A stretch of 63,593 bases of DNA, filler included, from Octopus bimaculoides (lineage: Eukaryota), in assembly GCF_001194135.2 (NCBI RefSeq). It is 6 parts of 6 records of this genome, joined end to end, with 100 filler letters (N's around TTAATTAATTAA, not from the genome) between each part and the next. Parts side by side here need not be neighbours in the genome. Positions count along the whole stretch, not along the records: positions 24,636 to 54,202 come from NC_068994.1; 5 more parts are not named here. One strand, written 5' to 3'. The notes beneath the pieces were generated by a model that was not told the DNA's origin, ran no database searches, and saw only the letters and a list, made by a program, of their open reading frames with translations. This document shows, piece by piece, positions 1-63,593 of the stretch (position 1 is the stretch's first letter; each line of letters opens with the position of its first letter). The translations under genes and the position numbers were made by a program.

Positions 1-99
1 TATATACACACACGTATATATTTGTGTGCGTTTGTATTTGTGTATGCGTGTGTGCCTCTTTTTGCTTCGTTTCCAATTAACCTGCACCACTTAACTACC

Positions 100-235
100 G
101 GTACTGGTTTCTTTACGTCCCCATAGCTCACCGATTCGGCAAAAGACGCCGATGGAACAAATACAAATATTAGAGTATATTTGTTCGACTAAATCTTTGA
201 ATGTGGTGCAGCAATATCGCTGCTGTTGAATAGAT
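100..235 (+). mobile_element. Degenerate 3' half of SINE family 1
   Basis: tttacgtccccatagctcaccgattcggcaaaagacgccgatggaa and tttgttcgactaaa align by eye to the copy at 23820-24027. Confidence 0.55.
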
Positions 236-1262
236 AAAGTGTATATATGGATATATATGTCTTTGGTATAAATTCGTGCACTTGACTTTGGCTGCGACTC
301 CTATGTTGTTATCAAGCAAACGATCTTTGCATATTTCGTTGCCTATCAAGGAGAAAGGCACCAAAGATAAAGTTGTTTGATGCCATTCCGGCTTCTACAA
401 GAAATCTGAGTGGTCGGTTGTTTCCTGACGTCATCGCTTTTTCGTAGAAACCTGATTTGTGTTGTTTGGTTAATTTTACGTTTGAAGACATTGATTTGAG
501 TTCGATTCCTAAAAAGCGAGTTGCTTTCTGGGGTCTCTTCCAATATTTCTGTTTCATAAGCGCGCGCGGGCACACACACACACACAAATTAACTACACAC
601 ATGCATACTCGCAGATATATTTAGATATTTATAATACATATGCGCATATACATAGTATATACATACACGCATGCACGTATGTATGCATGTACGCATGTTT
701 GTGTATATCTGTTTCTTCTATCTATCTTTATACATGCATACGTACCTACACATGTATATATGTATCCAATTATCTGAATCTACGTATGTATATATATATA
801 TATATATNNNNNNNNNNNNNNNNNNNNNNNNNNNNNNNNNNNNNNNNNNNNNNNNNNNNNNNNNNNNNNNNNNNNNNNNNNNNNNNNNNNNNNNNNNNNN
901 NNNNNNNNNNNNNNNNNNNNNNNNNNNNNNNNNNNNNNNNNNNNNNNNNNNNNNNNNNNNNNNNNNNNNNNNNNNNNNNNNNNNNNNNNNNNNNNNNNNN
1001 NNNNNNNNNNNNNNNNNNNNNNNNNNNNNNNNNNNNNNNNNNNNNNNNNNNNNNNNNNNNNNNNNNNNNNNNNNNNNNNNNNNNNNNNNNNNNNNNNNNN
1101 NNNNNNNNNNNNNNNNNNNNNNNNNNNNNNNNNNNNNNNNNNNNNNNNNNNNNNNNNNNNNNNNNNNNNNNNNNNNNNNNNNNNNNNNNNNNNNNNNNNN
1201 NNNNNNNNNNNNNNNNNNNNNNNNNNNNNNNNNNNNNNNNNNNNNNNNNNNNNNNNNNNNNN

Positions 1263-1311
<49 letters not shown>

Positions 1312-1647
1312 AAGTTAGATAGATATATGTATGATACATATATGTGTGTGTACTATGGACTTTATATCTGTATACATATATGCATATGTGCTTGTGTGTG
1401 TATGCGTGTGCGTGTATGAGTGTATAATTTTCTTAAAACACCACCAAGCGAGCCACACGAATAACACAGTGGAACAGTAGAGGCCAGAAAGAATTATTAA
1501 TGATAGAGATGCACGGATATCGTTTTTATGGTTCATCTTATCGGAATAGTTAAAGATGATAGAGTTCTTTACAAAGCCAGAAGTCTACCTGTTTCCATCT
1601 CTCTGTCTCTCCCTCCCTCTGTCTCTCTATCTGTCTGTCTATTACTT

Positions 1648-1690
<43 letters not shown>

Positions 1691-3141
1691 TATCATTTTC
1701 CTAAAGCTCTCCGCTCACCCCGTCCCCACCACAACTTGCTGCTGCCAACACAGAAAGCGATGCTGTCCTCGTTTCGTCTTGTGGTTCAGTTCCTGATATA
1801 TACGGATTTGGTTTCACTTAAAAAAGATAGCTAGCTTTACTACTTCCGGTAGACACTAAGCTTCCGGTGGCCTTTGAAATCTCCAATCTGGGATTTCACG
1901 CAAGAACGCCGCACACGTAGGTGTGAGCGTGTGTGTGTGTGTGTGTGTGTGCTTGTGTGTGTGTATGTATCTGTGCGTGGATGAGTATGTGTGTGTATGT
2001 GTATGTGTGTGGTTGTATGTTCATAAGCACATGTTTGTATATCCGTGTAAACAACCAGAAACATAGATAAATGTAAGTGCGCGCGCACACATTGTGTATA
2101 GATATTAATGTTTGTACCATATATATGTATATATATATATANNNNNNNNNNNNNNNNNNNNNNNNNNNNNNNNNNNNNNNNNNNNNNNNNNNNNNNNNNN
2201 NNNNNNNNNNNNNNNNNNNNNNNNNNNNNNNNNNNNNNNNNNNNNNNNNNNNNNNNNNNNNNNNNNNNNNNNNNNNNNNNNNNNNNNNNNNNNNNNNNNN
2301 NNNNNNNNNNNNNNNNNNNNNNNNNNNNNNNNNNNNNNNNNNNNNNNNNNNNNNNNNNNNNNNNNNNNNNNNNNNNNNNNNNNNNNNNNNNNNNNNNNNN
2401 NNNNNNNNNNNNNNNNNNNNNNNNNNNNNNNNNNNNNNNNNNNNNNNNNNNNNNNNNNNNNNNNNNNNNNNNNNNNNNNNNNNNNNNNNNNNNNNNNNNN
2501 NNNNNNNNNNNNNNNNNNNNNNNNNNNNNNNNNNNNNNNNNNNNNNNNNNNNNNNNNNNNNNNNNNNNNNNNNNNNNNNNNNNNNNNNNNNNNNNNNNNN
2601 NNNNNNNNNNNNNNNNNNNNNNNNNNNNNNNNNNNNNNNNNNNNNNNNNNNNNNNNNNNNNNNNNNNNNNNNNNNNNNNNNNNNNNNNNNNNNNNNNNNN
2701 NNNNNNNNNNNNNNNNNNNNNNNNNNNNNNNNNNNNNNNNNNNNNNNNNNNNNNNNNNNNNNNNNNNNNNNNNNNNNNNNNNNNNNNNNNNNNNNNNNNN
2801 NNNNNNNNNNNNNNNNNNNNNNNNNNNNNNNNNNNNNNNNNNNNNNNNNNNNNNNNNNNNNNNNNNNNNNNNNNNNNNNNNNNNNNNNNNNNNNNNNNNN
2901 NNNNNNNNNNNNNNNNNNNNNNNNNNNNNNNNNNNNNNNNNNNNNNNNNNNNNNNNNNNNNNNNNNNNNNNNNNNNNNNNNNNNNNNNNNNNNNNNNNNN
3001 NNNNNNNNNNNNNNNNNNNNNNNNNNNNNNNNNNNNNNNNNNNNNNNNNNNNNNNNNNNNNNNNNNNNNNNNNNNNNNNNNNNNNNNNNNNNNNNNNNNN
3101 NNNNNNNNNNNNNNNNNNNNNNNNNNNNNNNNNNNNNNNNN

Positions 3142-3348
3142 CCTGTTTCTGTTGTGCCTGTAATTCAAAGGGGTCAGCCTCGTCACACTCTGTGTCACGC
3201 TGAATATCCCCGAGAACTACGTTAAGGGTACACGTGTCTGTGGAGTGCTCAGCCACTTGCACGTTAATTTCACGAGCAGGCTGTTCCGTTGATCGGAACA
3301 GCCTGGAACTCTCGACGTCGTAAGCGACGGAGTGCCAACAAAAGTACA
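3142..3348 (+). mobile_element. Interspersed repeat fragment, probably the 3' part of a SINE/retroposon
   Basis: GC-richer island between a gap and a microsatellite. Recalled as resembling a common octopus repeat; single copy here, so not verifiable within the window. Confidence 0.4.
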
Positions 3349-3981
3349 TACACGCACAGACACCACACACATCCTACACACCCACCCACACACCCACACA
3401 CACACACACACTCACTCACATACATACACACACTCACTCGCATACATACACACATGGACAGCTATGATGACAACGATAGTAACTGCATATTGACCAACAA
3501 AAACTACAACGGTAAGGCCATCATCATCATCAACATCATCATCAACATCATCATCATATCATCATCACCACCATATCATCATCATCATCATCATAATCGT
3601 CGTTGTCGACGTCGTCGTCATCATTATCGTCATCACCTCCAGCAACAGCAGCAGCGATAGCAACAAAAACACTAAAGAAAAACGGTAACAACAAAAAAAG
3701 AAGCAATAAAAACATTACGAATAACAATAAAAGCCGCGATAAAGAATACGTCGCTAATTAGTAAAGCGACCTAATTATGGTCAAAGGTCTGACCTACTTC
3801 TGTTAATTCCTACACTATCACCACAACTACCCTACCTCCTTTCCACATCATGACCACCACCGTCTAAATGCACAGCCTTATCGCACTATCCCTCCGCCAC
3901 AGGCACACCCACCCCAAGCGCCCACTTCACCGTCTCANNNNNNNNNNNNNNNNNNNNNNNNNNNNNNNNNNNNNNNNNNNN

Positions 3982-3993
3982 TTAATTAATTAA
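3982..3993. other. Assembly gap spacer TTAATTAATTAA within N44...N44
   Basis: Identical 100-bp layout at five sites. Confidence 0.9.
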
Positions 3994-4251
3994 NNNNNNN
4001 NNNNNNNNNNNNNNNNNNNNNNNNNNNNNNNNNNNNNATATATATAAACAATATATGAGTATATGCATATATATGTACATGTATGTACATACCTTCATCT
4101 ACATGTACATATAGAAACATATCTGGGTTGAACTATATATATATATATACATCTACGTGCATGCACATGTATATATATGTGTGTGTATTGGTACCATACT
4201 TATATTTAACATATATTTACATACATACACAGTCATATAAATACATATACA

Positions 4252-4285
<34 letters not shown>

Positions 4286-4689
4286 CTGTGTGTGTGTGTG
4301 TGTGTATACATACACACACAGTATATATATATATATNNNNNNNNNNNNNNNNNNNNNNNNNNNNNNNNNNNNNNNNNNNNNNNNNNNNNNNNNNNNNNNN
4401 NNNNNNNNNNNNNNNNNNNNNNNNNNNNNNNNNNNNNNNNNNNNNNNNNNNNNNNNNNNNNNNNNNNNNNNNNNNNNNNNNNNNNNNNNNNNNNNNNNNN
4501 NNNNNNNNNNNNNNNNNNNNNNNNNNNNNNNNNNNNNNNNNNNNNNNNNNNNNNNNNNNNNNNNNNNNNNNNNNNNNNNNNNNNNNNNNNNNNTATATAC
4601 ACATGCATGCGCACACATGCAAATTCACACGTATATACCAATAACAGAGAGAGAGGGGGGCTGGCCTTGAATCTAGCTGGTGTTTCTAT

Positions 4690-6038
4690 CAAAACATTGA
4701 GTTGTGGTGGAAAGGTTTGGGAGGTGTGTGTGTGCGGGAAGGAAGATCTTTTAAGTGAGCGTTAATGGAGGACAGCGAGGGAGACTTGGAGAAAGAGTGA
4801 AGGCTAGAGGATGAGTGAGGGTAAGAAGGTAGAGTGAGAGCTGGAGAGAGAGAGAGAGAGAGAGTGGAGATTAGCGGGAGAGTGGGAGGTGCTAGAAAAA
4901 AAGAGGTTGTTAAAGACGTAGTGAGAGAGAGAGTGGTTTTCTTTAGGAATTGAGAGAAGGGGAGGGAGTAGGGAATGATGGGATGAGAAAAGGTAGATGG
5001 GGAGGCGGAGAACGGCAGGGAAAAATAGTAGAAGGTAGATGGGGGAATGAAGTGGTGGTAGTGGTGGCAGGTGGTAGTAAGAGAAAGCAGACGATAGGGA
5101 AGTTGTTGTGGGTAAGTGATGTGAGAGTTTGTGGTAGACGTGAGGGAGAGTGTACGGTGAGAAATGGATGAGAGGACAGAGAGAGAGGAGAGAAGTGGGA
5201 GGGGAGGAAGAGGCATAGAGATGAAGGGGCAGAGAGAAGAAGAGGCAGAGAGAGGAAGAGGCAGAGAGAGGAAGAGGCAGAGAGAGGAAGAGGCAGAGAG
5301 AGGAAGGGGCATAGAGAGGAAGAGGCAGAGAGAGGAAAAGGCAGAGAGAGGGAGAGGCAGNNNNNNNNNNNNNNNNNNNNNNNNNNNNNNNNNNNNNNNN
5401 NNAGAGAGAGGAAGAGGCAGAGAGAGGAAGAGGCAGAGAGAGGAAGAGGCAGAGAGAGGAAGAGGCAGAGAGAGGAAGAGGCAGAGAGAGGAAGAGGCAG
5501 AGAGAGGAAGAGGCAGAGAGAGGGAGGGATAACTGAATAGAAGGAGTGACGGGATGAGGTGTGGAAAGCGATAGAGAGACAGTAAGTAAGGAGAGAGAGA
5601 AGAACATGATGAAAAGAGGAAGACAGAAGATTGAAGGGGAGAGAGAGAGAGAGATGTAGAAAGGAGAGGAAGAACCTGGAATGTGAAGTAAGAGGGAAAG
5701 GTAGAGAGAGAGAGAGAATAATTATGAAAGAGATGGGTGAGAGAGCAGAAAGAGAGAGATAGTACATTGTGGAGTGAGAGTATGAGTGAAAGAGAGAAAG
5801 GGCGATATTGAGAGAGAAGAAACTAGAGAGAGGAACAGAGAGAGGGGGAAGGGGAGCGTGACTGAATGGCTGAAAATGGAGGAGAAGGATGAGGGATAGA
5901 GAAATACAACAGGAAAAGGAAAGTGTGAGAGAGGTAGACAGAGAGATGAGAAATGAAAGAGAGGGAAAGGTAGAAAGAGAGCAGACGATAAAGAAGTAGT
6001 AAGATAGAGAGAGAGTAAAAGTAAGAGAAGGAGAAGGG

Positions 6039-6077
<39 letters not shown>

Positions 6078-6244
6078 TGTGTGTGTGTGTGAATGTAAAA
6101 ATGTGAGAGAGGATGAGAACGACAGAATGAATTTGCAGGAGAGAGGGATGGAGAGAATGTGAAATTGGGAGAGGGAAGAGAGAGTGTGTATGTGCATGTG
6201 AAATTGCGAGAGGGGATGAGAGAGAGAAAGAAAGTGAAATTACA

Positions 6245-6279
<35 letters not shown>

Positions 6280-6307
6280 AATTGAGAGAGGGAGAGGGGA
6301 AGAGCTA

Positions 6308-6361
<54 letters not shown>

Positions 6362-6420
6362 ATTGCGATTAAGAGGAAAGAGAGACAGACAAAGAAGAAG
6401 AAAAAGAGAGAATATGTCTA
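4690..6420. repeat. Purine-rich (GA) low-complexity tract including a 16-bp tandem repeat GAGGCAGAGAGAGGAA (about 5200-5525)
   Basis: Directly visible periodicity. Confidence 0.9.
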
Positions 6421-7364
6421 GCAATGGAATGGCGGAATTGCAGTATAAGTTATGTAGAGGTGGTGNNNNNNNNNNNNNNNNNNNNNNNNNNNNNNNNNNN
6501 NNNNNNNNNNNNNNNNNNNNNNNNNNNNNNNNNNNNNNNNNNNNNNNNNNNNNNNNNNNNNNNNNNNNNNNNNNNNNNNNNNNNNNNNNNNNNNNNNNNN
6601 NNNNNNNNNNNNNNNNNNNNNNNNNNNNNNNNNNNNNNNNNNNNNNNNNNNNNNNNNNNNNNNNNNNNNNNNNNNNNNNNNNNNNNNNNNNNNNNNNNNN
6701 NNNNNNNNNNNNNNNNNNNNNNNNNNNNNNNNNNNNNNNNNNNNNNNNNNNNNNNNNNNNNNNNNNNNNNNNNNNNNNNNNNNNNNNNNNNNNNNNNNNN
6801 NNNNNNNNNNNNNNNNNNNNNNNNNNNNNNNNNNNNNNNNNNNNNNNNNNNNNNNNNNNNNNNNNNNNNNNNNNNNNNNNNNNNNNNNNNNNNNNNNNNN
6901 NNNNNGGTGGTGGTGGTGGTGGTGGTGGTGGCGGCAATGGTGATGATAAGCAATTCTCTATATATTTATGCATATTTCTATGTAGGTATTTGTCTCTCTG
7001 TTTGAATGTGTGTCTGTCTGTGTGTGTGTGTGTATGTGTGTGTGTATGGTGGGGGGTGAGGAGCAATTTTGGAGGTGAAGAGTGGAAATGAATGAATGGA
7101 GAACAGATAAAACAGGACAAAATAAATAAAAGCTAATAGGGGGAGGGGGGAAAGATAAATAGCGAAGCAGTTTAGACAGACAAGCAGACAGACAAACTGA
7201 TAGTCTGACAGACAGGTAGGCAAATAGTCAGACAGACAGACAGACGGATAGACAGACAGGCAGACATAATTATTGATAGATATAGAGGCATAATGAAAGC
7301 TAGATCGACAGACGGGCAGTAAAAAACAGGCAGACAGACAGATAGGTAGCTTGGTAAGCAGGTG

Positions 7365-8013
<649 letters not shown>

Positions 8014-8106
<93 letters not shown>

Positions 8107-8164
8107 CAAACAAACCAACCGATCGACAGACAGACAGATAGACAGACAGATAGATAGATAGATA
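8014..8164. repeat. (GATA)n microsatellite flanking the LINE fragment
   Basis: Visible. Confidence 0.95.
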
Positions 8165-8329
8165 TATTGGTAGGCATTATGAATGACATGTAGCGGCTCT
8201 TTACAGACGGCCATCTTTTCAGTCAGTAAATGCCGCCTTGTGATCTCATATGACAAGCAAGTCCGGCTTTGGACAAACAGACCCTACAGCAGACGCCAAA
8301 GTTTTGTCTTATTCTTAAACGCACCCAAA

Positions 8330-9368
<1,039 letters not shown>

Positions 9369-9412
9369 NNNNNNNNNNNNNNNNNNNNNNNNNNNNNNNN
9401 NNNNNNNNNNNN

Positions 9413-9424
9413 TTAATTAATTAA
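9413..9424. other. Assembly gap spacer TTAATTAATTAA
   Basis: 44 N on each side. Confidence 0.9.
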
Positions 9425-9725
9425 NNNNNNNNNNNNNNNNNNNNNNNNNNNNNNNNNNNNNNNNNNNNGTATGTATGTCTCAACGCTACTGGTATCTAGC
9501 ACCTTCGGATGATCTCTACTCAACCGCTACACAACTGCTACTCGACTGCTACTCAACGCACCTACCACAGCCAGACTATCTCTATTTATGTCTTGGAAGA
9601 TCCTACTTCTTCGCCTGGGGGCGTCGACACAACAGTATCATTTGTAAACGTACGTATTAGTATACAGGTTTATATATGTGTACAGGGTGTGTGTATGTGC
9701 ATGTGAGATAGAGAGGGGAGAGAGA

Positions 9726-9760
<35 letters not shown>

Positions 9761-10189
9761 CCAGAGAAGAGAGTTCATAAATTGATAGTTAGATAATAAG
9801 CGAGAGAGATGAAGTGATGCGAAGAAACAAAGTTTAGAACGTGCGTGTAATTTTTGGACTATAATATGGAAGGCCAGAGACAGAACCGACCGACTGATTA
9901 TAAAATATAGGAGCATTTAACATTTTGTAAAATAAAATTGCATTGAAAAGTCACATCAGCTCCTCTAAAACAGGAAATATAACAGTTCATAGATAATTAC
10001 ATACAGACACATATACAGACTCGCACACGGACCGCACACACGCACATATATGTTTATACATATGTGTCTTCTACTACTTCTAATGATTAAACGATCATAA
10101 TTTCTTTATTAAATTTTATTGGTCGTTCAAATTGCATATGATGGAAAAGTAATTCTTAGTTTATGCAAAGATATTACTTATAATCTACA

Positions 10190-10900
10190 TTAAAACGACG
10201 GTATGTGTAGCATCGTTTAACACATCTCAGGAATCTTCTTTGAAAAATTTATGATGTGCCTTGCAGTACCTATTTTTTGATCGTTTCTTTCACGTCTTTT
10301 ATATCATCGAATTCTTGTCTCCGAAAACTATCTTTTATCGAACAGAATCGGTGGATATCAGAGTCTTCTAGTACCCGCTTGAACATCCCAGTATGCCGAA
10401 TGCTTAATATGTTATTCAAAATGAGTGCAATCTCTCATTTTCACGGGATAATTTAGCTCATTTTCAGATTGTGGTTCAGCTTCTATTATTAATGGCTTCT
10501 CTAAATCATTAGCTCTATCTCATTGTTCATGGTACAGCAAATTACATATAATGAAGGACAATGATCACTTGTTACTCCCCACCAAAAAAAAAAAAAAAAA
10601 TCACGTGACTTTCATTGCCCTAGAGAAGATATGCAACGCATTTCCACAAACTGAGACTTCGTTTCCTGATCATGAAAGCCAAGTCTCATCATGTATAATC
10701 AAGCTTACAGACTGTGATTCGTATGCAGCACACATAAATTCCTCCACTCGTTAGCGCTTCGTATCAGTTATTTTCCTCCCTTTCAACCTCATCTATCTTA
10801 GCACATTGCTCTTGTAAATGATGCCATCTCCATGAACAATTTACTGTTTTGTATTGTGGTCGCACAAGCTGAAATGGTAGATCGTCGAAAATTCAGTGGC
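10190..10900 (-). mobile_element. Highly decayed mariner-family (DD34D-type) transposase relic
   Basis: DETW at 10679-10690, followed across a frameshift by HDQETKSQFVEMR and later DSDIHRFCSIKDSFRRQEFDDIKDVKETIKK, which resemble mariner catalytic-domain motifs. Confidence 0.6.
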
Positions 10901-11666
10901 TGCACATCTATTCTGCTTGAAATCCATTAAATGTTTATAATAAGGAAGAACCGGAATAAGAATTACGATGAAGGGTCAAATACTCTACCACAGCGTGCAA
11001 TTTGAACAAGTTATGCCAGTTAATTTCAAAGCGATGCTCACCTTTGTGTTACTTTAGTTACAAGATCTCGAATGAAAGTATAAATATACGAATGTACGTT
11101 TGTGTGTAAGCTGTACATATTTTCTTTTAATAAGTTCACTATCCATCTCTGTCTCTCTCCCTCTCCCTATTTCTCTTCCCATAAAGTTATAAGAGTATTC
11201 TAGTAGTCAAAGGTATGTGTGTAGATGTTTCATTTTCAATGAGAAAATCATACATATAATGTGTGACACCCCGTTCAATTATATCTGTAGAATAATTACT
11301 GGAACATATGGTACCATTTTAATTTTGTGTTTCATTACAATATAAAAATATATTCTATGAGTAGAACACTACTGTGCAAAAGCCTTCGGCCACTTTAAAC
11401 TATTGTAAATTTCTACTAATTGCCAACTTATAAGTGGATGATTCCCATTGTGCTTTTTACAGATGAAACATTGGCACTGGTGTAGTCATTGCCATACCTA
11501 ATCACTATATTTTGTAGTAGGGGTTCTTAATGAGAGAAAATGAGGCGAGAGGACCACAAAAAATAGCCGAGCTAGAGTTTGCTGCCACCTCACATAAACC
11601 AATCAAGATACTGTGTTTTAAAACAGAAACATATCTATTATGAAAGTTTGTTACATAATGTTCATT

Positions 11667-12050
11667 TCAAGTAGTTACTGTACGTTGATAATATTTCGTG
11701 CGGCTTCTCTTAGCTTCAATAATTGCTTCAGTGTGCCTGGAAAGAGATGCATAGAACTCCTTCATCATCTTCACAGGTATGTGATGCCATTCTCTGTGAC
11801 TGAGCTCCCACAACGCTTCAAGATTGCGTGGATTCTTCTGACGAACTCGAGTTCTGTCCACATTTGCTCGATAATGTTTAAGTCAGGGCTCTGAGTCGGC
11901 CAATCTTTCAGTATGGTTACAGCTTCATCAGACTGTTGTATTGCACATGATCTATGGCATGGAGCTCCTTCATGCTGAAAAATCTCACCTTCATCCAAGT
12001 CTGGTATCAAATTATCCTTCAGCAACTGAAATATATTTGAAACTATTCAG
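11667..12050 (-). mobile_element. Tc1-like transposase C-terminal relic
   Basis: FQHEGAPCH and WPTQSPDLNIIEQMW motifs (FQQDNAPCH / WPxQSPDLNPIE), then a frameshifted C-terminus ending TKY. Confidence 0.8.
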
Positions 12051-12184
12051 GTTACCGTCAATTTTAATCGACTTTCTTGAACCATAATTTTTATGCATCC
12101 CCAAAGTATCAGACTCTTGCACAAACTTCACTGTTTTCGTCGTTTCGCTTTCTACTACGCGGAAATTTGTCAGAAGGCCTCCAA

Positions 12185-12186
<2 letters not shown>

Positions 12187-12272
<86 letters not shown>

Positions 12273-12305
12273 GGAGAGAAAGAGAGAAAAAAGAGAGTGA
12301 GAGAG
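12187..12305. repeat. (GA)n microsatellite
   Basis: Visible. Confidence 0.95.
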
Positions 12306-13055
12306 AGAAGAACACTAGTGATTTTCAAATTTACTGCAGCTGTTTTTGCAATATTTCATTCATGCATTTTTAGATTACATCATGGCAACAGCCCGCCATC
12401 GACAGGTAAACTTTAAGCATATAAAGAGTCATGGCCGAAATAGAAGGTGGCCAGTTTACCAACAATCGTGATAAAACAAATGTTATATTGAGAAAGTACA
12501 ATAGAATTTATAGGGAAAGTAGGTGAGATACATAAAGGGCAACTAGTCCAAAACTACTTATTTTGCAAGTTACTCTCTTAATTATTTTATGGTTCCATCT
12601 AGTGGATAAGAATCACTCTTGGTCATATAAAACTGTATCTACACAGAGAACGTTCTTTTGCTAGTCAGAATTTCACTTATGATTCTGGATGATGAGGAAA
12701 ATAAAATATGTTTTTGGTGAAAACTATGAAATATTTCATCCTCGTAAAAACTTCATAGAAGGTTGAATTTAGCTTAAGTTGTATTTTATTAGATACCATG
12801 CTGAAGATTCCAATTGAGGAGAATGAGATAATACTTAACATATCGACCAACGACTAAAAGTTTTAAGCAAATTACTCAGTGTAAAAAAATAATTAAATAA
12901 TAATAAAAACATACGTATGTTCTTCATTCCTGGAAGTGAATCCCTCGATTTAACGTAGATAAAACTGGATGAAATTCTCTTCTGTAAATAAAACTTCCAG
13001 AAGCAAACATTATATACATACATGTGTGTGTGTGTATGTGTGAGTGCATGTGTAT

Positions 13056-13089
<34 letters not shown>

Positions 13090-13123
13090 TGTATGTATGT
13101 GTATATGTATGTATGTATGTATG

Positions 13124-13205
<82 letters not shown>

Positions 13206-13229
13206 TAGATAGATAGATAGATAGATAGT

Positions 13230-14155
13230 TTCTCAGTCTGCCTTGTCTCAGTAATTGGTCCATTTGGTGTACAAAGGTGTTTGATTCCGCTGCCCACGTC
13301 TGCACGTCATGTCGGGCTGTTGGTTCATCGGTATTGTGAAGAGTAGGATATCTAGTTCCTTTTTGAAGACATTTAGCTCCACCTTATGCAGGTTTCTTGA
13401 CTTTTGTGGCAGGGCATTGAAGATTTGTGAGTCTTTAAACCCTAGGCTATTTCCGTACCTGGTCCTGCATCTAGATGAAGAGGATAGTACCCTTGGTACA
13501 ATACAACGGCGGCCAGTTCTGGTTTTTGTATAACACACAATGTCAAAATTAGATACTAGCTCTTTTAGGGTTTTCCATGTGTAGATTATCGCATATGTCT
13601 CGCACCTTCGCTCCAGGGAGTTAAGTTGCAGTTTTCTCAGCCCATCCCTGTAGTTCCCCCGCTGCACTGCTTCAATCTTTTTAGTGTGGTGGCATTGGAC
13701 TGCATCCAGCTCCGCTGTTAATTTGGCACTATGTGATGACCACACCTGGGAGCAGTATTCCAGGCGGCTGAGAACAAGGGTTCTCCACAGGATCAACAAA
13801 GTTTCTTGGTGTCTTGTCTTGAAGGACTTCACTATTCATCCTCCCAGTTGTATGCACATTACTGCCATCTTGCTAACGTGCATATAAAATGATGCGTCAT
13901 TGCACATACATATCCACAACTTTTTCAATACCTATAACTCTGGGTTTGTTATACCTTAGGGTCCCGTATATACAGGCTGTAGTGATGTAGTGTATTCGTG
14001 AGTTGGTAGTGAAATGCCTCACATTTTCCAGTATTAAACTGTATGTTGTTTATTTAGGCTCACTTGTATATCGAATTCAGGTCCCGCTGTACACTTGCGA
14101 CGTCATCCTACTTTTTTTTATTGCCTGTGATAAATTTGCATCATCAGCATAGTTA
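13230..14155 (-). mobile_element. CR1/L2-group LINE 3' fragment
   Basis: YADD at about 14141-14152, then LVLSRLEYCSQVWS, LRKLQLNSLERR and FKKELDILL, typical of CR1-group ORF2 ends; 3' end abuts (TATC)n. Confidence 0.8.
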
Positions 14156-14269
14156 TATATACGTAGGTAGGTAAATAGATATGCAGGCAGGCAGATAGGC
14201 ATAGGTACATACATACATACATACACATGCAGATAGACAGATTAGATAGATAGTTTAATGGACACAGTC

Positions 14270-14313
<44 letters not shown>

Positions 14314-16389
14314 TGATTGATTGATAGATGTACAAACACACGCGCACAAATAGGCATACCCATCAATATATGGAAAATGTTCCTGAAACTATTTACGCCA
14401 CTAATGTGGCAAAATCTCAACTCATGTTTTCAAAGTAAAGAACACTTTCGGTAGCATCGTAGGAAGTTAAAAATGAGATTGACGATGGACAGTAAGCGAA
14501 CACTAATAAAGCTATTCAGCAATATTTTTATAACAAATCTGGGTATCAAGAATAACAAAATGGAATCTAACATGCTTCAGTTATTGATCAAGATATCTTA
14601 ATGAAGCTGTACCTGTAGTAACGAGAAAATATCATTAATCAAATAACTGATTTTTATTGAGAAAAGCGTTGGAGGCAATTCGAAATTTATTTTAATTAAA
14701 ATCAATGTAAAATTGGAAATTATTATTTGGCAGTGCGTTAATAACTCTCTAAAGATTTCTGTGTTATTAGCCCTCATTATCAAAGCATATTCAAATCACT
14801 TTACTATTTGTTTTCTATACAAGACGCTTACCTGTTGTCTTTTTTTGTCCCGGGTTTTATACTTGTATGATGATCTTTACTAAAAGATTACTGAAAATAA
14901 ATATTTGTTCGCACAATCGGTCAATGAATTAATGTTGTTACTTTATGCACTATCAACTGTATAATACAACAATAACTTCCATATATTAGATGCTACTCGG
15001 TGAAGACTTTAACTAAGATAACATATGAGAAAACAAAATGTTTGTACACTTTCGGTGGACATGGAAATTTAATCACACAGCTACCTTTGTACGTTGTCTT
15101 ATGTATTTTGGGTTTAGTTTTATGTAAATTACAAACTTTTAAAATCATAAAGGAAAGGAAAAACGAAAATGATTCGAATTTTTCACGTTGTTGGTTTTTA
15201 AGCAGTGATGAGCAATAATTTTTGTTTTTTGTTTTCTGTCGTGGATTACATGGTTAATAATATCGTTCGTGAAACCCAAACCTCAATATTCGAACGTAAG
15301 TTTAATTCAAACTAAACTGAAGAAAGAAAAAATACTTTTAGCTACCTTTGATCAGCACAATTATCAAATTAAATGAAAAGGAAATTAAATTGGCATGATA
15401 GTGATTTATTTCGCCAAATATACAAGTAGCCCACTAGAACTAGAATATCCGACTTGTAAACAACATCGTCCACATAGTCCATCACTGATTCGCTCCCGTT
15501 TAAGATCTAATTAAGAACCTATGATAAAAGGCGTTTGAATTCATAAATAAGCCTGACACGTTTTAGGCAACGCTTAAATTTTCAAACATTATCGAAACTG
15601 ATTTTCAATGAATACAAAAATAGCATATGAACTGAGGTAAATATACCTGTTATTTTTAGTAAGTAGAGCGGATGAATATACATTCTTTTTCCCGTTAACT
15701 ATAGAGGCCAGTTTATTCTATAGATAATTTATAGTTGACTCTAAACTTCTGCTTCCGTTCTGATAAATTAGAATCCAGAATATGTCTTATCCTACTAAGT
15801 AGATCATTTCTGAAGTTGAACAGTTTGTTTTGAAAACTTTTCAGTTGTGTGCCTTCCCATACCAAATAGGATCTATGAATCTCATTGCAGCTCAAACGAA
15901 TGCTGGAAAATGATAATTTGTGAGAGACAGATATTGCTATCAGGGTGGCTCCAAAGGTCAATGTACACAAGGAACGATATATAAAATAAAAGCAATGATT
16001 TATCAATCTTCACTATATAGTTCTTACTGCTGCTTTATGTTTGGACTTCAACTATTGGAAGTCTGATTGAAATTTTTTCTGAGTTCGTTGTTATGAATAA
16101 AATGGAAATGTTACTCTTTCTTACCCTCAACAGGCACTTAATTTGTTTCTAGAAAGTAGGAAATTTGTGGTTAAAATTAATAACTACTACTGTGTGTTGT
16201 TCCAAAAGAACAATAGCTACAATAGCAAACTACCAGCATTTCATCTAGGAAAGTACAGTCACTGGATACAGACACATTGTGTAGTGTAATTCTTATTTTT
16301 TTTTTCAAGAAAATTTCTTTTGTTGAAGTCTATGAAATGTATATGGTGAATATTATTTGCGTTAAAACAAGTTATTTGCTTTAATCATG

Positions 16390-16471
16390 CTCGTCGTCGT
16401 CGTCGTCATCATCATCATTACCATCATCATCATCATGACCAATATGAACATCATACTCATCGTCACCGCCG

Positions 16472-16534
<63 letters not shown>

Positions 16535-16740
16535 TAATAATAATAATAATTATTATTATTATTATTGCTGTTGTTTCTATTATTACTATTATTATTTATT
16601 ATTATTATTATTATTATTTATTATTATTATTACTTCTATTATTAATATTATTATTCTTATTTCTATTATTATTATTAGTATTATCACCATCATCATCATC
16701 ATCACTACTACTATCGTTATTATTGATTTTATTTCAATCG
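16390..16740. repeat. Compound trinucleotide microsatellite (GTC/ATC/CTA/TAA/TTA)
   Basis: Visible. Confidence 0.9.
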
Positions 16741-17089
16741 ATGTAATTCATACAAAGTCTTATGACAGTGGAACTGTGAGGCCGCCAATCACCAAAATGC
16801 TCCAATTCATAAAATCATCCCACCGAGGGCTGCATGAAAGAAATAATTATCATCTTTTCAAAAGATAACACTATGAAATGCCAACAAACTACAATCGTGT
16901 CCATTAGCTGATTTCGATTTCTAATTGTAGGTAATTCAGTTCCATTACACCAATAATACTTTAGAAAATCACGTAACAATGACTGGCAATATTTCCTCCT
17001 CTATATACTACCCTCTTCTATATTATGTATATATAACTATGTATAATAGACTAAATTGTCCTTCCTTCTATATGGTAGACCATTATCTA

Positions 17090-17580
17090 TTATCTTTTAC
17101 GTGTATCAGTCACTAGATTACAATCATGCTGCATACCACCTTGAAGTTCTCTGTCGATAAAATCGACCGGACCATTTAATTTAAAGCCTGGTATTTATTC
17201 TATAGGTCGGTTTGTCAGACTGCTAATTTAATGGTACGTAAACAAACCAACACCGTTTGTGAAGCAGCGTTGAGGAGAAACATAACAAAAACATCAGAAC
17301 ACACACACATATAAATAAATGTTTTCATACTTGAGGAATCTTCATTTACTAACGCGCTTATTATATTATATTATGTTTCAGCAAGTATCTGCTGGTAAAG
17401 TAGAGATGAAACCATTTTAGTATTATGCAATAAAGCGTTTTTGTTTTATCCAATCTCTGTTGTTTGAACTTGTATTCCTTCAGTTCCTGTATACAAGATC
17501 CGCTCACAATTATTTGATAGGCCCTCGGCTATAGTAAAAGACACTTGCCCAGGTTTCCATACAGTGAGACTGAACTGAGT
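17090..17580 (-). mobile_element. Degenerate SINE family 1 copy
   Basis: 3' part at 17090-17310 and head part at 17475-17580 (ggccctcggctatagtaaaagacacttgccc) match 29461-29954. Confidence 0.6.
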
Positions 17581-19186
17581 TTTTTACCATGCGATCATGT
17601 CTACACTGTTGATGTTATTTTATCTCTATATAGTCTCAGACGACGTTTTAGGATGCATAATAGATTTATTTCATGGTAAACAATAAAGTAATATTGTTCT
17701 TTGTTGTTTCATTCGTTATTGGCGGTTACAAAAAGGTAGAGGACAACAGTGTTTTCAAAAGCTTTCTCTTAATGATACTAAGTGAAAGAACGACTAGTTG
17801 TGCTTGGGCCGTTTATTTGAAGTTAGTGAATTAATAAAGGTGACTTGTAGTTAGTGGCTTGTCGTCTTAGAAACAGTTGTGAAGTCTACTTGAAATCACA
17901 TTGATTGTCGTCGTGAGAAAAAAAAAACGAAGGATTCAATGAAGATCATAGCCTTAAATAAGACTATAGCTGACTAGAGGATGCTATGGTCGGGAGTGAA
18001 ATAACTAGAACTATTTAAATATGAATGCCCAGGGTTAGATAAGAACTACAGCAGCAACAACGACACGAAGTCAGCAGAATGTACTAAGTAACGTGTGGCG
18101 GTAAATACAGAAGCGAAATACTATTGTATGAAAACTGGCGTCTCCAATGACGACATTGCTGGAAGAAATCGATAATTTCAACAGTTAGTTATTGAAGACG
18201 AATATACATAGAATAATAAAGAAGCAATAAAACTGCGAAAAAGTGATATAATGACACTAGAATAACAAACAGAAAATGACAATAATACAATAAAATTAGC
18301 AACAAGAATAGTACAACGATGAATAATCGAGTTCCTAGAAATTAAAATGTACCTTGAGGAAGCTTCTATATAGTCGTTCGAACTGCTAGGAAGAAAAGCC
18401 TGATGTTGCTCAAATGACAGGTTACTGAATGAATTAAACTGATGTGATAAAGCATTGTAATCTTAGAGTTACAAGAATATAGGAGGGTCACTACTGGAAA
18501 GTCCGAAATTATACCTCTGACCAACCAGTGAAATTAACAGCAACGACAATTGTGTTGATGTTATGAAGAAGAAACTAGCATTAAGATTGCCTATAACAGT
18601 TGCGACATTTAAATGTTTTCACGAACAACGAGTAACTCAAAATCTTGGCTTTAATGTACAGTTACGGCGAAATTATTTTCAAGATTTGGTAAGCATTGAC
18701 TCACGATTGACAATTCAATATTCTCTATAATTAAATTGAAATATAATTTCGCCTTTCTGTGAACGATTTTATCTTCATTTCCTTCTTTCAAGTGAAGTCT
18801 TTTCAATTTATATAACGATATCCGTTTCTCCTGTAGTACTTATCCAACAATAACACCAATGATATTACTGTCAGCAGCATTCACTCAGATATAAAAATAA
18901 ATAAAAAATTCTATCATAAACTTACGATCAGTTTTATAAGGGATATACCATTCCGATAAATGAACATTCAATCAACCTCACAAAGAAAATCAAACAGAAA
19001 ATTAAGCAAGTAGCTACAGAAAAAAAAAAAAAAACAGAAATGGCATTTCATTACGTTTACAGAAATCCAAATGATCTCGGAAAGATATATTAGAGAGAGG
19101 TATATTATTTTTCCGATGTATATTAGTGGAGGAAATGAAGTATGTTCTTTATCTACAGAAGTGAAATCTGCAATATCACTTGCAGT

Positions 19187-19273
19187 ACCCTACATTCAGC
19201 ATTTGTAGACACAATACCCTACATTCAGCATTGGTAGACACAATATTCTAAATTCAGCATTGGTAGACACAAT
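19187..19273. repeat. 29-bp tandem repeat x3 (ACCCTACATTCAGCATTKGTAGACACAAT)
   Basis: Visible; third unit diverged. Confidence 0.85.
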
Positions 19274-19584
19274 AGAGCAATATACTAAAATAAAGTAAAA
19301 AAAAAAATGTACTGAAGAGATAAAATTATTGACCGAAAAGAAATAAAAAAAAACAGCTTCATATTTCTTGATCGCAAAATGAAGAAATATTTTCTTCGGT
19401 TTATATGATGATTGATGTTAGCAATGCATATTCAGCATATTCACCCACCTTAAATTTGGCAACTCTGGCTGATCTCTTCTAAAAATTATCTAAGACTCAG
19501 GCGAGAATTATCTCAGATACACATATGCATGCAATAAACAAGTATATGCAATATTCATGTATGCCTAAATACCTAGTTATATGC

Positions 19585-19622
<38 letters not shown>

Positions 19623-20370
19623 ATATCTATCTATCTATATTTATATATACTTAAACGCTCACATATAATATATTCATATGTATATATGTAATGCGCGTGC
19701 GCACGTGCGGTGTAGTTATATGTATAGGTATATGTAGTTGAATTTGCAGGAGAGTTCCGAAGTGTGAACTTCTATATTATGCAAGAAATAAAAATACATA
19801 ATCAGTAGGATACATTACAATAGTTGCACGTTTCTATAAGGAAATTTATACCAGAGAAATAAATCTATCGGAAAAGAGAATAAATAATATCAACAACAAA
19901 ACCACTTGTATTATTAAGATGGTAGGAAAGTGGATGGCTAGATAACACAATATCGTCATTAAAATATATGCTACTTGTGTGTGGGAATTCTATACTGGTA
20001 TTGTTTCGTTTGCCATTGATCTTATTGGATTACATACAGTATCATAAAATGTTCAGATTCTAATCGAATCAGTCAGACAAAGATATGCATAATATACATA
20101 TTTGATACAATTTGCAGACAGATAGTTTCGCTACAGTTTGCATTGTTAAAATCTATATTATTATGACATCCATTTTATGTTACAGTAAACGGGTCAGTCT
20201 GCGTTGATCATGTTGTTCCAGTACATTTCTAGGGCCAGATGAAAATGGGTGATGTTAGAATTGGTAGACTGGAACTGATTTTCTGAAAAGCAAATATTTA
20301 TGTAATACCATGTCTAGTCATTTGGATTAGAATGTTTAACCTTACACACATTTCATATATTCCATATATG

Positions 20371-21003
20371 TACGGGTTCGTTGGCTGAAGAGTTCATAGG
20401 CTGACAAAGATACTCTCATGCAATGCAATCAAATGGGTTTTATTTTTCAACATAGACCCTCTTGCGGTCCACACAGTTCTTCTTGATACAATGTTTCATC
20501 CTGTTGGTCAAAAAGCTCATCAAAAGCAGATATGACGCCATTACCACTGCAATATTGGTTACCAATCAAATGATTTTTCAAGTTGGGAAGACAGAGAGGG
20601 ACAAACCAGAAGAAAAGAGAGGGTCACCCACCATTTCAAAGGCACCGTAGGGCAGGTATTTAATCCAAGGAGTTGTTTGCTGGAGCACTGTCCCGATGAA
20701 ACAAGACACCTTACATCAGTTTTCCTGAACGTTTGTAGTTGATAGCCTTTTCATAACTGCCTCAGGAAGTTGGCATAGTACTCTCCACTGAAAGTGTGGC
20801 CTTTTGAAGATAGTCAATATTCACAGTGCCTTTTGCATCCACAAAAACTGAGGCAATCACCTTACCTGCAGATGAAATGAACTTGGCCTTCTTGGGAGAA
20901 GATTAAGAGGAATCTTCATTTGTATGGATTGTCTCTTTGCTTCTGGCTCAATGTGATAAACTCATCAAGCATTCTGCGTGAGGAAACATTCAAGGAAACC
21001 AGC
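20371..21003 (-). mobile_element. Mariner element, 3' half with a probable terminal inverted repeat at the left end
   Basis: SPKKAKFISSAGKVIASVFVDAKGTVNIDYLQK ... GVLFHRDSAPA motifs; TA followed by cgggttcgttggctgaagagttcataggctgac resembles a mariner TIR. Confidence 0.8.
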
Positions 21004-21125
21004 TAGATCTTAATCCACATACATACATACATACATACATACATACATACATACGTACATACATACAAACATACATACATACATACATACAAACAAACAT
21101 GCGCATATATATGTGTATGTATATA

Positions 21126-21490
21126 TGGTACGTAGATTTCTTACCGGCCACATAGTTTCGGGTTCAGTCCCACTGTGTGTTACGTTCGGCAGGTGTCTGA
21201 TACTATAGTCTTGGGCCGACCAACGCCTTGTGAGTGGATTTGGTAGACGGAAAGAAGCCCGTCGTATGTACCTATGTGTGTGTGTGTGTGTGTATGCATG
21301 TTCATGAGTCTGTGTTTGTCCCCCCATTATCGCTTGACAACCGATGTTGGCATGTCTACGTCCAAGTAATCTAGTGGTTCGGGAAAAGATACCGATAGAA
21401 TAATTACTAATTACTGGGTTCGAGTTTTTCGACTAAATGTTGTGCTCTAGCATGGCCGCAGTCAAATGACTGCAACAAATAATAAGAATA
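21126..21490 (+). mobile_element. SINE family 1 (tRNA-like head, internal TG microsatellite, A-rich tail)
   Basis: B-box-like GGTTCAGTCCC at 21161-21171; similar to copies at 23752, 29461 and 39096. Confidence 0.85.
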
Positions 21491-22107
21491 NNNNNNNNNN
21501 NNNNNNNNNNNNNNNNNNNNNNNNNNNNNNNNNNNNNNNNNNNNNNNNNNNNNNNNNNNNNNNNNNNNNNNNNNNNNNNNNNNNNNNNNNNNNNNNNNNN
21601 NNNNNNNNNNNNNNNNNNNNNNNNNNNNNNNNNNNNNNNNNNNNNNNNNNNNNNNNNNNNNNNNNNNNNNNNNNNNNNNNNNNNNNNNNNNNNNNNNNNN
21701 NNNNNNNNNNNNNNNNNNNNNNNNNNNNNNNNNNNNNNNNNNNNNNNNNNNNNNNNNNNNNNNNNNNNNNNNNNNNNNNNNNNNNNNNNNNNNNNNNNNN
21801 NNNNNNNNNNNNNNNNNNNNNNNNNNNNNNNNNNNNNNNNNNNNNATGCATATATTCGTATGCCTACTCACGCGTATATTCATGTCTGGAATGCAGTGTG
21901 TGTATATATATATAAGTCTGGAATTTTTGAAATTCCGGGATATTTTACATATTTTCACAGGGCATTTAGTGAATTATAGCTACGATATATGTAAGCGTAC
22001 AAGAATGCATGCTCGTGTGCTTATATGCATACATGCATGAATGTATATATGTCATTGTGTATGTATGCATGCATGCATGTATGTATGTATGTATGTATGT
22101 ATGTATG

Positions 22108-22140
<33 letters not shown>

Positions 22141-22865
22141 GTCTGTCTATTTATGTATGTATTTACGTACGATTCTATGCATGTACAGAGAGTGATCTTT
22201 TTCTTTCCAAGAAATAGAGTTATGCTATAATTATAAATGGAAAGTAATGTATTTCACGCAAAAATTCTCATTGCAAAAATGGTAAAATATCCAAGAAAAA
22301 TCGGCAGAATATAAGCTTAACGCTTTATAATGAAGAGGTGCAAACTTGTGTTTATCATAATTTATCGTACATTTGTTCTGTATATAACAACTAATAATGA
22401 AATTAGCAAAGTGGTAACGGTACTACTATATTGGAACCAAACTGGATGATGATACTCTATGTGAAGCTCTAATCGCAACAGAGGCAGTAGTATAGCCAAC
22501 TCTATACACATCACATACTATATATGTACATAAGTGTATAAGTGTGAGTCTGTGTATAGTGCATATATGATAAATATCCTCATACAATGCTATGTAAATC
22601 ACTAGGTCATTAACATAGGCATGTAAATTAACATCAGTCTCCCACGTAAACAAATCGCTAGAATGTATTATGGGACTTCTCACGGCAGGTGCGATGATGG
22701 AAATAAATATCTGATTTAGATATTCATAGAAGTCAAATGTCAGAAGTACGATGCGTATTGGTAATGGAATTAATCAGCAATATATGTTTGAAATTATATT
22801 AATATTACTTGAAACAACACAAACAGCTAGAAAAACAAGAAAAGATAAAAGTGTACATAGTACAC

Positions 22866-22943
<78 letters not shown>
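22866..22943. repeat. (GAT)n microsatellite
   Basis: Visible. Confidence 0.95.
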
Positions 22944-23751
22944 NNNNNNNNNNNNNNNNNNNNNNNNNNNNNNNNNNNNNNNNNNNNNNNNNNNNNNNNN
23001 NNNNNNNNNNNNNNNNNNNNNNNNNNNNNNNNNNNNNNNNNNNNNNNNNNNNNNNNNNNNNNNNNNNNNNNNNNNNNNNNNNNNNNNNNNNNNNNNNNNN
23101 NNNNNNNNNNNNNNNNNNNNNNNNNNNNNNNNNNNNNNNNNNNNNNNNNNNNNNNNNNNNNNNNNNNNNNNNNNNNNNNNNNNNNNNNNNNNNNNNNNNN
23201 NNNNNNNNNNNNNNNNNNNNNNNNNNNNNNNNNNNNNNNNNNNNNNNNNNNNNNNNNNNNNNNNNNNNNNNNNNNNNNNNNNNNNNNNNNNNNNNNNNNN
23301 NNNNNNNNNNNNNNNNNNNNNNNNNNNNNNNNNNNNNNNNNNNNNNNNNNNNNNNNNNNNNNNNNNNNNNNNNNNNNNNNNNNNNNNNNNNNNNNNNNNN
23401 NNNNNNNNNNNNNNNNNNNNNNNNNNNNNNNNNNNNNNNNNNNNNNNNNNNNNNNNNNNNNNNNNNNNNNNNNNNNNNNNNNNNNNNNNNNNNNNNNNNN
23501 NNNNNNNNNNNNNNNNNNNNNNNNNNNNNNNNNNNNNNNNNNNNNNNNNNNNNNNNNNNNNNNNNNNNNNNNNNNNNNNNNNNNNNNNNNNNNNNNNNNN
23601 NNNNNNNNNNNNNNNNNNNNNNNNNNNNNNNNNNNNNNNNNNNNNNNNNNNNNNNNNNNNNNNNNNNNNNNNNNNNNNNNNNNNNNNNNNNNNNNNNNNN
23701 NNNNNNNNNNNNNNNNNNNNNNNNNNNNNNNNNNNNNNNNNNNNNNNNNNN

Positions 23752-23819
<68 letters not shown>

Positions 23820-24027
23820 TGTGTTTGTCCCCCCAACATCGCTTGACAACCGATGCTGGTGTGTTTACGTCCCCGTAACTTAGCTGTTCGGCAAAAGAGA
23901 CCGCTAGAATAAGTACTAGGCTTACAAAAAATAAGTCCTGGGGTCGATTTGCTCGACTAAAGGCGGTGCTCCAGCATGGCCGCAGTCAAATTACTGAAAC
24001 CAGTTAAAGAGTAAAAGAGTAAAGAGT
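23752..24027 (+). mobile_element. SINE family 1, internal microsatellite plus 3' half (head lost in the gap)
   Basis: gtgtttgtccccccaacatcgcttgacaaccg ... ccagcatggccgcagtcaaa and AAGAGTA-repeat tail. Confidence 0.85.
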
Positions 24028-24579
24028 ATGCAATTGCAATTTGCAACTGGTCGTCGGCTGATTAAAGATGATGCGAATATTTCCAACTCAACTTATATTC
24101 GTTAAAATTTGCATGTTCATTACAAACTGCAGACCAATTTTCACAATTTATAAAATATTTCAATAATTTAGTATGTACTATTTTCTAAGTTTATCTGCTT
24201 TTCATTTATATATTTATTTCTTTATTGCTGATTAAGGCTTTATAATTCATATTTTTAATCCCATATAAACCTCGTTTCCTATTACATTAAACCTTTAAAT
24301 TTTGTTCGAAGTAGTCTCGACATATCTCTAAAATCACATACAGTTAATGAATTTTTATTGACATCATAAAAAAAGTGATTAACAAATACAACTTTTGTGT
24401 ATGTAAATGCAAATACACACACAACACAGACACACGCACACACATATTACATTATATTATTTATTTTATAAATACACGTTCGTATATATACGTGCATATA
24501 TACATACACATACATACGTGCAAACGTACGTATATNNNNNNNNNNNNNNNNNNNNNNNNNNNNNNNNNNNNNNNNNNNN

Positions 24580-24591
24580 TTAATTAATTAA
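24580..24591. other. Assembly gap spacer TTAATTAATTAA
   Basis: 44 N on each side. Confidence 0.9.
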
Positions 24592-24635
24592 NNNNNNNNN
24601 NNNNNNNNNNNNNNNNNNNNNNNNNNNNNNNNNNN

Positions 24636-24677
<42 letters not shown>

Positions 24678-25475
24678 ATATACTTATATACACAGGCATA
24701 TATTCATATAGATATCCACACTTACATTGTATATGCGAGTATATGGTAAAATATGCAACAAAAGATCAACCTGGTTAGTTCTAGAGTATCTTCTCTCTTT
24801 CATCAGAACTCAATGGCTCATTTTACAGAATACGTGTATAATGACAATATATATTGGCTGTTCCATCGATCGGATAAGCTTGAGCCCTTGTCGTCCGAAC
24901 TCTCCGATTGCTACTTAGCACTATAATATTCGAACTTCAATCCCGTCACGTGTAAAAGTTGCACAAGTGTAGAAGTTGACAGACGTTTTATTCCTTTGCA
25001 CTATTTTGGATTGAAAAAATGATGTGCAACCTAAGTGGATTTTCTACCTGTCTTTGCGGTTTCATCGGGGATGTTTACATCACTTGACCCAATGAAACAA
25101 GTATCCAATCCGTTTATATGCTCTGTAAATCTAGAAGTTTTATTTGTCGCTTAAAGACGGAGTATTTGGCAGTAACAGTGAGTGATATTTTCGTTCGAAA
25201 AATACCGAAATATTTTGATCGAATGATGTTTCTTAAATCAGCACCCGAGAACTTCTTGTATTTTTCATTCATAATTTTCATGGGACAAGATATATCCTGA
25301 TGAATATATGCTTTATCGTGATATTTCCCTGTTGCATGTAACTTGTTCAGTTTGAAACGACTGAGATTACCTGTGTCAAAATGTTTAAAATAAAAAAAAA
25401 CTATTGAAGTACACCATCAAAAAATGAAATGCATGTCCCTGTATTATTCTATATTGATATGTCTTAATGTTTTTT

Positions 25476-26151
25476 CGGATCTATTTTAAAACGGGGGCCA
25501 CAGTATTTTCTTAACGAAACACTTTGAAACTTGGAACACTGGTAGAATGTGTCATATAAAACATCTTTTTCTCTTAGTCTTCTTTAAAAAAATAGAAATC
25601 CCTAAGTTATTTCATGTTAAAGTTGTCGTATTTCTGTAATTTCAACCAATCACTGACGTCCATTCAGCCGATATACATTAAGTGCCGACTACATAAACAA
25701 TCGATTCTGAAACAATTCTATCAGTGATAAAATTATTATTTCTTTGTCAATAAATGGCTGAAGCATATTGGCAGTAGCTAATAAACCTTACTATTATAGG
25801 CTAACCCTAACCCTAACCCTAACCCTAGGGTTAGGGTTAGGGTTAGGGTTAGGGTAAAACAGAAAATTTAAAAAGAAAAAAGCAAATAAAACGAAGCTAT
25901 GGAGATTAAATACGCTTTACACCGCTTAATCAGCCAAAGGAGTAAATGTAAACAACTGAATACTTGTCAGTGATTGGTTGAAATTATCGAAATAAGACAA
26001 TTTTTTACATGAAATAAATTCGAATACAAAAATATTTTTCTGTTCTATAACACAAAATAGATAAGTATACGAAGTTTGAAAGTCTTTCGGTACCAAAAAC
26101 ACTACGTAAAACATTAATGAAAACTGTGGCCCCCGTTTTAAAATAGATCCG
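25476..26151. mobile_element. Non-autonomous foldback/MITE-like element with 29-bp perfect TIRs and a central telomeric-repeat palindrome
   Basis: CGGATCTATTTTAAAACGGGGGCCACAGT at 25476-25504 and its exact reverse complement at 26123-26151; imperfect inverted arms extend about 190 bp; T6 on both flanks. Confidence 0.85.
25801..25852. repeat. Perfect 52-bp palindrome of telomeric repeats, (CCCTAA)n then (TTAGGG)n
   Basis: CTAACCCTAACCCTAACCCTAACCCT followed immediately by its reverse complement. Confidence 0.95.
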
Positions 26152-26662
26152 TTTTTTCTTCTATTTCTTCCCCACTTCTACCTGTTGCTCTTTTACCACT
26201 TGCAGTTTTTGCTTTAGTACCTTAAGTTTGTGACTGCCTGAGTCAACGTCACTGCCAAATGTTCTGTCCATAAGACGCAAGTGAAGCTACTAGATTTAAT
26301 GTGTATATAAACGGATTGGCCGGTGAGTGAAAGCGAGAAACTTGATTGAATTTGTTGCTAACCAGAAGTGACTGGACCTAAAAGCAACTGACCCGTAACA
26401 ATTTAATGCTATGCTGAGAAAGCAATAACAAGGTCGAAACACAGTGCCAATAGCTGTTCCTTGCCACTGAAACAAATTTCAGATTATACTTTGCCTAAGC
26501 ATGTTACTTAAACTTAAATTTCTTATATTATGTCTTCTACTTATTCAGAGTTGCTGATGACTTCTACGAGATTTTTTTTCTCCGCACACTGTTCGTTAGA
26601 GTAATTTTCAAAAAATTGAATATTTATGATTTAGGGTATACACTACATACTATATCTCTCTC

Positions 26663-26817
<155 letters not shown>

Positions 26818-27006
26818 ATCAATTTAAATACACAACCCGCGAGAGTTACTAATAATTCCAGGATATTATGATGCGTGAACAGGCATATTTATAAAATACG
26901 CCATATATCTTAAAGCAATCTTTCAGGCTCTGTTTATATGTATATACGTATAAACAAACATACATATATACGTATATATGTGTAGGTGTACATGTTTGTG
27001 TGTGTG

Positions 27007-27044
<38 letters not shown>

Positions 27045-27546
27045 AAGAAAAGCAACAAAAATGTATTAGGTTATCGCAGTACGTACGTTTCGTACAAGCT
27101 TCATTTATTTATATACTGAGAACACCACATGAGATGTGCAATGAAAATGTACTCCTCAGCTGCATAATGGAAGCTCATTTCAGAAAGCCATTTTGTAAAT
27201 GTGTGTAAATACATGGGTAGGAGATGAAGAGAATAACATCTTGACTGGGCTATTAATCAACAGTCTAGTGAACCAAACAGGAATTTAATTTCTATATATT
27301 CTATTTGTTCTTCTTTCTAGGAGGGATAAGATAGCATTAATTTCAATTTAGAGGAAGGTAGTTTAGGTAGTAGTAAGGGAAGGCAGGTTGGGGGTAAATC
27401 AAGAAAGAGAAAAAAGAGAGAAGAAGAAAGGAAAAGAAAAGAAAAAAAGAAAGAAAAATATATAAANNNNNNNNNNNNNNNNNNNNNNNNNNNNNNNNNN
27501 NNNNNNNNNNNNNNNNNNNNNNNNNNNNNNNNNNNNNNNNNNNNNN

Positions 27547-27586
<40 letters not shown>

Positions 27587-27607
27587 CATGTATGTATGTA
27601 TGTATGT

Positions 27608-27730
27608 ACTACAAAGTGTATTCTATACAGAGAATACTTGTCTCTATTCTATGTGTGTGTATGTGTGTGTGTGTGTAGTTGAAATTTATAGAAAAAGAAA
27701 AGACAAAGACAGGTGTACTATAAGCGCATA

Positions 27731-27781
<51 letters not shown>

Positions 27782-27901
27782 ATACGCTTGTTGTTCATAC
27801 ACTAGTCTTCGTCTTTTGTTTTTCTATAAGTTTCAACTACACACAGACACACACATATAGATTAGAGGCAGGTATTTTCTGTATAGAATATACTTTGTAG
27901 T
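27608..27901. repeat. Inverted repeat with about 118-bp arms (27608-27726 / 27785-27901) around a (TA)n spacer
   Basis: actacaaagtgtattctatacagagaatac... versus the reverse complement of ...gtattttctgtatagaatatactttgtagt. Confidence 0.85.
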
Positions 27902-28019
27902 GCTCAAGATATTTGAACTCGTGCAGGTAGAGGAGTAAATGTAAGGACAAGCAAGTAATATATAAAAGTCGATATATAAAAAATATTAAATATATTTTAA
28001 TACAAAAAAAATATGTACA

Positions 28020-29390
28020 TATGTATTCATATATTAAAAGTTCGATTTACACAGAATGGAAATGTTATCAAGAATTAAAGGAGTTTTACGAATCTAACAG
28101 CTGTTTCTGGGGTCTTGGTGATAATAGTAGATGTAGAAGGTAGGAGGAAGTGTGGTTTAGGTAGTATGTGAAAGATGACATTTGTGTTAGTTTATATGAT
28201 GACTATAGAGTTAAAGATTGAGATTGAGAGACGGGTATGGCTATTATTTAAGGGAAGAGTTGATTGGTTCAGTGGCTGAGTGGGGTGAGAAGGTGGTCAA
28301 ATGTAGTTGTTAGTGGGACAAAGGAATTGAGTTGGTATTGGAGGAGTGGGGTGGGGTATTATGGTCAATAGAGGAGTACGGAATTGAATAAAAGGTGTGA
28401 GTAGGGTGGAGGTAGATTACTTAGTTTTCAAAGGTGTGAGGTATTGTTAAGTATTTTTTGAGTGGGGAGGGTGAGGAGGTTAAGCAGGAAGTGTGAAATA
28501 GCTGATTTGAAGAATTTAGGAAAGATTGGAGATGTGTGCATCAGAGAGAGTAGGAGGGGAGTTAGGATTTTTAAGTAGTAGGTTGGAAGGCTGACTGTGT
28601 CTTGGTTTAATGTTTTTGAGGCATGGAAACATTTGATGGGATTATATGGATTTAGCGAACTGCGTGAAAGATGAGTAGTACCCGTGTTTACAAGAATAAA
28701 TAACATCAGAAAATTTATTAAGTAATAAGGAGTTACGAAGGGGAAGAATGGTTAATGATTCTTTTAGACATAACTTACACTTGCTGAAGTTTGCATTGTA
28801 TGGGGGAGCTTCGCTTACTATGGACTAGGATAAGGTGTATGGAATATTTTGGGATTTGAGATTGTGTATATAAATTGCTGAGGTTGACAATTTAGTACTT
28901 GATTTGGTGAGAGGGTTCATGTGTGCACGGTAGCAGCCGATATATACCCTTGCTTCGTAGGAGCGTGGTGTTATAACTTGTAGATTACATTTTTACGTAG
29001 ACAGGAGCCTCTAAGAGAGCATAATTATGATACACGACAATTACAAGTTTTTGTACCTGCTCCGTGGTTAGAATTTACTGCTAGTGAGGTTGAGCTCGGT
29101 CAGGTTCATTGTTTGTGGGGGACAACCAGGAGTGTGATGTGTATTTGTATTGGATTGGGATGTAGTATTGTAATTAGTATTTGTTGTCGCGTAGGTAAGA
29201 TTGTGGAATGATAGCTTGAGTCTAGCATTATTTAATGGTGGTGGGTGTATTAAGGGTTGTGTTATTGCTACTATGAGGGCTAACTTGGGGTGTAGTGTAA
29301 GAGATTAGGTATTCAGAGGACTGGTGTTGGAACTTGCGTTTGTTCGAAGAGGCGATTATGGATCCTAAATTAGATGTGGTGGAGTAGATT
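28020..29390 (-). mobile_element. Degenerate Penelope-like element (GIY-YIG endonuclease end plus 3' region)
   Basis: Across frameshifts and stops: SLRGSCLRKNVIYK, YIHNLKSQNIPYTLS, EAPPYNANFSKCKLCLKESLTIL, LLNK, matching the other PLE relic at 49195-49805. Confidence 0.7.
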
Positions 29391-29460
29391 TACATAGATA
29401 TATTATACATAGATACATACACACATACACACATACTCACACACTCACACATATATATAT

Positions 29461-29655
29461 ATTCTCTTTTACTCTTTTACTCTTTTACTTGTTTCAGTCA
29501 TCTGACTGTGGCCATGCTGGAGCACCGCCTTTAGTCGAGAAAATCGACCCAGGATTTATTCTTTGGAAGCCTAGTACTTATTCTATCGGTCTCTTTTGCC
29601 GAACCGCTAAGTTACGGGGACGTAAACACACTAGCATCGGTTGTCAAGTGATGTT

Positions 29656-29697
<42 letters not shown>

Positions 29698-29752
29698 NNN
29701 NNNNNNNNNNNNNNNNNNNNNNNNNNNNNNNNNNNNNNNNNNNNNNNNNNNN

Positions 29753-29786
<34 letters not shown>

Positions 29787-29954
29787 TTGTACGACGTGCT
29801 TCTTTCAGTTTCTGTCTACCAAATCCACTCACAAGGCTTTGGTCAGCCCGAAGCTATAGAAGAAGACACTTGCCCAAGGTGCCACGCAGTGGGACTGAAC
29901 CTGGAACCATGTGGTTCGTAAGCAAGCTACTTACCACACGACCACTCCTACGCC
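29461..29954 (-). mobile_element. SINE family 1, near full length (gap inside its microsatellite)
   Basis: Head GGCGTAGGAGTGGTCGTGTGGTAAG...GGTTCAGTCCC (A/B-box-like), central CA/TA repeat, AAGAGTA tail. Confidence 0.9.
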
Positions 29955-30378
29955 TATGTCATATATACATATATACATAATATACATATATACATAATAA
30001 ACATTATACATGTATAAACAACTATTTGAGGTTGTGAAATAACGAACGCTCCAAAGGAGAATCGAATTATCTATCAGCTGTTTCCTAGGCAAACATAACT
30101 TCATCATTTGTGCTATATTCGGTTTACGATTTTGCTTTGCCAAACTCGGGCAAAAATATCTGCTTGTTGTACTGGATATTTACCACTTCACACTTCTTAC
30201 ATATCTGAAATTTAGCAGCAACTATCAATGTAGAGTTAGGTTTCTTTTTCGTTATTAATGAATATTTACGACTGGGTGCCCAAATAACATGAATTAAGCA
30301 TTAAGAAATACACTTGACAATTTGATTATTAAGAAAATTTTTGATGGAAAATCATTTTGATTAATTTATTATTTTCAG

Positions 30379-30474
30379 ATACACAAATGAATGTAACACA
30401 TCTTTTTGAATTATGTTTAATGAATGACACTTGCGATAAAAACCAGTTTCCCGAATTAATTAATATCGAATCAG
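30379..30474 (+). CDS. Internal coding exon (96 nt, phase 1-1) of a predicted membrane-anchored mucin-like glycoprotein: DTQMNVTHLFELCLMNDTCDKNQFPELINIES
   Basis: Acceptor ttattattttcAG, donor TCAG|GTAAGA, open frame, length divisible by 3, two N-glycosylation sequons (NVT, NDT), splices in frame to 31763. Confidence 0.7.
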
Positions 30475-30906
30475 GTAAGATTTTTAAGAGCGGTAATTTC
30501 TCTATTAATATTTTACTTGATAGAATGTCATGTGAATCCCACAGAAGGCACTCAGCTTTATCTATATTACAAGAGCAACTCAATTTTAAAGGCTACCGTT
30601 CTCAAAGACAATGTCAACGGTCTAATTTGTAATGACAGTAACAATTCTTAAAACAATAACGTGACGCTGTTCATGTTTTTCATAAATGTATCAACAAAGT
30701 ATAAGAAAGGAAATGGATTTTGTTTGTGATCAAAATCAAAGAGCTAACTCGTGTCATATGGAGTTTACCTCTTATTCTGCACTTCGATAATGGTATCTTT
30801 TTGTACAGCTGTGAGTTCCGGCGTGGTAACTGATAAGATTTCCATTCTCTATAGAAAGTGGTGTGTTAGATTCAGATAACAATGTCATTAAGATTAACAG
30901 AAATAG

Positions 30907-31143
30907 TTTCTTATTTCTTTATTGCCCACAAGGGGCTAAACATAGAGAGGACAAACAAGGACAGACAAAGGGATTAAGTCGATTACATCGACACCAGTGC
31001 GTAACTGGTACTTAATTTATCGACCCCGAAAGGATGAAAGGCAAAGTCGACCTCGGCGGAATTTGGACTCAGAAACATAAAGCCAGACGAAATACCGCTG
31101 AGCATTTTGCCCGGTATGCAAACGTTTCTGCCAGCTCACCGCC
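30907..31143 (-). mobile_element. SINE family 2, tail variant A (Tx1-like tail)
   Basis: Head GGCGGTGAGCTGGCAGAAACG, B-box-like GAGTCCAAATTCC; body shared with 32856-33073. Confidence 0.9.
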
Positions 31144-31762
31144 CTTAACCAAAATAGTTTCTATCGCATTATGTGATGTTCACGTAGCTACTGAATATGT
31201 AGCTGAATGCATAGTCATTGTGCTTCTACTGTAGTTAGCATGTACGAGCATTACACAACTGCTTATTCTTAGGAGTAGCTTCTTTAGCCCATTATGACAA
31301 GCTGAGAGAATAAAAAAGTAAAAGAAAAGTTAATATAGGGTGAAAGTTGGGATTGACAAGAACCGTATCCAGGAGAAACGCTACAAACATTAGGAATTAG
31401 TGCTACATATAGATTACTTTTATATTTGTCTGTGGGTAAGAAAACAGAAGAATTGATGGTAGCATTTGAGATGTTCAGTACCATTTTAACGACATATTCT
31501 ATATTATTAGATGATATAAATATGTCAAAAAGTGGAGTACTTTTTGGCGGCAAGTAAAGAATTTAGAGCCATTTTAAGGTTTATTTCATATCTTGGATAA
31601 TACTATCATCTAAAAAAGTTTCTTTTTGTTTTATATCATTATTTCTTCATTTATTGTTTCTTCCTTTTATATCATTATTTCATTTGTTATTTCTTCATTT
31701 GCTTTTATTGCAACTACCCAAAGCATTCTAATTGTGTAATCTTCATGCATTTTTGTTTTCAG

Positions 31763-31945
31763 TTTGGCTGCTTGAAATAGAAGGCTTAGAAACTGCAGCG
31801 GTAGATTTGAGGAACAACAAACGTCATAGCTGCAGAGTTGACTTAAAGTTGAATACGACAGAAACAAAATCACAGACTATGCTTTGTCTAAGTTATCAAA
31901 ATTTTTCTGATATTAGAACTATTCATATTGACAACTGTGCCGCTG
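31763..31945 (+). CDS. Internal coding exon (183 nt, phase 1-1): VWLLEIEGLETAAVDLRNNKRHSCRVDLKLNTTETKSQTMLCLSYQNFSDIRTIHIDNCAA
   Basis: Acceptor ttttgttttcAG, donor GCTG|GTAACA, no stops, three Cys and sequons NTT and NFS, frame continuous with neighbouring exons. Confidence 0.72.
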
Positions 31946-32544
31946 GTAACATTAGTGTATGTATATATGTATATATATATGTGTGTGTGTGAGTGTGTGT
32001 GTGTGTATGTGTGTGTGTGCGTGTGTGTGTGTGCATGTGTGTATAGATATATGTATGTATGTATGGGTGAATGTCTGTTTATTTGCATGTGTGTATATAT
32101 GATTGTTTGCTTGCTTGCTTATTTTTCTTTTTTTAATCTAAATTCATTCTCTAAGAATGAAATGATTTCTAACAAGAAAAGATAGCCGCATCGCAGGAGT
32201 CCGAATGCTTATTTCATTACATTTTGAATTTTAGAAAACTCTTGAATATTTTGCAAAGTACTTGTTTAGCCGGTAACTTCCTTTATCGGAAAACCTCAGC
32301 TTTTCGAGATTGTCACTTAACTCAGCGAAATGCAGCAATAATTATTGGTATAAATATAAATTCATAATCCAGGTAGAGCAGCTGTAAGTTTGAAACATTT
32401 CTTCGTAAATATTCTTCCTAACTCATTTTGAAAGAAACTATCACATCTGTACATTAGCATTCGTTTCTGCTTCAAACACCTATATCAGGCTTGTTATGTT
32501 TTCAACTGGTGAATGATTTCATGGAACGATCGGGAAAGTCAATC

Positions 32545-32635
32545 TCAGTGAGGTTTGAACTCAGAGAATAGAAAGCCAGGACAAATACCACAAGACGTTC
32601 TACCAGATGCCTGAATGACTCTTCCAGTTCGTTGT
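32545..32635 (-). mobile_element. Decayed SINE family 2 head fragment
   Basis: ctcagtgaggtttgaactcagagaatagaaag resembles ctcggcggaatttgaactcagaacgtaaag. Confidence 0.45.
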
Positions 32636-32756
32636 TTTAGTTCATGTGTTAATATGCATTCGCCAACAGAAGTACTTTCTGTATTTATCCCAGATAGCAT
32701 TATATATTGTTTTAGCAACAACATTATGCTGTGTTTAAAGGAACTGGGGAGTGTAG

Positions 32757-32792
<36 letters not shown>

Positions 32793-32855
32793 AATATACA
32801 TATATATGTTTATACACACACACACACACACACATAAACACACACAGAAGTGCGA

Positions 32856-33073
32856 AATAATCTTTTCTACTCCAAGCACAAAGCCCTAAATTTTGGGGGA
32901 GGGGGCCAGTCAATAAGCTCGACTCCAGTTCGCAACTGGTACTTAATTTATCGACCCCGAAAAGATGAAAGGCAAAGTAGACCTCGGCGGAATTTGAACT
33001 CAGAACGTAAAGACAGACGAAATACAGCTAAGCATAACACCCGGCGTGCTAACGTTTCTGCCAGCTCACCGCC
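32856..33073 (-). mobile_element. SINE family 2, tail variant B
   Basis: Same head and body as 30907-31143, different last about 80 nt. Confidence 0.9.
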
Positions 33074-33539
33074 TTAGTAATGTGAAATAATCGACACCTT
33101 GGAGCTTAAAGTGCTTCATTATGTCTTTTATTCATGAGATATTTTGGAGCTAGCTCCTGCTTATAGCTTGCAAAATTATACTGCCATCCATCAATTTTCC
33201 ATTCCTGTGATGGTCGTAGACTCCTCAGGTACCTCTTTCATTGGTTCCTATCAAAACTAACCGTCATTAGACTTTCTAGTTGGATTCTCAAGCGCGACCA
33301 TCCGAGATCATTTCGTTCTTGATCAACTCCGAGATCTCTTGCCGGTCGGCTCAGCTTGAAGAATCTGTCTTTCCTGCAATATTCTAATCACATGTCCATG
33401 GTAACAGAACAGTGGCCTCTCAATGCTGAGAAATAGCAACTCGACCTGGAGAGACTCCCTGATCTCCAAACTATACAACCTATCAAGTGATGTTACTCTA
33501 AGATCCTTCGGAACTCCATCCGTCTTTGTATTTGCGATG

Positions 33540-33850
33540 GTATATAGCTTTTACGAATGCACAAATATCTGTGTTTGGGTAATTGGTGTTATGTCAAAAC
33601 CTTTCAACGTAAGTGTTGGAATTCGGTAGGGATGTGTATTGTCACCGCTCGTTTTCATAATGTAATGACATGTGTAACCATTGTGGAAGTGGTGCCATAC
33701 CTGATAGGTGAAGGATCAGTCGATTGATATTTGCAGACAACATGGTGCTACTGGGATCATCAGAAGGTAATCTCCAGCACGCACCGAATGGGTTTGTTGT
33801 AGAGTACAGCAAGGCAAGAATGAGAATTAGTAAAATTATAAAGCCTTCAG
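33540..33850 (+). mobile_element. RTE-like reverse transcriptase relic
   Basis: PFNVSVGIR*GCVLSPLVFI and FADNMVLLGSSEGNLQHA motifs (QGCxLSP and FADD regions). Confidence 0.7.
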
Positions 33851-34440
33851 CAAAATGTAGCTTGAGTCCAAGGTGGGCTACTGTTCCCGTTAATGTTAGC
33901 ATCCATATGTATAATCCTTTATTCATTCATTCGTATAGTCCTTTATTCATTCGTTAGAGTACGCTAGGCCTGTAATTCTAGAGTCACATGGTTCTCTTCA
34001 CTTTTCAGTACATGTTTGATGTTTTGATTGTTTGGTATATCAATGTATTGATTGCAGCTGTCAGGAGCTGTCTGAATTAATTTTAAAGCCTCTTCCTTGA
34101 TCTTTTTTCTGAGAGAAAAACTGTCAATATCATAGTCCTTGCGGAAGTTTCCAGTAAATGTCGAGAACTCACTGACTTTAATTCTCTAGAGAAATTTCTT
34201 CTATAGACCAACCAAGTAAATCAAATGTTGATATCAGTACTAGTACAGCAAATGAATTGTAGGATCTTGTTTTGTTGTAACAAGAAAGCTCCGACTGCCA
34301 TATTTCTTTTAAGTTTAGCATAATATTCTTTGGCCAATTTATCTTCGCTCACTGTGCCGTTGTATGATATATTTTATATAATCGACTAGTCCCCTCCCAT
34401 CAAATTTCAGGCCTTGTGCTTTTAGTAGAAAGAATTTTGG

Positions 34441-36585
34441 GTCCTGATCAATTTAGATCGGTCTAAAGCTTTTGATAGGGTTGACCTTCTATATCTGGCG
34501 GCGGTCCTCATAGCAGCTGGTTTCGGGCCTGTATTCAGGTGCTAGATCGCTGCAATGCACAGTGACATCTGTTCAGTAGTAAGAGTGAACGATCGCCTCT
34601 CAGAACCATTCATGCGCTCGGTCCGGCAAGGTTTCCTCCTCTCGTTTCTCTTGTATGTACTGACTCTCGAGCCACTACCACACAAACTGGAGGCGTTGAG
34701 AGGCATTCCGCGTGACCTAGGGCGTGGGAGATGCGTGTTGGCATATGCCAACGACGTCACCGTAGTGGTGTCGGATCATAAAAACATAGAAATGATCGGC
34801 ACCGCTCTCAGGGACTACGAAACGGTTTCAGGATCGTCGATTAACCGGAAAAAATCAGTGGGCTTGCGGCTCAGCACCTGGAGAAGTAAGTCCATGCCGT
34901 CCAACTGTGTCGTTGAGCGCTGGGCAGACGGACCGGTTAAATTGTTCTCGGTCTAGTTTGGTCCGGACCTCCAGATGTACAAAAACTGGGACGAGATAAC
35001 GAACTGGATGACTACTCTCACCCAGAAATGGGCCAAGAGAAAGCTATCCTTGAAAGATCGGGCAGAAGTGGCTAACGCGTATATCGCATTCGTCATCTAC
35101 TATCGTTTGACCGCCGTGCTTTGTCCCGGCCACCGTCTGATTACGCTGGAGCGTATACTCATCCATTTCTTGAGGAAGGGACGCATCTCGATGATCAGGT
35201 GGTCTATCTGTTGTCAACACCCACTGCATGGTGGCCTGAGCATGCCGCGGTTGATGATGCACAGACATGCGCTGAGGCTACGACATCTCCAGTGTTTCCT
35301 TGACTGTGAACAGGTGTGGTCGCCGTTCGCCAGACACGTATTTCCGTTGCTAGTTTCTTTAACGGAGCTGCAGCTTTGAGTATTACAGAGACCGAAAGAG
35401 GACATTTGGAAAGTGGAATGTCTTCAAGCGCTCACAGCCCTCAGTCAATTGGACACTACGATAGGTAGAACGTCCACATTAGCTTTTTTAAGAGGATTAG
35501 TGGAGAGAAGTGCGACGACGTTCTTGGAGAGAACTTGGGCGTCGAAGATCAGCTAGCCGTTCTTTTCCGGAGAACTTTCGGCCCAGGACCGATGGATAAT
35601 TTCCAAACATCTCTGGCCTGGCAGTGCTAGTGGGGAGCTTTGCCTGTGCGAGATCAACTTTACCGGCACGGAAGTGTCGTCAGCCGAACATGTCCGAGAT
35701 GCGCGCAAGACGACGAGAGGTCCTGCATGTACTCGTCCAGTTCTCGAGTATTGCTGACCTGTGGGTCTATGTCGAATACCTGCTGTCGCGTGTGGGATGG
35801 GTCCGGCTGAAAACTGAATCCATCGTGAAGATCGTCTCGCCACCTTCCTCTAACCGGGAAGTAGAGGCTATGTTTATATGTATGGTGGCCATGGCAAAGA
35901 AGTTCTGTGATGGACGTGATTGAAGAGACTGAAGACAAACACTTTTCTCTTTGGCCAATCCCTGATCAACTTCTTCAAGTTTCACGTGGAAAGGAAAATA
36001 AGGTTAGAGAGGGAAGTGTTGTCTTCTAGCCAGTTTGCTGGAAGGTGGATGAAAATGGCGCGAATGGTGCGAGTGAACGGGTCTGCATTGAGTATATGTC
36101 TGCATTGAGTATATGTCTACATTGAGTATANNNNNNNNNNNNNNNNNNNNNNNNNNNNNNNNNNNNNNNNNNNNNNNNNNNNNNNNNNNNNNNNNNNNNN
36201 NNNNNNNNNNNNNNNNNNNNNNNNNNNNNNGTATATGTCTGCATTGAGTACATGTCTGCATTGAGTATATGTCTGCATTGTGTATATCTCTGCATTGTGT
36301 ATATGTCTGCATTGTGTATATGTTTACAATGAGTATATGTATAAAGAAAAGGGAAAGCGGCACCTGCTCCAAAAGTCAGGGTACTCATGGTTTTTATGGA
36401 TTTTTTCCATGAGCAGTCCTCGAACGTCTCCACCCTATTAAGGATTACATAGTGTTGATTTTTTAAAATTTTGTTAGTCTTGTTTACATCAACACACACT
36501 CACGCACATACACACATACATTGTTTTGTCCTGTACTGTCCATGATGTTTTTCTTAATGTAAATCCTTGTGGTTAATAAAGAAAT
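34441..36585 (+). mobile_element. Tx1/L1-clade-like LINE, 5'-truncated, frameshifted ORF2 plus 3' UTR
   Basis: LINLDRSKAFDRVD, SVRQGFLLSFLLYVLTLEPL, YAND, WAKRKLSLKDRAEVAN, PLHGGLSMP; 3' end ccttgtggttaataaagaaat followed by (ATC)n. Confidence 0.88.
36081..36336. repeat. 17-bp minisatellite (GTCTGCATTGAGTATAT)n inside the LINE, partly gapped
   Basis: Visible. Confidence 0.9.
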
Positions 36586-36677
36586 CATCATCATCATCAA
36601 CATCATCATCATCATCATCATTAATATTGTTGTCGTCGTTGCTGCTGCTGCTGTTGTTGTTGTTGTTGTTGCTTTTG

Positions 36678-36709
<32 letters not shown>

Positions 36710-36727
36710 GGTGGTGGTGGTGGTGGT
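36586..36727. repeat. Compound (ATC)/(GTT)/(GGT) microsatellite
   Basis: Visible. Confidence 0.9.
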
Positions 36728-36734
36728 ATTAACT

Positions 36735-36950
36735 CGACGAGCTGGCAAAATCGTTAGCGCATCGAACAAAATACCTACCGATATTTCTTTCGGTTCTTCA
36801 CGTTCTGAATTCAAACCCCACCGAGGTAAACGTTGCCTTTCTTCCTTTTGATCATGATAAAATAAAGTACCATTTAAGTAGTGAGGTCGATGTAATCAAC
36901 TCACACCCTCCCTCTAAAACTGCTAGTTTTGTGTCAAAAATTGAAGTAAT
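36735..36950 (+). mobile_element. Diverged SINE family 2 copy (tail B type)
   Basis: gagctggcaaaatcgttagc ... ttctgaattcaaaccccaccgagg ... gtcgatgtaatc. Confidence 0.7.
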
Positions 36951-37005
36951 TGATGCTATTATCATTATCATTGTTATTTCTTTTAGATTAAAGTGACTTT
37001 ATTAG

Positions 37006-37080
37006 TTCGCAACGTGTCTGTCATATATTATGCTACAAGAGACGGAGATTACTGTGGCTGTTGCCGGTGGTATGTAGGAG
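37006..37080 (+). CDS. Probable internal exon (75 nt, phase 1-1): VRNVSVIYYATRDGDYCGCCRWYVG
   Basis: Consensus donor GAG|GTAAGT at 37081. The acceptor at 37005 keeps the frame; an alternative AG at 36986 would be phase 0 and out of frame with the preceding exon. Cys/aromatic-rich with an NVS sequon. Confidence 0.5.
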
Positions 37081-38204
37081 GTAAGTATAATAGTGATAAT
37101 TATTATTATTCGTAGTGGCTGGCGCGTGTCGTATCGTTCATAAATTTGTTTATTTTTGTGTCTCCAAAAGTTGTTAATGGTTTAATTTTGTTACTAAACG
37201 CTTGTTGAAGCCACAACCATTACACAGAACAGTTTAGTTTTTTTCGTGTCTTCATTTGTAATTTAATTTCCATTGATTAAGCTTTCGTAATTCTCCCACC
37301 GTGCTTTTCTTGACCAATAAATTATTTCTCCTTACTAGAGACAGGATTTTAATTAATCAAACTTTCTTGAATTCTTATATTAACTATTAAACACTGATCT
37401 GATCAATACTATTTAAATTAGCATAGAGAAATATAGGCATGACACATACCATACAACATTGATTCTTGATTTATTAAAAGTATCTCCACTTCAAGAATCA
37501 AGAATTCTTCACCGTTGATATGTCAACAGACATCATCAGCACAACTGTCTTACTAGCTAAGGAACTTTGACATATACAAAAAGAGTAGGACACATTTATG
37601 GCTTGGGTAACTTACATAGACCTTTTTCTTCATGGAATGTCAACTCAGGAGTTTTTCTGAGCCTTGAGGTTATCTCCCCTTTTAATTTGGAGCTAGTCTC
37701 AGTCGCCATTTTGGTAATTGTGACATATCCTCTAGAGGCGCATATAATTTTGATAAATCATGAATTTATATTGTATTGCATTTGATATATCTGTATTTGC
37801 TGTGTTGTGTACATACATATCACTGGCCACTCTTAGTTATTTATCTTTGCTCGCTTTTGTTTAAATTATGCAAATTACTTTAGTTATATACAGTATTAAG
37901 GCTATAGTCCGGTTTTGACAATGAAATGTGTCAAGAAAACCAGAAAACCATTTGTTTTCGGATGTAATTGCGCTTATACCATTGTCATTATAACCTAATG
38001 GTGTATTTTAATTTGTAATTAACTTCTACTAATGGATTTCATATAAAAATCATTAGGTGTAGGTTTATTGTTTACTCTTCGACAGCATTATTTCGGAGTA
38101 ATCAAATATATTAAGATTTATAATGATTTTGAGGGAACGAAAACAAGTACGATCACTGATGTTTCGTTTGATTGATTTTATTAAGAACTGTAAGGTAGCG
38201 ATAT

Positions 38205-38400
38205 GACATAATTGTTAGCACGTCGGATAAAATGCTTTGCGATATTACTTCATACTCTTTGCGTTTTGTGTTCAAATTCCGTCAAGGCCGAATTTATCTT
38301 TCGTCCTTTGGGAGACGATGAAAGGTAGTAGCTGAGGACTGGAGTCGATGTAATCGACTTCTTCACTTCCCTCAAAATTGCTGGCCTTGTGCCAAAATTA
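38205..38400 (+). mobile_element. Diverged SINE family 2 copy (tail B type)
   Basis: gttagcacgtcggataaaatgc ... gttcaaattccg ... gtcgatgtaatcgact ... ctggccttgtgccaaaatta. Confidence 0.7.
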
Positions 38401-38453
38401 GAGAGATTTTAGAGAAAGGTGTTTCAGCGTAACCCTATATATTTTTCTTCCAG

Positions 38454-38786
38454 AAGCATTACCAGAGATAACCACAACCCTTCTAACAGAAGAAATAACT
38501 ACTGTTAATACTGACTCTACACCCCAAACGGAAAATTTTAGCACAAATTCGGAAACATCTGTTACCGAAGAAAGTGTAAGCAAAATCACCACACCAGAGA
38601 CATTAGTTACCGAGACAAGTGTAACATCTCCCGAAAGAGGACTAATATCTACCGAGGGAACGACAGAGAGACCAACGAATGAAGGAGATCTAAGCGAGAC
38701 CACCGAACCAGAGACTACAGCATTACTAACTACTGGAGGTAGTATTGCTACAACCAATTCTGAAAGTGGGATGTTTACATCAACAG
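38454..38786 (+). CDS. Mucin-like Ser/Thr/Glu/Pro-rich exon (333 nt, phase 1-1): EALPEITTTLLTEEITTVNTDSTPQTENFSTNSETSVTEE...SESGMFTST
   Basis: Acceptor tatatttttcttccAG, donor ACAG|GTAAAC, 111 codons without a stop, strongly Thr/Ser/Glu-biased. The ORF track shows only the antisense frame. Confidence 0.85.
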
Positions 38787-38926
38787 GTAAACAAGAAAAC
38801 AAAAAAAAAAATCATTTTCTCGTCACGTGATGAAGTAGGTAAATAAGTATATGTTTATTTTTGTACAAGTTTAACAGCGCGATAAAATAGTGGAATATAA
38901 ATAATATCGGTACACGGAGAAAATTC

Positions 38927-38973
<47 letters not shown>

Positions 38974-39095
38974 GACAGTTAATAAAGAATAGGTGATGAG
39001 GCGCGTTATAAGAGAAAAGGACGAGAACGAAATAGAAAGAAAGCACATTAGACAGATCGAAGAGAAACCTCTGCATGGCCAATTTTGAAGACGTA

Positions 39096-39314
39096 TTCTT
39101 TTATTTTACTTGTTTCAGTCATTTGACTGCAGCCATGCTGGAGCACCACTTTTAGTTAAACAAATCGACTCCAGTATTTATTCTTTGTAAGCCTAGTACT
39201 TATTCGATCGGTCTCTTTCGCTGAACCTCTAGGTTACAGAGACGTAAACACGCAAACATCGGTTGTCAAGCGATGGTGGGGGGACAAACACAGACACACA
39301 AATATATACATATA

Positions 39315-39356
<42 letters not shown>

Positions 39357-39524
39357 TATATACGACGGGCTTCTTTCATTTTCCATCTACCGAATCCACT
39401 CACAAGGCTTCGTTCGGCATGAGGCTATAGTGGGAGACACTTGCCCAAGGTGCCACGCAGTAGGACTGAACCTAGAACCATGTGGTTACGAAGCAAAATT
39501 CTTACCGCATAGCCAATCCTGGGC
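39096..39524 (-). mobile_element. SINE family 1, near full length
   Basis: Colinear with 29461-29954. Confidence 0.9.
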
Positions 39525-40229
39525 TTGGTTAAAAAAAGGGCAATTAAAAAAAACTGAGAGTCTAATTGTAGCAGCCCAAGATCAAACGATAAAAACAAAC
39601 AACTTGAGCAAAAATGTATATGGAGAGAATGTGTCAGAAAAATGTAGACCCTGTAAGAAATGAAGGCATGACCAGGTTGTAAAAGTTATACTTTGGAAAC
39701 TGTGCCAGAAATGGGAATTTGAAGCTGGAAACACATAGTATGATAATCGAGAATACTGGAATTGGAGAAGTGTAAAATGTTGTGGAACTTTCCTATTCAA
39801 ACGGACAAGAAGTTAGAAAATAAAACAGATATAACGATTGTAGATAAGGAAAAGCGAAGTTGCTTACTTATCGACGCATCATGCCCGTTTGATTGCAGGA
39901 TCATTAAGAAAGAGGAAGAAAAACAAAACAAAAAATACAATCACTTAAAGTTTGAAATAGAGCATGCGAACAGTAAAGGTCGTGCCTATAATCATTGGTG
40001 CGTTGGAAACAGTTAGCTAAGATATAGACAAATGGCTGAAGGAGATTAAAATAGAATGCCCGGTAGAGCTCATAGAGAAAGTTTGTCTCTTAGGGACAGC
40101 AAGGATTATCGGGAGGGTTCTAAGCACTTGAAAGACTGCTGAAAACTTGTGGATATCTAAGGTTACAGGTAGTAACCCGCTACCCACATAACTTCTACCA
40201 GGAATAAGACCGAACCGGAGCCAAACCAA

Positions 40230-40230
<1 letters not shown>
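39525..40230 (+). mobile_element. R4/Dong-like fragment A (zinc knuckle/RLE region plus 3' UTR)
   Basis: WLKKGQLKKTESLIVAAQDQTIKTN, CRPC, MLWNFPIQTDKKL, LLIDASCP, LGTARII; ends in (TAA)n. Confidence 0.8.
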
Positions 40231-40303
<73 letters not shown>

Positions 40304-40304
40304 T

Positions 40305-40380
<76 letters not shown>

Positions 40381-40410
40381 TAGTCAAAATAATAAAATAA
40401 TAAAAAATAA
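40231..40410. repeat. (TAA)n/(CAA)n microsatellite
   Basis: Visible. Confidence 0.9.
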
Positions 40411-41669
40411 TAATAAAATAGTCAAAATTGATAGAAAAATCCGCAAGCTACTGACTTGTAATAAGATGCACCATCCAAAGGCAGACGTGGATCGTCTGTA
40501 CCTTCCCAGAGCTCAGGGAGGTCGAGGCTTGATCCAGCTTGAACTTACGTACAAAACCACCACAATCGGACTGGCCAAATACCTTGAAACAACCAACGAT
40601 TGGATGCTGAAACTTGTTGAAAAACATGAAAGACCGAAAAAACTTCACTCTACTCTGAAAGAGAGCAAAAAATTCGCTACCGAACTCTTAGATACCCACC
40701 AGCTTGATCAGGTTGAAGGAAATGCGCCAACTGTTGCTGCAAAGAAAATAAAATTAATTGCAAAGACAAAAGGNNNNNNNNNNNNNNNNNNNNNNNNNNN
40801 NNNNNNNNNNNNNNNNNNNNNNNNNNNNNNNNNNNNNNNNNNNNNNNNNNNNNNNNNNNNNNNNNNNNNNNNNNNNNNNNNNNNNNNNNNNNNNNNNNNN
40901 NNNNNNNNNNNNNNNNNNNNNNNNNNNNNNNNNNNNNNNNNNNNNNNNNNNNNNNNNNNNNNNNNNNNNNNNNNNNNNNNNNNNNNNNNNNNNNNNNNNN
41001 NNNNNNNNNNNNNNNNNNNNNNNNNNNNNNNNNNNNNNNNNNNNNNNNNNNNNNNNNNNNNNNNNNNNNNNNNNNNNNNNNNNNNNNNNNNNNNNNNNNN
41101 NNNNNNNNNNNNNNNNNNNNNNNNNNNNNNNNNNNNNNNNNNNNNNNNNNNNNNNNNNNNNNNNNNNNNNNNNNNNNNNNNNNNNNNNNNNNNNNNNNNN
41201 NNNNNNNNNNNNNNNNNNNNNNNNNNNNNNNNNNNNNNNNNNNNNNNNNNNNNNNNNNNNNNNNNNNNNNNNNNNNNNNNNNNNNNNNNNNNNNNNNNNN
41301 NNNNNNNNNNNNNNNNNNNNNNNNNNNNNNNNNNNNNNNNNNNNNNNNNNNNNNNNNNNNNNNNNNNNNNNNNNNNNNNNNNNNNNNNNNNNNNNNNNNN
41401 NNNNNNNNNNNNNNNNNNNNNNNNNNNNNNNNNNNNNNNNNNNNNNNNNNNNNNNNNNNNNNNNNNNNNNNNNNNNNNNNNNNNNNNNNNNNNNNNNNNN
41501 NNNNNNNNNNNNNNNNNNNNNNNTTTTAATTTTTTTTTAATACATGTTTTACCTGTGAATTTGCGTGTGTAAACTGGGATTGCATACAACGAGTTTCTCT
41601 GCCCTACGTGTACGGAAAACACTCGGCGAGAAATGGAAGAACATTTGAAGAAAGAAGGAAAAAAACAAC

Positions 41670-41670
<1 letters not shown>
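40411..41670 (+). mobile_element. R4/Dong-like fragment B (post-RT region, gap, probable 3' UTR)
   Basis: IDRKIRKLL...HHPKADVDRLYLPRAQGGRGLIQLE, the conserved post-RT motif of RLE LINEs; the middle is N. Confidence 0.75.

Positions 41671-41743
<73 letters not shown>
41671..41743. repeat. (TAA)n microsatellite
   Basis: Visible. Confidence 0.95.
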
Positions 41744-41746
<3 letters not shown>

Positions 41747-42735
41747 GCACCACCCAAAATCTGACATATAAAGGCTATATACACAACGTATCCCAAAGTA
41801 ACCACCATAGGACTACGGAAATACCTGCTTCAGAAGCAAGGAAAACTAATACAAATGGCCACAAGGCACGAACAGAACAAAAAACTGTTTTCAGTCTTTA
41901 AGGAAGCTGACAAATACAAAAAAAAAGTATTAATACTTAATAACTATGAAGAAAAAAAAGATGCAAAAAAGCTGTAAAAGAACTGAAATCCAAACAAAAA
42001 CTGGAATACCAACGGGCCGTGATTAAACGATGGCAAGAAAAACCCCTTCATGGCAAATATTGGGTTGAGCTAAACCGAAAAGAAATAGACAAAGCAAAAT
42101 CCCAACAATGGCTGAGAAGCTCAGGACTCAAAGCAGAGACTGAAGGATAATTGCAGCACAAGATCAAAGCCTTCTCACCAGAAATCACCAAAAACATGCA
42201 ATGAAAAGAAATACAAGTAACTGCAGAATATGTGGAGACGGAGAAGAAACAATAAATCATATTGTCTCTGGCTACTCAGTCCTGGCTAAGAAGGAATATA
42301 TTCACAGACATGACAGATTTGGGACATGTATACACTGGAAGCTATACCAACACTATGGAATAACAATAAAAAAAAGGTGGTATAGGTACACGCCTGAAAA
42401 GGCTACAGAAAATGAGAAAGCAACCATACTCTGGGATATGGGATATGCCAATACACACAGATAGAGAAATTAAGGCCAATAGGCCAGATATAGTTGTCAG
42501 AGATCACAAAGAAAAAAATGCTTTCTAATCGATGTCTCAATACCAACAGATGACAATGTTTCTCTAAAAGAAACGGATAAACTTTCAAAATACAACGATC
42601 TGAAAATCGACGTAACTCGAAACAATTTCTATTATAGTGGGCGCATTAGGTATGATAAAAAAGACATTCAGACAAATACATAACAAAAACACCAGGACTT
42701 ACAAGTATATATAGTATACAGAAAATAGCACTCCT
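41744..42735 (+). mobile_element. R4/Dong-like fragment C
   Basis: LHHPKSDI, KPLHGKYW, QWLRSSGLKAETEG, CRICGDGEETINHIVSG, HRHD, ILWDM, NRPDIVVRD, LIDVSIP. Confidence 0.85.
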
Positions 42736-42737
42736 AC

Positions 42738-43020
42738 TGTTCCTGTTATTGTAGGTGTTCTAGGTATGATAAAAAAGGGATGTCAGAAACATCTAGATAA
42801 GATTCCAAGAGAACCATGTTTCAGAGAACTCCAAAAGATTGCACTGACCGGTACTACCCACATCCTTAGAAAAACCTTATCCATTTAAATGTCTGTGTTG
42901 TATTACATGAAGCTATTTCCGTATTTCCCCTCCCCAAACTTTCAGACATAATGTAACATCTCTTATCTTTCACTCGCTCCAGGACGCAAGCTGTGTCTCG
43001 CTAAGTGTTTGTAACAAACA
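42738..43020 (+). mobile_element. R4/Dong-like fragment D (ORF end plus 3' UTR)
   Basis: PVIVGVLGMIKKG...LQKIALTGTTHILRKTLSI* repeats the region just covered by fragment C with a different sequence. Confidence 0.75.
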
Positions 43021-43376
43021 TGCAAAAATGCTTTGTTTATAATGATCAAATTGCTCGTGCAGCACATTAGCTCACTCTTTCCATCGAATCAACTTTGAAC
43101 AGGTGCACAGTGTTCCATGCATCAGGTGTCTAAGTTATCTCAGAGCAACGCGAGATAAAGTGTATTGCTCAAGAACACAACGCACCAATAATAACACCAG
43201 AGGAGCTTATGACCTTGAGATATCTGTTGATGATACGGAAAGGTTTCGAACATTGTAATGGCTTCAGAAGAGCATGCAATACCTCTTAATAATTTTCTGC
43301 ATGGGGCAAAGCATCTCTAATGTTTATTTCACCGATCGCTATAACGTTGTACAAAAATATACATTCACTGTTTACT

Positions 43377-43414
<38 letters not shown>

Positions 43415-43611
43415 NNNNNNNNNNNNNNNNNNNNNNNNNNNNNNNNNNNNNNNNNNNNNNNNNNNNNNNNNNNNNNNNNNNNNNNNNNNNNNNNNNNNNN
43501 NNNNNNNNNNNNNNNNNNNNNNNNNNNNNNNNNNNNNNNNNNNNNNNNNNNNNNNNNNNNNNNNNNNNNNNNNNNNNNNNNNNNNNNNNNNNNNNNNNNN
43601 NNNNNNNNNNN

Positions 43612-43643
<32 letters not shown>

Positions 43644-44181
43644 TATATACATATTTAGCATTATCATGTAAAGTGTAAAGACAAATAAGTATTATTGAGT
43701 ATTATCATGCACGCATATATGTATGTATGCATGTATGTATGTATGTATGTATGTATGTATGCGTGTGTATGTGCGCGCGCGAGTATGTGTGTATGTATGT
43801 ATGTATGTATGTATGTATGTATGTAGTATGCATGTATGTATATATGTATGTACGCATGCACATATGTATATTCTTTTCTGTTTTTAATTATTTGAATTTT
43901 TCTTTTAAGGTAGGAGCTGGTTTGTAACTATATAAATAATAAAAACAAATTCACATTTTAAATTTGAAAAAAGTCTTACATGTATTTACTGTTCCAGGTA
44001 CAAATTGTATTTGTAATAAGGGAATCAGCAAGTTGATTTCTTTTCATTTTTCTTTACGTATGTCGTTATCCACTTTATTTCAAGATTTCTTGCCAATAGA
44101 GAAAGAACCGGTTTCTAACCTAAATCCAATGTTCCTTCATTGGAATTTCAATATCAACAACAGGGTATTTTTGTTTGTTTG

Positions 44182-44215
<34 letters not shown>

Positions 44216-44574
44216 TGTATGTATGCATGCATGTATGTATGTATGTATGTATGTATGTGTTATGTATAACAAGATCTACTGTCAGCTGTCGGCCTGAAGT
44301 TTTAGAAAGTAGATGCAGTCATTGATGTTGTAATGAACAGGGCTGCTCTCTCAAGTTTTGAGAACAATGATGTCTTCCTTCCTGTATTGGTGTTTACTAG
44401 AATTAAAAGCTACTATAACTACCTCATGTTATTTGTCATGTCGCCATCGATAGCACCCACTAGCTAAGACTCTTGAGAAGCTGTAGAGATTCTGAAAATG
44501 TCGAACGGTCTTCTTTCAGTACAGAAGACACTGGAGAACACTCCACTCCAGCTCCAAGTGTGAAAGTTTGAAAG

Positions 44575-46000
44575 GATATGGATGATATAAAAGAAAGCTT
44601 CGTCTGATTAGGACTTCTTCAAAAGATATAGGGATAGAGTATGGCTGGGATAAATATTTTTATATGGTTGCGAAATGATGGAGAACTACAATCCTATCAT
44701 TGCTATCAGTGACCTGACTATTTCCGCAATATCTGAAGAGGAATGCTATAAGCATATAGGAATAGATGGAAATATTTCCTATTAAGAAACTTCTAAGAAG
44801 GAACAAGTAACGAGAAGCAATAAACCGATAGTTTACAATGTGTTTGCTGTACCAGTGCTCGTACCTACATTTGGGTGATTTGATTAGATGCTTGATGGAA
44901 TCCTGATATTGATGTCAAAACCTGAAAATTGTTAATATATTTCAGGAATTGCTAGATTAGCAACAGTAATTAAATGTCAAATGAGATGATGCGATATTCA
45001 CAGGCTGTTAAGATCGATGTTAAATCTCTGCCATCTGTACTTAAAAGGAAAACAAAACGACAGAGGCTAAAATCGATCCAAACAACTTTTGAATGTTGCA
45101 TCATCTTCCTTCGATTACATTTAACCACCAAAAGTCGATGTCCTGCCATGGACCAAGCCTGCATACGTGAGACCGATAACTTGAGAATCGAAAAATTCCT
45201 CGAAAATATTCAGACTGATGACCCAGGAAATACGCCCAAAGAAGTTATACAACTCCACTGTAATAGATCATTAGAATAGAAGCTGTATACTGTTCACTGT
45301 AGTTGAACGCTTTCTAAGAAGAGCTGAAACTAGGCACTAAGCCATTAAACTCATTCCTCGTTGCTAAGAAGATATTTAGTTTCATTAAATAACAACTAGA
45401 TGCTAAATCTTTAAAGATCCTTGAGGCTAACAATATATTTATTTTTGTCGTTTTTTTTTTTCGAAAGAAAATAGCTTGCAAAATATCAGCAACTAATTTC
45501 TCATGGGTTTAGAATTATTACATTCAAACAAAATACTTTCACATTAAAAGCATCATTCGAAAGGCATGAGAACATTTTTATGAAGAAAAGCAGGGAAGAA
45601 TAGTGGAACACATTATTTTTGGTAGATATTTCAAGAATGGTGGAGAAGCAAGAAGAAAACTGACTTCTTGATCATTCGTAGACTGAGGCTTGGTTTTGAA
45701 TACTGAACCAGACGATCGCAAAGCGAAATTGCTTGCCACGTGACTATAGTTACGCCAATGCATTACAGGTTAGCTACACAATAAAATGGCCAAACAGAAT
45801 ATACATCCCTGTTTAACATAGCTGTCTGACTACCTTGGAGTGTCTTTTGTGAAGTCGCTGGATAAAAATGTAATCCCTCAGTTACACCTGCTCAGCATAG
45901 TGTCAGTTCGTCCAAGACCTTGTGAGAGGAAACCTCTTCACAGAAACCGTGTGAGCACCTGTAGAAAGGACTGTTTCTATCCAGGAGAGGTAGGCTCAAT
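44575..46000 (+). mobile_element. Old, heavily decayed R4/Dong-like relic
   Basis: DMDDIK (YMDD-like) at 44575-44592, EEECYKHIGI, NVFAVPVLVPTFG, VEHIIFG; many stops. Confidence 0.5.
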
Positions 46001-46462
46001 CTATCGTCTGGTTTAATAGTGCCATCTAGTTTTGGGGTGTCTTTAGCAGTGTCCACTCAGGGCTAAAGGCAAGTTTTTTCCGTTCGGGCCTCCACTTCTG
46101 AGACTGTAAAGTGAAGCCTGTGTGCTCTCTTTCCTTCTCTGACCAACCTACAAAACATTCTGGGAATACATTCTGGCATGGTCTCAAAATTTGTTTCGGA
46201 ACGCTCGCCATTCACATATTTGCCCAAATTATTAAATCCAGTGATCGTACAATTACTTATTCTTATTGTTACTCTTTCTATTAGAGAATCTTTTTAGCAT
46301 TCTCTTGTCAGGCTGATTGTTGTATCTCTAATAACTTGATTTGTTATAAAAGTTTAAAGTTGAGTTTAAGATTAATAATCTAAATACTTAAACACTCGAT
46401 AACTTAAGTCTTTCAAAATCTTCAAATACACATTTAAGTCTCACTGTGTTTCTATATTGCAG

Positions 46463-46779
46463 TCTCGCTATTCACTGAAACCGAGCCTATTCCTCCAGCA
46501 AACACAACACTGTGTCCGTGTGAGTGTGAAAACGAACGACACAACCTAACCCAAAAGGAACTCGATAAAAAGCTACTTGAGATTGTTTCGGAGTTAGCAT
46601 TTCTGCGAAATTCAACTTCTAAATACATCCGTTCTAAAGTCAGTATGCCCGACGCACGATTATCTTCGAAATGTATCGGCGCTATCGCTGTCCTTTTCAT
46701 TGTCGTACCATTTACAATGATAATTTCTATAGACGCCCTATATCTTTTCAAATGGTTCTACGGCGTAATTATGAGTTAG
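46463..46779 (+). CDS. Terminal coding exon: VSLFTETEPIPPANTTLCPCECENERHNLTQKELDKKLLEIVSELAFLRNSTSKYIRSKVSMPDARLSSKCIGAIAVLFIVVPFTMIISIDALYLFKWFYGVIMS*
   Basis: Acceptor tgtgtttctatattgcAG, phase 1 matching exon 38454-38786, TAG at 46777-46779, hydrophobic C-terminal segment, AATAAA about 30 nt downstream. Confidence 0.88.
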
Positions 46780-46810
46780 AACTATTTCAGCTCTATGTAT
46801 CTGCAAATTG

Positions 46811-46816
46811 AATAAA
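46811..46816 (+). promoter_or_regulatory. Candidate polyadenylation signal of the mucin-like gene
   Basis: AATAAA 31 nt after the stop codon. Confidence 0.45.
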
Positions 46817-46887
46817 AATATATACTGTTGATAAATCTATAAATGTAAATCAATTTTATTTCTTTCACAACATACTTTCTAGGAATA

Positions 46888-46921
<34 letters not shown>

Positions 46922-47509
46922 ACATGTTCATCCGTCGTAACGGCGATGACCATCTAGTCATCATGGGCAAAGGCTAAATAGTGGCTTGTGCGGTGATTTT
47001 GTTAAAAGTGAAGAAGATTTATGCGCCTCAGTCTCATTCTCTCGTCTCTGACCAGCTTCATTCCAGTGACAATACCAGATCAAACACTGCAGATGGAGAC
47101 GGATGCAGTAGATGACCAAAATGTCGTGCTTGCCTTATCTTACTCTTTGCACTCTTGCATTGCTGCAGCCGTCTTCTCTCCATTGAACCATGAAGATGTC
47201 TTCTGCAGAGTCCGCCTGATCCACCTTCATATGCATCGGTAGGCAAGCGCTATCTCACCAAGAATTACATATCCGTTTGGCTATCCTCACCTGGTGTAGC
47301 CCGCTGGCTGAAGAAGTTTAGCGGTGTATGGCTACTGTTGTATACTATCTTTAGATATCAATTGTTGATCTGTAGATCGAGATTTATTTGCGTATGTTCA
47401 TTACATTTATACACATACGCATGTGCACATGCACGCACATACAGACACATTCTGTAGGAATGTCACGGATGTGGTCCTCATGCATCCACTTGTGTGTTTG
47501 TATGTGTGG

Positions 47510-47580
<71 letters not shown>

Positions 47581-47702
47581 TGTGCATTGTTGTAGCTTTC
47601 GAATGCCACACCACCGGCTAAGCGGGCAGGCTAATATTCCTTTTGAACGGAAGGTCAGTTCATCTCAGCGTTACTCATTTACAACTAAGTGGACTGGAGA
47701 AA

Positions 47703-47760
47703 CATGAAATATGTTTACTTCATGAAATATGTTTACTTTATGAAATACGTTTACTTCATG
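47703..47760. repeat. 18-bp tandem repeat x3 (CATGAAATATGTTTACTT)
   Basis: Visible. Confidence 0.85.
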
Positions 47761-47896
47761 GCACCACCACAATCGTTCGTGCATTTCTACTGCTTTTAGT
47801 GGGGGTTTTTTTCTTGTTTTTCAGCTACTATTTTCGGAAAGACTTTTTTGCCCCCCCCCACCCAATTTCTTCATTTTCACTTTTTTCCGAAACTGT

Positions 47897-48077
47897 AACC
47901 CCAAAATCCCAACCCTAACCCTAACCCTAAAACCCCAACACTAATCCTAACCCTAACCCCTTAACCCTAACCCTAACCCTAACCCAAACCCTAAAACACT
48001 AACCCTAACCCTAAAACCCTAACTCTAACCCTAAAATCCTAACCCTAACTCTAAAACCCTAACCCTAAAACCCTAAA
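47897..48077. repeat. Degenerate interstitial telomere-like array (CCCTAA mixed with CCCTAAAA, CTCTAA, TCCTAA)
   Basis: Visible. Confidence 0.9.
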
Positions 48078-48364
48078 GCTGAAATCAGTACAAACGCACG
48101 AACGATGTCATAAATAACAATGACAAACGAAATATCCACCACCGATAATTGTTGTTGACAAACAACAGCAGTAATTTTATTCAGCTGAATACACGTCATT
48201 GATTGGTTGAAAGTACCGAAATATGACTACTTTAACACGAAATAACTTTGAAAATATAAACTTTTCTCAACAACACTAAGAGTAAAAGATGTTTTATATG
48301 ATACATTCTACCAGTGTCTGAAGTTTGAAAGTGTTTAATTACAAAAAATTAATTTCTCGATCTA
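47897..48364 (-). mobile_element. Partial relative of the foldback element at 25476-26151
   Basis: The reverse complement of 48178-48340 closely matches 25516-25670 (aaacactttcaaactt..acactggtagaatgt.tcatataaaacatctttt..ttcaaccaatca.tgacgt..attcagc); adjacent telomeric array. Confidence 0.8.
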
Positions 48365-48480
48365 CCGTTCAAAGGGAAAAGATCCCAATGTTTTTTCCTT
48401 CCTGGAAATACAGCCCTCGTTTGTTTTATATATATATATATATATATTACTATCAATTATTCATACTACAGGCATTATAT

Positions 48481-48524
48481 GCGCAACTAATATTTTCATG
48501 TACACAAGTACGTTTATCAGGCGC
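48481..48524 (-). ncRNA. Degenerate minimal type I hammerhead ribozyme motif (probably inactive)
   Basis: Minus strand GCGC CTGATAA ACGTAC TTGT GTACAT GAAA A TATTA GT T GCGC: stems I/II/III and core recognisable with 2-3 substitutions; downstream of a PLE ORF end. Confidence 0.55.
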
Positions 48525-49194
48525 TGATTGAACTATCCAACCAAGAGAGTTACGTGTAAATAGCGGACAGGTGTGAAGCGATACGAAAACAAAAGTACCT
48601 AATGGAAGATTCCACCAAAACGGGTGAATGAATAATAAAAAAAAATTCCTTTTAAATATATAAATAAACACTATATATAAAAAGATTAAAGGTTATGCAT
48701 ATCAAAAGATATATTAAAATATTATTTTAAAAAGCTATAAATGAGCGGATGAACATGAAAATTACGAAGAAAATACGAAATATAAATATAAATATATATA
48801 TATATAAATATATATAAAGAAAAACTGAAATTATATTGTATATACGAAGACTCAAGACCATACGAACTCATGCATACACAAAACCACACACTTTATATAC
48901 ACTATACAAGTTATATTAAGTATATATTAAAATGAATTTACAAAATCGAGTAAATATAAGTGGAAAACTTGAAGGTCGATAATATTATACAAAAAGAAAA
49001 TGACAGGATGGAGAAATTGTAAATGTTGATATAACTCAACGCCATTATATTTGTATCCTAAGCGTTGTGAAAATGTGAGAATGTAAAATAAGATTTGAAA
49101 AAAAAAAACCTAGAAAATATTTCAGAGTTATACTGAGAAAATAATATTTAGAAAACGTTGTTCAGTCCGGTATCAGAAGAATCTTCCAATTTTT

Positions 49195-49805
49195 AAGAAT
49201 ATATTTAGACATATGTTTACACCCACTGAATATCTCTGATCTTGAGTTCAATACTGAGTTCAGAATTTTTGATTTGAATAAAATTTGCGCCCTTTCAGCC
49301 AAGCAAAGCCTACATTTGTTGGATTATTCATGTGTGGTTTAGCATTTCTATTATTTTTCATTTAATAATATAAAGAATATTGTTCGTTTTCAGTGTCCAA
49401 ATGTGGCTCGCCAATTTTTTTGCATTACTCTTCTCATTATGGCGGAAGGATGTCATATGATTGGTATACCGTCTTTTGAAATTCCCGTCGCATAGTCCAA
49501 TGTGGGTTTTCCTATCAGTTAAATCGTTGTTAATAATGTTTGCCGAGACCTCTGCTCCGTATGCAATGGACTTAGTTGAACACTGTTGGTCTAGCGGACA
49601 GGATTCTGCATTACGACAATTACAGCCTGGGTTCGCCTCTTGCTGGCTCCTGCGGTTGATAATACTTTTCATGTTTGGACAGCAGCTGCACGATAATTTA
49701 ACAGTATTTCTGTTAAATATCTTCCTGTTTCTATCTCCTACAGGAAAGTGCTTATCTAATATAGTGTCAGGAATATTTTACCAATATTCGACATCAATCT
49801 TGCAA
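49195..49805 (-). mobile_element. Penelope-like element 3' fragment (GIY-YIG endonuclease)
   Basis: NIGKIFL..LDKHFP, KIFNRNTVKLSCSCCPNMKSII, CNCRNAESCPLD, HIGL, FKRRYTNHMTSFRH, CRLCLAE, LNSRSEIFSGCKH. Confidence 0.88.
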
Positions 49806-49811
49806 TGTTGC

Positions 49812-50720
49812 ATCAGAAGTGTAGGTCATTTTCCAGTTCTTTTAAATACAAACTCTGGGATACGATTGATTTTGGCATCATTGCTAACCTGGGTGAACAC
49901 TGTGATATGTTCTCTAGACGAATGGTGGTTTTCTTTGATGAACATACCTTCTGAATGTTAAAGTAGCTTATCTGCTACTTTCATTCCGGTCCAAGGTCAT
50001 TTGATCTCCATTGATAATAGGAGGATCTACGCCAAATTTGTCAAGGAAATAACAACGCACACTCCATATGTTCTGCAAATAATCCTGAGTGTACTCAACA
50101 CATTGCTCTTTGGAGATTCAAATGCGTTTGTTTGGAAATTTCAGTGATACCCTATACTCCTTTTGCCAACCTTTCATCCAGCTTTTTCAAAAACGAAGCT
50201 TTTCCTCAGTAGGTGTGTCTGGGTGTTGGCAAATCCATTGCTCATAAAATTTCTCAGCCTCTGATAGGAAAAGAGCTTGTGATAATCTCGCATGCAGCGA
50301 TGTTCTAATATCCACAAACCATTCAAACAAGGCGTCTCTCACGCCAGGTGCTTTTGTTTTACAACCTCCTCCAGCGACTCTGAAACGTTTCTTTGGATTG
50401 TTTTCAGCACTGTCAAGTTCACCTTTCAGATATTTTTCATAGCAGCATTTAGCTACTTTAACAGCAGAATCAAATAGTCGATCAGAGATTTTGCCGTCGG
50501 CCAAATTTGAGTAAAACAACGAACTGCTTTGGCGAGATATCCCTGTTTTGGGGTATCTGGGACATGGCGTTTCCTTTTAGTATCCCAATGAGTTTCCCTT
50601 TCGTTCGCTCTAATTCAGAATCATACTCCTTTTTGCATTTGCTCGCCACGATAGCAGGTGCTTGCATTTCTTCCATAGAATAATGTCCATACCATACGTC
50701 GCACCAAAAGTACTCTTTTC
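49812..50720 (-). mobile_element. pogo/Tigger-like transposase relic (CENP-B-type HTH plus start of DDE domain)
   Basis: KKRFRVAGGGCK...ALFEWFVDIR, KLRFSKSWMKGW, IINGDQM, SREHITVFTQVS...PEFVFK. Confidence 0.75.
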
Positions 50721-51399
50721 TCTGCCATGATGTTATGAAAGAAAGTTCAAAGAGAAATTACTTGAGTCGTGTTGATGTTGTTAAATCCTTATTCCGTAAA
50801 AAGCTTGTCCTATGAGGATAAACAATTCCTCATTGGAGTTCTTAGTTTGCGTGGAATTTGTGTTGGCAATTGATAGAGAAATCGTACAGAAACTGAAAAT
50901 GAAGATTTGTTGATTACAGTGTGGAATAGCAGTAAACTCACGCGTATGTTACAGAGTGGGGCAGTTGTCAAGCCTCAAGATATACTGGTTGTAAAGTATA
51001 TTTTCTGACAGCAATTTCCTTGTTTTCTATGTGTCCTGAAGTAGATGTGATGTGTCCCGAAATGATTAATCTTCTTAAGGTTGAAGGTAATCAATGCCCT
51101 AAAATGTTGAAGGCTCACCCGCATGAACGTTGCCTACGTACACTGTGGATAAATATTTTTCTTCCATGCGTTATGAAAACAAACACAACAAACCAGGTTT
51201 TCTTCCCGTTCCTGTCATGTTTTTTTTTTTTTGTCATGCTGTTTCACAATTTGCGTCAGTCAAAATAATAATGAATTCTCCAGAGTTTGTTGTTTTGAAC
51301 TAGTAAAGGGAGTCATTTTAAACGACTTTCCTCTTCCCTTTAAATTGCTGGCCTTGTGCTTAAGCATCGGGCAACGTGCCTTGCAGCATAGAGTTATGG

Positions 51400-51557
51400 C
51401 CCATTATGTTCAGATTTCAATCCCGCTGAGGCTAGCTTTACCTTTCATCCCTATGGGGTCAATAAAATAAAGCACCAGTAATGGACTGGACCGCTTTAAT
51501 CCCTTTATCTCTCCCCATAAATTGTTGGCCTTGTGTCTAAATGAGAAATCATTATTT
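51400..51557 (+). mobile_element. Decayed SINE family 2 body and tail B (another tail fragment at about 51290-51370)
   Basis: ctttacctttcatccctatggggtcaataaaataaagcaccag ... ttggccttgtg. Confidence 0.6.
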
Positions 51558-51739
51558 AAAATTGTCTAGGTTGTCACCCTTGATTTTTTTAAAAACCAGA
51601 ATAAGTTATTTAGTTTATATTTCCGATTTATTTTATAACAAATGGTATTACTTATAAAGTAAAATAAAATTATTATTAGATTCTCCAGCTGTTGTATCAA
51701 TATGAATAGCTTATACAATAAAATTTCACCGGAGATAGA

Positions 51740-51911
51740 TAAGCAGAATTTAATAAGAGCGGAATAAAAGCGAGGGAGGGGTGGAAACAATTTGAAAAGT
51801 TAATAAGCGGGTGGGAAGAATAAAAGCGGATGTAGTGGGAAAAATCTGAAAACTTAGAAAAATTAATAATAAAAGGTGGAGGTGGGGACGATTATTCAAA
51901 ACCCTAGAGTA
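51740..51911 (-). mobile_element. Possible DNA transposon terminus (TA + TIR + repeated subterminal motifs), perhaps the 5' end of the pogo relic
   Basis: Reverse complement begins TA-CTCTAGGGTTTTGAATAATCGTCCCC; repeated gaataaaagcg / aataagcg motifs; no partner TIR found. Confidence 0.35.
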
Positions 51912-53439
51912 GATCGATAGATATGGCACAGACATTTTGTTCCGAGAAGATGCAGGGGAGATAAGCATAGTTAAACTTACTGGTGCTAGATTCAGACGCG
52001 AAATTTCTCAAGTTTTTTGCAAATACAAACTTAGTTATTACCTTGGAGAGATTAAGGGAGGAAAAAAAAAGTTTAAAATGCAAATTATAGTTTAATAAAT
52101 GTTGTTAAACAATTGTGATCGAAACAATGCTTGTGTAATTCTAGATATGTAGATTCATGAGTAACATGGTAATTTTTTGTAGTATGCACTTAAAAACGTT
52201 GGAGAAGCTTTCTCGCTAAAAAAAAATAATAAATAATATTTTCACAAGAAAAGGTGTGTGACTTAAAGGAGATTTAGCTGTTGTTTCTAGCACATCCTAC
52301 GATCATCTTTGTCACTGTTACATGTATTGATGCTTTTCAATATTTTTCTTCCCATATGACATTTATGCTATTAAAAGAAAAAAAAATTGAAAATTTCTGA
52401 CTTTTTCACACCCATTGTTTCTATTTATAATTTGAAAATATTGGAGAGCCTGAGAAGATCAGTGCTGGAATTTATCCACAGTGATTTTTAAAAAGTATCT
52501 AAAAGATAACTTAAAAGATATATAGCATACTTTTCTGTCAGTAAATATGTGTTTTCATACACACACAGAGCCTCGCTTGACTAGGGGGTGGGGTAAATGA
52601 TTTTTTTTTTCTTAGATCCCAGCAATGTACCACGTATGTGTTACTTCCANNNNNNNNNNGAAATGGTGACGAATGGAAAAACAGAGGACTCCTTTTATTT
52701 AAACGTGTCACACGGTCGAACACAAAATAATATATATCAATGATGATATACAAAATAATGTTATACTACGATAACATAGATGACCAGTAATGAAAGACCA
52801 CAACCGTATGAGATGAATAACAGAAATATTTATTGTAGCGTTAAAGATGTATGTATGTGTGTGAGTGTTTGAATGCGACATATAAGAACATAATCAAAGA
52901 CAGTCCGTCGTACAAAGAAAAGTATGTATGTGAGTGATACATGTATGTGTATGTGAGATATTACAGCAGATAGAAAGAGAGTCAGTAACCGTGAGCATTT
53001 ATACCAGTTCTTAGAGTACCGTTAGTATGAGTCTGTATGTGAAGGGAGTTGAGGCTGTGTGTGGCAGATTTGATCACTAGTTGTGATGTGGTGGCTTCCA
53101 TGCCGGGCCGTGATTTTTGTTATACAGATGTTCGTCGTTCGTCGGTGGCTGTAATCTCTTGTCTGTTTATTTATCGTGGTGAAGCTGAGTCACCTAACAG
53201 AATCGAAGAGAGAGATGTGCCGCGGTGGTTTAGTTTGGTGTACATAGTAAGTCGTGTTGACGCTGGTGGTGAAGAGGCTGCTTGGTAGTAATCGTAGAAT
53301 CGTGTTGGTCATGACGATGATGCTGGTTAGTAGTCGTAGACTCGTGTTGCTGATGTGGCGACGGCAGTGGTCATCGTTGGCTGGACGAAGCTGTTGAAGT
53401 GGTCGCTGGCTGATTGTTGCTGCTGCTGTCGTGTGGTAC

Positions 53440-53740
53440 ACGGAACAGATCTCAAAGAGAACTGAACCGAGACAAATTTGGCCGCCGAGTTAAAGTTATT
53501 TATAACAAACTATCGGCTCCCGAAGGCTTCAGAAAAATACTCTATCACGTGACCTTATTAGGGGCCGTGATTGGTCAGTTTGCGTTCTGGCGGGAACGGT
53601 TCGAAGAAGTTGCCGCTTCGAATATTAATCAGTCACGTGATGACAAGGAGATGGGTTCTCCGCTACGGTCGCGCTTGTTTATATTTAAATGAGAAGAATG
53701 GCGATAGCAGTTTTGTATCTAATGGCGATAGTTAGTTTCA
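53440..53740. promoter_or_regulatory. Candidate CpG-rich promoter-like region
   Basis: Two TCACGTGA E-boxes (53546, 53634), ATTGG (53570), two AATGGCGATAG motifs, CpG-rich relative to flanks; no transcript evidence. Confidence 0.3.
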
Positions 53741-53789
53741 CTACATATATATTAAAAATTCTGGCATCCAACAGACTTGATGGCAAAGC

Positions 53790-54035
53790 ATATGATAACC
53801 ATTATGAACTTTATAAAGAAATTTGGGACACTATCAATAACCCAAGTTCAATGTAAGAGGAGGTTTTCAAAGCTAAAGATCATAAAGACAAGGTTAAGAA
53901 GTTCGCAGTCTCAGAATAACTTGGAAGCATACATGTTATCCACTGAAAATGAATTCTAAGATGAACTGGATACAGAAGCAGTTATTGACAGATTCGCACA
54001 ATCATCTAGTGAACACAAACGGTTGCTCTTAATAC
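53790..54035 (+). mobile_element. hAT transposase C-terminal dimerisation-domain relic
   Basis: TLSITQVQCKRRFSKLKIIKTRLRSSQSQNNLEAYMLS...LDTEAVIDRFA matches the hATC pattern (CERSFSKLKxIKTRLRS). Confidence 0.75.
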
Positions 54036-54246
54036 AGTGGACTGCAAGTAATACAAGTTTTGTACCTCCTTGCGACAATGTAAACTTTCATTTAAATAAG
54101 ATATCCTTGGTCTGAAGATTGGCCTGTGGTATACACCTCGCTTCGATATTTACTACTTCTGAGGTTCCGCTCGCTAACTCTTGTGTGTGTGTGTGTGTGT
54201 GTNNNNNNNNNNNNNNNNNNNNNNNNNNNNNNNNNNNNNNNNNNNN

Positions 54247-54258
54247 TTAATTAATTAA
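54247..54258. other. Assembly gap spacer TTAATTAATTAA
   Basis: 44 N on each side. Confidence 0.9.
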
Positions 54259-54382
54259 NNNNNNNNNNNNNNNNNNNNNNNNNNNNNNNNNNNNNNNNNN
54301 NNCAGAAGTATTTTTTCTTTTTATATTTGCCTCTCTTTTCCTCTTTTCTTGCTATCTCTCAACTTCAATAATGATAATTGTG

Positions 54383-54444
<62 letters not shown>

Positions 54445-54445
<1 letters not shown>

Positions 54446-54633
54446 TTGGTAATGCATCTCATGCTCAATTGTTGTCCTCAAAATAATCATAATAATAATA
54501 ATAATTATTATTATTATTATTCATAGTAGCTGTAGTAGTAGTAGTTGTAGTGGTAGTGGTGGTGGTGGTGTTACTCTTGCGTGTATTAGCCACAATTGGT
54601 AATGCATCTCATGCTCAATTGTTGTCCTCAAAA
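54445..54633. repeat. 39-bp exact direct repeat (54445-54483, 54595-54633) bracketing TAA/TAG/TGG microsatellites
   Basis: ATTGGTAATGCATCTCATGCTCAATTGTTGTCCTCAAAA occurs twice, 150 bp apart. Confidence 0.9.
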
Positions 54634-55390
54634 CAACTAATTTAATTTTGCAGAACATGCATAAATATACAATTCTCATTTTTTGCTTTGACCTCTTTAA
54701 ACCTCACCTTTCGAAATTTCAAAAAGTAAAAAGAAAGAAGAATTTTTTATATGTATCTGAAGTCTGACTTTACATCAGCTTGTTCCTCGATCGTTCGATG
54801 ACGTCATATTACTAGATGCGTGCGTAGTGTTGGGCTAGATTCGACATTATGAACTGAAGCTCTTTTTACTCATCCATTTATCCAGTGATGAGTATGTAAC
54901 TGCTAACATTCGTATGAAACTATTAGAAGATTGGGATTTGTCAACCTTCTCTTGATATGGGAAGCCAGACTAGCTGTAATGTTAGTTTGTTTCCATTTAC
55001 ATGCCAATGACTTTGCATTTTTCATTAGTAAATTATAATCATTATGATTATTACGTAACTCTGAGCTTCCTGAAACAACTGTCGAGATGATATATTTCAT
55101 AATTTCTTTCTATTTTCTTCATATTTTATTCTCTGCCTTTATTCTGTACATTGTTCTTTATAAATATATTTATATCAAGCAAAACTGTGGTTATCAGCTT
55201 TTCTACCTGCGTATTGGTTAGATTGGTATTTCACTTAGAGCCACACATGACGGTGAATGCCTTTGATCTGGACGACGAATTTGGTGTTCATGTTTAGTGC
55301 CTTTTCAGCACTATGCATTCTCTCTACTGTGTATACCCAGCTCTCATCTGATGCCTATATGTATATATGTGCGTCTGTGTCTGTCTGTCG

Positions 55391-55468
<78 letters not shown>

Positions 55469-55552
55469 GCCTCACTCTTTCTGATCTCACCCCATTTTTC
55501 TCTTACTGAGGGTCATTTATTCTTTCCGCTCCCGCCTTAGTCTCTTTACATG

Positions 55553-55608
<56 letters not shown>

Positions 55609-56000
55609 TATAACTACGACATGCAGATCAAGGCAAGCGACATCAACATTGCATTGGCACAAATTTCTTATCACACTTCCCACCATTTCCATAACAACAT
55701 CAGCTCCCACCTCTACTCCTACTCCTATTCCTACACGCGCCATATTTTCTACGAAACATTCTGATCAACTACGAGTTTTAACGACACTTCACCTCACTTT
55801 TACGACACTCCAAATAGACATTTACGACATTTGACGTTTTCTTTATCGTCGTTTAATCTTTAAATTGGAAAAGCCAACTAGTTAAATAGCCTAGCATTTT
55901 ATTTACACAGCTTGAGACAATCAAATATGTTTAATGAGTAAAATGTCCTCGAGAGCAGTAGCTTTTCAAATTGATTTTGATCATCGTATCCATTTCTTGT

Positions 56001-56038
<38 letters not shown>

Positions 56039-56699
56039 GAGTGTATATATATATAATATATATATATGTAATATATAAATAATATATGAATATATGCATA
56101 CATATATGTACATACCTTCATCGATATGTATACATACATGCATATATAGAAACGGTTTAANNNNNNNNNNNNNNNNNNNNNNNNNNNNNNNNNNNNNNNN
56201 NNNNNNNNNNNNNNNNNNNNNNNNNNNNNNNNNNNNNNNNNNNNNNNNNNNNNNNNNNNNTTTCTATGCATGTATGTCTCTGTTTGTGGGTACAACCGCG
56301 CTCACACAAACATTCATATAAGGACACACATACAGAAGACATACGTCATACATCCGTATTCTCTCACATGCTCTAACTCTGATCTATGAATGAGTAACGT
56401 TGTAAATATGCAATATTCCTGCATTTATATTTTTGCCTAATTTTTTTTTTAATATTTTTTTACGGTTTATATACTTCTCCTATTTATGATTTCTCATTAA
56501 AATATTACATTAGATAAAACGCATGAGTATGAATATGACGTAGCTCGGCAATTTAGTTTTTATTCAGCCCTTTTCATACTCGTGGTATCGTAGAAAAAGG
56601 CAATTGCGATTGAAAGGGGTATGAAGTGTTAAAATGGAAATTATGTACCCTAACCCTCCCAATCCTGCGTGAGGATCTGTATACATACATATCAGAACG

Positions 56700-56721
56700 T
56701 AGTTATATATGTTAGCTTGAG

Positions 56722-56753
<32 letters not shown>

Positions 56754-56872
56754 CTGCGTGTGTGTTCATGTGCATGCGTATATGTGTATATGTGTATAGG
56801 TGTGTATATGTATGTATATATATATGTGTACAATTGCATATATGTATATAGCAATACGTATATAATAACGTG

Positions 56873-56907
<35 letters not shown>

Positions 56908-57087
56908 ATATATAATAATGTGTATATATGTGTATATATATATATAATAATGTGTATATATGTATGTATATGTACATATACATGCATCCGTATGTGTATA
57001 TGTATATATGTATAGCTATATACGTATATACATATTTGTATGTGTATATCTATATATGCATACACCTATATGCATATATATATACAT

Positions 57088-57183
<96 letters not shown>

Positions 57184-57460
57184 GCATATATATGTATATA
57201 TATGTATATATGCATATATATGTATATATATATATATATGTATATACATATATATATATGTATATACATGTACATACGTATGTATATGCATCATGTATGC
57301 ACGTATTATATGCATATACATTTGTGTGTGTATATAAGTATATATGTATATATATATACACACTCACACATATATATATACACATATACAAATTAATGTA
57401 TACATATACATATATATACATATAGACATGTTTATATATATATATATGCTTACATATATA
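56700..57460. repeat. Long TA/TG-rich low-complexity microsatellite field
   Basis: Visible. Confidence 0.95.
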
Positions 57461-57853
57461 NNNNNNNNNNNNNNNNNNNNNNNNNNNNNNNNNNNNNNNN
57501 NNNNNNNNNNNNNNNNNNNNNNNNNNNNNNNNNNNNNNNNNNNNNNNNNNNNNNNNNNNNNNNNNNNNNNNNNNNNNNNNNNNNNNNNNNNNNNNNNNNN
57601 NNNNNNNNNNNNNNNNNNNNNNNNNNNNNNNNNNNNNNNNNNNNNNNNNNNNNNNNNNNNNNNNNNNNNNNNNNNNNNNNNNNNNNNNNNNNNNNNNNNN
57701 NNNNNNNNNNNNNNNNNNNNNNNNNNNNNNNNNNNNNNNNNNNNNNNNNNNNNNNNNNNNNNNNNNNNNNNNNNNNNNNNNNNNNNNNNNNNNNNNNNNN
57801 NNNNNNNNNNNNNNNNNNNNNNNNNNNNNNNNNNNNNNNNNNNNNNNNNNNNN

Positions 57854-57870
57854 CGACGCTCTTCCGATCT
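57854..57870 (+). other. Illumina adapter/primer remnant CGACGCTCTTCCGATCT at a contig edge (artefact)
   Basis: Exact 17-nt match to the 3' end of the TruSeq/paired-end read 1 primer, immediately after Ns. Confidence 0.92.
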
Positions 57871-58201
57871 AAGTATATATGTATATATATATACACACAC
57901 ACAAACACACACATATGTATGTGTGTATATATATAATCACATATGTGTATATATCTGTATGTATACGTACAGAGTCAGGATCACGTATTAGCCTATGTTT
58001 TTTTTTGTTTTCCTTTGTATAAAAAAGAAATTATAATATAGTAAATGCGATACGAAATTGTTCCATGGTGATACTGAAATATGACTCCAGCCTCCATTTT
58101 GAAATATCGAGTTTACGTATCATGCTATGACTGGGCTACATCTACACGAAACATACTTGCTGATAGAGGAATAAAATATCTGCTACGAGTGGAGTTAGCA
58201 T

Positions 58202-58281
<80 letters not shown>

Positions 58282-58324
58282 CGTGTAAGAGAAAGAGACG
58301 GAGGTGTATTATTATTATTATTAA

Positions 58325-58369
<45 letters not shown>

Positions 58370-58371
58370 GT

Positions 58372-58812
58372 GAGGGAGCAGTGCATGCCATCAAAGTGAC
58401 ACTGGGGTAAAATATACGAAGCCCAATAGACCCATCATGACTACCCATCTGATAAGGGTACACCAGGCACATGCATCACAACCCTATGTGCGCGACATGG
58501 TGATCTCATATCAAGATAAACAGCACATAACCTTGCATGTGGGGCCCAGTTAGAATTTTCTTCAGGTCGGGTAGTCTATCTCGCTCAAAAGGTCCCTGAA
58601 TAAGGTCTGTTTAAGGATGTTGAGCAAAATACCTATGTTTCCAAAGGTGAATTATTCAAACCCCAAAGAATTCCTCTCGACACATGGCTATGATGTTCCC
58701 ACACTACTTCTGCTCGTGATCAGAGATGCACATATCGTCAGCCACCAAGGGACATGCTCAACTGGTTAAGGTCAAACAACTGACAAGCAAATCTGTGATA
58801 TTGAGCAGAATA
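58372..58812 (-). mobile_element. Unclassified interspersed repeat ending in a (TAA)n tail on the minus strand
   Basis: Complex non-coding island abutting (TTA)n; recalled as a common octopus repeat; single copy here. Confidence 0.45.
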
Positions 58813-59391
58813 TACACACACACTNNNNNNNNNNNNNNNNNNNNNNNNNNNNNNNNNNNNNNNNNNNNNNNNNNNNNNNNNNNNNNNNNNNNNNNNNNNN
58901 NNNNNNNNNNNNNNNNNNNNNNNNNNNNNNNNNNNNNNNNNNNNNNNNNNNNNNNNNNNNNNNNNNNNNNNNNNNNNNNNNNNNNNNNNNNNNNNNNNNN
59001 NNNNNNNNNNNNNNNNNNNNNNNNNNNNNNNNNNNNNNNNNNNNNNNNNNNNNNNNNNNNNNNNNNNNNNNNNNNNNNNNNNNNNNNNNNNNNNNNNNNN
59101 NNNNNNNNNNNNNNNNNNNNNNNNNNNNNNNNNNNNNNNNNNNNNNNNNNTATGATTATATATACATACACACATACATATTTCGTAGTGTATATACACA
59201 CAGAATTATGTATATATTCATAACTGACCTAGATAAACAATCCAACGTTATACACTACACCGAGAGGGCGTAAAATTTCGAATTAGCAATAATAAAATTA
59301 ATAGATAAACAAACAAAAAATAATAGTATTTACATTAATAATAAAAAAAATGTCAATACCAATAATATTAATAATATTAATAATATTAATG

Positions 59392-59439
<48 letters not shown>

Positions 59440-59994
59440 GCAACAACAGTTATGTGAATTGCATAAATTGCCCTCGAACTTGCATTTTTATATAATGTGT
59501 TCGTGTTATTTGTGTATTTGTCTTTTTTTTTTGTGTATCTGTGAGGATATTGCATCTACGTATGTGTGTATACGTGCGCGTGCGTTTGTCTATGTGTGTG
59601 CGTGCGTGTCTGCGTATTGACGTTGTACACCGCCTCTGTGTGTGTATGAGTTTGTGTGAGATGTGCGTGTGAGTCTTTATTATTATTATTATTAATATTA
59701 TTATTATTTATTATTTTTTTTCGGTTGTTTCGACGTTGGGCATAAAAAAATGCAATTAATAACTGGCGGATAGAAGGGCATTCTAAAGAATGAAATATAT
59801 GAAACTTGAACTTCTCATTCCCAATTCTGGGACATATAGTATAATAAGGAAACATCTATATGTATATATTCATCTATTTACTTCTCATATGGTTAAGTGC
59901 TTACGTCTATCCATTTTTTTACGCTAACATTCAGTAGCTTATGTTTGTTTTATTTGTATAGTTAATTTGCATGTCTCTATTATCATTTAATCTT

Positions 59995-59997
<3 letters not shown>

Positions 59998-60076
<79 letters not shown>

Positions 60077-60122
60077 GTTATTATTATTATTAAAATTATT
60101 ATTATTATTATCATCATCATCA

Positions 60123-60168
<46 letters not shown>

Positions 60169-60250
60169 TATTATTATTATTATTATTATCATCATCCTCA
60201 TTATTATTATTATTATTATTATCATCATCCTCATTATTATTATTATTATT
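59998..60250. repeat. (TTA)n/(ATC)n microsatellite
   Basis: Visible. Confidence 0.95.
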
Positions 60251-60765
60251 NNNNNNNNNNNNNNNNNNNNNNNNNNNNNNNNNNNNNNNNNNNNNNNNNN
60301 NNNNNNNNNNNNNNNNNNNNNNNNNNNNNNNNNNNNNNNNNNNNNNNNNNNNNNNNNNNNNNNNNNNNNNNNNNNNNNNNNNNNNNNNNNNNNNNNNNNN
60401 NNNNNNNNNNNNNNNNNNNNNNNNNNNNNNNNNNNNNNNNNNNNNNNNNNNNNNNNNNNNNNNNNNNNNNNNNNNNNNNNNNNNNNNNNNNNNNNNNNNN
60501 NNNNNNNNNNNNNNNNNNNNNNNNNNNNNNNNNNNNNNNNNNNNNNNNNNNNNNNNNNNNNNNNNNNNNNNNNNNNNNNNNNNNNNNNNNNNNNNNNNNN
60601 NNNNNNNNNNNNNNNNNNNNNNNNNNNNNNNNNNNNNNNNNNNNNNNNNNNNNNNNNNNNTATGCAGTTTTAGTTAATATTTCTAAAGGAAAGCATGATA
60701 TTAGTTTCTTGAAATAAAGCTTTATATCCATATCGATTCCACACCTTTGTTGTGTGTGCGAGCGA

Positions 60766-60803
<38 letters not shown>

Positions 60804-61217
60804 AATATATAATATACATAAACGCATATATATTCCATGAACATATTGTATAAATATATAGAATACACACATATATATAACACATGCATACGTACATATG
60901 TACACATATAACCACACACGTATATGCACTCAGAGATTATCACACGAAAAAATATATATACATACGTGCAAAATATATATGTATATACAGATGCGTACAC
61001 ACACACACACACACACAAATATATGTACATATGTTTGTGTGCGTATGTGTGTGTCTGAATGTGTGTGTGTGTGTATGTGTGTGTGTGTATGTGTGTGTGT
61101 GTATGTATGTGTGTGTGTATGTGTGTGTGGACATGTCCATATAGATGATTATATGTATCCATAAAGCATCCATGTGCATCCATATCTGTCTATTATCCCT
61201 CACTCTTCTTATGTATC

Positions 61218-61268
<51 letters not shown>

Positions 61269-61740
61269 ACTCGTCTATGCGGACTTGCGTGTATATGAAG
61301 AAGAAAAAAGGCGTAATAACTGTTTTGTATATCAGCTGCAACGACTTTCTCACGCAACCACAAATGGCATAAAAGAAAATTGCCCTAACGCCCACCCTTC
61401 ATCTACGCATAGACGTAAACTTAAGCGACTAGACATACGTGAAAACTATTTGCTCCATCCCTCTACACTTACCTAACTCCTTCACTCCCCATCACGCCAC
61501 GCGCATACAAACACATACGTAGGAATGCATATAACTGCACATATATATATATATATTTATATATACAAAGGATGAATATGGAAATAAAACAGATGAATAT
61601 CTACCTGAATCGGAAAAATCTGAAGAAATGTAATGCCCTTTGTTTCGTAAGACACCTCACACACATACACACGCACACACACACACGCATACGCACNNNN
61701 NNNNNNNNNNNNNNNNNNNNNNNNNNNNNNNNNNNNNNNN

Positions 61741-61752
61741 TTAATTAATTAA
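61741..61752. other. Assembly gap spacer TTAATTAATTAA
   Basis: 44 N on each side. Confidence 0.9.
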
Positions 61753-63087
61753 NNNNNNNNNNNNNNNNNNNNNNNNNNNNNNNNNNNNNNNNNNNNATAT
61801 ATAAACACTACACATTTCTTGCATAAATACACACATACATTCATACATTCATACATTCATAAACACATACAAGTGTGGAATTGTATGCATGTTTGTGTGT
61901 AGATGTGTGTATGACCGCGTGTGAGGGTATGTGTGCGCACGAACGTGTGTGTCCCCACACTACGTAAAGTGCACACTCCATTCATTGTGTGTAAAAAAAA
62001 AGAAATAATAAATAATAAAATATAGATGAAATTCTTTGCGAACAACTCGACAGTGATGTCTCTGTGAAGTGCTGACGCCTCTGAAAATATTTATCATCCA
62101 AACTGCGCTTTTGACGTCGTTGTTTATAGGTAGATGGAAGTAGGGGAATTGCTAAATGCTCTGAAACTTTGTTTTTAATTCCTTACGTCAGTCTGGAGTA
62201 GTAGATGACTGAGAGAGGACGTGGTTCGTATTGCGATATCAGTACTGCGTTGTGTCCCATGGCAAAAATACTTTGCTCTTAACAACCCACTCTTCCTTGC
62301 AGCGTTTATGTATCATAAAATATATCGAGAATTAGCAAGTGGAGTCTTCTTTTAAGCCACAAGTGCATCCTGTTCGAGCAAGTCTGTAATAAGAGTCCAG
62401 CTGTGACCATCCCAAGCATACTCAATTCTCAACAATCCNNNNNNNNNNNNNNNNNNNNNNNNNNNNNNNNNNNNNNNNNNNNNNNNNNNNNNNNNNNNNN
62501 NNNNNNNNNNNNNNNNNNNNNNNNNNNNNNNNNNNNNNNNNNNNNNNNNNNNNNNNNNNNNNNNNNNNNNNNNNNNNNNNNNNNNNNNNNNNNNNNNNNN
62601 NNNNNNNNNNNNNNNNNNNNNNNNNNNNNNNNNNNNNNNNNNNNNNNNNNNNNNNNNNNNNNNNNNNNNNNNNNNNNNNNNNNNNNNNNNNNNNNNNNNN
62701 NNNNNNNNNNNNNNNNNNNNNNNNNNNNNNNNNNNNNNNNNNNNNNNNNNNNNNNNNNNNNNNNNNNNNNNNNNNNNNNNNNNNNNNNNNNNNNNNNNNN
62801 NNNNNNNNNNNNNNNNNNNNNNNNNNNNNNNNNNNNNNNNNNNNNNNNNNNNNNNNNNNNNNNNNNNNNNNNNNNNNNNNNNNNNNNNNNNNNNNNNNNN
62901 NNNNNNNNNNNNNNNNNNNNNNNNNNNNNNNNNNNNNNNNNNNNNNNNNNNNNNNNNNNNNNNNNNNNNNNNNNNNNNNNNNNNNNNNNNNNNNNNNNNN
63001 NNNNNNNNNNNNNNNNNNNNNNNNNNNNNNNNNNNNNNNNNNNNNNNNNNNNNNNNNNNNNNNNNNNNNNNNNNNNNNNNNNNNNNN

Positions 63088-63257
63088 GGTGGTGTTGGTG
63101 GTGGTGGTGATGGTGCTGGTGCTGGTGCTGGTGCTGGTGCTGGTTATGGTAGTGGTGGTGGTGGTAGTTGTCGTGGTGGCAATAACAATAATGATGGTGG
63201 TTTTAGTAGTAGTAGTAGTAGTAGTAGTAGTAGCAGCAGCAGCAGTAGTAGTAGTAA
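63088..63257. repeat. Compound (GGT)/(GGTGCT)/(AGT)/(AGC) microsatellite
   Basis: Visible. Confidence 0.9.
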
Positions 63258-63593
63258 GAGACGGTAGCGTTGCTATGCTAAATATGACAATTCCAATAAG
63301 GAATCATTTTGCAATCTAAAAATAGCAATCGTCTATTTCTCTCAAAACAAAAATAATATAAAAACAAACAAAAGACATCCATTATTTTATTTATTTATTA
63401 TTTATTTTCTTTTTTGTTTAATCAATACGTTTGTCTCTAAACCATTTCTATGCATTGAAACTAATTCTTCCTTAAATTAACTTCATTTTATCACAAATAT
63501 ATACAGTACAGTTATGTATGTATGTATGCATGTATGTATGGACGTATGTATGTATTTATGTATGTATGTATGTATGTATGTATGCATGTATGC

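What the first reader, a model, noticed from the sequence alone, without database searches (positions are those of the whole stretch)
30379..46816. Hidden five-exon gene for a membrane-anchored mucin-like glycoprotein, largely missed by the ORF track
Seen: exons 30379-30474, 31763-31945, 37006-37080, 38454-38786 and 46463-46779 have GT/AG boundaries and splice into one stop-free frame of about 334 aa. That frame has nine N-X-S/T sequons, a Cys-containing N-terminal region I cannot assign to a known domain, a 111-aa Thr/Ser/Glu stalk, a hydrophobic C-terminal helix and a very short tail. Inference: a type I membrane glycoprotein (skin, mucus or sensory surface?) whose signal-peptide exon lies upstream or in a gap. 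Exon 3 is the least certain.
Basis: partly seen in the sequence, partly recalled or inferred. Interest (0 to 1): 0.7.

Follow-up and report, generated by a model that had tools for sequence, protein, structure and literature searches.

The report
Unannotated octopus membrane mucin-like gene
The five exons are real and form the last part of an octopus gene for a sugar-coated cell-surface protein from an uncharacterised family found across molluscs, but one splice junction was misplaced and the gene's front end lies outside this piece.

Summary
Homology shows this is not chance. A full HMMER scan found 216 relatives (E<=1e-3); all 30 I looked up that carry an organism name are molluscs. The best three are octopod proteins from Argonauta, Octopus sinensis and O. 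bimaculoides that align across all five exons.

Exon maps of those three paralogs show the same terminal five-exon layout and phases. The better model is exon 2 = 31763-31956 and exon 3 = 36987-37080, giving 343 aa.

All three N-gaps lie in repeat- or TE-rich introns, and the paralogs have no exon between the flanking exons.

The product has three parts: an octopod-specific Cys-containing beta-sandwich domain, a Thr/Ser/Glu stalk, and a mollusc-wide C-terminal cassette. The cassette reads CxCxC, helix, TSxYxRxKxSxxDxRxS, TM helix, short tail. It has no Pfam or PDB match.

The paralogs carry 2-6 further upstream exons, including PLAT domains, and none is detectable in this piece. The gene is therefore 5'-truncated here. 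Expression and function are untested. This is an ordinary new family member. The cassette itself may be undescribed.

The parts
30379..30474 (+). Coding exon A, 96 nt, phase 1 to 1. It encodes the start of the membrane-proximal Cys domain (..LCLMNDTCDKNQFPELINIES). It needs an upstream coding exon.
   Evidence: The acceptor is ttattattttcAG and the donor CAG|GTAAGA. It has the same position and phase as the 111-, 87- and 102-nt exons of P0005, P0001 and P0007, and the following intron splits the same V-W codon pair. It ranks third of 969 fragments with the paralog HMM.
31763..31956 (+). Coding exon B, corrected: 194 nt, phase 1 to 0.
   Evidence: It has the same length (194 nt) and phases as the matching O. 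sinensis exon; the Argonauta and O. bimaculoides exons are 179 and 221 nt. The donor is AGT|GTATGT. It is the top hit of the paralog HMM (E=1.3e-4) and is hit by P0001 in tblastn at E=0.024.
36987..37080 (+). Coding exon C, corrected: 94 nt, phase 0 to 1. It encodes IKVTLLVRNVSVIYYATRDGDYCGCCRWYVG, which holds the conserved C..W motif.
Evidence: The matching exon is 94 nt in O. sinensis and Argonauta and 91 nt in O. bimaculoides, with the same phases. The correction removes a 10-aa alignment gap and raises the HMM score from 27.6 to 41.8 bits. The HMM match begins at residue 1 of the open fragment, which starts at 36987.
38454..38786 (+). Coding exon D, 333 nt, phase 1 to 1. It encodes the Thr/Ser/Glu-rich stalk, presumed O-glycosylated.
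   Evidence: The acceptor is tttttcttccAG and the donor CAG|GTAAAC. The stalk is 41% Thr+Ser and is not a tandem DNA repeat. Paralogs have one stalk exon of 369-399 nt with the same phases at the same place, and a scallop relative also has a single phase 1 to 1 stalk exon. The frame is open on both strands, so ORF length alone carries little weight.
46463..46779 (+). Terminal coding exon E, 317 nt, phase 1 to the TAG stop. It encodes the mollusc-wide anchor cassette.
   Evidence: 111 family proteins hit it in tblastn, the best being P0151 at 51% identity and E=5e-22, which ends at the same stop position. All invariant and near-invariant cassette residues are present: C19, S60, D63, R65, S67, G72, D90. 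The cassette is a single terminal phase-1 exon in all four relatives mapped.
46513..46527 (+). CxCxC motif (CPCEC) at the start of the cassette.
   Evidence: The family consensus is CxCxC, and the middle Cys is near-invariant.
46552..46596 (+). Predicted amphipathic helix (QKELDKKLLEIVSEL), preceded by a conserved N-x-T sequon.
   Evidence: AlphaFold2 with a 63-sequence alignment predicts helix 30-44; the whole exon-5 model has mean pLDDT 89.4. The family consensus is N.T.EEL.
46615..46668 (+). Conserved basic juxtamembrane motif, TSKYIRSKVSMPDARLSS. The family consensus is TSxYxRxKxSAxDxRxSS.
   Evidence: Alignment A5: R65 is invariant, and S60, D63 and S67 are at least 90% conserved. AlphaFold2 predicts a short helix at residues 52-58.
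46675..46743 (+). Transmembrane helix (IGAIAVLFIVVPFTMIISIDALY), with conserved Gly at its start and conserved Asp near its cytosolic end. An 11-residue tail follows (46744-46776).
   Evidence: The hydropathy maximum is 2.68. AlphaFold2 predicts one long helix at residues 66-103 with block-mean pLDDT of 90-98. G72 and D90 are near-invariant.
46811..46816 (+). AATAAA polyadenylation signal, 32 nt after the stop codon.
   Evidence: the sequence is shown.
36131..36230 (.). Assembly gap in the intron between exons B and C.
   Evidence: The same ~20-bp minisatellite unit (gtatatgtctgcattgagta) lies on both flanks. A reverse-transcriptase fragment lies just upstream at 34546-34953. Paralogs have no exon between the matching exons.
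40774..41523 (.). Assembly gap in the intron between exons D and E.
   Evidence: Retroelement-like ORFs lie on both sides, including a zf-RVT match at 42144-42461. The flanks are unlike each other, so continuity is not shown.
43415..43611 (.). Assembly gap in the intron between exons D and E.
   Evidence: (TA)n microsatellite lies on both flanks.

Best explanation
The region holds the last five coding exons, the stop codon and the poly(A) signal of a genuine octopod protein-coding gene.

Shown:
- The corrected exons are 30379-30474, 31763-31956, 36987-37080, 38454-38786 and 46463-46779. They encode 343 aa.
- The protein has three parts: (i) a ~125-aa Cys-containing domain shared only with octopod paralogs, which is predicted to be a beta-sandwich in a paralog; (ii) a ~110-aa Thr/Ser/Glu stalk; (iii) a ~90-aa cassette encoded by one terminal phase-1 exon.
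- The cassette reads CxCxC, N-glycan sequon, amphipathic helix, basic motif TSxYxRxKxSxxDxRxS, one TM helix, very short tail.
- In the relatives I looked up, all molluscs, this cassette is attached to unrelated ectodomains: PLAT, C-type lectin, EGF/IgGFc-binding and FAMeT-like by Pfam, and kringle by source name.

Inferred mechanism:
- The protein enters the secretory pathway through a signal peptide encoded further upstream, outside this piece.
- It sits in the plasma membrane as a type I protein.
- The heavily O- and N-glycosylated stalk holds the beta-sandwich domain or domains away from the membrane as a binding or recognition surface.
- The conserved cassette is a portable 'stalk end plus anchor'. 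Its CxCxC and helix plausibly link chains by disulfides or coiled packing. Its invariant basic juxtamembrane motif plausibly acts as a recognition site for a processing or shedding protease, or for a membrane partner.
- The gene arose by paralog duplication and phase 1-1 exon shuffling.
For: Homologues: a full HMMER scan gave 216 relatives at E<=1e-3. The best were Argonauta hians GAB1604359.1 (query 12-329), O. sinensis XP_036364684.1 (query 16-325) and O. bimaculoides XP_014791170.1.

Exon layout: exact exon maps of these three paralogs give the same terminal layout, [87-111 nt, phase 1 to 1] [179-221 nt, 1 to 0] [91-94 nt, 0 to 1] [369-399 nt stalk, 1 to 1] [305-362 nt, 1 to stop]. The first intron splits the same V-W codon pair.

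N-domain: with the corrected junction the alignment is gapless. An unbiased search of the piece with that HMM picks exons 2, 3 and 1 as its top three hits.

Cassette: all conserved Cys and Trp of the N-domain and all conserved cassette residues are kept. AlphaFold2 models the window's exon-5 peptide at pLDDT 89.4, with helices at 30-44, 52-58 and 66-103. A scallop relative with an unrelated ectodomain has the same layout of stalk exon (1 to 1) plus terminal cassette exon (phase 1).

Distribution and topology: every named relative I looked up is a mollusc. Pfam finds PLAT, Lectin_C, EGF, IgGFc_binding and Methyltransf_FA in relatives. Some relatives have signal peptides, and the cassette is C-terminal in 134 of 156.

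Other: AATAAA lies 32 nt after the stop. The SINE copies in the window match copies in Octopus and Argonauta loci at 70-92% identity, which fits an octopod origin.
Against: - No transcript or orthologue was found. The best relative is 36% identical by HMMER's measure and 28% by BLASTP, so expression and purifying selection are unproven.
- Exon A starts in phase 1, and no upstream coding exon, signal-peptide exon or PLAT exon is detectable in 24636-30378.
- The stalk and exon-5 frames are open on both strands, so ORF length alone is weak evidence.
- Continuity across the 750-N gap is not shown.
- Every functional statement about the cassette is inference. It has no match in Pfam, in PDB sequences or in Foldseek.
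Confidence: 0.85

Rival explanations
1. This is a recently dead or never-complete paralog fragment: a 3' gene piece that lost, or was duplicated without, its upstream exons and is not expressed.
For: No upstream exon was found within 5.7 kb. No orthologue or transcript more than 50% identical exists among 1.84 billion representative proteins. In O. bimaculoides, P0002 and P0007 lie on the same chromosome-scale contig (60,576,134 bp) and P0003 has an adjacent LOC number, a setting where partial duplicates are common.
Against: All five exons are open, with canonical splice sites, conserved phases, every conserved Cys/Trp and cassette residue, a stop at the conserved position and a poly(A) signal. 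In paralogs the intron upstream of the matching exon is up to 8 kb, so the missing exons may simply lie beyond the edge of the piece or in the gaps at 27467-27546 and 29698-29752.
Confidence: 0.12
2. This is an assembly chimera. The scaffold joins exons of two neighbouring paralogs across an N-gap, so the spliced frame does not exist in any one gene.
For: Continuity across 40774-41523 is not shown, and (TA)n on both flanks of 43415-43611 is only weak evidence. P0002 and P0007 lie on the same O. bimaculoides chromosome-scale contig.
Against: The exons come in the right order, strand and phase, with no duplicated or missing exon relative to three paralogs. The gap at 36131-36230 has the same minisatellite on both sides. 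Only one cassette exon exists in the piece.
Confidence: 0.05
3. The C-terminal hydrophobic segment is a GPI-attachment signal rather than a transmembrane anchor, so the mature protein is lipid-anchored.
For: In the octopod members the sequence stays hydrophobic almost to the last residue, with a tail of about 11 aa and only one Lys. Small residues (S-S) precede it.
Against: There is almost no hydrophilic spacer between the small residues and the hydrophobic core. The helix carries conserved Gly and Asp positions. Many relatives continue into long, basic cytoplasmic tails typical of stop-transfer anchors. No GPI predictor was available.
Confidence: 0.06
4. There is no gene: the open frames and GT/AG sites arise by chance in AT-rich, repeat-rich DNA.
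For: By my own estimate from base composition, about one stop-free run of 113 or more codons is expected by chance in the piece. Both long exons are open on both strands.
Against: Exon 5 has significant homology (E down to 5e-22, 111 proteins). The N-domain scores 41.8 bits against at most 11.1 for shuffles. Exon order is collinear, and intron positions and phases are conserved.
Confidence: 0.01

Closest known systems
Octopod paralogs: Argonauta hians GAB1604359.1 ('A-agglutinin anchorage subunit-like'), Octopus sinensis XP_036364684.1 (LOC118765933) and O. bimaculoides XP_014791170.1 (LOC106884345). XP_036366865.1 and XP_014791168.1 carry a shorter form of the domain.
   Same: They share the same membrane-proximal Cys domain (conserved C, C, C, C..W), a Thr/Ser-rich stalk and the same C-terminal cassette. 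Their terminal five-exon structure and intron phases match the window.
   Different: Identity is only 28% (BLASTP) to 36% (HMMER), so they are paralogs, not orthologues. They carry 2-6 more upstream exons, with PLAT domains in the upstream units of P0005 and P0007, that are not seen in this piece. Their database names come from low-complexity similarity to yeast wall proteins and say nothing about function.
Mollusc-wide proteins ending in the 'CxCxC, helix, TSxYxRxKxSAxDxRxS, TM' cassette. Examples: Pecten maximus XP_033724787.1, Littorina saxatilis XP_070196633.1, Magallana gigas K1Q7Y4, Mercenaria XP_053384114.1, Lymnaea CAL1526711.1.
   Same: The C-terminal ~90 aa are homologous, with the same conserved residues. 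The cassette is C-terminal, preceded by a Thr/Ser-rich stalk. In the scallop it is encoded by a single terminal phase-1 exon after a phase 1-1 stalk exon.
   Different: The ectodomains are unrelated: FAMeT-like, IgGFc-binding plus EGF, C-type lectin and PLAT by Pfam, and kringle by source name. Many have longer basic cytoplasmic tails. The octopod clade has S-M/I-P/E-D where others have S-A-x-D.
PLAT/LH2 domain (Pfam PF01477)
   Same: The domain is a two-exon unit with phases 1 to 0 and 0 to 1, like the upstream PLAT units of the paralogs. The paralog model is a beta-sandwich. The best Foldseek hits are lipoxygenases, which carry an N-terminal PLAT domain according to general knowledge.
   Different: There is no Pfam PLAT hit for this domain. 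hhalign against the upstream PLAT-like units gives probability 0.1%. Foldseek gives E=0.02 and TM 0.34-0.37, which is not significant.
Vertebrate membrane-tethered mucin-like glycoproteins (for example MUC1-type mucins and CD43/CD34-type sialomucins). This is a comparison from general knowledge, not from a tool result.
   Same: It would work in a similar way: a type I protein with a Ser/Thr-rich, presumably O-glycosylated stalk that projects from the cell surface on a single TM helix.
   Different: There is no sequence relationship. No SEA domain or other known mucin module was found (no Pfam hit). The stalk is short (~110 aa) and non-repetitive. The cytoplasmic tail is almost absent.

Membership tests
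Octopod 'Cys-domain, stalk, cassette' paralog family (Argonauta GAB1604359.1, O. sinensis XP_036364684.1, O. bimaculoides XP_014791170.1) | Significant sequence similarity across the N-domain, stalk and cassette in one collinear alignment | tested here: met
   phmmer E=1.7e-19 and 9.6e-15, covering query 12-329 and 16-325. BLASTP E=1e-31 and 3e-28.
Octopod 'Cys-domain, stalk, cassette' paralog family | Conserved Cys/Trp pattern of the membrane-proximal domain (C18, C73, C90, C..W) | tested here: met
   These columns are invariant in alignments A1 and A2. The HMM built without the window scores it at 41.8 bits, against at most 11.1 for 2000 shuffles.
Octopod 'Cys-domain, stalk, cassette' paralog family | Shared terminal five-exon structure with intron phases 1, 0, 1, 1 | tested here: met
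Met with the corrected exon 2/3 junction: 96/194/94/333/317 nt, against 111/194/94/369/305, 87/179/94/372/341 and 102/221/91/399/362 nt in the paralogs.
Octopod 'Cys-domain, stalk, cassette' paralog family | Upstream exons with PLAT-like two-exon units and a start codon | tested here: not met
   No significant match in 24636-30378 by tblastn or HMM. The only signal-peptide-like candidate (29137-29194) lies in SINE-like sequence. The exons may lie beyond the edge of the piece, so this counts against completeness here, not against membership.
Mollusc-wide C-terminal anchor cassette (no Pfam entry) | CxCxC, then N-x-T and helix, then TSxYxRxKxSxxDxRxS, then a TM helix with conserved G and D, close to the C-terminus | tested here: met
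   All invariant and near-invariant positions (C19, S60, D63, R65, S67, G72, D90) are present. 111 family proteins hit the exon in tblastn. AlphaFold2 pLDDT is 89.4.
Mollusc-wide C-terminal anchor cassette | Encoded by a single terminal exon entered in phase 1 | tested here: met
   True for the window, Argonauta, O. sinensis, O. bimaculoides and Pecten. The Littorina map failed.
PLAT/LH2 domain (PF01477) | Match to the Pfam PLAT profile, or a profile-profile match to bona fide PLAT units | tested here: not met
   No Pfam hit at E<=10. hhalign probability is 0.1%.
PLAT/LH2 domain (PF01477) | Eight-stranded beta-sandwich fold superposable on PLAT | tested here: inconclusive
   The paralog model has 8 strands, pLDDT 70.8. 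The top Foldseek hits are lipoxygenases, but E=0.02-0.15 and TM 0.34-0.37. The window's own spliced domain could not be modelled.
Type I single-pass membrane glycoprotein | N-terminal signal peptide | not testable with these tools
   The 5' end of the gene is not in the piece. Relatives such as P0006, P0022 and P0116 have one.
Type I single-pass membrane glycoprotein | One C-terminal TM helix, with sequons and Cys on the N-terminal side | tested here: met
   Hydropathy maximum of 2.68 at residues 310-328, ten sequons, and eight ectodomain Cys plus the CxCxC. AlphaFold2 predicts a long helix at 66-103 of the exon-5 peptide.
SEA-domain membrane mucins | SEA or other known mucin module, and long tandem-repeat PTS domains | tested here: not met
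   No Pfam hit. There is no tandem repeat in the stalk exon.

The most novel reading that the evidence does not exclude
The C-terminal ~90-aa cassette may be an undescribed, Mollusca-wide mobile protein module. It reads CxCxC, glycan sequon, amphipathic helix, invariant basic motif TSxYxRxKxSAxDxRxS, then a TM helix with conserved Gly and Asp. A single phase-1 terminal exon would have been shuffled, usually together with a phase 1-1 Thr/Ser stalk exon, onto many unrelated ectodomains: PLAT, C-type lectin, EGF, IgGFc-binding, kringle, FAMeT-like and this octopod Cys domain. Its strict conservation would then reflect a shared mechanism, such as disulfide-linked oligomerisation plus regulated juxtamembrane cleavage or sorting, and not mere anchoring. 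The window gene would be one unannotated octopod instance of it.
Probability: 0.45. Interest if true: 0.5.

Novelty: new member of a known kind. Interest (0 to 1): 0.33.

Why it matters
For annotation, this adds a probably unannotated member to an octopod paralog family. It also gives a homology-corrected gene model and shows that frame compatibility alone can validate a wrong splice junction. Here two different junction pairs both keep the frame open, and only paralog exon structure separates them.

For biology, the gene itself is ordinary. What it points to is more interesting: a strongly conserved C-terminal stalk-end and anchor cassette in mollusc cell-surface proteins. The cassette is absent from Pfam and PDB and carries only automatic 'uncharacterized' or misleading names. 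If it controls oligomerisation, sorting or shedding, it would be a common organising element of mollusc cell-surface receptors, including lectin-type immune receptors. It is directly testable in heterologous cells.

Tried and rejected
- Pfam scan of the spliced protein and of 10+6 relatives: nothing covers the N-domain or the cassette.
- Word-index protein search, used twice (whole protein, then the N-domain alignment): no hits, even though the alignment contained pieces of database proteins. That index seems not to reach these eukaryotic entries, so I did not use the third search.
I did not try to get around this. I modelled the O. sinensis paralog's domain instead, with the window's exon peptides as separate alignment rows, and modelled the contiguous exon-5 peptide.
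- Foldseek on the cassette model: no matches. PDB profile search: only noise.
- Idea that the N-domain is a diverged copy of the upstream PLAT units: hhalign gives no support, so it stays inconclusive.
- Search for upstream exons by tblastn at E<=50, by a PLAT-unit HMM and by a signal-peptide scan: only one weak candidate, in SINE-like DNA.
- Exact-sequence look-up of the ATG-started tail of exon 5 in public assemblies: not on record.
- blastn of the piece against the paralog loci: only interspersed repeats match, with no synteny.
- Listing the ORFs of L003 was useless because the locus is heavily masked. The Littorina exon map failed.
- Four literature searches (LOC and accession numbers, database names, mollusc/exon shuffling/PLAT terms) found nothing relevant.
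- Mixed splice models (31945 with 36987, or 31956 with 37006) both run into stops.

Full report
**1. Observation**

Joined, they give one stop-free frame (starting at 30381) of 333 codons, ending in TAG at 46777-46779. All introns in that model are phase 1. AATAAA lies at 46811-46816, 32 nt after the stop.

- nine N-X-S/T sequons;
- a 111-aa stalk with 41% Thr+Ser and 57% Thr+Ser+Glu;
- a hydrophobic C-terminal helix, whose best 19-mer IGAIAVLFIVVPFTMIISI has a mean hydropathy of 2.68;
- a tail of about 11 residues.

The stalk exon is not a DNA tandem repeat. ORF length alone is weak evidence here. The piece is about 35% G+C, many long open frames are microsatellite or TE artefacts, and both long exons are open on both strands.

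**2. Gaps, tested first**

All three N-runs inside the finding are intronic.
- 36131-36230 has the same ~20-bp minisatellite unit on both flanks, so the two sides are most likely continuous.
- 43415-43611 has (TA)n on both flanks.
- 40774-41523 lies between unlike sequences in retroelement debris, so continuity there is not demonstrated.

The introns carry a reverse-transcriptase fragment (34546-34953, RVT_1 E=1.5e-5), a zf-RVT fragment (42144-42461) and several SINE copies. Three paralogs have no coding exon between the exons that flank these gaps. A hidden exon is therefore not expected. An extra phase 1-1 stalk exon could never be excluded from frame alone.

**3. Homology**

Pfam finds nothing, and the word-index search finds nothing. 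The exhaustive HMMER scan of 1.84 billion representative proteins finds 216 proteins at E<=1e-3.

The three best long hits align across the whole query:
- Argonauta hians GAB1604359.1, query 12-329;
- O. sinensis XP_036364684.1, query 16-325;
- O. bimaculoides XP_014791170.1.

Most other hits align only to the last ~90-130 residues. All 30 hits whose names I looked up are molluscs, covering cephalopods, bivalves and gastropods. tblastn of 156 family proteins against the piece hits exon 5 with 111 of them and hits nothing else at E<=1e-2. The best, O. sinensis XP_036366865.1, is 51% identical (E=5e-22) and ends at the same stop position.

**4. Gene model**

I mapped the exact exons of three paralogs onto their genomic loci. 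All three end with the same five exons:

| Exon | Length (nt) | Phase in to out |
|---|---|---|
| 1 | 87-111 | 1 to 1 |
| 2 | 179-221 | 1 to 0 |
| 3 | 91-94 | 0 to 1 |
| 4 (stalk) | 369-399 | 1 to 1 |
| 5 (terminal) | 305-362 | 1 to stop |

The first of these introns splits the same Val-Trp codon pair as in the window.

Moving the donor to 31956 (AGT|GTATGT) and the acceptor to 36987 gives exons of 194 and 94 nt. These lengths match the O. sinensis gene exactly, restore phases 1 to 0 and 0 to 1, and add 10 residues (GNIS|IKVTLL..). The alignment gap disappears. The two mixed combinations run into stop codons.

An HMM built from the three paralogous domains, without the window, gives these scores:

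| Sequence | Bits |
|---|---|
| Corrected N-domain | 41.8 |
| Best of 2000 shuffles | 11.1 |

Run blind against all 969 open fragments of the piece in six frames, the same HMM ranks the fragments containing exon 2 (E=1.3e-4), exon 3 (match starting at residue 1 of the fragment that begins at 36987) and exon 1 as its top three. They are collinear with the model.

The corrected product is 343 aa with ten sequons.

**5. What is missing**

Exon A begins in phase 1, so at least one upstream coding exon is needed. The three paralogs have 2, 6 and 6 further upstream exons. These include two-exon units, of which 3 of the 6 aligned units match Pfam PLAT, best E=4.8e-6.

No PLAT-like or other homologous exon is detectable in 24636-30378 by tblastn or HMM. 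The only signal-peptide-like candidate with a phase-1 donor (29137-29194) lies in SINE-like sequence. In paralogs the intron in front of the matching exon is 0.6-8 kb. The 5' part may therefore lie beyond the left edge, or the locus may be a 3' fragment.

**6. The protein**

(a) N-domain, exons A-C, about 125 aa. It is shared only with octopod paralogs, with invariant Cys and a C..W motif. I therefore modelled the O. sinensis paralog's domain, with the window's exon peptides as alignment rows. The model is an eight-stranded beta-sandwich with pLDDT 70.8 and pTM 0.65. The best Foldseek hits are lipoxygenases, but they are weak (E=0.02, TM 0.34-0.37). A profile-profile comparison with the paralogs' PLAT units shows nothing. 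'PLAT-like' remains unproven.

(b) Stalk, exon D. It is rich in Thr, Ser, Glu and Pro and is non-repetitive. It sits in the same position and phase as the stalk exons of the paralogs and of a scallop relative.

(c) Cassette, exon E. Its elements are CPCEC, NLT, helix QKELDKKLLEIVSEL, TSKYIRSKVSMPDARLSS, the TM helix and the tail KWFYGVIMS. In a 63-sequence alignment R65 is invariant and C19, S60, D63, S67, G72 and D90 are at least 90% conserved. The window has all of them. AlphaFold2 gives pLDDT 89.4 with helices at 30-44, 52-58 and 66-103. There is no PDB sequence match and no Foldseek match.

In relatives the cassette follows unrelated ectodomains: Methyltransf_FA, PLAT, Lectin_C, and EGF with IgGFc_binding by Pfam, and kringle by source name. 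It ends within 25 aa of the C-terminus in 134 of 156 relatives. A strict hydrophobicity test finds N-terminal signal peptides in at least 15 of 57 long members. In Pecten the cassette is again one terminal phase-1 exon behind a phase 1-1 stalk exon. This fits exon shuffling.

**7. Mechanism**

What is shown is the domain order, the conservation and the exon structure. Everything in this section is inferred from them.

The protein is most likely a type I cell-surface glycoprotein. Its glycosylated stalk would project one or more beta-sandwich binding domains from the membrane. The cassette would serve as a portable stalk end and anchor.

The alternating cysteines and the amphipathic helix suggest chain-to-chain linkage. 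The invariant basic juxtamembrane motif suggests recognition by a processing or shedding enzyme, or by a membrane partner. None of this was tested.

**8. Rivals**

- A dead or partial paralog, about 0.12.
- A scaffold chimera across a gap, about 0.05.
- A GPI signal instead of a TM anchor, about 0.06.
- Chance, about 0.01.

**9. Novelty and verdict**

The family already exists in public proteomes, but only as 'uncharacterized protein LOC...' or with misleading automatic names such as 'A-agglutinin anchorage subunit-like' and 'cell wall integrity and stress response component 1-like'. Four literature searches found no description.

No protein more than 50% identical over the full length to the window's product is in the representative library. 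The window gene therefore looks like an unannotated new member of a known but unstudied kind. Interest is modest. The more interesting lead is the cassette as a possibly undescribed mollusc-wide module.

Noticed in passing
window 34546-36003 (+ and - frames): A non-LTR retrotransposon remnant lies in the intron between exons B and C. The ORF at 34546-34953 matches Pfam RVT_1 (E=1.5e-5, below the gathering score). It is 64-67% identical at DNA level to copies in the O. bimaculoides locus L003.
   Followed up: partly
window 29753-29977, 30912-31145, 32855-33076 and 36735-36901: Several copies of short interspersed repeats (SINE-like, about 170-230 bp) match many copies in the O. sinensis, O. bimaculoides and Argonauta loci at 70-92% identity. 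This is the only DNA-level evidence here that the piece is octopod.
   Followed up: partly
window 39585-40771 and 41765-42461: Two partly overlapping sets of retroelement C-terminal ORF fragments lie on either side of the 750-N gap. They show similar peptides (...YKTTTIGLAKYLE... and ...TTIGLRKYLL...) and a zf-RVT match at 42144-42461. The gap may separate two copies of one element, which would explain the assembly break.
   Followed up: partly
window 36071-36290: A ~20-bp minisatellite (gtatatgtctgcattgagta) runs into both sides of the gap at 36131-36230.
   Followed up: yes
window 49361-49777 (-) and 50190-50576 (-): Two open frames of 139 and 129 aa lie downstream of the gene on the opposite strand. 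By eye they look like transposon-derived proteins (a Cys-rich segment followed by ..YIG-like.. motifs, and a ..FEWF.. DNA-binding-like segment), but neither has a Pfam hit at E<=0.01.
   Followed up: partly
loci L001 (O. sinensis) and L003 (O. bimaculoides): In the paralogs the extracellular region is built from repeated two-exon units (about 209-233 nt in phase 1 to 0, then 88-103 nt in phase 0 to 1). Three of the six aligned units match Pfam PLAT. The membrane-proximal Cys domain has the same two-exon layout but no detectable sequence similarity to those units.
   Followed up: yes
window 46438-46776 and 38401-38827: Both long coding exons are also stop-free on the opposite strand, for 101 and 137 codons. 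This probably reflects codon composition (ACN/GAR-rich). No antisense gene is suggested.
   Followed up: no
protein search tools: The word-index search returned nothing, even for an alignment that contained exact pieces of proteins held in the collection. The exhaustive HMMER scan found 216 relatives. A negative result from the word index is therefore not informative for eukaryotic queries like this one.
   Followed up: yes
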